Assembly: GCA_030704615.1 (NCBI GenBank)
Contig: CM060734.1
Coordinates: 37,634,001-37,698,000 of the forward strand
DNA length: 64,000 bases
Source: Takakia lepidozioides
Lineage: Eukaryota > Plantae > Bryophyta
Reading direction: 5' to 3'
Part shown: positions 1-64,000 of the stretch, in pieces
Position numbering within the stretch: position 1 is the stretch's first letter
How the letters are laid out: each line of letters starts with the position of its first letter
Position numbers and translations under genes: made by a program
Notes under the pieces: model-generated
What the model was told of the DNA's origin: nothing
Databases searched by the model: none
What the model saw: the letters and a program-made list of their open reading frames with translations, nothing else

Positions 1-3000
1 CTTGGTAGGGCAGCAGTGGTGGCTGTTTCTGTACCAGGTTTCAACGTTGGTTGTTAGCAAGAATACTGACTGATGAAAAAAATTCATGTTGCAGTGAGTG
101 AAACGGGCAAAACATAAAAGAAGCACAGCCTTTCTTTTTGAGCCACTCAATTGGAGGTGGCCTCTGGTTGACTATCACTTTCAAGAACGACTTGTCAATC
201 AACAAGCCAAGTCATGACTCAAGAGGTAGAAGGGACAATAGGGTCCTGAATCTCCATAAACAGGTTTCCTAGAACTCAATCGAGGAAATTGAGGTTTGTA
301 AGGTCAGAGAGGAAGGCATGTCAACAACGAGGGGAAGGAAGCTTACTCTAAATCTCTTGTGGGTCTTTGATGAACAAAAGAAATTTCAGGAACTTCAGGG
401 GCCTTCCGACACTGCGGATTAGACTGAAGTTCAAACTCAGAGTAGCTTACCCCTGACTGGTAATGACCCAGTTGGGGGGAAATAACAACATGTGGCTATC
501 TGTGGACATGATGGAAGAACAGTGTCCGTTACTGGTGCAATGAGTAGGAATTTTTCTGAGCTAGAGAGTACTGGTTGCAATCATCACAAGGATTGTTCTT
601 GCACCTCTGTATGATAAAAATCAATTATCTCCAGATAGAAAGAAAAGCCCTGACCCACCTTGATTTCAAATTTTAGGGGTAACTATCACATAGAGTTGAT
701 ACGATTATCCCGGTCTTCCTGTGTCAAACCTTATTTACATTGGTGATGTCCCACTACTGGACATTGCCCTCCAAGAAGACAGTGGCCCTCCTGCTGGTCA
801 TGCCCTGTCCAAACTGGGCATGGGTTTTTATGTCCTCAAGGCTACAGCAGGCTTATTACCGCGCAGTTGAAAAGTATACCTTTTCTGGTGCATTGACAGA
901 GCCACTTTCATTAACCTCATGTGTGATTCCCAACGCAACCCTGTCCTCCTGCAGTTGTGCATTTTCCTGTCCATTTTTCTTTTCAGAGCTTGTGGAGCTC
1001 TCCTCGTTATTGGTTCCGATTTCTGGAGCGGTCAACGATCCCAAGCCAGATGAATCCGAGCTACCCAAAGCCCAACTGGGCAGAAGGCAGCTTATGTCAG
1101 CTAGGCGCCAGGTCTTCGATGCAGGGTCGTAAGCCCAAAATTCACTCGAGCGTTGCACAAATCTGGAAGGGTAGAGGGGACCTCCCAGAGACAGATAGCT
1201 TCCCAAGACAAAGGGAGCAGAGAGAGACGAGAGAGCGAAGGCATGTTGGGCGACCACAAGTGCCAAAGCCACCCTTAAAAAGGTCAATCGTGTCATCTCA
1301 TTTTCTGATCCGGGGGTCCTGAAATATCTTCTTGGTATCTAAGATCTCTCCTGCAAGAGTCCAGTCGATTTGCAAAGTTACAGGGTAGATTAAGGTTCAC
1401 ATCCAAAAGTTGAGGGTGACTTGAATAGTTTTCAAACGAAACTCAACAATTGGAGCCCGGCAGTCAGGCCTTCATATATACTCTCGTGTTCTCTATACTT
1501 CAACCCTGCTCCTTGTCTGCCAAGTTAGAACAAGGATGAACGCTCCTCCTGAACCTAGGAGTTTATAACCAACCCCTTCCAGTAGAACTTCTTTCAGATT
1601 TCCTCACCCCATTGAAAGCCCCTGTTGGAACCTTGAACTCAATCCAATTACCATACTATGCTAGTGGGTCCTTGATTCAAATCATGTCGCACTCCTCTGG
1701 TAGGCCAAACGATTCCAAATTAATGTGTCCGCCAGCAAACTTCTCGTCTTCCTGGGTCCATAGAGGTCTCTTCCCTAGCGTTCAAACCCCAAGTTGAGAT
1801 ATCGGATTCACCCCTCTGGAGCATTCAGACATATTTGTGCCCTCCTGTTCTCAAACACAAGCATAAGCATAAGCATAAGAATATGTTTTGCAACTGCAAG
1901 TGCACATTTTTTACAGCATAGAACAGGTTGCAAGATGTTTCTACCACGATTTTACCAACGGAATTCATCTCCACACAGCAGCTCAGAGTCGAACCTCATA
2001 GTAGCCCTTTCAACAAAATAAATGGTTACATACGCAGTATTTCAGCTGACGGTATTGCACCGAACAGGAAAATCGCCAATGGGCCACGCACATCCCAAAT
2101 GCGGGAGAGTGACAAAGACAGAGACAGAAATTCATTACGCCATTTGGAGGCCCAGATGCCCCATGGGACACGGACGAGAAGGGGGCCCAGGGGGCATGGA
2201 ATCCAATTGATACACCATTCTGCCTTGCTCTATCCAATCTAGTCCTACAGATGCCCAACCTCTGTTACTGCGCGAGTACCAAAAGTAGGCCGTATTCAGT
2301 ATCAGATTCATGCTTTGCTTCCCAACCATTCCAAACTGTTCTGTGAAAAGTATCTCGTCCTAGTGCTTGGAATTTCGTCTTTCTATCCGTTTCAAACAAT
2401 GAGATATTTAGTAACACCCAGCTTGAGGAAGTAAATGAGTTTGAAATTCTCTCTCTCTCCCTAGCGTTGCCTAAATGGTCCCCACAATCTTGCCCGCCAG
2501 TTGAAGAGAACGTGCAGATACAGCTTGCACCCTTTTCCATATCAAGGACGTGGCCCGGTTAGCTGAGCTATTTGCAAAAAAAAACCATTTGCTTCAACAA
2601 TTTCTTTGCCATTGTAAGAGGGGAAGATTGCGGAGAATTTGTTGCGGGAAACGGGTAAGAGGGCAGATCTGCAGCTAGAATGCCACTGAGCATGAGCTGA
2701 GAATCCGATTGGTGTGAAAAGGCACGAGACATGACATAAAACTAGATCGACTGCTGGAGAGAAGTGGAAGGGGGGTCGGGGTGGGAGCGAGAGAGCTTAC
2801 AGCTAGCGACAAACGAACACACACCGAGAACTTGACGAGGTAGAATCTCGAGCCCTGGAGCACCCAACTAAGAATCGACCAGTGTATGGTAAGTGAAAGA
2901 GACGCAGAGAGATGGACGGGGAGACCGATCCAAGAGAGTGTATGGCATTGACATCATCGAAACGGAGAGACAATCTGCTCAGGAAGAGCAGATCTAACCC

Positions 3001-3796
3001 AAAAATAGCATCTTCAAAACTCTGACGTTGTAAGGACAGACAAAAGAGATACTTACACTGCAAATTAAACAGATTCCTTTCTAACCCAGAAAGAGATGCA
3101 AAAGCTGGAAGAGAACGGCCCGGGGTCCGGGAGAGAGAGGAAGTCCCATCTCAGGGGGGGAAATAAGTAAAAAAGGCGTACTTTGTGGGCGCTGCTCCTT
3201 GCCAGTTGACATTGGGGACCCAATTCAGCTCTGGTCCACAATCTGAACCAAAGCAAATAAGACAAGTGTGATTCCTTCGTTGGTGGAGGCTCCTGTCCAA
3301 GAGAATCTTATGTCAGCACCCGTCAAAAATACCCACTTTTTTTTTCCTCCCAATTCCACCTCCGAATCATCATCTTTATTATTCCTTTTGGCTGGTGGGG
3401 AGTGACCCTTTTTCCAGAGGAAATGGAAGGAACTCCAGTGCGCTCACTGCCAACAAGCCTCCATGGCACACTGCTTACTGGGATCATGTTTCTAATGATT
3501 ACCTGCCAAGTCTCTTCTCTTGGGATTGAAGCTGCATCAACATACTTAGTAGCAATGAATGCCGGTAACACCCAGTCTGGGAGTCTTGTTTGTGTATGTA
3601 GTTGAGATGGACTCACGAGGCAAACTCTCGACTTTTTCCCCTCAGATTCATGGATCAATAAGCTGACTTTTGGATCACCCACATGATCATTGCACAACAG
3701 TTATCATTTTCAACCCTCTCCCACAAGAAGTCATAGGAAAACTAATGTGGGTTTTAGACCGTTTCAGTTCTCTGACCTTTTCAACTAGGTATATAC

Positions 3797-4695
3797 CAGT
3801 GTTGGGCGGTTCTTGCATTTGTGAAGGAACCTTCGGTTCCGGTTCCAAAATTATTTCAAGAGACGGTTCCGGATCCGGTTCCGGTTTTTTTTTATTGAGC
3901 CGGTTCCGGTCCGGTTCCGGATCCAACTTTTAAACATGGGGGCGGTTCCGGTTACCGGTTAGTTGCTGATAAAAACCATCGGTTCCGGTTAGGTTCCGGT
4001 TCTATTTTAAAAATATATTTGTTTAATTTAATTAGATTTAAAATATTTTATCAGTCCGGTAGATTAAATAGCAGTGTATTCACATATTTGAACCAAAATC
4101 CAACGATTTTGTTAGTTTTCACTAACACAAAAAAACAAACAAAAATACTCTAAATAAACTGGTAGAAGAAAATGGGTAAAATTTTATGGGTTGAAAGTAC
4201 TATTCAGCTACCTGGCAAGTATTGGCATCTTCAAACATTTTATTAATGAACTTAGCCAGGATATCATGGAGCTGGAGATTGAACCCCAGATCTCATGGCG
4301 CTGAAGCATTGAACATAGAATCTCATGGCCTTCAAGCATTGAACCCAGGATCTCAGGAGCTTAAGAGCATTAAATAAGTTTTTCCCTGGGCCCACCAGCC
4401 CCACCAGCCCCACCAAGGGGTCAAGAACCAAGAACCGGACTTAGAAGCGCTTTGGTAGGTACTAGAGACATTTAGGGCTACAGCCCACGGGTGGACCGGA
4501 ACCGGAACCGGAACCGCTTTGGAGCTGGAACCGCCGATTCCCACACATGTGGTCGTAGCTGGAACCGCTGGTTCCGGTTCCACACAATCCCCAATGAGCG
4601 GTTCCGGTTCTGCACAGGCGGGTCCGATTCCGGTCCGGTTCCACATAACCGGAACCGGCGGTTACCGGGCCCAGGCGGGTAACCGCCCAACACTG
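3797..4695. mobile_element. Non-autonomous hAT-type DNA transposon (MITE-like)
   Basis: TIRs CAGTGTTGGGCGGTT / AACCGCCCAACACTG; perfect 8-bp TSD GTATATAC (3789-3796, 4696-4703); many subterminal GGTTCC/GGAACC repeats. Confidence 0.9.
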
Positions 4696-5340
4696 GTATA
4701 TACTTTCTTTTTCTTCCAGTAAAGGAAATGGAGCCCTGGTCAATATAATATATGAAGCAAGGCGTTTGATTAGTTTAGTTTAGTTTTGTAGCATAGTCAA
4801 ATCACGGGCCAGCTACATAGGAAATTGCACTTGGGCTTAGATGACACTTGACACTTGGGCCAACGGCACATGCTACCTTCTTCTTCTTTTTTATTTTCTA
4901 TTTTTTTCGCTACCCTAGTACTCAACTAATATATCCCAACTCTGCAAAATTTCTTTTTATTTAAGGGGACAGAAGCCCTTTTAATCAAATTAAATGGAAT
5001 AAAGGTTCACACAAGGTGGAAAAAAGCCCTTTATTTTAGGCTTAGTACCATGAGGGGACAAAGGCGCCATTGAGAAACATTTCTTTTATTAACAAAACAT
5101 TGACCCGCTAGGATGTAAGACAAGTACGTCATTTGCATCCCGTCCCTTGACGCAATCCTTTGTCCTATTTTAACTATGGTCATTTACAGTACTAATAAAT
5201 ATCATCGGATTCACCCAAGTCTCATGTTGAACCAAATAGTACCCTAACTTGTAAGTTCTACAAACGTATGGAAGTTTTCTTATTCCACAAAGCTTTTCCG
5301 ACCTACCTTGAAAGCCTTGAGGATTGTGGGTACGAATTTA

Positions 5341-5744
5341 GGGCCTTACGCACACGGCACTGAGCTGGAGTGACATGGAAGTCCCTGGCTAGGCACCTCT
5401 ATGTTATGGAGAGTAGGCCCGTGTCAGCAAAAACAAACCAACGCTACCACATGAGCGGCAGTTGGGCACGGGAACAGATCGTTGAGCAGCATAAATGAAT
5501 GACTCAGATGAGGGCCACGGCGAGAAGGAGCAGATCGTGACAAAGAAGTTCCCTAAGATTTCGGATTTCTAGGCAATAGTCCTTGGAAATCCTACTTTCG
5601 CATAGAGGCTCCACATAAGCACCACATCACATTGCGTTCCGGTGCCGTTCCTCCCGTTTGGTAGGTGAGGGTGTCACCATCAACCAATGAGCAGGCCTTC
5701 AGCAGGTTGCGGGGACTTCCACTGCCGCTCGTGTGGTAAGGGCC
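5341..5744. mobile_element. PIF/Harbinger (Tourist-like) MITE
   Basis: Imperfect TIRs GGGCCTTACGCACACG / CGTGTGGTAAGGGCC, flanked by TTA on both sides. Confidence 0.65.
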
Positions 5745-7579
5745 TTAGATTCGAGCAACATCGATTGACTGGAATGTATTACAAAATTCCAGCCTACTGA
5801 AAGCGGGAGTCTTTTCGGCAAGTGGGTTAGTTATGTGAGACATACTAGGGCCCTAACCAATGTATTGCATCATTGGCGCCAACAATGATATTCACCAGCC
5901 CTCATCAATCAATTGTCACTACTTAGGGGTCATGTGAGTAGGGTGAGCTTGCATTGCCTCACAACAGATGCAACGACAATAGAATTAAAGGCTTGACACT
6001 ACCTAGGTAGAGTTGGCTTCCAACAAAGTTAACACAAGACAGACCTTCGGTATGGTTGATTGCAATGGATTAAGAAAGTTTAGAAAGATGTAGAAGTGAG
6101 AGAGAGAGAGAGTCAACACTCAACGCCCAGGACACATTTTCTTCTCTGGTCAAACCAATCCATTTCAATGATATCATATCCAGGCAGTTGGGGTGGAGCA
6201 TCCGGGCGCTGATGATTGCATTCCAATGCTTTCGTCAATCTTTGTCATCGCCCACAATGTGCTGTTTGTGACACCACAGCAACCTGGGTTGTTGTCTGCT
6301 TGTGACTCATAACCGAAGAGCACAATGCTTTTGGCGAAAATGATAAAGGAATACAAGAAAGGCGGGTGAGCCACCATTTCTAGCTCACAAGTCAACATTG
6401 CACACCATCTACCGTCCAATTACTCTTAGAATTGCGGGCTGCGTCTAACAGAAACAGATCCTGCAAAGCTTTACAAAAGACCGCAATGAGGTGAGACAAG
6501 AGTCTAACAGAAACCCATGAGACAAAACCCGGGCTCAGAAAGCTACTTAACTGTTTTTCTAATGTCGAGATACATAGTACCATCCGACAACGAACGTACA
6601 TATCGTATCTCAAGATGATGATATCAATGTTGATAACAACTTTTAGGACTGTGTTTGTACTACTTCATTTCGTGGTACAGAGCTCATTTTCTTCCACAGA
6701 GGAAGATTTCAGGAAATAAACAAAGAACGCTATGTCGATGATCGAAACCATTGCGGTTGATTGAGATGATGGAGACAACCTCAGCACCATCGATGCTCAG
6801 CTACACATGTGTTTTGCAAATCAAGTAATGTGCAACGCAATCAGTCAGTTGTGAAAGTCCCAAGTTCACAGCAACAAAGGTGTGATGGGTTCGAAGCTTC
6901 CATAGATTTTTCCTGGGTGACAGTCTTTGTGCTGAATCAAGATGAGTCTATCCGCAATCTGATTGTGTTTATGGCAACAAGGAATCCATGTGTGGACTGT
7001 CGGCAATTTTTTCATAAGACTCTTGTAGTAGGTAGCTTCTGGAGGCATCTGTGTTATACAAAAATGGGAGCACAGCGGTGCCATGGCCAAGATCACCTTG
7101 CCATATCAGGTGGTTGGGACGTTGGGACCCACTCCAAGATACTTAGTAGAGTGGGGATTGGGTCCACAAACCCATCGCTCGGTCCAGCCTCCGATACCAG
7201 ATGGTGCAGGCACATTAGCCTTTTTCCACCTGAAGCATGCCGCACTAAAAACGTGGGTTGCAGGCACGATTTTAGTTGTATCTTACATGCAGACACTCCG
7301 TCTTTCTCTCTCTCGCAACAAAAGTGCTGGAAATAGATAAACAGGTGTCAGATCTCAGAGTAGAGAAAGATATACTTATTATTAGGCGAGGCTCTTCCTC
7401 GAGATACCCAAACACATAACTTACGACTCTTTCCATACTTCTTCTGTAGAAGGAGCTTCTCATCAACCCAATTCTTGGGTAAACCTAAATCCCTAAACCC
7501 CTTTGAGATCCCGTGATCTGTCTGTGCGAGCATTGCAGACTCGAGAGTGAGAGTCAGGAAAGTGGGTGGAGGAAAGCGA

Positions 7580-10500
7580 ATGCGTAAAAGCATGGAAAGT
7601 GGTTCCGAGCAGTCGCAGCATTTTCTCCGTGATCATTCGCCTCATGATCATGATCATGACCACCATCCCCATCATCACCCCCACATTAATGACGATCGTG
7701 GCCATACTCACGACCATATTCTCTCCGTGTAAGCTAATTCTCTCTCTCTGAAGTCTTCCACTATGAGGAATGCTTGGCAGCTTACCTGCACGAGGCCTTC
7801 ACCCTTAGACATTCACTCGAACAATAGTTCTTATTCTTGGCTTTGGTTTTGTTTCCTCTCTCATGTTTTCTTCCATTTTGTCCCATAAGCTCTATGAGCT
7901 TTCCGCGGACGTTATAAAGCACCATTTCATTTCATTCCATTTCTCTCTCTCTCTCTCTCTCTCCCCCCGCATATACAAAAAGTGATTCAATCAGCCTTGG
8001 AGTACGCATCTGCTGTGTGGGTCGACAATTCCAACCATGCTAAATCTCTAGAATCCATTCAGGTCGTGGTGCTCAAAGAAAGCACGTCGGCTTGTTCTAG
8101 AACAGCTAATGTGTCTGTTTGGGGCCAGCTCTCGACCATTCAAGGTCAGATGGTGGGGTCAGTTGAATCACATGCCGAATACCAGATACCCTAAGATAAT
8201 CGACACTATTTCTGTAAGCAAGACCGTCCTGTTAAACAGGCTACGTCTTGGCGGAAAAGGTAGAGGAGATTTTCAAGTATCTGAATATTAGTCCAGAAAA
8301 ATTGACCCTACTACATGAAGCTGACCTGGAGGGGGTTGTGTCCAAAGCCATGTCTGATGCCCAAAGACTGTCTGATGAAAGTGAAGTTATGCATAAAACT
8401 TCCCTGAGCTTGTTTCCAGTCTGTAACATGGCAAGGACCTTAAGGATGATCTGAAGGGCCACCTACCCTCTGCACTAGACTGAAATTTAAACTCGGCGGG
8501 AAGCCTACCTCTGAACAATAAACATATGCAGAGAGGAAGAGGAGATAGTAATTGCCCAATGTGAGGGCAGCCTGAAGACTATCCATTTTCTGATACTTGG
8601 TCCGGGATGCTCTCAACAGAGAGTGACCCTCTTCAGGACGATCAAGAACATTGTCCCTGCACCTCTGTTCACCAACTTTCAAAATTTTGAGGCTGAGCCT
8701 AAAACCCTGGCTCTCTTGGGGTCTAATTGCTGCGCAGCTGACATACTGCAAGTTCATGCTTGTGTGAAGGGCTTTCTAGAGAATATCTGGAAAACCTGAA
8801 CTAATTGTTTCTATCAAGGTAAGTCACACTACCGGATCCCCCACAAAGGTAGTTTCTGCTCCCTTTTGTTCCGCCCAAACTGGGTGCGGCGTCTATGGCC
8901 ACAAGGCTATGGGAAACAATGCCTTGGCACATCAATCTATAAGTGGTGGAATCCGTTTTACTCCGTTATGGATGGTAGGCAATGCAATTTAGCACTTGGT
9001 CATTCCTCATAATGTACTCATAAGACATTGTTTGGCATAGCCAGTCACTCAAAGAGAGAAAAAGACACCCCCAGATTGAAAGGGTCCTTTTCCCAGTTGT
9101 TTTTGGGTCAAACATTTACGAGTTAGTCTTAACAAGACGGGGTAAACCAAAGTCTTGTTTTTCTTACAAGTTTGAATCATGGATCACAGAGGAACAGCAG
9201 ATCCATCAGCTTGGCAGGGTCCGGATGGGAATATATACCACACACACGATGGCTTGGCACCTCATACCCATGAGCCCTTGGAGTCTCCAGGTTTCTTCAG
9301 TAGACGGGCCCCACCTTTGCTGGGACGCGATTTTCAAGAACGGGCATTTACTGTGGGCATTGGTGGCCCTGTTGGAACTGGGTCTGTATCCATGGCTTGT
9401 AATTTTTTTTCCTCTTTCCATTTATCTCTGTGTATCTATCATTTGCACTTATCTCTGTTCTTGTAAATGGCCCTCTCAACATCAGCACAGCACAATGAAT
9501 ATATTTGTTGCCTCCGAGTCCTCATGGTATCCCCTCCTGTTTTCTTTCCCCCACCACTGGAGGTTGCTACCTGCATTTTATGCTCACAACTGGTCCAACA
9601 GCACTCGCAATAATTGTTAGGGGAATTTTGTTTGCAGATCCACCCTGTTGTCAAGTTCTTTTTCTAACTTTTTGAATGCAGCAAAACTGCGCTCATGTTG
9701 GCTCTATGTGAGGCATTGCGAGACAAATACAGCATTGCTGCTGTACGTGCCTCTGTCCCCTCCTCATTTTGTATATCTTCTCAGAGGCAATGAGCTATTC
9801 CAAATACTTCTTGTCTTCAGAAATGGTGGCCTTTGACAATGTTGAGAGCAATCTCTGTCTCTGAGAAGACACTTGTATCTCCTCTGATCTCGTAGTGTAC
9901 TGAGCAGGGAAAAAATAAACTGGTGAGCTCTTGTAGATTCCAATGTATTTTTCCCCATCTACCTGTGTTTATCCAGAGACAGAGACAGATGTTTGAAGCT
10001 TGGATTGCCAAATAAATATTCCCTGGCTGCTTTGTTCAACCCCTTTTCATGCATGTGAACTTACTGCAAATTTACTCCTGGTACGTCCGCAGGTTACAAA
10101 CGATATTTTCACTGAAGAGGATGGTGAGTTTCTAGTGAAGCATGGGGCACTAGCCCCTGAAAGAATCCGCGCTGTCCAGACAGGGGGTTGCCCACATGCA
10201 GCTATCAGAGAAGACATCAGCATCAATTTGGGACCTCTGGAGGAGCTCTCACAATCCTTTCAAGCTGACATACTTCTCTGTGAATCAGGAGGAGGTACGA
10301 CCAGCTTCTTTGGATTGTAATCTTTCAGCCACAAGTTTTTATCTGAGAGTGGTTCTGCAGCTTAGCTGGAGATCCACCTTGTCATCACCTCGAGCAGGAA
10401 TATTATTTGAGGAACTGTCTTGGTGGTAAACTGGTCCTAATATTGCTGTTACATTTGAAATGGAGAAACAAATTTGGCAAGGGTGCACATCTTTGTACAA

Positions 10501-12363
10501 ACCATTATGGTCCTTTGAATCTTACTGTTGACTGTTAGGGGATGAGGGATGGAGGGGGTGTTGACTATGCAGACAACTTGGCAGCAAATTTCAGCAGGGA
10601 GCTTGCAGATTATATTATTTACATCATCGATGTGTCGGGGGGGGATAAGATCCCTCGGAAAGGTGGACCAGGCATCACTCAAGCAGATCTCCTTGTAAGT
10701 CAGAAGGGTTAGGGAAGAGGGCATTTTCACCTATCTGCAGACCAACAAAACAGACAGCTTGATATTTTATCTGCACTCCATGTACTCTGCTCATTGCAGC
10801 CTTGTCACAATTGACCCTTAGTCCAGTACGGACAGAGCAGGAGGTGGGTGAAAAGGGGTAAAGGGAGCAGTGTGAAATGGGGAGCTATTATCACTCACAG
10901 AAGGATATTCGGTATTGGAACCTACGAGTCTAAAGCAAACTCACTCCAGATATCCTCCAGCAAGCTCCCTACCATCGCATGACTGCATGGTTAATAATAT
11001 GAACACGCAGTTTTATATGGGTGGAAGCATTAGGCACTTCAGTATGCATTGAACTTATGATGAAAGTTGGTGGTTTCTGAAAGCGCAGGTTATAAACAAG
11101 ACGGATCTGGCAGAGGCTGTGGGTGCTGACTTGAAGGTTATGCAGCGTGATTCACTTCGTATGCGCGACGGTGGCCCTTTCATATTTTCCCAGGTACATC
11201 GCTGTTATCACCTTACCACAAATCTTCCTCAGTCTGTTCAAAGTGTGGACCAAAGGATGGCTGATCCTCACTCCATGAGCACTTAATGCACATTCAACAA
11301 GCCAGCTCACTCAAAAGTGGTTCCCATAAAGCCTGTGATCCTCCTTTTTGGTGTCAGGAGACTGCCATCCTTACAGGGTATGTGACATACTCCCTTATCC
11401 ACTGTTTAGGCGATAATTAATTCAAATTGAAAGTGCCTAACGCTTTTTGGGAATTTTTCAAATTTTGGCCTAATTGCACGGAAATTATGGGACCAAAGTG
11501 CCTAATGCCTAGAAATTCCAGCAAAAAACTTTCAAGCCTCTTCTCATGTTTGTTTGTAATAAGATGAAAATTTCATTGAACAAAAATCAATATATGCGTG
11601 CAGAAATAACTTCCTACAAATCCCAATCTATTTGCGAGAGCTCCATGTAACTTCTAAAGGCCCCTGCATGGACTCGACAATGTCATCATATTCAACAAAG
11701 AGGTGCATTTTTAGGGTTTGCACAGAAATGAAAGGTAGCTGGAGCCTGCAAGCTTGGAGGAGATTTGAGCTGGGCCTGTTGGCATGGGACAAGGGGCCAA
11801 TGGGCATTGGGTTTCTATTTTGTATTTTTATTCTTAATAAAATAAATGTTTTCTCTTCTCATGCCTAATTCAAAAAACTTATAGCATAAAGATGCCTAAT
11901 GTGAGAAATGGTTTGAGAAACGTGCCTAAGCAGTCTGTTTGGTTTTTAATAATTATTAGGCGCAAAAATGCCTAAACCTTTGATAAGGCACGGTAATCCC
12001 TCCCTTAGAGTTAAATGGAGGGTTTGTGCCTGCCAGCCTACAGGGCATGTCTCTCTCACGCTCTGGTGACCATGGACAACCCAGTTGCCACTTTTTCCTT
12101 CTGTCCTGAATTTAAATTGTTGTAGAGTAAGAGCTAGTAGTTGACAAGAGTAACACCTCTATGCGTTTTGTGTTTGTATCATTTCTTCTAAACTGTCGAC
12201 ATTCATTCTTTGATTTCTTTGATTAGCCTTTGTCTCCCGCTTAACTTTGAATGGGTATATACTGGTATTGATCGCACAGGTGAAGCATGGCGTAGGAGTA
12301 TCGGGTATTGTGAACCATGTGTTGAAGGCTTTTGATATGGCGACCAAGTCAAGACGACATTGA
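7580..12363 (+). CDS. ureG: Urease accessory GTPase UreG, 7 exons: 7580(or 7592)-7728, 9190-9381, 9682-9742, 10093-10294, 10573-10694, 11089-11193, 12280-12363
   Basis: His-rich N-terminus; [11 protein letters not shown]; P-loop GGPVGTGKT; VTNDIFT; GCPH metal motif; ESGGDNL; VINKTDLA; GT-AG junctions keep the frame. Confidence 0.96.
7983..8770 (+). mobile_element. Degenerate non-LTR (LINE) retrotransposon ORF2 3' fragment in ureG intron 1
   Basis: [10 protein letters not shown]...LESIQ...[18 protein letters not shown] resembles the region C-terminal to LINE RT; frameshifted; follows a (CT)n tract. Confidence 0.55.
11389..11995. mobile_element. Possible Tc1/mariner (Stowaway-like) MITE in ureG intron 6
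   Basis: Imperfect inverted ends CCTTATCCACTGTTTAGGC / GCCTAAACCTTTGATAAGG near TA; internal TGCCTAA repeats. Confidence 0.4.
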
Positions 12364-13929
12364 GTTACTCGTGCAGCCTGAGTGTTGAAGAAAATTGAGA
12401 TTGGCCCCAAGAACTTTCTCTTGGCAAACAACGTCTTATGAGCACATTCTCTTAGACCTGAAGGACATAGGGATGGTGGATATTGCAAACTTGATTTTCC
12501 TAGTTGTGTTGCATGTGTCTGCGAGAGCAGCAACAATGTGTCCCTTTTCCCACAAGAGGTGTGGAGCAGTGTTGGGGGGGCATTAAGAATTTGGCATACC
12601 TGCGGCATCTGGGCATCTGGGTTTTACTTCTTCCGATACCTGCCACTGTGTTCAGGCATATAGCAGCTTTTTGAAAACTGCCTGTCTCAGGTTAAAAATC
12701 TGCAGTTATTGATCAGGGTATCAGTATCACTTTCATTTACTGCTGCAGAGTTGGACAAAATGGGTCCAGAAGTTTGCTTAAAATCAAGGTTGAATAACCC
12801 TGTATAGCAGTATGAGCAAAATGAAAGGTGCTTATGGATTTTAGTAGGATTTGTTATTTTCCACTCTAGGGTTTAGGATTTGGTATTAAAGTTCAGTTCT
12901 TTCTGGCGAAAAATTGCCAGATTTCGACCTGGAAACACGGTCAGCTACTTGTACAAAGGAATTATAGGGGGGTAAAATCTGAGATTTCGGCCAAAAAGCA
13001 CCAGGAGATAAATTTCAGGAGCCTAATCTTGCCGACGTGGACGAATGACTATGTGACACCTGGAATATAGCCTCTTCTCTAACTTTGTCACCTCGATATT
13101 CTCGCCACATGGGCACTGGGTGAAATTCACAGGTGGCCCCGCCAGCGATTTTGGAAATATGAAAAAAAAAAAAAAAAAACACTGTAGTAAACTACTACGA
13201 GTTAGAGCTCTACTCCATGCACAGTTGTAATGGCCCAAACAGCCGTTAGATCTTTCATCAAAGGTAGGTGCTTGAGAGCTTGCCACAGTTGGATATGAAC
13301 CCTAGAGGTATGTGCCTCCAAAGGCATAATTCTTCTATTCAAATGTTGTTTCTTTTTTTTTTCTTTAAAAACAAAATTAAGAACGGGTGAAGGCAGAGGT
13401 TGTTTCGAGTAAGACATCAGTGTTAATGTCAAAAACCATATGTCTGTGTGTGAGAGAGACTGTCTTTGAAAAATTAGGGTTAAGGAATCTTCCTCCATCA
13501 GGTGCACCTACAAAATCAGACCCATCCGTTTATATATATATTTCATATCTTCATGCCAGGGAGACTCATAACAAGGAGACAACCTCCCCTTAGACAAGCA
13601 TTATTTTCTTTTTTCTTTTTTCTTTTAATTTAGAGAAGAGGGACGGAGGCCTCGAATCTTTATAGATAAGCACAAGAAGTCCGAGAAATACAAGAGGAAA
13701 AAATAACCTCATGTAAAGTGCCATGGTGGCTGATCTAGGAAGGCAACGCTTCGTGACCACGGTAAGCAAGAAAACAAAAGGGAACAGCAAGGCTAGAGGG
13801 GGAGAGAAGGATCATCTAGAAGGTAGAAAAAGAAACTGAGCTAGTGGCAACCAGCAGATCTAAGCTAAGCCTTGAGGAGCCACAGGCCTGTTCGAAAGAC
13901 CACAGAAGAAAGTGGCACTACATTAACAC

Positions 13930-14970
13930 CAATGTTGGGTGGTATATTGATTTCAATATACCCTTAGGGTATAAGTTATTTTTGTCAAATCATTTACCCT
14001 CCGGGTATGGATAAATTGAAATCTCAAAAATTTATTACCCTACGAATATGGGTAAATTTAACTTTTCAGATTCTATATAACCCCGGGTAAGGATATATAT
14101 GCCAAAATATACCCTGAGGGTATGGATATTTTCCGGGTATGGATAATTATTTAAATCAATATACACTTTAATGGTTCTTAAAATTGTGATGTTTTCCACA
14201 ACACAACAAAAGAAACAATCTATGGTAAAAGAGAAAATTGATGAGGTACTGCATAATATTTTGGCTATAATTCCCAATGCAAGCGGAAGGAGGCTTGAGA
14301 TTCAAAAAATATATGCAGGATGGTTTTCTTTGGGTTATATGGCATTTTAGGGTTGATAGATATGTAACATTTTTTTCAGCTGTGATTGGAGCTTTCTTAC
14401 AGCGGTAGACTCCTTAACAACACAACAAAAAGAGAGAAGACATAGCACATAAAGGTCATAGGGCACTAGTCTTATGTCCCAAAAAAATCCCTCCCTTATT
14501 CTACGAAGAAAAAAAACTACTAGATTTTGCTAGATGGGTGAGATTCCCTTAAAAGTACTTCCCCGCTAAATGTCACCTCGAATGCTACCGCGATCGAATG
14601 CTACCTACATTGTTATGGTAGCCATCGAATGCTACCGTCATTGCTACACTACCGCTGTCAAATGCTACCGTCGTTGCTATGCTACCACCGTCGAATGCTA
14701 CCTTCATTGCTATGCTACCGTTGCTATGCTAACCCTGTGGCTATGTTACCTTATATACCCTGATTAGATATACCCTTCAGAAGAGTAGGGTATATTGGAC
14801 TGCTTGATGCAGAGTAAATATAAGGATAAGGGTATATCATAAAAATATACCCTGATATAAGTGTGTACATCCGCGTACCTAAACTTGCCACACTAGGGTA
14901 TACATATATCAATATACCCTGATATACCCGCCGGGTATATCAGGGTAATCAATGTACCCACCCAACACTG
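13930..14970. mobile_element. Non-autonomous hAT-type DNA transposon
   Basis: TIRs CAATGTTGGGTGG / CCACCCAACACTG; 8-bp TSD ATTAACAC/GTTAACAC; subterminal GGGTAT/ATACCC repeats; internal ATGCTACC minisatellite at ~14580-14740. Confidence 0.85.
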
Positions 14971-15667
14971 GTTAACACACCCAGGCTTCAGAAGTCTAAG
15001 GCTAACAGAGCAGAAGCCTAAGGGAATGGTAAAACCATTCTCTTAAAGTCATTGAGTAGGACTTCTTGTGATATAGCAACTATTTCATGTTTTGCTGCTC
15101 TAGTGAGATAAAAGCAATAGCAGCACAAACAGACATTCATACGGTCTTCCAAATTGATATTTATACCAATAGATGGGGTGGCTTCTAAAAGTGAGTAGTA
15201 ACTGGTTGTCTGTCTACTTTCAGATTCAATATTTGGAGGAACATGATCAGTTGCTTCACATAAAACTGTTCAATAGACTTCAAAATTCCAGGGTCTTGCA
15301 GATAATACCCACCAGTCTGGAGATAATTTCCTATACCTTGTTCTCACACTATATGCAGATTTTGGATGTCATGATTCCTTGATCCAAGTACCTATCTCCA
15401 GGCCTTTGTCAGAGTTCAGCACCTCTACCATAGGTAGCTCATCGTCTCCCCGTAAAGCATCAGCAGTCTACCATCTCAAGTGCACAATATGTTTCTTGAA
15501 CGTGAATTAGTCCAACAAAAATATCGATGGGCTGTCAGTTGACCAAACGAGATATCTGGTTTCTTGACAATAAGCGCCGGAAAGATAGCCTCATCCATCC
15601 AACTCTACGGATATCCGATTCTACGGAATCTGGCTTCACAATTACCAAAAAGGATTACCCAAAATGC

Positions 15668-17589
15668 TTAGATTGCCTTAAGAACATCTTTAGCTGCTGC
15701 AATTGTGAAGTCAATATCTTCTTGTGTGTGGGCAAGGCTTGTAAATCCAGCTTCGTACTGGGAAGGCGCCAAATACACTCCCTTTTCAAGCATACCCCTG
15801 GAAGGAAGAAAAACCAGAATTAAGTTCAGGCTGTCGAAGTCTAAAATTGATGTACTGAAAGATCCATGTAAAATACAGGAGAGTGAAACACGGGTGAAGT
15901 CCATGAACTCGTACCTGTGAAATCTTGCAAACTTTGCGGTGTCACTTTTCTTGGCATCAGCAAAGCTATTAACAGGGCCCGGGTTGAAGAAAAATCCAAA
16001 CATTCCGCGAATGTGGCCACCGCAAACTTCATGTCCTGCATCTCGTGCCGCCTGAAGGATGCCTTGGATAAGCTTTCCAGTGATTTCATCCAACTGTGCA
16101 TAGGTCCCAGGCTTTTGCAGGCGCCTGAGAGTGTGAATTCCAGCAGTCATAGCCAGAGGGTTGCCGCTGAGTGTACCTGCCTGATACATGGGACCTGCAG
16201 GTGCCACCATCTCCATAATTTCTCTCCTTCCTCCATATGCTCCAACGGGTAATCCACCCCCAATAACCTTACCCAGTGTAGTCAGGTCTGGAGTTATACC
16301 AAAATACTCTTGCGCACCGCCATAAGCTATCCGGAAACCTGTCATCACTTCATCAAAAACCAGCAAAGCTCCATCTTCCTTTGTAATCTCCCTCAAGCCT
16401 TTCAAGAATTCTATGGTTGGGACAATGAACCCTGAGTTTCCCACCACAGGTTCCAATACAACGGCCGCAATCTCACCCTTGTTCTGGGCAAAAATTTCCT
16501 TGACAGCATCGAGGTCATTGTATGCTGCTGTTAGGGTGGGAGCTGTGGCTGCCGAGGGGACACCTGGTGAGTCAGGCAGACCCAGGGTTGCCACACCACT
16601 GCCGGCCTTGACCAAAAAGGAATCCGCATGGCCGTGGTAACATCCCTCAAACTTCAGGACCTTGTCCCTGCCTGTATATGCCCGAGCTAATCTGAGCATG
16701 CCCATGCAAGCCTCAGTTCCCGAATTGACAAAACGCACCATTTCGACGCTGGGAACGGCCTCTATTACCATTTCAGCCAGCGTGTTTTCCAGCACGCAGG
16801 GGGCTCCGAAACTTGTCCCCTTCTTCAAGGCTTCAATGAGTTCCGCAGTTACCTGCACAGGAGATGGGCAGTGCCTGTGTCCTCAGCAGCGATAAACTTA
16901 GCACCTCAGGCTCATCATTACGAGCTGAATTCTGCTCAAACATTGAGAAAAAATGGATAGCACTACTTAGAAACAACATCTTGAAGCGATGGTTAGAAGC
17001 ATTCGCACCAAATCGTCACAATGACCGATGATGGCCGGTCCCCATGAGCCCACATAGTCAACATACTCATTGCCATCCACGTCCCACGCCTTCGACCCTT
17101 TCACGCGATCAAACACAATTGGCTGCCCCCCAACTGACTTGAAAGCTCTCACTGGCGAATTGACTCCTCCCGGCATCAAATCCTGTTTATGCGAAACCGC
17201 CAGCTAGAATGAACCATCTGGAGAGGCTGAAACGCTAACCCATGCTCTAGTAGCAGTGAAAAGCATCTCAAAACAATGCAAAGTTCCCACTTTCTGATAC
17301 TCAGAGCAAGAAGAAATACGGCATCTGTCTTAAGAGAACCCATTTCGATTACAACCAGGAAGGAGTACAGGAGGTAATATCATACCTTTGCGGCAGTGAA
17401 AACCTCTTCAGACTTTTTCGTCACATACTTCTTCTCCACAGACACAGCCATCCTGACAACCCCACTTCCTCCCACCTTCTTGGAGGATTGCGTCCTAGCT
17501 GCCCTGGGCTGTGCGGCATCAGCCTGCCTAAGCCCTGCCCACTCAGCCACCAAATGTGGACCTGCAGCACGACCAGCCAATGCCGCCAT
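15668..17589 (-). CDS. GSA: Glutamate-1-semialdehyde 2,1-aminomutase, plastid; exons 17589-17386, 17182-17009, 16852-15915, 15797-15668
   Basis: Transit-peptide-like exon 1; [44 protein letters not shown] (PLP lysine), AGTLSGNP; GT-AG junctions. Confidence 0.97.
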
Positions 17590-18367
17590 AACTACTGTGG
17601 TCTACAAACTGATCCTCTGCTTGTGGGCACCACGTCCACTCACACTCTGTCCTGAGGACTGAAAGAGAAACTTAAGAGTTAGAATTGGTCCCTCTCAGAC
17701 CAAATGCAAACCTCTCTAGGAACCTCAACCCCTCCCATCCAGCTTACCTTATCCTCTGCTCCAAGGGACCATTCCTGCTGCCCCACGTGGCTGAAGATAT
17801 CTGCTTTTTACTGCAGTTGCTAATCAGTGGGTCAGTTACTGCTTAGTTCCTGATTAGTGAGCTGCTTAGAAAGGCAGGTGAGCTGTAGATGGCAGAGTGG
17901 CTCCACTTTGATAACTGCTCGCCACATCACTCTTCCTCTGATGCTTGCCTTCCTCGCACAGAGATTCAACACCTGGTTTCCTGAGGATCCACTTGCTAAA
18001 TGCCACGTTTGAGAGATTTGCTCTTCAGACAATGTTGGGGGTTGAGAAAGGAAACCAGCCATTGCTGCATCTCAATTCTGAAAGCTAGGCTGCTCCCCCT
18101 TTCGGCATCTGTGTTACTTGAATGCGATCTGGGGAGATTTTTCTCTTTTGGTGAAAAGCACTTACTCCCTTTGTAAAGAGGTGGAAGAGGGAGGAATGGG
18201 AAAGATTGGAAGTACAAACCCCACCGCAGACCGTTGAGCTAGAAGACGCATATCTGGATAAGTTTTTGATTGACTACTGGCTTGAGTGAAGGATTCGTCC
18301 TGAATTTGCGTACTTCGATTTTGATCTCTTCTCTCTTGACGAATAGAGGCATCACGGGGTGGGGGCG

Positions 18368-20537
18368 ATGGTGAGGAGTTTGGCTTTGCAAGGTAGCATC
18401 GACTGCGTGGAGCCTCAGGTAATACTCTCCTTGTAAGTTGTATGTATGTGTGTGCAATGGCATATTAGCCATATACTTGTTGTAAACCCTAATTTCCAGA
18501 GGAGTAATTGCTGCAACTTGGATCACCATAAGGAGCTCGTGGGCACCAGAGTTACTCTAGCGTGAGCCACAATTGGGGCTAGCCAGTGACTGATCTTAAT
18601 GCAGCATCGAGGTGATTGTCTTGCCGATTCCCTTCGCTAGATTACAGGAGTTTTCTCCAGCTCTGCTGGCGCGGGGAAAGTAGCATGTTACGTTACGAAG
18701 ATACTATTTACAAATTTGTTGTGTCCCACTTCGAGATTATCGGCTCAAACCGCTTTACATTTTGGATGTGAGATCAATGTCTGCAATCTTCCCAAGGTTG
18801 CTGAAGATACTCTGGATAAGGAATGGAGGTTATCAACTAGCTGTAACATATATTCTTCTTTGACTTAGTTCTTCTATGCTCAAGCAAATTAGGGGTTTCG
18901 TATCTAGGTTTCTGCTGGTTTGTATCATCACATTTAGCGCTGACTGCTTGCATAGCTAGTGTTGAAGATTACATTTTTCGCATAGGTGCCGGAGCTTTGG
19001 GTGCAAGACTTTTGATTGGTGACAAACTGATCGTGCAGGCTGCGTTTTCATTTTTGTTTGGGGATGATCAATTCATGCGGATCTATCACAAGGAAGTAAA
19101 TGAGGACCCAGATGCTGAGGTATCTATCTGGACAGCTGATGGCCGACGAACTGTTGTTTTTGGGGCCCCGTTGGATGCACCAGCCGTGGTGCGAAAGTTT
19201 GTCGGTAAGTAACCTCTTTAGATTCGTCGGGCATTTCGGCTAGAGTACCAAAAGATGTGTGCATCATATCATCCGTCTCATGAACTTGCAGCTAGTTAAG
19301 CAGTTGATTTGGATACTGTAGAATGGGGCCAGGTAGGAAGGGAGTGGTGGATAAGCATTCCTTTTCAAGGTTGCACAGAGGGAAGGAGTGTTGGATAAAC
19401 AATTGTAGACAATTAAATCGAAGACAAAAAAGAAGGTTTTTGATCAAGCAGTTTACTATTGCAGGTACCAATGTGCTTAGGATACAGGAGGTGCAAGAAT
19501 ACGAGAGGGTTGGGAATACTTTCACCGTTAGGTCAGACCCAGTTGTGGAAGGTACCGCGGGGGAAATATTCAGCACAAAAGGCGACATTGTCTTGGAACC
19601 TTCCAAGAATGGAAAAGGGTGTGCAGTCACCATGAACGTTGCTCTTGAGTGCAAGACATCTGTTTGGGGTGTCAAAGGTCCTTCATTTCTCCAACTGTGT
19701 CCCTCCTAATATCCGTGTGTTTAAAAGAAGGTTTTATCTATCTGCAGGCCATAGGTTGAGGTGAAGGGGAGCTATTGAAAATGGAAGTTGCTGGATGTTC
19801 AAGTCTGTGTAGCTAAAATTGCTGAACTTCTCCCAACATGAAGGGGAGTATTTCAGGGACGTAGTGAATGCCATGATGACAAAGCATCGGATGTACATGT
19901 GAATCTCTCTGTGTCTGACTTTCATGTGACTGAGTGTAATTTGCTGATGTGGTTAGGTACAATGGAGAGCTTCATGGAAATGAAAGCCAGGAAATCATTT
20001 GAGGAGTGGATAAGAATGGCATGCGAATTCTGCAAAGTGCAGCTGGCGCAAGCAGGCGAGGCCTTCCTCTCTTTCCAAACAAATGAGGATGCGACATTCA
20101 GCTCCGAGAATGACAATTATTTTGACACCGAAGAAGTAGCAGATTGGGATACATCTTTACCCATCCACAGCAACACGCTGGTAGAACAGATATGTGGCAA
20201 CAATCCCGTTGATGGCCACCCCTTGGGTGTAGTCAAGTTGCTTGAGCCCCAAGCCACCAGCAGGTGTGACTCAGATCTGTGGCTTATGCAGTCGGTGTTG
20301 AGGGAGCTCAATGGCCTCCGTATTTCTAGTGAAGCATCGAGAGCACATCTGGAGAAACTGAATGCAAAGCTGCAAAGACTGGAGGGAGATATTGGATGTG
20401 TCAGATGCCACATGCAGATGAAGAAAAGGGAGGAAAGCCTCATGTCGCCACGAGCTGCTTGGACTCTTGTGGGCCTTGGTGTTACAACAGCCCTCCTCTT
20501 TGGGGTAGGGCATGCTTATTTGAAGTCGCAGAGGTGA
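18368..20537 (+). CDS. VASt (START-like lipid-binding) domain protein with C-terminal coiled coil and TM anchor; exons 18368-18418, 19039-19204, 19465-19677, 19957-20537
   Basis: In-phase GT-AG exons; AAFSFLFGDDQF...VSIW...RTVVF and later beta-strand pattern resemble VASt; heptad segment, then hydrophobic WTLVGLGVTTALLFGVG at the C-terminus. Confidence 0.65.
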
Positions 20538-21576
20538 AGTTTAACATAGACAAGCTAAGTAACACTTACAGGTTATTCAGGGAATCTACTTAACAGTCTT
20601 TTGACATACACCCTCTAGTCAGTATTGTATAGGTTGGCGGTACTTTTTGGAGTAAGGGGGTTCAAGTGGAGCCACCAGCTGCAGAGTGTTGTACCGAACA
20701 CCTCATATAAGAGGGGGTGGAGGCAGGTGGGGTGCTCACTTACTTTGGCAAGCATTGAACTTTGTATGTGGTAGCTCAGAGGGAGGGTACGGGGCTCAAT
20801 GTGTACAGTACCATGCCTTTGCACAGTTTAGTGTGTGGTGGTGTGTCCAAATCCCCACACGAGCTGCTGGTTCGAGCCTGACAGGAAATGCTTTCATTTG
20901 TTGCTGGAGGTAACTTTTGATGGCCATCCAATATAATTAATAGAGGTCCAGGAGGATCCATATAGAAAGATGAACCATCCTTCTCTGTCCATGTCCTTCC
21001 GATGTTCTTGAAAGGTTGCAAGAGGATCTCTGCTGGACATCGCACAATTCTAGTAGAAATATGGTGAAGCCCAAGCTATTGTGAGGAATGCATTATGACA
21101 TGGGCAAAGATATCGTCAACACTGCCTGACTTTCATACAGCATGGACCAGACCTTGCCAAACCCCCACACAAGTCCAGCCCTTGCTGCTACTGGGTGTAG
21201 AGCAATGCAAGGGGGTGGTGGGAACAGTGGCAGATCTTGGGTTCCATTAGGTGCAGTGTATCACGAAAAGAAAAAATACAGACCAGTTAGATCTCATGAG
21301 GGCTCAGAATTGGATTTGGCAAATGGTGACAACATTCCATGTGGCAATTTTTGAAGTACTCTGAGGCAGTAACTACCAGCTGCAAGGAGCAATGAAAATA
21401 GAAGAGCAGTTAGATCCAATATCGCAGGAACATTATATTCGTTGGTTCTGGCAAGTGGTCACAACAGCCCATGTGGCAATTTTTTACGTACTCCCAGGCA
21501 TTAACTACTAGCTGCAAGGAGCAATGAAGAGGGAATTATAGTAAGTTGCTAGAATTCCGGGGCACTGTTCCTTTTC

Positions 21577-24556
21577 TCATTCTCCCAAGTATTTCAGGTA
21601 AAGGGAGGTGAGGTGGATTTTGGCATTGCCCATTATGAAGACAGCAAAGATGATGCGCTGTGTTCTTGGAAGGAGGCCACTATACAGAGCCCTTATGCCT
21701 CCCTCCTGTACCATGGTCTTTGCTGCTGATGTTACTTTCCTGTTAATATCCCACAGTTCCACTTGTCCTCAGGATGCAATAGCAATGAGTAGCATAGCCA
21801 ATTCAGAAGTTTTTCTGGCATACATTTAATGCAACCTTGCCCTAAGAGATACTGTACTGTGCCTTGAGGTTTGTGATTTGTGCACCTCTTCTTTGACAGG
21901 CTCACGCATTAAGAAAAGTAGTGTGAGAAAGAAGGAAATGATACAAAAAGGAGTTTAATTTCAGTGATCTATGGAGCATACAATTCTGTGCAGCACAACC
22001 TATCAAGAGGCCAACAGGATCTGGTTTGTTGAAAAGGAAATTTATAAGCCCGGGAAGCGTCTACAACACAAAACTTGGCACCGGAGAGAGAGAAAGATGC
22101 GGCACTCAGTAAAATGCATATGCTGTAAGCTTTGTGGCCCATGTGGCCTGAACCCATTGCCACATCTGTACTCGAGCAGCGTACAGGAGGAAGAGATTTA
22201 TTGTCCCATGCGCAAATCGGACAGAGTAAGGGAATGAAATGGGAGCAGAATCTGAACCATTACCATTGCTAGGACTTCATTTACTGGTGAGGTGGGTGAT
22301 CAGCTGTATAGCTCAAGGAGCAGGCTTAAAAGTAAGCTGGCATAACTACATAAATTTACATGAGTCGTGTTGTCAGCAAGAGTGCACCTGTACGATATCT
22401 TGTGCATGTTTGCTTGCATGCGGGTTTTTATGGTGTCAAGTGGTTGTGTGATAGTAGCAGCCGCCGTCCCGGATATACATGCCGCTAGGAGCATTGCAAT
22501 CAGTGGCTGCTGCTTGATGATGCTATTACCTGAGGCCAAAAAACTTTCTTGCAATAAAGGATTTACACCCAAGTAGGTTCCTGTGAAGATGGCCTCCCTT
22601 ACCACAGTTGGAATCTGTGAGACCATATGGACCTGTCAGAAGGTTTGATCCTAGTACTCAACAACAAGGCTGGCAAGAGAATTACACTCCTCCAGATTGA
22701 GAGGAAAAGAACCAGCCGGCTATGTGTGTCACTCAGCAAAATGAATGTCGACCAAGGGGATTACTGGGGTTGATGACCATTTAATAAAGAAAGTGAAAGA
22801 GAACACTTGGCCACTCCCATTTTGTGATTGCAGATATCCAGTATCCCCAGACTTAGATGATAACTCTCATGTAGATGACATTTCTAGTGTGAAATTGCCA
22901 AAGATCTCACAGGAACCTATTTTCAAGGAGCTATATGGTGTACTTCTCTATGCTTGCTAGCCCATTAACCACCATGAACCATTTGGAGAGAAGGAGAGTT
23001 AAGGGGGATTACGGAAGGAGTGGGAGGTGGCCATCGCCTACCTTTGCAAATAAAGTTGGTTGTCCCTCCATATTTACTTTGAACCTCCTTACCGGACACT
23101 CCTACTGAAAAAAATCAACCCAGAGAGAGGAAAGATCACCTAGCCTCAGTTGGCTATCGAGTAATCATAGACACAGTAGTAGGTAGATCAAAGCAGTGAG
23201 AATGTTTAATTCAGGACACTCACAAAGCCACGAGTTAGAGAGAAGAGGCCATGCTGCTGTGTCAGCTGCCGCAGTTGCCGTCCCAATGATAATCCCGATT
23301 TTTGTTGCTGGATCATAAGGAGTTCAGATGGACTGGAAACCACAGCTGACATGGCCCCCGCAACCATAGCAACTCCTGCTTTATCCGCGGCTGACAGAGG
23401 GCCTGAAGGCAGTGAAAGTGAACTGGTTACTGAAATTAGAACCTTTTGGGCATACAAGAAAAATAGCTATATTGTGAAACCAATACCAGACCTTAAATCA
23501 ATGTTCAATCCCTCGTGTCATCTCCACTGTGTGAGAAGGCAATTTTGGGCTGAGATCCAATGCTGAATTCAAATGTAAGCTTGCTCCAAGAGGTATGCCG
23601 ATTTTTACATGTACTCAAAGCATCTTTCTGGAATAACTAGGCAAGCTTCAGGCAACCAATATGCTTCGTGGTTCAATCAGCCATTGCAAGTGGCGTCTCC
23701 TCAGCTGGAGGCACTGGGCCATGGTGTTTGATTTTTTTGGACATCAAAGTGGTGCAGACATTCCTACCCATAATCCCATCTCAGAAGATGACAACAATGC
23801 ATGTGTCACCACACAACCCGGATGACAAAAATGTCCCTTGGAGGGTTAAAGGTTTTTGTGCTGTAGACTTCCAGGAATATTTGAGTCAAACCAATTCTGT
23901 GAAGTACCTTGGATTACCTCTCATGTTGGCTTCCAGGGCACTATTGACTCCAAATTGAATGGCACTAATGGGTGCCATGCTGGCGGCATTCACACCCACA
24001 CCTCTATACAACACCCGTGGGTTCAATGAAATAGGTTGCTTGTCCTGCCACATTTTCCAAAAGATAGCTTCTTTAAGAACAAACACCAAAGTGCATAATC
24101 ATATGTCCCAGGAACTCTAGGATCGCTTCCCACCATGCTCTCCAGGAGCAGGAATTCACCTGTAAAAACTTGATTCTCAGATTTTGGCACGACCGAGCAG
24201 GACGAGGCGCCGACTGCCGGTTACGAGCTAGCGCCCGTCGCCAGCAGCCACCACCCACTGTCCGCATTTCTTTCTCCGAACTCTTTGCGCCAAATTGCGT
24301 AGCAACACAAGACTCAGGAAAGCTCTTTCCCAAAGCACCAATTTGGGGAGGCACAGCTTTGTGTGTGTGTGTGTGTGTGTGTCAGAGAGAGAATAACTCT
24401 AGTACAGTGACTAATTTGGAGTGGCTCCTGTGATGTTTGTGGAAAGGGGACCTGAATGGCATTTTTCACAGATACTGAGGGCTGCTGAAGTAACACTTCA
24501 ACGATCCCGGATAGTGCTCCAACGCCAGATGACTCCATAGCCGTCAACACTCGCAT
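21577..24556 (-). CDS. Mitochondrial carrier family (SLC25) protein; exons approx. 24556-24452, 24044-23909, 23402-23224, 22614-22389, 21739-21577
   Basis: Three carrier repeats with PX[DE]XX[KR]-like motifs (QPSVSVKNAIQ, SPSELLMIQQQ, QPLDTIKTRMQ) and LYRG / LTRG / EGGIRALYSG. Confidence 0.9.
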
Positions 24557-25867
24557 TGTGTCCCTCTCAGGATCTGTGATCACATTATTCGTGGGCTCAT
24601 TCTACTTTGGGGAGCCCAATCTTCATAGCCTTTCTGGACCTCCTCCATACTCCTTCACAGTTTCTACATAGGCCCAAAATGCACACAGATCAAAACAAGA
24701 GAGAGATCGGGAGATACTAGAAAAAAACAAAATGGGAGATTCCTTGAGCTTTCTGGATTCAGCATTTCAACGAAGTAACTAGGGCTCCGACCATGCACCT
24801 AAATATGTATTATATGATAAAAATCCCACGAGGGAAAAGGAGAGCTCATCACACATTCGGGTTCGCCCACATCGTATCAAATCAGGCTAGAGGTAAGTTA
24901 GAAAATGCACAAGCAATTACTCTTGCAAAACCTCGTTGCTGAAAAAGACAAGAAGAAGAACAAGACATCTGGAAAAGAACCAGGTCGCCTATGGTAGAGA
25001 CTAAAGACCCTCCTTTCTATTTCTTCCAATAAGGGTTGTTCTATAGAAACACCTGTATACAACACTCCTGTATCCACTACAACACTCCTGCTCTTACGTG
25101 GAAACTCAGCTCATATTACGAACTTTTAAAAGACCCCTCTCACCGCACCATAGCTGTTCAACACCGATGTGCGAGTGAGAGACACACCTCAACAAGTTCT
25201 GCCTAACAAGCAGCCCATCTAGACTTGTGACACAAGTGAGAAGAAGAGGAAGAAAACAGTTGGCAATAGAGAAGCAGCATGGTGAAGAGCCAAGTATGAG
25301 ACTGCGAGGGAAGCGCAGAACGACGATATGATAGTTGCAAAGGTTACGAGATACGAAGCAACCATCCCTATCATCCTCGCTATCCTTTGCCACCAAACTG
25401 TGACAACTTACCAACCCAACCATGCCATGAAAACCCTGTGAACTTTGTTTACAAACCTACATGAGGTGACTGTACACTGGATGAAAAGCTCCCAAACCAA
25501 GTGAAGATATGTGAAATCGATTGGATGAAAAAGTGAGCAAATCAAACCGAACAATCATCCCAGTAGAGGAAGGCCCTGAGTGTCACTCCAGGCTTGTATA
25601 AAGGTTTTTCCAACTTTATTTTTTTCAGCTTATTTCTTTTGCATGGATAGCCAACTTTGAAGACCTTTCCACTTGGACGGCCGGATCATTTTTTAGACTT
25701 TTCTCTTCTTCCTTTTACAGCCCCTTTTACACGTGTACTCCATTTTCAGCTTAGCTTACGCTCGAGCTTACGGGCTCGCAATGCCGTTTTATTTTCCATT
25801 TGTTTGGCGGTCTGGGCCTTGTTTTTGAAGATGAGTCTCCGCATTGCTGAAATTAGTATGTGGCTTG

Positions 25868-28695
25868 CTGATTTTTGTACTTTTTTTCTTCATGGAAGCC
25901 ATTACAAATATTTGCAATGACGTTGAGCAAAGCAGATCTAGGAAATGAAAGTTTTGCGATCTGAAAATAGTAGAATTGTATCATGCTTCTGACCTATTTG
26001 ATCTTGGGATAGATAGGTTCACTACTGAGAATTCCACATTGGGGCAAATTCTTTAGATCTGTAGTTACTTCGAAGAAGATTAAAATCTCACAACTCTTCT
26101 CTCTGTTGATATTCCATTTGTTGATCCGGTTTCGAAGGCTGTTTATAGTGTTTCAACTGTTGTTGACATTTTCCAATGTTCCCTATTCACTTTTATGCAA
26201 CTCAGAGAGATCCATTAACCCCTAATGGACGACGCGACCTGAAACCCGAAACGGGTCGCGTCAGAAATCAGAAATCGATTTGTCACTATGACAAATCGTT
26301 GGATGACCTCGAATGAAAAAACTTTTTAAATGAAAGTTGTGCGCCGTGACGTCATGCACCTGCCTTGTCTTTATGGCACCCTAAAATAATTAAGGCACTG
26401 TTGTCAGTAATTTTTTTAGTGTGCAGGGTTACCCAATTGGCCTTCCGGGAGCTTTGACCTACCGACGTGGCATGATATGGGTGGCCTGTACCATGAAAAT
26501 TTATTTTGCATATAGATAGGTTAGAAAATAAGATAGGTTAGAATGCTTCCAAAAAAATTTATTGTCGTGAGTTTCCACGCAAGGAACAATATGACAAGAG
26601 GAATTCACATTGTGATGAAAATTTGGACACATTTGAGGCAGATTTGGGGTCAATTGTAATGAATATTAGTCTTTTTGACCCACCTATTTTCCCATACAAA
26701 GCAACCCTCATGTGGTTTTGGAATTTGGTTTTGGAATTTTGGCCCAAGGTGCTCTACATGCCAGGCAATTAGAATGTAGGTATGTTGTATCAATGAAAAT
26801 TCATTTTGCTAGGCCAATTGCTTGGTCAAACCATTTTTCACTCCAAAACTAGAGCACAGTAAACATTTACAACTTGCATTTTTGTTATTATCTTCGTAAT
26901 GACACGGTGAAATCAACTGAAATTTTTACAGTAGGTTCCTGAAGTAGGTAGGATTACTTTCATACGGTTCAACCCCCTAGATGTTTGTCAAATATCAGAT
27001 ATGCCCTCAAACATGAGGGCATGTTCCGGTTTGGATCAATGGGCCCACCAGATTTGTCTGAAGGCGCTCAAGATCCAAAGCTGCTTGTGAACATGTTTTG
27101 TCTATTTATGCTGGAGATCACAAAGAAAGATGGGAGCCTTTACCCTCCTTACTACGTAAGTCATATCATGGAATCTAGATCAAATCATTTTTATCTGTCA
27201 CGCATATATTTTTAATTTGTTTGTTATCTTATTTTTATCATTTTCTTTTCTTTTATTTCCATTTAATTACGTCTGACTTCCAATTCTTACATGGAGGTGG
27301 ATGATACATACAAAATAATACAAATTAATAACCACGTATTAGCCAAACTACAGTGTGCATGAATATAAAAAAACCAAAAGAACTAAACAGTATCTACTAC
27401 AAAGAGCTCCAAAAACTTAATGAATTATGGTCAATACCTCAAAACTTCACCAATAGCATATGTTATTAGCTTGAAATGTGTATCATCAATGTTCCTCATT
27501 TCTTGTCCAGCACGAACGAAAAAAATACGAGCACAAAAATAGACAAATCGTCGATTCATACCAGAAAGATTATCCGTTGATGTTATTTCAGAAGACAACA
27601 TCGTAGGATCTTGTGTATGAGTTAAGATGTCATTCTTTTTCACAATCATGTCAAGTCCACAGTTAGCAGATCGCATAACGGACTCATTTGTTGTTAATTT
27701 CACGTGGTGATATCTTACGTCAGTCAAAATATTGAACGAGACAGGAGATTGAATGTCAGTCTTGACTCTTCGTTGCTCTTGGTGAGCACAAATTACCCTT
27801 CCGATCGCTCGGATTAGTCTCTGTATGCTGCAAAACGCAAAAACTTCATATGTTCTATTGGCGATTTTTTTTTATATAACTTTTACAGCAAAGAAGATGA
27901 TGATAACCCAATTTTGGGATGCAAACTCAAGCACAGTACAAGTTGGTGAAACGTATGCAGACCACGTTGTGGGTAGGAAGATCAACACAGATAATTCTGA
28001 TAACCCCAATTGACCAAACCAGAAACAGAAAAGAAAAACAGATTGGCACTGCACCATCATGCTACTACACTAGTCTTTTATCTCTCATTTGGCAAGAAAA
28101 GAAATGGCCTGAATAAGTTTGATAAAAAGAAGAAAAAAAAAAAGAATTGGGTTGTTTGGAGAACTTTTATGCACTTATCCGCACACCCACAAAAATATAT
28201 ATATCTATTGTGCAGACTTCATGTAAACTGCGTGTAAACATGCTGATTCGCAGTTGGAAGGAGGGCTCTGGCTAGATATTTATGATATTCTGCCATAGAG
28301 ATACTTATGTGCAAGAGAGAGATGATTGCTCAAGACAGCTACCAGTTCAAGAGCTTTCAGAGAAGATAATCCCACTATGTGGTGTCGAAATCAACGTGAG
28401 GGAATGGACTGTCATATCAAGGATGTCATTGACACATATAAGAAACTCATAAACAAGCGGCCTATCTGGGGTGAAAATGAGAAGGGTCCGCACCCGCTTT
28501 TTCTTACTCCGAAGGTGAATTGGAAATTAGTATGTAGCTTGCTAATTTTTGTACTTTTTCTTCATGGAAGACATTACAAACATTTGGGATGACGTTGAGC
28601 GTAGCAGATCTAGGAAATAAAAGTTTTTGCGATCTAAAAATAGTATAGTATCATGCTTCTGACCTATTTGATATTGGGATAGATAGGTTCACTAC
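25868..28695 (+). repeat. ~150-bp direct repeat pair (25868-26025 and ~28545-28695)
   Basis: Both copies read TTTTGTACTTTT..CTTCATGGAAG..CATTACAAA..GACGTTGAGC..GCAGATCTAGGAAAT..GGGATAGATAGGTTCACTAC. Confidence 0.85.
27040..28530 (+). pseudogene. Crypton-like (DUF3504 tyrosine recombinase) relic, copy A, with middle exon inverted
   Basis: + strand LLVNMFCLFMLEITKKDGSLYPP followed by GTAAGT donor; - strand FVYFCARIFFVRAGQEMRNID (RG..E motif); + strand DVIDTYKKLINKRP...PLFLTPK. Confidence 0.65.
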
Positions 28696-29249
28696 AGCTT
28701 CATCGCTTGGGGCGAAGTAACACAAAAGAAAAAACAACAAGGGAAGGGGCAGAATTGCTCATCTGCCGAGCAGCGAAAGGACTGCGGGGGGGTTGGGCGG
28801 GTTTCAACGCGCGAGCAAGCAACAGCTGCTCAGTCACAAGCAAGCCAGGGGGCGGGCTGATCGGGCGAGGAGAGCGAGCTGGTTGCGAAGCTCCACCCGC
28901 GCGTTGAACCTCCACTCGCATTGAAGATCCACCCGCCACGTTGAAGCTCCACCCACGCTCACTAGTACGTCCATCCTTCCCCTCACAAGATTAATACTAC
29001 AACCTGGCCACTGAGACATGACTGTTCTCATATGTCCATGGTCTCCCAACTGCTGGTCTCTACGTCATAAAATCAAGAATGTTAAAAACGGTGGATGATG
29101 CCGAACTCAAGAACCTTGATATTTTGCTCCTATGTGCACACTAGAATATACCAATTAGAAACCGAAGTGCTAACAACTAACAAATAAATAAATCACAATG
29201 CAAAATGTAGACATGTCGTATCTTCTCCATTTCCAAAGCAAGAGCCTTG

Positions 29250-29861
29250 TCGTACTTGAATGGGCTATCATCTAGAGTCTCTCTAGATATTATACGTTGA
29301 ATAGCACGATTACTTGCGACCTTCTCCATGATATTGTACTTTGTGTAGGATTTATGATCTTTATGGCATGTGTGCAGTCTGCATGCCCTTCCACAGGCAT
29401 GAAGACCTCATCCATCTTTGTTATACCAATCGCATGTCCAGTCTTGTTAGCTATCTATTTACCACTCAGATTTAGATCAGAGATCATTGATTTTATTATA
29501 CACTCAACATGTTTTTGCCCATATGACCCTTGATAAACCACACATCAACTGTTCATTTCCAATTCACCTTCGGAGTACAAGAAAGCGGATGTGAGCTTTT
29601 CTCATTTTCACCCAAGATAGGCCGCTTGCTTAGGAGCTTCATATACGTGTCAATGACATCGTTGATAGGACAGTCCAATGCCTGACGTTGATTTTCACTA
29701 CAGGAAAATAGGGAGATTTATGACGTCGTAAAACAACCCTTTTTGGGCAAGGGGGGAGAACCAAATTTGCTACGCCCGGGCGTCGCCAAAAAAATGTCGC
29801 AAATTTACGACCAATGGGGGTCGCAAAAAGACGAAACTGCGATTTGCGACGCCCGGGCATC

Positions 29862-29906
<45 letters not shown>

Positions 29907-31200
29907 ACTCTGCATGCAGATTTATCACCGTCCGGGGATCGCAAAGTGTGACGCCCGGACGTCTCAATTTACGGGCTTCCACTGTGGTGATGCTGTTGCG
30001 ACGCCCTGGCGTCGTAGAGGCGTTGGGGCGCCCTCAGTGACGCTTTTGCGATGCTGAGGCGTCACAACGTTTTTTTTTTTTTTTTAATTTTTTTTTTTAT
30101 GGACGTCGCAAGAAAAAAAAATCCGTCGCAGCAAGGGCCCTCTTTCCCCCTTCATGCCACCTTGCGACGGCTGGGCGTCGTGATGGTGTCGCAGCGGGGG
30201 AAAAAAACGTCGCGGGCTCGGCGCCGCACGGGGCGCAGCTGACGTCGTAAACCTCCCCCCCCCCCCCCCCGCATTTGTTGTAGTGTTTCGACACCACATA
30301 GTGGGATTCTCTTCTCTGAAAGCTCTTGAACTGGTAGTTGTCTTTAGCAATCTTATCTCTCTTGCACACAAGTATCTCTCTGACAGAACAACACAAATAT
30401 GTAGCCAGAGTCCCTCCTTCCAACTGCACTCTCTCTGAAGAATGCATACAAACAAATGCACACAAACGAACAGAAGCGCAGAAAAACGCTTAGCCCGAGT
30501 CTAGAGAGGATTAGCATGTTTACACCAATTTATATCAAGTTTGCACAACACATGTACTTATATTTGTATATTGTAGATGTGCGGATAAGTGCATAACATA
30601 TCGTTTTTTTCTATTTTTATCATTTTCCTCTCTTTTATTTCCATTTAATGACATCCAACTTCCAATTCTGGAGGTGGATGATACCTACAAAATACAAATT
30701 AACCTTGTATTAGCCAAACTACAATATGCACGAATATAAAAAAACCAAAACAACTAAACAGTGTCTACTACATGAGATTGAATGTCACTCTCGACTCTTC
30801 GTTGCTCTTGGAGAGCACAAATTAGCTTTCCGATCGCTCGGAATATTAGTCTTTGTATGCTGCAAAACACAAAATCTTCATATGTTAGATTACATAACAA
30901 ACATACCTAAAAATATATGCGTAAAATATATGTGTGACAAATAAAAATATCTAGATATGACTTATGGGGCAGGAGGGTAAAGGCTCCCATTTTTCTTTGT
31001 GGTCTCCAGCATAAAGAGACAAAGCATATTCACGAGCAACTTTGGATCTTGAGCTTTAGACAAATCTTCCATACTCTTTTATGTGGAGTAACTTCTAAAT
31101 ATTCGTCATTCATTTAACGCTCTGCGCGCCCATGTTAACTCAAGGAATTTGAATGTTGGAAACATATCGTGTCTAGTAAGGCGGGTGTTCCTGGAATCAT
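29250..31200 (-). pseudogene. Crypton-like (DUF3504 tyrosine recombinase) relic, copy B
   Basis: Homologous to copy A in inverted orientation (KDPKLL..KKNGSLYPP; RAFREENPT); C-terminal IANKTGHAIGITKM and HKDHKSYTKY resemble the YR H-x-x-R and GH...Y catalytic motifs; frameshifted and partly deleted. Confidence 0.65.
29696..30285. mobile_element. Non-autonomous CACTA (En/Spm) element inserted in Crypton-like copy B
   Basis: Ends CACTACA / TGTAGTG; 3-bp TSD TTT; subterminal GCGACG/CGTCGC repeats; copy A shows the near-empty site GGTGTCGAAATCAACG at ~28381. Confidence 0.88.
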
Positions 31201-32165
31201 GATAAAGAGATTGTTGTTTGTGGAAAGGAGCTTGTACATGGTACTTCATTGACTACGTAAAAAAATTTCTAGTTTTTTTCCTTTGTGTTTTCAGGGATCT
31301 TTCGGAGCAAAATTTTCTGATGCGGGGTCTTACAGGGAAATTCCCCATAAGACATAAAATATTTCTTACGGAGAATCTCTATGTAAGATTGGGCGTTTTA
31401 AAAAATATATATCTTTCTATTTCTTAAGTAGCTCTATTATTTTGCCTCAATGATATTTTGAAGCTCAACATCATGGTGCTCTTTTGATTATGATTGAATT
31501 CGCAGTCTCTTCAAACACGTGCAATGTGCAATGGGACAACACAAGTTTCAATGGACAAATTAAGTAGAGAATGAAAGGTGCTTTTATTTTTTCTGTGCTA
31601 ATTATTTCCAGTGGAGTGAAAATCAACCTACATGATCTAGAATCACAAAATTGCTCTACGAGCCTGCCATCCAATGTACTACTCACGAGCATTCTCTTGA
31701 TCATCAGGACTAGGTCTCTCGTTTTTTAACAAATTAGGTGTATGCTTAGGGTCCACAACGATGATGCTACAATTTTCCAAATTGTTGAACCGATGACCAA
31801 TTTCATATCAACCGTTTCCATTTGAACTACCTGACGAATTCACGAGGTCGGGTTTCTTCGTTTCTTCATCATATCGCTCAGCATCTTCATTCCAGCCTCA
31901 AATTTCCAAAACTCATAATGGTTGAGATAACTTTTGTAGGTATAAGAGCATCAACACGCAACAACCTTGCAATGGTAACCTACCGCGGCCTCCAACAGTC
32001 CCCTCCCCCAGCGGCAACCCCATCAAACTACCCTACACATGTCTTTTTGGCTCACCTGCCTTGCTACAAAGGGCCCACTTGGCACACACGGCCTTACCCT
32101 CACACCATAAATGCACGACTACGTGCTTTTTAGTCTCTCCAGCGGGTAAGGTGGGGGGGGGCTTA

Positions 32166-32647
32166 GAGCATCTCCACGGTGAGCACCGCGGGTGGCAAGG
32201 ACAGTTTTTGCAGGGACAGGTTGGTTGAAACTCCCCGGTTGGGACCAACGGTACGAGACAGACACGGCAGAGATACCCCGGGGGAGGCCTGCCGCTCCAT
32301 CAGGAACTTGGTGCGTTGACCGATGACACATATCACATTAACTCCCAAATAACTCACAAGTTTAATGTAGCGTGGTTAGCGGGTCCGGTATAATTGGACA
32401 AAGTGCCGGGCAGGAGGAGGGTTAAGGGGGGGGGACACCAAATCCGCTAGACTGAGCCAACCCTGGAGCACTTTTTTGGACCCCGTGCCGGTAGATTGCC
32501 GTTTTGGGGCAAGTACTGTGACATTGTGGAGATGCTCTTTAGCTGCACGGTATCCTGCACCAAAGTACGGCCTAGGGGTGTGGATACCAGGGCCGGGGGC
32601 TCCTTTGCCGTTACAGGGGCATATAAGGACCCCCCTTGGAGATGCTC
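32166..32647. mobile_element. PIF/Harbinger Tourist-like MITE
   Basis: TIRs GAGCATCTCCA / TGGAGATGCTC flanked by TTA / TAA. Confidence 0.75.
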
Positions 32648-33443
32648 TAAGTCACTAGCCCCATGTCCGTCTTTTGACGTTTGCGAACTGTGTATGAAGA
32701 GACTACAAATTCAATCATAATCAGAAAGAGCACCATGATGTTGAGCTTCAAAATATCACCAAGGCAAAATAATAGAGCTACTGATAGATATAGAAACACT
32801 CTGATCATAGGAGGAAAAAGACAAGAAATAAAGAAATAGATAGATAAAGAAAAGAAAAGAAGTGGGCCCAGCCTTACTGGAAATTTCCATGTAAGACCCC
32901 GGCCAGCATGGGAAAATTCTGCTCCAGAAGATCCCTAAAAACACAAAGGAAAAAAAGCTGGAAAATCTTTGCGTTCGGTCGCTAGTCTGAAACGGAGGGG
33001 GCCCGGGGCCTCTAAGATGTGTCTAAACTTTGGGCGGGCCTGCTTGGCAAAGCGTCTCTGGACAAGTAGCGACTCGTTGGGTAGTTGGTGAACAGTCACA
33101 ACGCTATTGGGTTGCAACCTGCAAGGGCAGGTAGATCATGAACACGACGGTGAGCTGCCATAAAGAGCGTGCCATCCGGACTGTCACGGTTCTCTGTCTG
33201 CCGCGCTTGGATTTGGGGGTGCAGCGTGTGGGAATGTGTTAGTGGCAACTGAGGATGGTGTATGAGTTGCAGTTTGAATGCGGGTCAATCCTGTCACAGC
33301 AGGCGTGCGGGTTGTTATGTATAGCAGAGTTTCGGCTTGGCTGTTGTTTGCGATTCCAGGTTTGATACTTTTCCGCTCTCTACATCTCTTAACTTGCCTC
33401 CAACGTCCCTTCAATTTCCCAGTGGCCTCTGTGGGTGAGCACA

Positions 33444-34875
33444 ATGACACACCCCTGCACTGACTCAACGGCCGAGGACATATTCGGGACTTTCACACCT
33501 GAAGAATTCTACGCCAGACATGGGGTGACGCACTCCGAAGAATTCATTAAGAATGCGCAGGGACTGTCGCGGTGCACCCGGTCATGGATACCTGTGGATC
33601 AAAAGCTTCGAGGGACAGTCATGGTGTGCCACGGCTATGGAGCTGATGCAGGGTGGATGGTCCAGCTTACTGCCATTGGCATAGCCAAGAGGGGCTTTGC
33701 AGTATTTGCAATAGACCATCAGGGCCATGGGAAATCTGAGGGGCTGAAGGGTTACATTCCAGACATCAATCCTGTGCTGGATGATTGTGTTGCATACTTC
33801 GATGTGAAAAGAGAACCCTACAAGTCTCTCCCCACCTTTTTGTTTGGGGAATCACTGGGAGGGGCTATTTCTTTGCTGCTTCATCTCCGGCAGCCCAGAC
33901 TGTGGTCAGGAGCCATTCTCAATGGTGCTATGTGTGGCATCTCTCAGAAGTTCAAGCCCCCATGGCCTCTGGAAAACCTGCTCTACTTGGTGGCAGGTTG
34001 GATATCTACCTGGCCAGTCGTGCCTACCAAAGATATACCCACAGTTTCTTTCAAGGAGCCCTGGAAGCGGCAGCTCGCAAAGAATAACCCAAACAGGTAA
34101 TTTTGTCATTTACTGCATCTACCGTTGTGCAGGAGACATTGGCATCCTTTCTCATCATCACATTGATATTTGTGGCCACAGTAAGGCTTAGGTCTGTAAC
34201 TGTCCCACCGAGACCATAATATGTCCGCAGCAGTGTTTTTTCCTTGTATGTTTTGGAGCTATTGTGCCATACTCTCAGATACATGGTGCTTGCCGACTGC
34301 CCTCACTGTCCACTGAAATTGCTTCAAGAACTCAGCAGTCGAATAAGATCACTCACTCTGGGAGACTGTCCTTGCCACATAAGAATTAGTCAGCAACATA
34401 GCAGCCCAGTTGATTGTGGGGTTAGCTGCGATGAAAGCTGCAAATCCCTGTGGTAAGCTGGTGATTGCATTCCCTGGGTAACATTCACAGGGATTGGTCA
34501 GCCTTCTCTGGAACCATCCCACAATCTAGTTGCGGTAGAGTCCACATGTTTGCTGATGATCCAAAGTCACCTCTCATCAGGTATGGTGGAAATCCGCGCG
34601 CCGGTACAGCTCTTGAGCTTCTACGGGTAGTAAAAGAAATTGAGGCCCGTGGATCTGAGGTCACACTTCCTCTGCTAATTATACATGGAGAATTAGATGT
34701 GGTGACGGATCCAGAGGGAGCAAAGAAGCTTTATAATCAGGCAGTGAGCTCCGACAAAACTCTGCACATCTACCCAGGCATGTGGCACCAGCTGGTTGGG
34801 GAACCCCCAGAGAACATTGAAAGAATTTTCGGAGATGTCTACTCATGGCTTGAGGCCAGGGCTCCAAGGGGCTAG
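33444..34875 (+). CDS. Alpha/beta hydrolase of the monoacylglycerol lipase / caffeoyl-shikimate-esterase-like family; exons 33444-34096, 34581-34875
   Basis: HGYG oxyanion motif, DHQGHGKS, nucleophile GESLGG, HGELDVV (Asp), YPGMWHQL (His); GT-AG intron in phase. Confidence 0.92.
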
Positions 34876-35459
34876 GATGGCCCAGGAATTCACATTGGAT
34901 CATGTACTGCCATACAAAGGAGATAGCACAGGTGGTCGATGGCGAAGCGCCCAACTGATCATACCAAGGGTAAATCTCTATGAAATAAAACACAGCAAGA
35001 GTACATCATGTTGATTTTGCACAACTCGTGGAAGGCAGATGGTGTATTGTGAGCTTGCCATGGTTGTGTATATGCAGGATTACTAGGGAACCCGCACTCA
35101 CTCCTTACAAAACTTTGGCTGGCTTGCAAATTCTATACCTCCTGTGCGAGGATGTTTTCACACGAAAAATTTGGACTGGAAGCCCTTTGTCTAGGTCTGG
35201 TAACAAATACCTCAGAATGGTCACACATCATAAGTGTGCGATGACTCTGCTTTGATGAGCAGCACTGAGGCCTGTGCTCCAAAGGAAAATGTCTTCATCT
35301 GTTTTGCGCCAGTTGTTCATAGAGGTGTTTTAAAATTGTTGCCTGCTGATACTTAAGTTGAACAGAAATCCTTTTTTGACCTGAAAGTGCACTAACACCC
35401 GAGGCACATGTCCTGATTTTCAACAGTGGTAGCAGCCAAGCCCCCAATGCATCTACACT

Positions 35460-38323
35460 TCAATTATGGCTTCCAATGCTCAGGATGTGTGATACTAAGA
35501 GACTAACACCTTTATCAATACAGTCACACTTTGTAAGCCACTGGAGAAATGGGGAAATCTCTAAGAGAAACCTGTGTGTCAAAGCTTTATCACCAACTCG
35601 GCCAATATAAAGAGCTGGCCACCAACCACCCACTGGTTTCTTTCGTTTGTGAGCTTCAAGACATCTTTGCCGAAGAGGTCGGTGCATGGGATAGCCAGGG
35701 TGTTTGCCTGAAAAACACCCTGAAATACAGTGAGTATGAGAATGAGCACTGGCGGGCAGTGGATTGGGACCCTCTGTGGGACTGCCAACTCTCATGTCTA
35801 CCTTCACAATAGTTCTTTGAAAGAAATACATGCTTGTTCCTCTCTAGTACATACCTGAAATGTGTCCTTGATGGTGGACCGGTGGATGAATGCTGAATGC
35901 TGCTCAGACCATGCTGAGATGTGGAGTTCCACCACCACACGGCCTGTGGTTTCATGGGGAGGTAAAGAGATTGTTAGATACAACATCTCCCAAAAAGATA
36001 GTACTTGTAGTTAACATGAACCACATCTCAATGAAAATGTGTCAAGGCTTTCTGCAGATTAGACATGGATCCCAGGTTTCACTTCAAGAATACCCAGGCA
36101 CTCTGGTCCATGGCTTCAAGAATACCCAGGCACCACAAATCTGGTCCATGGTGTCCTACAAGTGCGGCCATAGTGTGCACTGGGCAGTGCCGGCATCTCC
36201 TGATGTAAGCCTCATGGCTTCCAAGGTTATCATTTGCTTAGGCCTTCTTATTTTGGCCTCTGTTTCCTTTCAAAATTGCACTAAGTATGCAATCCTGGAG
36301 GTTGGAAGTTTTTGCCAGGATTGGGGTTTGGAAGGTAATAAACTGGAGGAGGAATGAGGCACTGAACTTTCTAACTCTCTAAGAAAAGTACATATATTGG
36401 AATGTGGACCAGCTGCCCAGTAACATGTAGATGACCGAAAGATCATCCATACTGTACCTGCAGGTTTGGTGCACATGACCAAGTCCAGCCCTATCCTTTC
36501 TCCGGATGATGGTGATGTTGTTGGCACTTTCCTGACACGAAATGAGAAGCTGGCTCCGCACAGTCGAAAAGTTTCAAAAGTCAAACTCATCTTTGCTTCC
36601 AACTCTTCTAGTCTACAATTAAGGTTCACAGTAGCAGCCTTTTGGGGTTGCTCTAACACCATTACCTTCACAGGCTTGAGGTAAGCTTCGCGTCTCTCAA
36701 ATCTTCGATGGCCCACCGCAACCTGCATGATATGTCCCACGCCTCTCAGGAAAGATGTGAAAGAGGGTGGAGTTGGGAAGAACGTAAGAAGGACACCAGA
36801 AAGCAGGAAAAAGAAACAAATTGTGTGCAAATCACTACTCTACGCAGCATTATATTTCAGGGCATATGCACAGAATACAAATTAGATCTACCAAGACGAG
36901 TCTGCCCAGCTTTACACTTCACACACTTATCCAAATAAGGGCGGGAAACAGGCCCACGGAAAGATGCAGACAGACAAGGTCTACATATGCCCTACCTCTG
37001 AGCGAAACCGGAGCTTGGTATCGTCCATTTCAGTCCGCAAACGAAGGCCCTCAATCACGAGCTCTTGACATGCAGGGCCAGGCAGATCTGGGTGGTCGAT
37101 AAGCCCACCCAACACGTCTGCCTTCATGAAAGGAAACCGAATAAACGGCACAAGGCGGGCCATAGTTTCCTGGATCTCTTCTGCTGTCTTTACGTTCTCT
37201 TTAACCCACATTATGACTGCGTAGAGAGCAATCTCCTCTCTCTCAACTGGCAGCTGGTCGCTACCCAGAAGAGCTTTCAGGGCTGCTTCTGGCAAGGCCT
37301 ATTACACCAAGAAAATAATCATCAGAGAAGCTATTCTCAAGCCCAAATGGTATTTGCAGGTCACAGTCAATACATGATCTAACCAACAGACTCCTTCCGC
37401 AAATACACTTTAAACCCTATAGGGGATCTGAGAAACATCACAGGATGCATCAGTACCTTCAGTTCCCTCCACACCTCCGTGTCCCTCTCCGTCAGGCTTC
37501 TGGGATCCCAAAACCACCTGTTTTTGAAGTGTTCAATAAAAAACAGTGTGCTATCTCTGGTTAGTTTATCTGGGGCGGATGCCTTTAAATAAATTGGGGC
37601 GCTTGGATGGTAACATCCCAGGCCAATCTGGCTATATGCTGAGATCTCCATTCCTTGGACAATCAGCAGGGAAGGCTGAAAGAAGCCGCTACATCATAGC
37701 CAGAGCCTCCAGTTCGCCTGAGATATTCAACATATGAGCTGCCTCCATGATCTGGACCGACATGCGCAGATCTAGCCCATCCCCCCTCAGCCTTTTTATG
37801 CACATCTGGGAGCAATTTGGTGCCAAGAACCGTTCTGCCAGCATCCATAGCGCAATCAGTTCGTCCACTTTGCTCACAGAAACCTCGTTGGTGTAGATGC
37901 ATAGCAGATTGTGAAACGTGGTTTCTTCTGCAGATATGACCCCGATCGAAATTGTCAACAAGAGAAGCTCAATGAAGATGCGAGTCCGTGGATCGCGCCC
38001 GCGCAAGGGAGAAAAGGAGTAGATTTTCGAACTTGACAAAACTTCTTAGGTCCACTGGAAGCCTCAAGGGCATATCGGACCAAAAAAAGAGCTTGTTTCC
38101 CTCCTGTTTTCCTATTCAAAAGGATGACACAGTTCGTGACCTTTTTCCGAATAGGAAAGTAGAGACATTTTCTGCAACAAAAAAACAGGAGGTTGGTTCG
38201 AAGTCAAACCTTCACGAGAAATATGAATATCAACTGTCCTTGAGTCAGAATCTCAGAATCCATTCCCTCCAATCAGACGATGGAAAAACGCTGACTCTTT
38301 CGCTAAGACCACGGAGCAAACAT
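35460..38323 (-). CDS. Divergent BTB/POZ-BACK protein (LRB/POB1-like); may be a pseudogene; ends uncertain
   Basis: BTB tail FHNLLCIYT..LWMLAERF; BACK domain LPEAALKALLGSDQLPVEREEIALYAVIMWV..IRFPFM; HRRFERREAYLKPVKV resembles LRB/POB1 C-terminus; apparent stop at 37689 unless spliced out. Confidence 0.6.
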
Positions 38324-40894
38324 GCACGTCGTATACTTCCGGAGTAGCCGCACCATCGCTGCATCTCAAGCCTTGCTTCTCTTTAATGCATCTCCAATGA
38401 CACCGACCCAAAACTGATCAGACCATCAATTTATGTAGATTTATTAGAGCTATATCCAGGAAATAAGAGCAGCCTTCCATGTACCCGGCCCACCTTAGCA
38501 AGTTAATTCCTTATTAGGGAAGAAAGCTTCCTTTCCCCATCTGTCGGGGCACTGGCTCCCCTGGACTTTCTATTTTCCCCCCCCCCTTCTCTCTCTTGTG
38601 TCCCTCTCTCTTTTCATGCACCGACGTAGATCTAGATTTTGGACTCTGTTTGTTATGAAACATCGGACGGTCATATTAGCTCTTCTCCCGGTTTTCGTGG
38701 AAGTTCTATATAAAGCTTCTTTCTTCGGACGAGAGCTTGTCTCTTTTCTGTATATTTAGTCTTGTTCTCTCTGTAAGGTCTCTCGAGATCGATGAAATGA
38801 TGACCACTTTTCGTTTGCGTTCACGTTCGCAAGCAGATCTGTCAAGGAGACATGGCAAAAATATCTCGTCTGCATCCATCGAAATTGACAAAACCATACG
38901 ATGCATCTAGAGACAGCGAGCAACTACCCGCTCTGACCTTGTCGTCAACGTCACCCCCGGAGTCCTCCAAACTTCCACCATTCTTTTGTTTAGGAAGAAA
39001 TTCGAGGCCAAATTGCCAGTCGGAGCGCTTACTCTGGTCGCTTCCATGATCAATCTCAAGAATCGGAGCCCTGACCAGCCTTGCGTTACTCCCTAGCTTC
39101 CAAATAAATAAACCCCTGCATGAAACCAAATCTAATGAAGGATCAGGGCCGCATCAATTGTTAACAAGGGTAGGCCAACGATAGACATCCATGGCTAATG
39201 TAACTGCACAGCGCTAGAGAATTATGTGTACGCACTCATGAGTCTAATTATTCAGACATGTACACGGTAGAAGGGGAAAGGGGTATAGATGAGGGATAAA
39301 GGAATCACAGAGAAATATAGGTTCAATTACAGAGAACACATACCGAGATCAGCGACTTACCGTGCTCCATTGAAGTCTTTCGTCTTGAGGCTGTAGCATG
39401 GGCAACAGATGTCAATACGGAGATCTCACAAAAAGGCCAAATGCTGGTCATAACTAGTTGTAAGTTGCATTATTAGCAAGTGCAATGTTCTTTTGGAATT
39501 TAACCTCTTGCCCTCCGAAGCTCCCGGGTACACCAGCACAATCGAACATGGTCTGGAAACTGAATCAAATGCGGCTGGTGGTGATCTTATTATTGTATAC
39601 ATAAAGTCTGGAACCTGAATCCGAGTCAAACTGGATATAATATTGTTTGGATTGGCCTAATGAAATCCTCAAAATAAAAACTAGAGCTGTGTTTGGTATA
39701 TATGTCGGAACCTCTAAATGGCTCAGAGAACTAATCAAGTATATAGTTATAATTCGGTCGAGTGCACTGTCCAGAACAAGTTTGAATCAATCTGGAAAAG
39801 ATCTAGAGACCTAGCCTATAAGTACGATTAGTTCGGACGATTGGACGCTAAGGAAAATTTTCATGCTATTCTTTGAAGGTAAGCGAATGGAACATTTGTT
39901 ATGCGCTCAGCTAAACAACTAGAGCTGGAAGTCTCGAGACTTGAGCTCAAAAATCCAGAGAAGGGGAGTCCGAGAAGAAGAACAGTAGAATCGAATTTCA
40001 AGAAAAAAGAGGGGGCCCGGGAACTTACGAACGTACCTAACGATAGTCTACTGTATGAGCTTATATCGCATGATATGCTTTTCAGTGACAGAAAATCTAG
40101 GAAAGAAGGATTAAAGCCTCAGGAGCGCGATAGAGAGTCCAATTAAATTAAAACCCGCAGATCTTTGGCTGGTACCTTCACATAAATACGTGTAGTCGAT
40201 GCAGAAATAAACTGCACACAGAATTTAGAGGGTAAAAAAGCAGGCTTAAAACATTTTTCTGTGGACACAGTGTGGACACACTAATCCGAGAGAGTGACTC
40301 CAGGAAGACAAGATATAATTGACAAAATCACAATGCTGAGCAGTTTACAGCACATTGAAATAAAGAGACTAAGAGAGCAGAACCGGCGCCTGTGTTGGCA
40401 CTGCAATCATAGTGGAGGGCACTCTGCGCAGTACAATGCTCTACTCAGCAGAAGAGTCATATGCAGATGAGTAGTCCACTTACCACAAAGAGGGCTGCGA
40501 AGCCTATCTGAGATACCGAAGGCCTTAGAGTCCGGGCATAGACTCCATCCTCCGGAAAAGCGTTGTACGTCATATATATCATAGAATGCATCAAACAGAC
40601 ACAAAAAAAGAGCGAGAAACTTACGAGAGCCAGACGAGACAAATGTAGGTTAGCTCTTAGGAACTACATGCAAAAAGCTCCCAGAGCTGCTCTCTTTGCT
40701 TAACCTCACTATTGCTTTGGTGACACTGGCCTCTGCCCACACCGCAACTGCGTTATAGTGCATTATGCGCATGCTAATGCACAAACATTATGGGGTAATT
40801 CGTTTCATCCCAGGCTTGCCTAGGAAGTTAGTTACCACAGTCACTTACCACCATCCATCTTTGTACGGATGAATATATTCTCAGATACCTATAC

Positions 40895-41586
40895 CAGTGT
40901 TGGGTTTATAGAGTCATCAGGATATCAATAGTAGGATCATTATCAACCCGGATATCAATGTATCCGGATCCGGCAACTATTTGATATCCGGCTATTATTT
41001 ATATCCGGCGGATACATAAAACGGAGGATCCGGATAGGATCCTACCCGCCGGATATAAAAAGGTTTAATAACTGGACTGATACAAGAAAATAAATTATTA
41101 TTATTATTATTATTATTATAATTTTAACCATTTAAATTTATTAAATAAAATTGAGGGCTACAATCCCCCTGTTTATTCATGATTATTTATATCCGGATTA
41201 CTCTATAACTGCCCGATATTAAAATCTAAATATTTGGACTTATTTATATCCGGCAGATTTTTAAAAACTTCCACTATGCATAACCGGCGGATATTAGAAA
41301 TGCAAATTATTCTAATATCCGGATCCGCAGGATATATCATTCTCTAATCTGTCAAGTATCCGGACCAAGGCGGATATTAAAACAAGCCTCAAATGGCAAT
41401 GGGCTCTCAAATGGCAAAACATAAGGGGAAGTGAGATTAATAAGGAGGATGAGTCAGCACAACACACCAATGGGAGCCTTGACACGGTGTAAGGTCCTTT
41501 GACCATATTTTCTCCATTGACTTCAACATGTTGCAAAGTCTCTCTTATGTAGAAGAAAGCCAAAAACTAAGAACCTCCCAACACTG
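40895..41586. mobile_element. Non-autonomous hAT-type DNA transposon
   Basis: TIRs CAGTGTTGGG / CCCAACACTG; perfect 8-bp TSD ACCTATAC; subterminal ATCCGG/CCGGAT repeats; internal (TTA)n. Confidence 0.9.
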
Positions 41587-41975
41587 ACCTATACCTTGTT
41601 TGCACGCGATAAAGATATTCTCTAGGGTCGATCAGGAGGCGGAGGGCTTTTAGGGCCAACTTCCATGTCCCAGCCTTAGGCCAAGATTGCACTAGAGGAC
41701 AAAAATGACACCGTGCTGTGCTAATTTTCGCCGACGCCCGGATATCGGCGTCCTCAGGCCTCACCCTACACATAGGTATGTGCCTCCTTTAGCAGACGAT
41801 CCTATTCGTTTTCCTTTCTTTTTAAAATCATGTCAGCAAGATTATGGTGATAAAGGCGGTAGTTCGATGCGTAATGCTTGGTACTTTTACAGACAAGATA
41901 CATTCCTCTTGTTTGATTTTTCGAGCTGGTTTTGGTCGTGCCACGATTGGTCCCTATGGTAGTTTGGCGGGCTAA

Positions 41976-42438
41976 GGGCATCTCTAGCGGTCATGGCATG
42001 CCGTGCTGCAACGCCAAGCTGCAGATGCTGTCGCTGAAGTTGCTCGAAGCTGCACCCAGCGGTCACCTTGCACGGGACTTAAGCCACCGGCCCCTATAAT
42101 CCCAAACATTACCACCAATTTGGTGGAGGATGGAGGGCTTGCACAAGCTCGTGGCACGCGAAAGTCAATGAATGTTGACCGTCTAGGAGCTCGCGATGGC
42201 AACACACAACATGGGCTCGACCAAATTCTCAAGGTCATTGTGTCACTCGTGGCAGCGCGCACAACACGTAGTATGTGCACACAACCCACGTCCAACCAAC
42301 GTGGCTTGTGCCTGTTATGGAGGGGAGAACTTAATGTGAATGGGTGGGCCACAGCTACGGTTCATTTTCAGAGACACGCCGTGGGCCACCATAGCTTCAA
42401 TAGTGGGGCAGATTTAGAGGCCAATGTTGGAGATGCTC
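41976..42438. mobile_element. PIF/Harbinger Tourist-like MITE
   Basis: TIRs GGGCATCTCTA / TGGAGATGCTC with TAA TSD. Confidence 0.75.
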
Positions 42439-42512
42439 TAAGTTTGTCAATTGGGTCTCAACTTTGAAGGCGAGTAATTCCTCTCTCACTATATATCCTG
42501 TACATTCTTTAA

Positions 42513-43308
42513 CCCTTAATTTCCCAAGCGACCTGAACGGGGTCACTCTGAATTTTCAGTTCTATCTAATTTCTGCAGATCTAATCTGATGGGCCCACTC
42601 CTGAAGCTTTAATGACAAGGGATTTGTCTCTAGTATGATGCAAAAAACAAATTAAAAAACAAAAAAAAAAGCTAGGACCTACAAAAAATATCTTAGATCA
42701 CTCATTTACGTTTTGGGGCCGAAAAGGGCTGACGTGGCAGGTAAATAAGCCCAAAACATGTTTGCGCTCCAAAGGCCATTTTTGGCAAAAAATTAGCAAT
42801 TTTGTAAAAAGCACTTCACCTTATGGTGTGTGAGCATTACATACACCCATCCACCGTTGGCTTTTAAAATTTTGTAGAAAAAAAAGTACTTCATTTGGAG
42901 GCACATTTTCTCTTGTCAATTTTGAGATTTCAACCCATGTGTAATTGCATGCAAAGCAACCATAGGTAAAAAAAGCAGTTGGACCTGCAATATAGTGGGG
43001 TCATAGCCACCCCACTACTAATTTGGAAATGGTGGGTCTTGGGGCAAGCAAAATTGGATAAAAGCTAGGTTTTGATTTGGTCAAACCAATTTCTTTCTCA
43101 CTTTTTCTTTGGGACCTGATATTATAATCTCACAATTTCCACAGTGGACTTGGCTCATTTTTTGGTATGTCATGCATAAATGAGCTGGGCCCAATGCTAT
43201 AAGGCTGGAATCTCTGGATGATTTTTGGTAGGTTCTAGGGGCAATTTACTGCAGCTGGGTACCCAAAATTGTTCAAAAGTCCAAAAAGGGCTTAGGAAAT
43301 TAAGGAAA
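42513..43308. mobile_element. Possible piggyBac-like non-autonomous element
   Basis: TTAA|CCCTTAATTTCCCAAGC ... GCTTAGGAAATTAAGG(AAA)|TTAA. Confidence 0.45.
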
Positions 43309-43504
43309 TTAATTGAGCAAACAATAGCTCAAAGAAATCTACACAAGCTCCAGATTGTTTATCTTAAGCCATATTTATCTTAACCTTTTTGGGGTCGTAA
43401 TAACATCCTCATAAAACAATCTTCGTAAGAGTAATGCCTACGTATATTAACCACAGTAGCAAAAAGTGTGTTTTATCGGAGGGGTAGTGGTAACAAATTT
43501 AAAC

Positions 43505-44003
43505 NNNNNNNNNNNNNNNNNNNNNNNNNNNNNNNNNNNNNNNNNNNNNNNNNNNNNNNNNNNNNNNNNNNNNNNNNNNNNNNNNNNNNNNNNNNNNNNN
43601 NNNNNNNNNNNNNNNNNNNNNNNNNNNNNNNNNNNNNNNNNNNNNNNNNNNNNNNNNNNNNNNNNNNNNNNNNNNNNNNNNNNNNNNNNNNNNNNNNNNN
43701 NNNNNNNNNNNNNNNNNNNNNNNNNNNNNNNNNNNNNNNNNNNNNNNNNNNNNNNNNNNNNNNNNNNNNNNNNNNNNNNNNNNNNNNNNNNNNNNNNNNN
43801 NNNNNNNNNNNNNNNNNNNNNNNNNNNNNNNNNNNNNNNNNNNNNNNNNNNNNNNNNNNNNNNNNNNNNNNNNNNNNNNNNNNNNNNNNNNNNNNNNNNN
43901 NNNNNNNNNNNNNNNNNNNNNNNNNNNNNNNNNNNNNNNNNNNNNNNNNNNNNNNNNNNNNNNNNNNNNNNNNNNNNNNNNNNNNNNNNNNNNNNNNNNN
44001 NNN
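43505..44003. other. Assembly gap
   Basis: Run of N. Confidence 1.
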
Positions 44004-47000
44004 NTGTCGGCAGCTTGTAAGGAAGAAATACTTAGGTAGCGTGTTGGGTGTGTGAGACTCGAGAGAGAGGGCGCTTTGAAGTTTTAACACAGATTGGAAT
44101 GCGATCCGGGAAGTGGTAACTTAGGAGTCGAGCATTGTCCAATCTGGTAATGTTCAACCTTGTCCAGGATTCGGAAAGAGTGTTGCCCACCATTGAGTCA
44201 AATTATGGAATCACAGTTGCTTCCCTGGTAATGCTCAAGTGAAAGAAGATGCACGTGGAACCAGTGCTGTGCCTCGCAGGGGAGGAGGCTTTGCAGAGGA
44301 TCATTGTGAGGATCCAACTGTTTGAGAAGGCGGTTTGGGTAGGTCTGGATCAACTCTCTCATGATTATAACTTCCAAATAAGAAATTCCTGCAAGCACAT
44401 CACTCTTATAGCTTTGTCCCCCCTTCAAACGCATTGACCCACATGAATTTAGAGTGGATTGGGCATCGGTGACCACAGCCCATCATCATCTTCCACGACA
44501 ATATCGCCAGGTAAAGCTTCTGACTCCAGTAAAGGATTTCCAGAGTCTGAGAGTTGTTGGGTAGCTTGCCTCCTAGCTCGGATGGGCTGTAAGTGATACA
44601 CATCAAAGAGATTCCCATGAACCTGAATGAGTGTGGTCTGATTCTGAATGCATAAAACAGGAAGATAGCTGGAGAGTGTTAATGAAGGTGTTGATTGTTA
44701 TCTTCAATGGTACCTTTGGAGGTACCTGATGAATAACTGAGGTTTTTGGAACGGTCATGTGGGAAGGGCTATTATGAAACTTAGTTGCTGATTGCTCAAG
44801 TAATGCTCTCATAGATATGGCACTCATATATCACTCATTCAAGATACCCATATAATTCAGCAACCATCCAGATTGATATACCAATAATTAGATCAATTAC
44901 TACTGAATGAGTGAATAACTTATGATGTAAGCTAGAGGAACCCATGATTTGCTGAGTTGGGGATTTTGACATATTAAAGTTAAACATTGAAGGCTTTGAA
45001 TGAAGGCTTGTCCTTGGGAGTCACCCTTCAAATTCTAACCAAGTGAAGGTCCCAGCCATTACTTAACCCTAAGGGCACCATGAAAACAGTTACCCTACAC
45101 AGATTGGGAGCCATAGCTGGAGCCAGGCCTGCCCAGCATACTAGGCTTGGATACTGGATACCCACCCACCATGGGCAGCCAATGCAAAAAGAAATGCGCA
45201 AATCCATATTCGTGTCTCGGAATTATAAGGTTGAACTCATCAACCTCCAACTTGAAAGTTCTTAGTACTCCGTAACTTTTTGTCGCATAACATAAATCAC
45301 ATGAAAGTTGAGCCATGGATTATTGTACAACGTGAAGTCAGGCATGTGTAGCCCAATTTTCGGATCAAAATTCCCATATTTGATGGGACTCCTTTGTACT
45401 TGATGGCCGGGGAGGGGTTTCAAATTTGGCTCAGGCTAGACCCTGTGATTGCCAATCTGTGAGCCAATAGTGGGAAGCCTCACAAAATGGCCACCCAAAT
45501 AATGGATGCCGCTAAGTTCTATATCCAGATAAACATTATTGTGGCAAAATCGCGTGGGGTGTCTTAGCGCCCGGAAGTGCTTAGAACCTGACCCCAACCG
45601 CCACAACTGCCTCGTATTTTTATCTTTTAGCTTACCCCTCATTCAGATTACCAAGTGTTGGTTAGAAAAGGCTATCACCATGGTGGAATCTCCCTCTGGA
45701 TGATACCGTTTGTATGGTTGGATACTGTTAAGATCCGAGGGTGCAGGGGTTTAGGGTAAAGCGGATAGCCTTTGTTGGCCTCTAACTTTGAAAGTGTTGA
45801 ATGACTGAGTGCTTGGAATGGGTCCCATTCCAAAGACACAACTTTGCTGCCCATATCAGATATTTACTTTCAATTGTAAATGATCTTGTAGTATTTTTGA
45901 CAGCCTGGTCATCACATGATTGGACTCATTTTATTACTCTGTCATTAACACTTGTGAACAATCTACTACCGTACTTACCTAGCTTATTAGGCACTTCCGC
46001 GCCTAATAATTAATAAAAATGGAATATTATTAGGCAGATTCGTTTTTATTATTTAGGCACCTCACCTCAGTAATTTCCAAACATTAAGCATGTATTACAG
46101 TCGACCCTGGATATTTTTATTTTTCTTTTTATTTTTAAATTTTACAGTCTACCCTGGATAATAATGAACAATTATTTTTGACCTCCCTCAATAACTATTG
46201 TTGAGGTAATTTTCTTTTAAGAAAACATAATGGTTTTGAACCGGACGCTTAATAAAGTTATCTACCCAATTTCCATGGTCGATGAAACCTTATCATATAT
46301 ATTATCAACTACCACTGATGATATTGATGTTTCAATCTGGTGGGGCATGTTTGTCATCCCATTTAACCGAAAATGGAGCGGTACCCAAAACGGACCCCTA
46401 GAAAAATACATAAAACTAACCATGTGCCATCTTTTAAAGGTGTTTTGATGAGGAGTGGTCCGAATTAGGTCATGTGGTGGGCCACATTGGAACTCCAATG
46501 AACCCTTTTAACTCATACATGATCATGATGACACCACTTAATGGACAAGTCAATAACCATCGGCACGCACTTTGAGAGCGAAGTCCTCAAGGAAGAATGA
46601 ATCCTAACATGCCGGAGAGGGGATCACATTCCGTGATCAACGATCCTGATTAAGTTTCACCTAGATCAAAGATCGAGGATTGAGTTTAATCCAAATGGAC
46701 CTTGAGCAGAGTTTTTCTTTAAGGTAGGAGGTTACTCAATAAATGTTTATGTTAGTTGACTCACATGGTCCATGTTACTATGTTGTTACCACGTTTCACT
46801 TTAATCAGTAAAGTGAAAGAGGATGCACACTTTTTGGGCACCTTTGGCTCCAGACAGAGTGCACTTGCTGTTCAAAATAGTATCCCTTACTGGTCCATTC
46901 AAGGTTATTCCATGATTGCACCTTGAATATTCACCAATATTACAAAATAATTCGGTTTTTTTTTAAATATAAATTTCTATGTGCCCATATCAGAAAAATA

Positions 47001-50000
47001 TATACGACGACAGTGCACACCTGAAATTGCACACATTTCTTAAATGATCCATTTTAGGTGTTTCTACTTTACCAGTTGCTATCAAACTTGTCCGGTAATG
47101 TTCCTTTCATTCACTCGTTACACATGTGTGGTGTCCGGTTGCAACGATTGCATTCTTCAAAGCCACGCTACTATGTGACTTATGGGCATAAGTTTCATGT
47201 GTTGGGTAAACCTAGGTGTAGAAAATCTGACTGGCAAAACTAAAAAAATACCTATGATCCCTTCAAAACAAAAAACATAAAACATAAAGAAGAGGATTGC
47301 AGCTCAAATGTAGTGTTCCACAAGAGGAGGGACACATGATTTATATCAGCATGAATGTTGGCAACTACGTAAACATGAATGAAGGAAAGAGCAGGACAAA
47401 AATATCAAAGTGTCCATTTGTACATTAGTACCTATGTGACACAAAACTACAATATATATCACATGATGATCCTTGAAATTTTCCTATTTGGTTAGGATGT
47501 GTTCAAGGTATGCCCTTTCAGGTCTCACTTGCTCTCTCCATTGTCAAGTTATTTACCACTAGTGTGAAGTTAGCTAGGAAATAACTAGCTTTTATATATT
47601 GACATTTGGGATTGATCCAAGCATCAATCCAGGGGCCAATATATGTTTGGGTACCTGACGATGTTATCTTCACGGCAGATCGCGGTGGGCTCATCTTTCT
47701 CGAGTTGAGTCTTATCACGTCTAGCTATGGCGCCGTAGTGTGGATTCTCCATGGTGTGGGGTGCACTTGACTCGACTTAATATATGAGTGATGTTTTCAT
47801 GTGCAAATATGTGAGTTTGAGAGAGTTTGTGTGCTTGTATCATTCTTTTCTTTATCACTCAAGAAAGATCAGCTCGAGTCTGTGAGTGCCAAGTTCGAGT
47901 TAGTTGTAGCACTTGTGTTTTTAGATTATGAAAAGCGGTTCAGCCTAGAGTGTAGGGATTCGTGCATGAGCCTATCCAAAGCGGATAGAGTGCAAAAGCG
48001 CACAGGTTGCAGGTTTGTAATGGATAGAGAGGCAGGTAGCCTATGTTGAAGGGCGGCATTGCATAGCTCACCGCTATAGCAATCAAGTTTGGGCTTCTAG
48101 TATGAAGCGGAAGAGATGTTGGCCATGAGTGCGCAAACTGGTGGTCGTCTTCTTCAGCTGCAGGTCGAGTTAAGGAGCTGTAGGAATGTGGGCTGCGCAT
48201 GGAAGCTAGCGTGTTGCAGGTTAGAGATGATATGATCAGCTCCAGGTATTTCTGCCCGAAACTAATTGTTGCGGGTAGATGAGGAGCAACCGAATGGTGG
48301 AGCTGCGAGGGGATGCATCGCAGCCCGTTGCGAATTTCAGCTCTAAGCTCATGAAGAGGTATGAGTGAAGAAAGGGGGCCGGTCCCTCTTGTGTGCAAAT
48401 CAGTGCACTTGTGAAACAAATTGGAGTTTCAATCTGAAACTCAGCAGTGTAAGGGCTCTTGGAGTGGCAAGAGCGGGGCTGGAAGGGCAGCAGCGAGGCA
48501 TCCTAGAGCCAGGGGATATGCATGAGAAATGCATGTGCACCAAGTTTGTAAATGTGTGTATTTTCATATTCGTTTTTGTGAGCTTCATGAAGAAATTGAG
48601 CTTGTTGGGCAGCATATTGCTTGTTTGTTGAGTTTAGGGTGCCCCTGGTGGGTCGTGAGAGCCCAAGAGAGCATGGCAGCAGCTCTGGTGGCTTTGCAAA
48701 AGCCATAGCTCAGCGGCAGCAGGTGCAGGAGCAAACCCCAGCTCGGGGAGAGCTCGGGAACGCGTGGGAACGCCCGGGAACACATGGGAACTCGTATGGA
48801 GTTCCTGGGAACGCAGGGAATTGTTGACCGTGACTGTTGACCGTGACCGTGGGAAGCCTTGGTGCGAACACCACGGGTTGGCACGGTGACCAGATCGTGA
48901 GGATGGCGGGCCGTGAAGGCTCGGGGTCGTGGTACCACGGGGTATCACGGGGCAGCCCATGGCCAACGAGCTCCTAGGGCGGGCCGTGAGGAGTCGTGGC
49001 AGTTAGAGCCACAAAAGGCCACGAACAGACAGAGTGAATTTTTTTTATAAAAAATAAAAAATAAAATAAAATAAATCACTCGTTACGTGGGACCTTGATG
49101 GGGAGGCTGGGCTCTGAAGAACAACGGTTTTGAGCTAGCTGATCCGGCAGAAAAGTCAGAATTGCCTCCCTGTTGCATTTTAACAAAGGGGATTACTTCC
49201 CTGCATGTAATCTTTTTGGGTTTTCAGCCCAATTCTTAACTATGGGGGAGACCAGCCTGCAGGTAATTCCTTTGGACTGAATGTTGTTGGGGCCTATATG
49301 TACCCCTATTTGCTCCATTTTTGAACCTTCAGTGAATGACGTGGTTTCCTGAGGTGGTTCCATTCTGAGGAATGGCTGGTGGACATAAGGAGGTACTAGT
49401 GGACCCTGTGGAGGCTTGCATGGGGCCTTGAAGGCCAAGTTTCATGAGCTCATGGAGAGCGGTTTGAGGAATGTCTATAGGATGCTCTCATGGTCATGCA
49501 AATGAAAGAAGAGAGGAAAAAAGAGGATGTTGGGATGAGAGCGTGTTGGGGATAGGCATTGCTTTAGTTTCCCTTCCTCGTAGTTTTCCACCTTTTGTAG
49601 GCCGAGACCTTTTCGTAGGTGGAGGCAAGAGTCAGTCCGGTTTTGGGCTGGGTTGTAGGAGCGACACTGTGGAGTTATTTTTTGTGTGGGGGAGTTATTG
49701 TTTTCATTCTTGTATTTGGATCCCCTCCACACATGCATGCTTGATTGTGCGTCATGCTAGTTTTGTGTGGACGCTTGATTTTATAGGTGGTTAACTCGGG
49801 CTTGATCGCCGATCCAACCCTAAAAGCATGCTATCAATGGTGAGGCTGGGTTGATGACCAGTCATACCATCTTTGCTTCTCATGTAGTGAGGTTGGAGGT
49901 GATGACCAGCCAACCATAGGAGTGCCTGCGGTGGATGCAGGTGCATGTGCAGGCTATGTTAGGAACCTAGTATTCCAAACCATAAGCCGCATCAGGTTCT

Positions 50001-50041
50001 CTACCCGGTTACCTTGTGGAGAGGGGATTAGAGACAGGTTC

Positions 50042-51800
50042 ATGACCGGTTCAACACGGAGGTGCCACTAGTTGCTGGGGAAAGTGTCGGTACGAGCACT
50101 AGCGATATTAGCGGGTATATGAGACGAGGTGTTCGGTTTAGGCCACCTTCACCTCCTGTGTCTTCTACGGAAGGTTCTAATTCGGATTGTGAATCAGGAT
50201 GACTCACACCGGCGGTGCAAGTTGTTTCATTGCCATTGTTGTGGGACACAATGGAGGAGATGTATGGAGCCACCAAGGGGCCACGTAAGTACTCTGGGGC
50301 AGTGGGCACCATTGAGTTGGATGATTTTATCCAAGAATTTGATAGTTGGTGTGACTTGCAGCAAATGCGCAATCCACAACTGTTTACGTCTTTCATGGCA
50401 TAGAAGGAGCTGTTTCAGCACCTTGAAGGGCCGCCCATGGATGATTACCATGAGTTTAGGCGGGGGCACGATGTTGAGATCGAGGAGTGGAGGATGTACT
50501 GGTCACCCGACTATGTCTCCATCACTAGAGGCACTAGAGGCACCAGGGCAGCAGCCACATCGGCAGCTGCACCAGCAGCAACAGCTACAACAGCAGCTTC
50601 CACAAGCTGTAAGTGGGACTAGTGGTACAGCAACAACGACGTCCATCCAAGCTACTGTTGCACCAGCAATAGTGGTGGTATTTGCCTTCAACCCTGTTGT
50701 GGAGTTCTTCGAAGAGAGAGTGAGAAGGAACTACCAAGGGGTGAGGACAAAGAAGTTGAGAAGCTTGCAAGGAGTTCCAGATGATGAAGCCTACTGAACA
50801 GGTTGGTTGATGGAGGCTTCACTCGCATTGAGGCGGCGCTTGATAAATGTAATCCAAGGGATTACGGGAGGCTTAGGCAGTTCACAGTTCTGTGTACAGG
50901 GATATTGGACGGGGGAAGGAGCTGATGAGAAGGGTGCGGGATGCAATTCTCCTACAAGCGGCCCAACCTACCTTAGCAAATGTGTTTTTGCTGGTAGAGC
51001 AGATAGAGCTCAACATGGTGGAAGAACGAGTGGTCATGGTGGGATTTGCTAAGGAGGCACCACGGTGGTAGTTGTGCTCCTAGCCAGCCACTACTGTTCT
51101 CAACGTGCTCAAGGAAACAAGAGGCTCAGAGTGAAGCCCAGGGAAGGGCAGGAGAGAGGACCTCAGCTGCAGGGGTCTCTCCCTTCATTTGCTGCATCAA
51201 GCCAAACAATGGGCGGATGTGGTGTGTTGGACATGTGGAGGACCCCATATGCAAGAAGGATTGCCCAGAGGGAGGCAATGGTTGGCACCGGGCACAGCCT
51301 GCATAGTTGTATTGTGGGCAATGCTATGTGGCAAGTACGGGCATGGAGAGAAGAAACCCAATGTTATGGTTTGCAATCCTGAGTTGTCACCAAGCCAGTT
51401 GTACTCGTGGAACAATGGTGGTGTCTGATGGCGGGCCGCGAGGGTGGGCAGAGGCACGAGGTGTACGTATAGACCAAGGGCAAATCAACATGGCCAAAGA
51501 CGCGGTGGTCAGGGTGTTGACCATGGCATGACCAACCGGCTTCAACAGCTAGAGCAGAGGCTCGCTGCCATGGCCACAGCTCAGGTGGTACCGGCGCCAA
51601 GGCCGGATAGTCCACTTCCTGCTCCTGGGGCGGAGAGGAGATATGGGAGGCATGGGATTCATGTGCGGGGCAGGACTACCACTAGTGCAAGTGGAGTCAG
51701 CGTGCGGCAGTGACTCGAGGAGCAGCACGAGTTCCTGAGCCACGAGGTGTAGAGGTAGAGTAGAGTTGGATCCATAGCGTGGGGAGGCAAAGCCGTCAGG
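50042..51800 (+). pseudogene. gag: gag (degenerate)
   Basis: RKYSGAVGTIELDDFIQEFDSWCD; zinc-knuckle-like VCWTCGGPH and CGKYGH; stops and frameshifts. Confidence 0.75.
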
Positions 51801-51861
51801 CCAGGCTTCCTCAGTCAATCACATTGGCGGAGACAGTATCGACGTCATCCATGGCACCTAG

Positions 51862-52530
51862 TGTCAAGGACGAGAACATGACTGAACACAAACAAGAGAT
51901 CAGACTAGAGGTACAAGACTAGACAAGAAGTCAAGATCGGTGTGGCCGAAACATGGTGGGTGTAGGTAAACATGAATCAAGATGATCTTTATAACAAACT
52001 GGACAAGAGTACAAGATAACTGGAACTCGACTCAAATACTGGAATGCTGGGAAACTGGACTGGGGTTACCAGATACTGGAAACTGGACTAGAGTACTAAA
52101 AGCTGATGGACTAGAGTACTAGGCTGGGAACAGCCGAGTAGCTTGAACTCTGGTCTGACAAGAATGTGAAGAGATATAACTAGTGCTCGCATCCTATATA
52201 TATACTGGCTACTAAGAAACTTCCCTAAGATTGGAAGAAGTTTCCCCTATGGAGGTTTCTTGCGGAGAAGTTTCCAAGATAAACAAAAAGGTTTCTGATG
52301 GAGAAGCTTCCTTAAAAAAGGAGGTATCTTGATGGAGAGTAGTTTGCCTCCAAAGGAAGCTTCCTGAGCGTTCCCAAGTTACTCTAGATAATTTGGTAAA
52401 CTCTCGGTAACTTGGTAAGTAATGGTAGATCATGGTAATCGGTCACTGGTAACTTCCGGTATTATGGTACACTGATAATTTCTGGTATATTACTCCTTGG
52501 TAAGTTCCTTTGGGCTATGTCCGCGGCACA
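51862..52530 (-). mobile_element. Solo LTR of a second family, nested in the DNMT-Gypsy
   Basis: TG...CA ends; 5-bp TSD CCTAG (51857-51861, 52531-52535); homologous to 55321-55795 and 56939-57120. Confidence 0.85.
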
Positions 52531-53029
52531 CCTAGTCAGTCATCAATACCACCTTACCCGAGGCGTGAGAGGTTACTATGACACTTGGGGGAGAGTCTAC
52601 GACATGCAGGAAACACTACCTAGTGTTGCCCACAGCTAAAACGAGAAGTAGTGTGTTGCTAGTTGGGTAGGGCGGCCACATCTGTGGGTCAGGCCCATTA
52701 TTCTCGGTACCATTGATGGCGACAGCGAGGGGTAAGGGGGAAAAACCAGATGACTTGTGTTCAGGGGATTGTTGTGGCAGCGACACTCTATGGAGGGGGG
52801 AAGGTTAACGTATCATCTTGTCGCGGAACCGAGAATAGTGGAGAAGGTAGTAAAGTAAATAACAGAGGGGTAGGGAGTACCGGAGGGATCCTCGGAATTT
52901 GAGGGTCAAGACTACACGACGGCCGCCATGGCAAGCTGTTGCGCTGCCGGACGTTGATGGAGCCTGACCAGCTAAGTGGAGGCCCACGACCGCATGGCAA
53001 GCGCGCTGTCCCACTGCGGTGGACACCTA

Positions 53030-53420
53030 GAGTTGTCATGTTAGACACCAGGATGACATTTTCTATTTGAGTGGACCGGCGGCAAGTGACCCGGCCACTT
53101 GCGGGTTTGCTGGATTCGGAGCTCAGCCATTGATGTCGGGCAGAGCTGCTATTGCAGGCTTGGGGCTCATGGAGGCGGATATGGAGCCGTGCCATTTCCA
53201 AATACAGACAGCTTTGGAGATCAGAGCCGGCTCGGGGCATGACACGGCGTGAGTTGGCTATCAGACTACAACCGGATCATCCTACAGATGGCTCAGTGAT
53301 AAGAGCCAAGGCCATTGTGACAGACGCGGTCTCGTACGATGTCCTTGTTGGTGGGGCAGTGTTGTACCCCATTGGCTTCACCCTGGATTTTTGGAAGGAG
53401 TCAGCTTCCTATAGGCCTAG
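53030..53420 (+). pseudogene. Retroviral-type aspartic protease (degenerate)
   Basis: LLDS-GAQPLM (frameshifted) and YDVLVGGAVLYPIGFTLDF. Confidence 0.75.
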
Positions 53421-53814
53421 ATGGCAGTCAGGGGAGGCCTGCGTGTGCAGCTCCCTTTGACGTTCATAGGAGGAGTTGCGGTTGCCCGCGAGGCAAGATG
53501 TCGACACTGGCAGCATTCACAGCTGCAGTGAGTTGGCGTGGAGAGTTGTTTGAGGGCAACGCTTATTCAAGGGATGTGTTACCTCCGGGAGAGCAGGATA
53601 ACATGTACAGTATGGCAGAGTTGCGTGCCATGGTTGCTTACACTCCATTGTGGGCTCGAGCAAGGATTTGCATCGGTTTGCTGATTGTCGTGTGCAACAA
53701 GCCTGGGTAGAGGCTTTTGTACCGTCAAGAGAGGAGGACAGTGTGGGGCTTGCACCAGGACCATCTCAGTTGTCACCATTGGACACCACATCCATTGTGT
53801 GGCAAGTGTCCGGA

Positions 53815-54760
53815 TGAAGGCATTTGCCTTCTGGACTTGTTTGGCGGGATCAGCACCTGATTGGCTGCTGTGCTCCAGGCAGATGTATGGGTACGGCGTT
53901 ACTTGTATGTGGAGAGGGATGAGACTACACAACGCGTCTCACTCTGTCATGTTGCTCAGTTGGTGTAGCAGTACCCTGAGTTGTTGCCGGTGTCTGCGGT
54001 TCGTGGATATCAGCAGGCCTTGCCACAACATTTTCGTTGCTGGGGGCGCAGGATTTGGAGCGGGTTGGCTCCATTGATCTGGTAATGACAGGTTGGCCCT
54101 ACCAAGGTCATTCATCAGCCGGACATGGCAATGGATTGCGAAACTCGAGGTCGGGTCTGTTTTGGGAGATGGTGCGGGTTTTGCGCCACTTACAGTTTCA
54201 TCAAGTTATATCTCTTGCATACATCTTGGAGAATGTGTCACTGATGGGCGATTCTCGGACCAAGGTGATGGCCAATGTGCATCAAGTCCGGTCGTAGTTT
54301 GGGTTAGCATGTGTTCTGCTGAGATGCAGCTATGTGGGGTCACGGGCTCATCGTCCACGGCTATGGTGGACTAACTTGATGCCACCCCGCACTGCTCAAG
54401 CGTGCATTTGATGGGGTGCAGCGGCCAACACACCTCACAGTTGATAGCATCTTGGACACAAGAAGGCAATATCAATATGTGAGACACGATGACCGTTTGT
54501 CTTTGGCAGTGGTCAACAAGGTAGGTCAACCACGAGCAGCACTACCTACACTGCTTAGCTTCCCAGGATCGCATGCTTTCCGAGATAGTGGACCTGGCCT
54601 CCTGTGGGATGCTCAGTTTTCGCAGTTAGTGGAGCCTAATGCCGACGAGCGAGAGCGGGCTATGGGTTTTTCTACTGGGACCACGGCGGTGCCTTCTCTT
54701 TCTGAGGCATCACGTCGTCAGGTGTTGGGGCAAGCGATGGATCTCAATTGTTTGACCTAA
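53815..54760 (+). pseudogene. DNMT3-like C5 cytosine DNA methyltransferase domain within pol (degenerate)
   Basis: Motif I LLDLFGGIST*LAAV (53828-53872); II YLYVERD; IV IDLVMTGWPYQGHS (54091-54111, PC to PY); RSGLFWEMVRVL; VI YILENV (54229); VIII GSRAHRPRLWWTNL (54337-54378); IX ERERAMGF; X RRQVLGQAMDLNCL. Confidence 0.88.
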
Positions 54761-55179
54761 ATTATCAGCTTGGCTATGGCTGAGCAATGTAGAGTGCGGA
54801 GTGCACTTCCCTTGACGGTCTCTCTGCCTACCGAGACGGTACAGAGAGTGAGTGGGAGCGAGCCGGTGAGGACCACGGGGTGTAGACATCCATGGCACGC
54901 GTGGGAGGTGCTTGAGGTTCAGAGGGAGTTGGCAGCCAAGGCAGCTGTGATGGATGAGGTTGGGGATTCTCTGGGGTTGAGGAGGTCCTCAAGGATGAGA
55001 TGATGGGGCAGGATGAGGCCTTGTCATTGACTGAGCAGACGGGGAGTACTGCTCAAGAGATTGCGGCATAGCAACCACGAGACGCGTCCTCTATCTCCAA
55101 GTCTGCTGGACTTAAGGTTGCAGTTACGGAGGACAATTCGGAGCCTGACATTGGACCTATTGTCACTGGTGGAGAGAGA

Positions 55180-56760
55180 CGACGTATACGGCGGTTCCTG
55201 AGGGCTTACAGGAATTGCTTTGCCTTCAGTGATTTGGGAGCACTGAATGGTCAGGAAATTCGTATTGAGTTAGTTACGGACACGCCAATCTTTCGGAGAC
55301 CCTATAGATACAGTGACATGTGTCACGGACATAGCCCGGAGGAACTTACCAAGAGTAAATACCAGAAGTTACCAAGTTCCCATGTTACCAAAAGTTACCA
55401 TGATTTACCGTGATTTACTATACTCTAACATGATTTACCATTACTTACCAAATTACCGGGAGTTTACCAAATTACCAAGAGTAACTTGGGAAACTGCCCA
55501 GATAGCTTCATTTTGAGGAAACTTCTCCATCAAGATACCTCCTTTGTTTAAGGAAGCTTCTCCATCAAGAAACCTTTGTTTAATGTTGGAATCTTCTTCA
55601 GCAAGAATCCTCTATAGGGGAAGCTTCTTAGGGAAGCTTCTTAGTAGCCAGTATATATAGGAGGCGAGATTGGACACTCTTTAGTCTCGCCAACACTAGA
55701 TCAAGCTACTCTTGTTTCCAGTTCACAGTAATCCAGTCCAGTTCCCAGTACTCTAGCCAGTTTCCAGTATCTGGTACTCCAGTCCAGTTTAGCACTTTGG
55801 ACTTGTGGTCCGGATATCACCAGTTGCCGATCAAGGAGGCGGACAAGCAGAAGACAACATTCTGGGGGATCAATGAGCACGGGAAAGATTGTCTATATCA
55901 GTGGCGGTTCTTACCATTCGGGCTTAAGAACGCTCCTGCAGAGTTCCAGAGAGTCATGGACAGGATTCTAGCAGAGGTGGACTTTGCTCGGTGCTACATA
56001 GATGACATCATCATCTTTAGTGCTACAGTGGAGGAGCACGAGAGACACCTTCATCTGGGGAAGTGCAAATTCTTCCACACCCAGATTGAGTATTTGGGCC
56101 ACATGATATATCCTGGAGGATTGGGGGTGCAGCAGACTAAGGTAGAGGCCATCGCACAGATTCCACGCCCTACGGATGTGAGCCGAGTTTGAGCTTTCAT
56201 GGGATTGACAAACTACTATAGACGGTTTGTCAATGGATTTAGTGTTATTGCAAAGGCTATAACCAAGTTGACCAAGGTAGACCAGGAGTGGCAGTAGGAA
56301 GATGAGCAAGAGCGAGCTTTTCATGAGCTCAAGGCGAGGTTGACCTCGGCGCCCATCTTAAGACGACCTATTAGGGGGCGTATTTTTCAGCTGCATACAG
56401 ATTGGAGCATGGTGGGGCTTGGAGCGGTGCTCACACAGGTGGATGATGAGGGAAGAGAGTTCGTAGTGCTAGCTTATGTTAGCCGCTCGAACAATGCTGC
56501 AGAGTCTAAGTATAGCTCATATGAGTGGGAGTGCTTAGCTACAGTGTGGGCCATGGCACACTTCAGGTGTTATCTATACGACAATCTCTTCACTCTTGTC
56601 ACGGATCACCAGCCACTGAAGTGGTTGATGGAGTCAGACAAGCTTACGGGGAAGCTTGCACAGTGGGCACTTATACTCCAAGAGTATGACTTTCAGGTTG
56701 TGCATCGACCGGGTTTGGTCAATAGGGATGTGGATGGATTGAGTTGCAATCCATGCATGA
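55180..56760 (+). pseudogene. Reverse transcriptase and RNase H (degenerate, interrupted)
   Basis: RRPYRYS; LDLWSGYHQL; LPFGLKNAPAEFQRVMD; YIDD (55995-56006); YLGH; RNase H LHTDWSMVGLGAVL, VTDHQPLKWL. Confidence 0.93.
55321..55795 (+). mobile_element. Truncated LTR of the same family as 51862-52530, inserted in RT
   Basis: Starts TGTCACGGACATAGCCC, a near reverse complement of the 52512-52528 end; shared AGTAGCCAGTATATATAGG and CCAGT repeats. Confidence 0.85.
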
Positions 56761-56839
56761 GCCAGCAGGATGACACTGGAGCTCGGTGGCATGGTGAGAC
56801 GGACGAGGAGATGGTGCCGGGATGACATGCATCTGCCTT

Positions 56840-57255
56840 GGCATCACCGTGGCTGAAGTATACTCTCTACCAGAGAGCTCCACCAAACTAGCCTCCCAGA
56901 GATCTTGAGTCCTCATCTGAATCAAAGACCTCTCCATGTTATCAAGGACGAGAACATGACTAAACACAAACAAGAGATCAGACTAGAGGTACAAGACTAA
57001 ACAAGAAGTCAAGGTCGACGTGGCCGTATGCACGATGAGTAAATAAGAATCAAGACTATCTTTATAACAATGAACAAGAGTACAAGATATTGGAACACGA
57101 TTTGAATACTGAAATGGACCTTGGCATGCCCAATGACATCAAAGATCTCCTCCGGTGTGGGCATGGCATACTTATCGGACTTGGCATGGATTTACTGGCC
57201 GGTAATCACCGCACATACGTCTCTCCGTCCAATTGCCATAGACATCCTTCTTTAT
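56840..57255. mobile_element. Insertion between RNase H and integrase containing a third fragment of the nested LTR family (56939-57120)
   Basis: TCAAGGACGAGAACATGACT..ACAAACAAGAGATCAGACTAGAGGTACAAGACTA nearly identical to 51864-51920. Confidence 0.75.
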
Positions 57256-57479
57256 ATCTTGGCATCAGGAGGTCAGATTGGATCTACAACAGGGATGACT
57301 GTAGACGGAGTGTCTGAGGACCCTGAGGCTAGTGATGAGCCAGGTGATGCCAGAGATATACATGAGGATTCGGTTGTGTTGGATTACCTCTGCATTGGAG
57401 ACACGGCAGCTAGTGTAATTGCCAAGGAGAGGGATCGGATCCTACAACGAGCCAAGAGGTTCAAGTGGGATGGGATACA

Positions 57480-58600
57480 CCTGCTTCGAGTGTGGGAGGA
57501 TGGTCGGGTGAGGATTGTGCCTCACCCAACACAGCGTGCACGGTTAGTGCGGTATGCCCATGAGGAGTTGGGGCATTTTGGAGTGCGACGCACTCATAGT
57601 TTGCTGCATGGGCAGTATTGGTGGCGCGGTATGCACACAGAGATGCAACAGTTTGTGGCTAGGTGCATGATGTGTGACAGGTGCGTGCTTCATTCAACGC
57701 CCCTACACCACAATTGCGTCATTTACCCATCATGGGATTGGGCTACAGGTGGAGTCTTGACTTCGCAGGGTCTTTGCCACTGACAATGCGTCACCACATA
57801 TATATGTTGGTGATGGTGGAGCACTTCTCCAAGTGGATTGAGTTGGTTCCATTGCATGACAAGACTAGTGAGAGGGCTACGTATACATTCTTGGATCGTG
57901 TGCTTAGCCGATTCGGTGCTCCAGGTGAGGTACTCACAGACCTTGAGGGAGAGAGTTCTTGGGGGAGTTTCAGGCTTTGTATGATAAAGCCTTGATAAAC
58001 CACTGTACCACTTCTCGGGATCATCCTGAGGCCGATGGCTTGGTAGAGAGAGTGGTACAGACGGTGAAGATGGGTTTGCGCAAGTATGGCTTGCAAAAAA
58101 GACACCTAGGAGATTGGGATCTTTAGGTACCTTGGTTAGTCATGGGCTACAGGTTTAGTAAACAAACATCACTTGCCTCCTTCTCACCATATTTCCTTCT
58201 CTTTGGCCGAGAGCCAGATTTGCTTGCGTCTATTCGCAGGGAAGCTGCAGTGGTCCTCAACCTTGATGATCTGGATGTGTGGACACAAGCATGTGCCCAA
58301 CGGGCGGAGTTGTTCAAGAGGGTCATGCCTATGGCTTTTGAGAACCTTGCTATTGCCCAACACCGAGACACATTGAGATATGTCACTATACGTGGAGGGG
58401 GATATCGGCCAGGTGTTCGGTGTTTCCACCCTGGGGACTATGTGTATCTGCACCAGACAGCGCCTACGACCTTGGATATCACAACAGGACGTGTGATTCT
58501 AAGGGTCAGGGAGGTGTTGCCTTGTGTTGATTCTGGAGGGTCCAGATGGCATGGTATGGAAGGACCATGTACGCAATTGTGCGCCATGTCACTTTCCACA
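57480..58600 (+). pseudogene. Integrase (degenerate)
   Basis: HHCC finger HEELGHFG...CMMC; core WSLDF, VEHFSKWIE, VLTD, GLVER; SPYFLLFGRE. Confidence 0.92.
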
Positions 58601-58652
58601 TGTGCATGAGATGATAGATCTCAACCTTGCAGTGGTGCCTGCGGGGTTGCGT

Positions 58653-58787
58653 TGCATGCTATGTGGGCATGCTCGTGGTGCCGCCACTATGTTGGTGTGT
58701 GATCGATGCTCAAGAGGTTGGCACATGAGATGCTTGACACCACCTCTTGAGAGGGTTCTTGATGGAGATTGATCATGTCCACACTGC
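58653..58787 (+). pseudogene. PHD finger at the integrase C-terminus
   Basis: C4HC3 pattern CMLC...MLVCDRCSRGWHMRCLTPPL...GD*SCPHC (conserved W mutated to TGA). Confidence 0.88.
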
Positions 58788-59052
58788 TTGGGATAGTGGC
58801 AGTGGATATGACTAGTGGCAGCTAACAAGACATGGGAAGCCAAGCTCATAGGAGTCAATACCCAAGATCTTAGGCTCAAGTTCACAGGTTGCAAGACGAC
58901 GACTAACAATGGGGAAACTCTTGTACCCGACCTCTTGATTTATCGAGTTTGAGTGTAGTAGGGACAGTGGTGGATGACTTAGTGAGGCTATGGTCACTAT
59001 CACATCTTGTGGCTACCTGGACTTAGAGGGACCTAAGCGCCAGCTAGGGGGG

Positions 59053-59552
59053 NNNNNNNNNNNNNNNNNNNNNNNNNNNNNNNNNNNNNNNNNNNNNNNN
59101 NNNNNNNNNNNNNNNNNNNNNNNNNNNNNNNNNNNNNNNNNNNNNNNNNNNNNNNNNNNNNNNNNNNNNNNNNNNNNNNNNNNNNNNNNNNNNNNNNNNN
59201 NNNNNNNNNNNNNNNNNNNNNNNNNNNNNNNNNNNNNNNNNNNNNNNNNNNNNNNNNNNNNNNNNNNNNNNNNNNNNNNNNNNNNNNNNNNNNNNNNNNN
59301 NNNNNNNNNNNNNNNNNNNNNNNNNNNNNNNNNNNNNNNNNNNNNNNNNNNNNNNNNNNNNNNNNNNNNNNNNNNNNNNNNNNNNNNNNNNNNNNNNNNN
59401 NNNNNNNNNNNNNNNNNNNNNNNNNNNNNNNNNNNNNNNNNNNNNNNNNNNNNNNNNNNNNNNNNNNNNNNNNNNNNNNNNNNNNNNNNNNNNNNNNNNN
59501 NNNNNNNNNNNNNNNNNNNNNNNNNNNNNNNNNNNNNNNNNNNNNNNNNNNN
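59053..59552. other. Assembly gap
   Basis: Run of N. Confidence 1.
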
Positions 59553-61135
59553 GATCTATGCAGTGAAGAAATTTCAGTGCATTACCATTATGTGGGAAGA
59601 AAGTTATTGTTTAATGTGGATCACCAGGCTCTGATATATCTGGTGAACAAACCTTTGATAAGTGGAAGGATAGCGAGGTGGTTAATAATCTTGCATGAGT
59701 TTGAGTTTGAGGTTATTTACAAGCCTGGCCGTTTGCATCTTGTGGCAGATCATTTGTCACGACTAACAACAGGAGAGGCCGCCACAGGAGTGGACGATCA
59801 GTTACCTGATGCGAGTTTATTTGTAATGGAGATGCAAGGAAGTGCAGATGAATGGTTAGATTGGCAGTGGCAATCAGATACTACCTTGCTCATGGTCAGT
59901 GCCCACCTAGTTATGGTAAGGAGCAGAGGAAGAGAATTGCTATCAGAGCTTACCTTATACTATGGTAGGAAGCAGAATGTATATTGAGGACCTGATGGAG
60001 TACTAAAACGATGCTTGTACCACCATGAAGTAAATAAAGTCTTGGAGGAAGTTCATAAAGGAGTGGCTGGAGGTCATTTTGGAGAAGAGACTACCAGTAG
60101 AAAGATACTACTCGCAGGATACTGGTGGCCTACTTTGTTCAAAGATGTACATGAGTATTGTCAGAAGTGTGATGAATGTCAGAGGCTAGGACCTTTGCAG
60201 AGATCTGGAAGAATGGCCTTGCATCCTACAATGCCTACGGAACCATTTCAGAAATGGGGACTAGACTTTGTTGGACCAATTAATCCACCATCCAAGAATA
60301 CACAAAACAGGTACATAATTACAGCCACTGATTATACTACAAAGTGGGTGGAAGCTAAAGCTTTGAGGGACAACACAGCCAAGTCCACAGCAAGGTTCCT
60401 GTACGAGAACATACTTACACGATTTGGATGTCCCTTAGAATTTATCAGTGATCAAGGAAGTCACTTCATGAATGAGACCATTGAGTTATTGACTAAAGAG
60501 TTTATGATTGTGCATAGAAAGAGTACAACATATTACCCACAGGGTAATGGACAGGCAGAGGCTACCAACAAAATACTATGTACTATCTTGGCTAAGATAG
60601 TCAATGCAAACAGAACGGATTGGGATACAAAGCTGCTGACAGCTTTATGGTCATACAGGACTTGTATATAAGTCACCACAAAGTATACACCATTCCAATT
60701 AGTTTATGGTATGGAAGCCTTACTTCCAGTGGAATTCCTGTTACCTACCATGAGAACGGAGTGGGAAAAAGAATGGAATTGCAAGACTCCATCAAGGTCA
60801 GGAAACATGAATTATACCATGTGGAAGAAGTACGTGCTGATGCAGCGGATAATATGACCAGAATTCAGATGAAGCGAAAGGAACAGTTTGATGAAGGCAA
60901 ATTAAAGACTTTTAAGACGGGGGATTTGGTTCTATGGTTGCAGAAGAAAGGAAAGATTCAAGCTTCTAAGCTTAAATCACCATGGAAAGGACCTTATGTC
61001 ATACAAAAGATGTATGATAACAACACAGCTATGTTACAAACCATTAACAAAGAAATGCTGGGAAGAGTCAATGCAAATAAGTTGAAGGGGTACAGTGGTA
61101 TCCATGACAAACCCCTGCAGCATGATTTGCATTGA
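59553..61135 (+). mobile_element. Second Ty3/Gypsy element: RNase H end, integrase, GPY/F region (frameshifted)
   Basis: VDHQALIYL..RIARW; VADHLSRL; HKGVAGGHFG..CDECQ; WGLDFVGP; ISDQGSHF; YYPQGNGQAE; WKGPYVI. Confidence 0.92.
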
Positions 61136-61232
61136 ACCCGCAAGAGCAGTCACGGGCTGCACCAGTGTTACGAACTGAGTATGGAACACTTGTCGCTAGG
61201 CCAGTATATATGACCGGGGTGGGCAAAACAAA

Positions 61233-61585
61233 CGTGACACAGCCTATCACAGCCCATCACGGCGTGATACAGCCTATCACACCCATCACGGCGTGATACA
61301 GCCTATCACAGCCCATCACGGCATGACACAGCCTATCACAGCAGCAAGGCGCAACACGCCATCACAGCCCAGCACGGCGTGACACAGCCTATCACAGCCC
61401 ATGCACGGCGTGACACAGCCTATCACAGCCAGCAAGGCGCAACACAGCCATCACAGTCCGGCATCGGCGTGACACAGCCTATCACAGCCCGTCACGAAGC
61501 AAGCTATCACACACCACATGTGCAACACAGCCTATCACAGCGTAAACAGTATGACACAGCCTGTCACAGCTCAACACAGCCTACT
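61233..61585 (+). repeat. Tandem array, ~27-31-bp unit, about 13 copies, core GTGA(C/T)ACAGCCTATCACAGC
   Basis: Directly visible periodic repeats that decay toward the 3' end. Confidence 0.92.
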
Positions 61586-62099
61586 AAAGTTACACGATCC
61601 ATTAGAATCAGTGACAAGTGGACACATAAAAACTTCAGGAAAATGGCTGAATAAAGAAGAAACGGAAATTAATTTAAAAATAGACACGTGGAGATCAGGG
61701 TGCGACACACAGCAGAGAATGAAGTGCAAGGACAGGTGTCAAAAGAAAGAGGACTGAACGCCGTCAAAAGGGATGAAAGGCGGGCCCATTAATGAATACG
61801 GAAAAAGGGAAACAGAACGAACGGCAAGTACAGAAAAACTGAATTCATGTCGCATGTGTGATCCTAGTGGACTATCCAACAGGGAAAGTCCACTAAAGAA
61901 GATAAAAAGTTAAAATCCAGTCACAGCGATACAGCCAATAGAAAACCAGAGAAATGATCAAGAAAATGGAGGGAAATTAAGCGCAAGAGGCGGCGTCGTT
62001 CTGAGTAACGGGCGTCTCGACAGGACAGGCCATAAATGCTATAACTTGGAAACTATGAAGGAACCTAACAGACTATACGCTCGCAATATTACTTACGCA

Positions 62100-63974
62100 A
62101 TGGCGGAGACACGAAACGAAAGAGCAGAGCTTTTTCTCTGAACAATGCTTGCAAGCCCCGCAGGCTTACAAGAGATTACCCATAGCTTTCTGCGGCAACC
62201 ATACGTTTCTGCTTTGTGCACTACAGGCATTCCTGCAGTTGTTACAGCCAAAGCAGTTCTGTGAGTCTAAGATGAAGAGAGTGAGAGGAATGGAGGAAAT
62301 CAGGGTGAAGAGCACCACAATTCTGCAGAAAACAAACGATGGCTACCCCACAGGCGATAAAGATACTGAAGGAGCTGAGATTGGAAGGATTGCAAAGCAT
62401 GGATTGACACTACACCATAGACAGTACATGTTACAATTTTGCAGAACTTTGAGCCAAAGACAGGAACAACAACGGTGAAGGGAGTTGAATTAATGATTAC
62501 TCCCCTATACCTCCAGCAATTGTTCGATTGCCAGAAGGTCATGTGTATGTGGAGGAACACAGAGAAAGACTGCAAATAGGGGATTTATTCCAAGAAGGGA
62601 GTTTCTTTAAAACTCAGGGTATGCTTGTACCAAAGCTGTGTACCCAGGGTTAAAAGACATAGGCCAAGTATTGAACGTTCTGATTGCCCTGAAACAGAAC
62701 CAACAATATTTGAGCAGATCCTTCACAGAGGAAATCCTCAAAGGCTTGAAGGGACAAGAGGTACAATGGGCGGACATAATGTACAACGCACTGGTAGAGG
62801 AGATGAAAAGATTACAAGGTACTACCGCAAAATCTCCTATCATAGTGTCTGGCCCAATCATTGCTCAAATAATCCTTAGTTCTGGCATACTTAATGCACA
62901 AGAAAGGAAGGAAATGGGAGTGTTTGAGCCAGAAACAACTGCAATGGAAGAGCAAGGCTCTTCACACAGTGAGGGTGGACTAGCAGCACAACCCGAGACT
63001 AAGAGGCAGAGAAGGGGAAAGACTGTAGTGGCGGATCCACTGGCTTCACGGATTCCGCATGATAATGTTTCCCAAGCTCATGACCAGGAGGGGCACAGCA
63101 GCACAAAAGAATGTTATTACTGGAAGCAGGACCTTCAGAGAGGGAGGAAGAAGTTACTTCTGCATCACAACCAACACAGCCACTTGAACGACTTGTCACA
63201 AGGTCACAAGTTATCCATGCAGCTCAACCCGAAATAAAGATTTGGAAAGTGAAGGGATAGATATTCCAACTACAGAACAGATAGTGGCGAAATAGAGAAA
63301 GGGGACCTTCTCTATGAATATTCTGGTCTGGTCAAGCAGACAGAAATCCCAGAGGTGCAACAGTTGCCCAAGAAAAATCCTGAGGTACATATAATGCACA
63401 CACCTGTGTCGGAGGTACCACAGGCGGAAGGCCATGACACTGTAGCACCGTCATAATGAAGTTAGTTCAGGAAGAAATCCGGTGGGACAATGGTCTGAAT
63501 GGTTAGTGAGACATCATACTGTTGAAGATCGGGAGGAACAGCAGCAACCTCACCATGATGACCCTCAACAGGCAATGCTGATGAGTTCCATAGGCAGGAC
63601 ACTTAATTTGTTGGGGACTTATGTCAAAACCCATGTTCCAATTACCCAATTGACAGCCTTGAAAGAAGAACTCAGGAAGGAGTTTGAGGCTCGACTTGCC
63701 ACTGAGTGTTCAAACAAGGTCGAATGAAGAGGTCACTCTCAAGATGAAGCAGGACTTGGCCAATACAGAAATGGCTTTGCAATTGGCCAAGCAACAATTG
63801 ATTGAGGCAGGCCTTGCGCAAGACCAGTTGCACGAAGCACATAAGCAACAGCTATACCAAATGCAGGTGCAGCATGAAAGCAAGTTGCAAGAACTGAATG
63901 CACTACATACGGAGTTGCAGACAGTGCATAACAGGATGGAGATACAATGCGCTACATTTACAACTATGGCTTGA
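62100..63974 (+). pseudogene. Degenerate extra ORF downstream of pol (plant-transposon-protein-like N-half, coiled-coil C-half)
   Basis: Chained ORF fragments TVKGVELMITP.., VQWADIMYNALVEEMKRL..GPIIAQII, and a Q/E/L-rich heptad region 63600-63974. Confidence 0.55.
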
Positions 63975-64000
63975 CCAATCAACAAAAGAAATAAACAGTC

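Follow-up and report, generated by a model that had tools for sequence, protein, structure and literature searches.

A DNMT3-like cytosine methyltransferase domain as a standard part of a Ty3/Gypsy retrotransposon family with a decayed copy in the moss Takakia lepidozioides

Retrotransposon-borne C5 cytosine methyltransferases have been described in SymbioDIRS-Dnmt3 and SymbioLINE-Dnmt (PMC5890265) and in the EpiLTRs (bioRxiv 10.64898/2026.05.21.726589). The first two belong to the DIRS or LINE class, unlike the Gypsy element reported here (PMC5890265), and the EpiLTRs carry a DNMT4-like domain together with DAM and a chromodomain (bioRxiv 10.64898/2026.05.21.726589). All three have non-plant hosts and were described as separate acquisitions. 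A charophyte case is also known, as was noted in a sequence-only reading of the present locus, namely KnitGypsy-Dnmt3 of Klebsormidium nitens (PMC5890265). When assayed in yeast, SymbioDIRS-Dnmt3 produced de novo CG methylation and the KnitGypsy-Dnmt3 domain produced none, the latter result being regarded by its authors as inconclusive (PMC5890265).

KnitGypsy-Dnmt3 is the closest known element. Like the element described below, it is a Ty3/Gypsy retrotransposon whose DNMT3-like domain lacks introns, is unrearranged and evolves under purifying selection, and its DIRS-like split repeats, in the order A-coding-B-A-B, recur in relatives of the copy studied here (PMC5890265). Its methyltransferase, according to the authors, shares an open reading frame (ORF) with reverse transcriptase (RT) and RNase H (RH), whereas a stop lies between them here; a PHD finger, present in our element, is not mentioned in the supplement text searched (PMC5890265). 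Its host is a charophyte; the host here is a land plant, and relatives of the element occur in mosses and liverworts. Because the KnitGypsy methyltransferase sits in the RT ORF, our element was not filed as a member of KnitGypsy-Dnmt3, the two having been compared by description only. Among bryophyte Ty3/Gypsy elements, Phygy of Physcomitrium is a non-chromovirus, and the present element is likewise without a chromodomain match; the word "methyltransferase" is absent from the Phygy paper (PMC6317226).

The sequence-only reading had been unaware of good descriptions of land-plant members, and no paper on them was found. The literature search, whose coverage lay outside subscription journals, returned no paper describing the stop or any bryophyte member, and the available portions of PMC6317226, PMC6453930 and PMC9516144 mention neither. 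The main text of PMC5890265 is without Marchantia or moss. In the available parts of PMC12344493 and bioRxiv 10.64898/2026.05.21.726589 "streptophytes" are referred to with land plants unnamed, and the supplementary trees or tables of these works could include bryophyte copies. The Gypsy-plus-DNMT3 kind was already known; what the present element adds is a land-plant range that takes in a genetic model, a probable leaky-stop design pointing to dosage at capsid level, and a lineage spread broadly over green plants.

The stretch of DNA analyzed (the window) comprises 64,000 nucleotides of Takakia lepidozioides (GenBank assembly GCA_030704615.1, contig CM060734.1, positions 37,634,001 to 37,698,000), numbered from its first letter. 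A DNMT3-like C5 cytosine methyltransferase domain (hereafter DNMT) was located on the plus strand at 53810..54787; frame changes near 54035 and 54385 divide it into three pieces, and four premature stops interrupt it. The seven motifs between I and X on which the original claim rested were all found on that strand in canonical order: LFGGIS (53837-53854), YVERD (53906-53920), GWPYQGHS (54091-54114), ENV (54229-54237), AHRPRLWWTNL (54346-54378), ERAMGF (54653-54670) and RRQVLGQAM (54713-54739). The catalytic Cys of motif IV is Tyr in this copy. A PF00145 match was obtained for one of the three frames, the middle piece alone scoring 34.6 bits (gathering cut-off 22; E 1.8e-8). The element is a dead, decayed copy of a multi-copy moss Ty3/Gypsy family with a DNMT3-like domain; relatives with open frames were found, as had been anticipated.

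The remaining domains follow the Gag-PR-RT-RH-IN order of Ty3/Gypsy elements, with a PHD finger at the end. A Gag-like region with frameshifts and stops (50251..51575, plus strand) matched the Marchantia proteins P0009 and P0016 in tblastn at 72-73% over the first 98 aa, and gave no Pfam match. The degraded aspartic protease-like domain (PR; 53034..53424, plus strand) was found by tblastn to relatives; it too gave no Pfam match in the window copy, and was named by its likeness to P0015, P0152 and P0157, which carry PF13650. Downstream of DNMT, an in-frame stop in a TMV-type readthrough context (TAG CAA CCA, 55069..55077, plus strand, in frame with RT) precedes the N-terminal part of RT (55123..55320, plus strand; tblastn 62-68% to P0007 and P0016). 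The C-terminal half of RT and RNase H occupy 55782..56810 (plus strand; PF00078, PF17917, PF17919). The frameshifted integrase (IN; 57480..58540, plus strand) comprises a zinc-binding part, with PF17921 above its cut-off, and a core for which PF00665 reached 30 bits, just under the cut-off of 32.6. The PHD finger at the integrase C-terminus (58650..58793, plus strand) scored 29.8 bits for PF00628 (cut-off 24). A conserved 3' non-coding stretch with a purine run follows before the terminal repeats (59011..59052, plus strand); it is 88% identical over 43 nt to the relative L037, in which it lies directly upstream of the B repeat. A gap of 500 N (59053-59552) covers the 3' repeats of the window copy, so these and its 3' end are unread. 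For this copy neither a primer-binding site nor a 5' repeat was assignable. At 47542-48170 a TG start, preceded by different flanks in different contigs, shows where a high-copy repeat has its 5' end, which may be a candidate for the 5' end of the DNMT element itself.

The window copy has been rearranged. Two solo LTRs of one other family, each with a 5-bp target duplication, are nested within it. The first lies at 51862..52530 (plus strand, TG...CA, duplication CCTAG). The second, with duplication ACATG, has been split by later inversions into a 3' part (55321..55790, minus strand) and a 5' part (56940-57116, plus strand), the latter between two inverted RT pieces (56824..57255, minus strand; tblastn to relatives) that stand in normal order in other copies. 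Two inversions are inferred in this copy. The order of the RT pieces at 55321-57255 can be explained by insertion of a solo LTR and then two overlapping inversions, though an assembly error may account for it instead. At window positions 46500-59030, G-to-A and C-to-T changes account for most (362 of 675) of the listed differences from other copies in run X1, a pattern that decaying host-methylated DNA would be expected to show.

Past the gap, a second, unrelated Ty3/Gypsy RNase H-integrase fragment (59554-61135), about 40% identical to the RH of the element, and a tandem array (61233-61573) were observed. Nested repeats of 60-140 nt, both direct and inverted and foldback- or MITE-like in character, occupy 25883-32974. 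Two host genes were recognized, one coding for a caffeoyl-shikimate-esterase-like hydrolase (33393-34875, plus strand) and one (15668-16882, minus strand) which we take to be glutamate-semialdehyde aminotransferase-like. The top BLAST match of the host exon 33444-34097 was the lycophyte Diphasiastrum (75%). In a tree the exon grouped with mosses, outside Sphagnum plus true mosses (99/96); for this one exon, placement with lycophytes was rejected (p-AU 0.01 and 0.028), as was placement with liverworts (p-AU 0.029). On this basis the host is firmly a land plant and probably a moss that branched early.

The kinship of the domain was determined with a profile built from eight natural relatives and searched against the PDB. 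DNMT3A was matched at 2.6e-16, DNMT3B at 1.3e-13 and DRM at 1.3e-10, followed by DNMT2 at 2.8e-7 and HaeIII and HhaI at about 1e-6. A structural model of a natural relative (pLDDT 65.5, pTM 0.70) gave the same order in Foldseek, with DNMT3A best at E 2.6e-13. The domain thus stands closest to DNMT3, ahead of DRM, DNMT2 and the bacterial enzymes, and its motifs are unrearranged; the claim of a DNMT3-like domain between PR and RT of a Ty3/Gypsy element was borne out by profile, model and domain layout. Canonical motif order and fold are common to the element domain, human DNMT3A (about 22% identity) and the host plant enzymes PpDNMT3a/b (PMC6453930). The element domain differs from host DNMT3 and DNMT3A in being embedded in a polyprotein without DUF3444, PWWP or ADD. 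Motif IV in the family reads WPCQ or WECQ, unlike DNMT3A.

Paralogues were read from Logan contigs (runs X1, X3 and X5, of which X1 and X3 represent one sample) and from 78 metagenome loci, 61 of them close. The 211-base catalytic core was recovered in 1,661 contigs of run X1. In X1 (65 contigs), X3 and X5, respectively, 95%, 98% and 100% of depth carried the catalytic Cys codon, and no indel in the core reached 40% in any of these runs. Nothing from run X7 fell on the core, and run X6 may be RNA; neither bears on expression. Sequencing depth over DNMT, which is a measure of depth and not of copy number, matched that over RT and IN in order of magnitude, and one contig ran from the end of DNMT into RT-RH in normal order. 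Among the close loci, PR was found upstream of DNMT in 32 of the 41 with room for it and RT downstream in 41 of 47; the eight without any other domain were all on contigs shorter than 3.7 kb. The catalytic Cys was retained in 54 of 56 loci and the Glu of ENV in 51 of 55. The two motif VIII arginines were present in 36/58 and 45/58 loci, the losses being likely due to CpG decay in dead copies. Sphagnum, Marchantia and Calypogeia relatives retain the Cys; the relatives among the named matches listed include Marchantia polymorpha, Calypogeia fissa and two Sphagnum species. In the Marchantia cluster, four of the 15 listed members (P0239, P0240, P0241 and P0244) are Mp_Vg gene models, which are likely to lie on the V sex chromosome. 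Viral contigs gave 33 distant matches (29-53% over partial stretches), and the ESM Atlas returned a PF00145 cluster, mostly of Streptophyta.

Among the nearly open copies L040, L036 and L041, dN/dS was 0.06-0.10 for DNMT and 0.05-0.07 for RT; between two Sphagnum-like families the DNMT value was about 0.2, and between dead copies of one family 0.51-0.93. The alignment filter used drops poorly aligned codons, which lowers dN in these values. The domain in relatives was thereby shown to be under purifying selection, and was shown to be a standard part of a Ty3/Gypsy family with the layout Gag-PR-DNMT-RT-RH-IN-PHD. The alternative that a host DNMT3 pseudogene was captured once, or that DNMT is a nested insertion in the window copy, could draw on the nested insertions and inversions which this copy does hold. 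It was nevertheless rejected, and its probability is negligible: the domain occurs at the same position and with near-fixed spacing in dozens of loci, in mosses and liverworts, as a family trait; its core is conserved in X1, X3 and X5 and selected; and no intron is evident in it. Moreover DUF3444, the mark of host plant DNMT3 (PMC6453930), is absent from the Pfam lists of relatives.

A continuous PR-DNMT-RT frame, with DNMT inside the pol ORF, had been predicted from the window. Neither was found in this clade, in which a conserved stop with the context UAG-CAR-YYA, in frame with both ORFs, separates DNMT from RT, so that DNMT forms the tail of the Gag-PR ORF. The design is clearest in L040, where two open frames of 1369 aa (Gag-PR-DNMT) and 1047 aa (RT-RH-IN-PHD) abut at one TAG. 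Fifty-nine natural proteins were mapped. Twenty-nine consist of (Gag-)PR-DNMT and end 57-181 aa past DNMT, five have RT-RH before DNMT, and 17 are fragments or of other makeup. The other eight continue into RT; three of these are the Marchantia gene models P0007, P0016 and P0149, in which DNMT and RT are joined in one protein across an intron, predicted or real. Outside the Marchantia models, continuous DNMT-RT ORFs belong only to more distant relatives such as P0015 and P0166.

At 42 junctions the nucleotides after the stop were compared with CAR-YYA. The match was exact in six (the window and five loci) and within one mismatch in 30 (CAA CCC/T), and it was absent in L027, L034, L042, L048, L050 and L061; background stops gave 0.2% exact and 2.4% within one mismatch, against 36 of 42 junctions. 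Nearly all of the 30 one-mismatch junctions come from one Sphagnum-like family, often with ATG right after, which leaves about four or five independent lineages; silent sites compared between these are saturated or nearly so. In plants, TMV readthrough depends on the CAR-YYA signal, with 32% readthrough in one reporter (PMC2754532); there, too, an in-frame stop followed by this context sets the ratio of two products. The pol/env stop of SIRE1 is also followed by CAR-YYA (named in PMC2194720). The element differs from TMV in that its stop sits between a methyltransferase and the RT of a Gypsy element, and in that its readthrough is predicted. By analogy with these cases the stop is probably leaky, so that most ribosomes would end after DNMT.

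The stop could instead be bypassed by splicing, with TAG as the 3' splice site, or by an internal promoter. Ogre elements splice an intron between PR and RT. The TAG is itself a YAG acceptor and follows a T-rich run in the Sphagnum-like family, and in the three Marchantia gene models the linker is left out or cut short; a junction promoter is known at the gag-pol stop of Candida Tca2 (PMC2194720). On the other hand, at 29 of the 42 junctions the linker from DNMT to the stop keeps an open frame that agrees with that of RT, the stretch upstream of the stop is purine-rich in the window, and YYA is kept even though the codon after CAR specifies Pro, Leu or Ser, all of which speak against splicing. 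Against an internal start, no Met occurs between the stop and RT in L040, L054 or the window, so that the first one falls within RT; in L016, L036 and L041 a Met comes early. The choice between TAG and TAA was uninformative on splicing, since TAA (10 of 33 copies) is scattered on the tree and matches the background G-to-A rate (0.20). Bypass by splicing or promoter is therefore considered unlikely relative to readthrough, and under it DNMT would still be the tail of an abundant Gag ORF.

Quick trees were constructed for DNMT, containing element DNMTs and prokaryotic outgroups only, and for RT-RH. Both gave the same three groups: the stop group including the window, elements with a continuous ORF, and elements with DNMT between RH and IN. 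The stop group was one supported clade in the DNMT tree (95) and the RT-RH tree (99). In a second DNMT tree, from which 13 long, redundant or frameshifted rows were left out, it was not a supported clade and the outgroups attached inside it. A large sister group has RT-RH-DNMT-IN-PHD in one ORF (L052:2-4732; P0169-P0171, P0174, P0300), often with WECQ for WPCQ. This arrangement made up 90 of the top 150 representatives (508 were obtained at E<=1e-30, and a part of them was looked at), and includes a pol of the chlorophyte Scenedesmus sp. PABB004. A Gag-PR-DNMT protein of Closterium sp. NIES-53 (P0287) groups with the continuous-ORF members, outside the bryophyte group. The chlorophyte sister group and the Closterium member suggest an acquisition older and wider than a single Klebsormidium event. 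The host range is a lower bound because most members carry no host name; no vascular plant occurred among the matches that carry names, and no K. nitens protein among the named matches listed.

Close relatives, in which the ends were read, are bounded by TG...CA and flanked by 4-bp duplications, with repeats in the order A-coding-purine tract-B-A-B. The A-coding-B-A-B arrangement is complete in L037; B-A-B was found at the 3' end of L020, L022 and L057; in L003, A...B-A reaches the end of the contig; and L006, L012 and L019 have a single B. Target duplications were AAGG in L037, CACA in L029 and TACA in L019, the last of which ends in a single B with its duplication. None of the four readable target duplications of relatives fits the NCGN preference of Phygy (PMC6317226). 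In L037 (1676-2017 and 10238-10805) the arrangement corresponds to a two-LTR circle opened at an inner junction, and both inner junctions read CA-n-TG.

The PHD finger of a relative was compared with the PDB, and among the best 60 of 79 matches CHD4, PHF12, PHF21A, DPF, KDM5 PHD1, UHRF1, BAZ2 and AIRE were closest. Fingers of the CHD4, PHF12, PHF21A, KDM5 PHD1, UHRF1, BAZ2 and AIRE types read H3 tails without K4 methylation, as does the ADD of animal DNMT3. By this likeness the finger is likely to steer the integrase to chromatin without H3K4 methylation.

Whether the enzyme acts on DNA was judged from its residues. Catalytic activity on DNA is probable: 14 divergent members all share the catalytic Cys, EN and Arg residues, and the nearest PDB entries are DNA-acting enzymes, DNMT2 matching much more weakly. 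Both points weigh against the domain being a nucleic-acid-binding or RNA-modifying part of the particle that does not methylate DNA. That reading, for which the KnitGypsy-Dnmt3 result in yeast (PMC5890265) and the unusual motif IV could be cited, is regarded as very improbable.

If the enzyme is active, its main substrate would be, on a modest preference, cDNA of the element itself, while still in the particle or in the pre-integration complex, so that the insert would resemble methylated host chromatin. CG is the likely target, as with SymbioDIRS-Dnmt3 in yeast (PMC5890265). Most ribosomes would make Gag-PR-DNMT, and a minority would read on into RT-RNaseH-integrase-PHD. Active relatives would package DNMT at near-capsid level; the protease could plausibly free it in the particle; and DNMT would methylate the new cDNA, likely at CG, before insertion. 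The PHD finger would place the copy in H3K4-unmethylated chromatin, where the insert would arrive matched to its surroundings. Taken together, the Gag-PR-DNMT ORF, leaky stop, near-capsid packaging and self-methylation of cDNA make a scheme to which we give even chances; it is weakened by the missing yeast signal of KnitGypsy-Dnmt3. CpG depletion was considered as a sign of self-methylation and rejected, since the element (0.55) was not singled out from the neighboring Gypsy fragment (0.26) and host exons (0.39-0.48).

The enzyme might instead act mainly on host chromatin, at the insertion site or existing copies, and so limit the element itself or reshape the methylome. The PHD matches to chromatin-reading types would suit such a role, as would a Gag-level supply that would seem to exceed the need of one cDNA, and a benefit to the host by slowed transposition has been raised (PMC5890265). 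With the stop in place, however, most DNMT molecules would not be fused to PHD, and the position next to Gag-PR points to packaging. A chiefly chromosomal target is accordingly rated unlikely, and methylation of the element's own cDNA is preferred.

Why retrotransposons keep cytosine methyltransferases has been an open question since 2018. The known hosts Symbiodinium and Klebsormidium are hard to work with, and the sole Gypsy enzyme tested gave no signal. The question becomes testable in the genetic model Marchantia polymorpha, since relatives with an open Gag-PR-DNMT are annotated there as host genes; surveys of bryophytes might also mistake such gene models for DNMT3 paralogues of the host. 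The stop informs on dose, the enzyme apparently being wanted at the level of capsid and not of RT. In its widest form, put forward tentatively and as the less probable outcome, the proposal is that an ancient and very diverse lineage of self-methylating Gypsy elements exists in green plants. In bryophytes a leaky stop would put DNMT3 on every Gag subunit, cDNA would be methylated in the particle, and a PHD-tipped integrase would insert camouflaged copies into H3K4-unmethylated chromatin. Mosses and liverworts, Marchantia among them, may then receive de novo methylation from derepressed copies, a source so far unrecognized.
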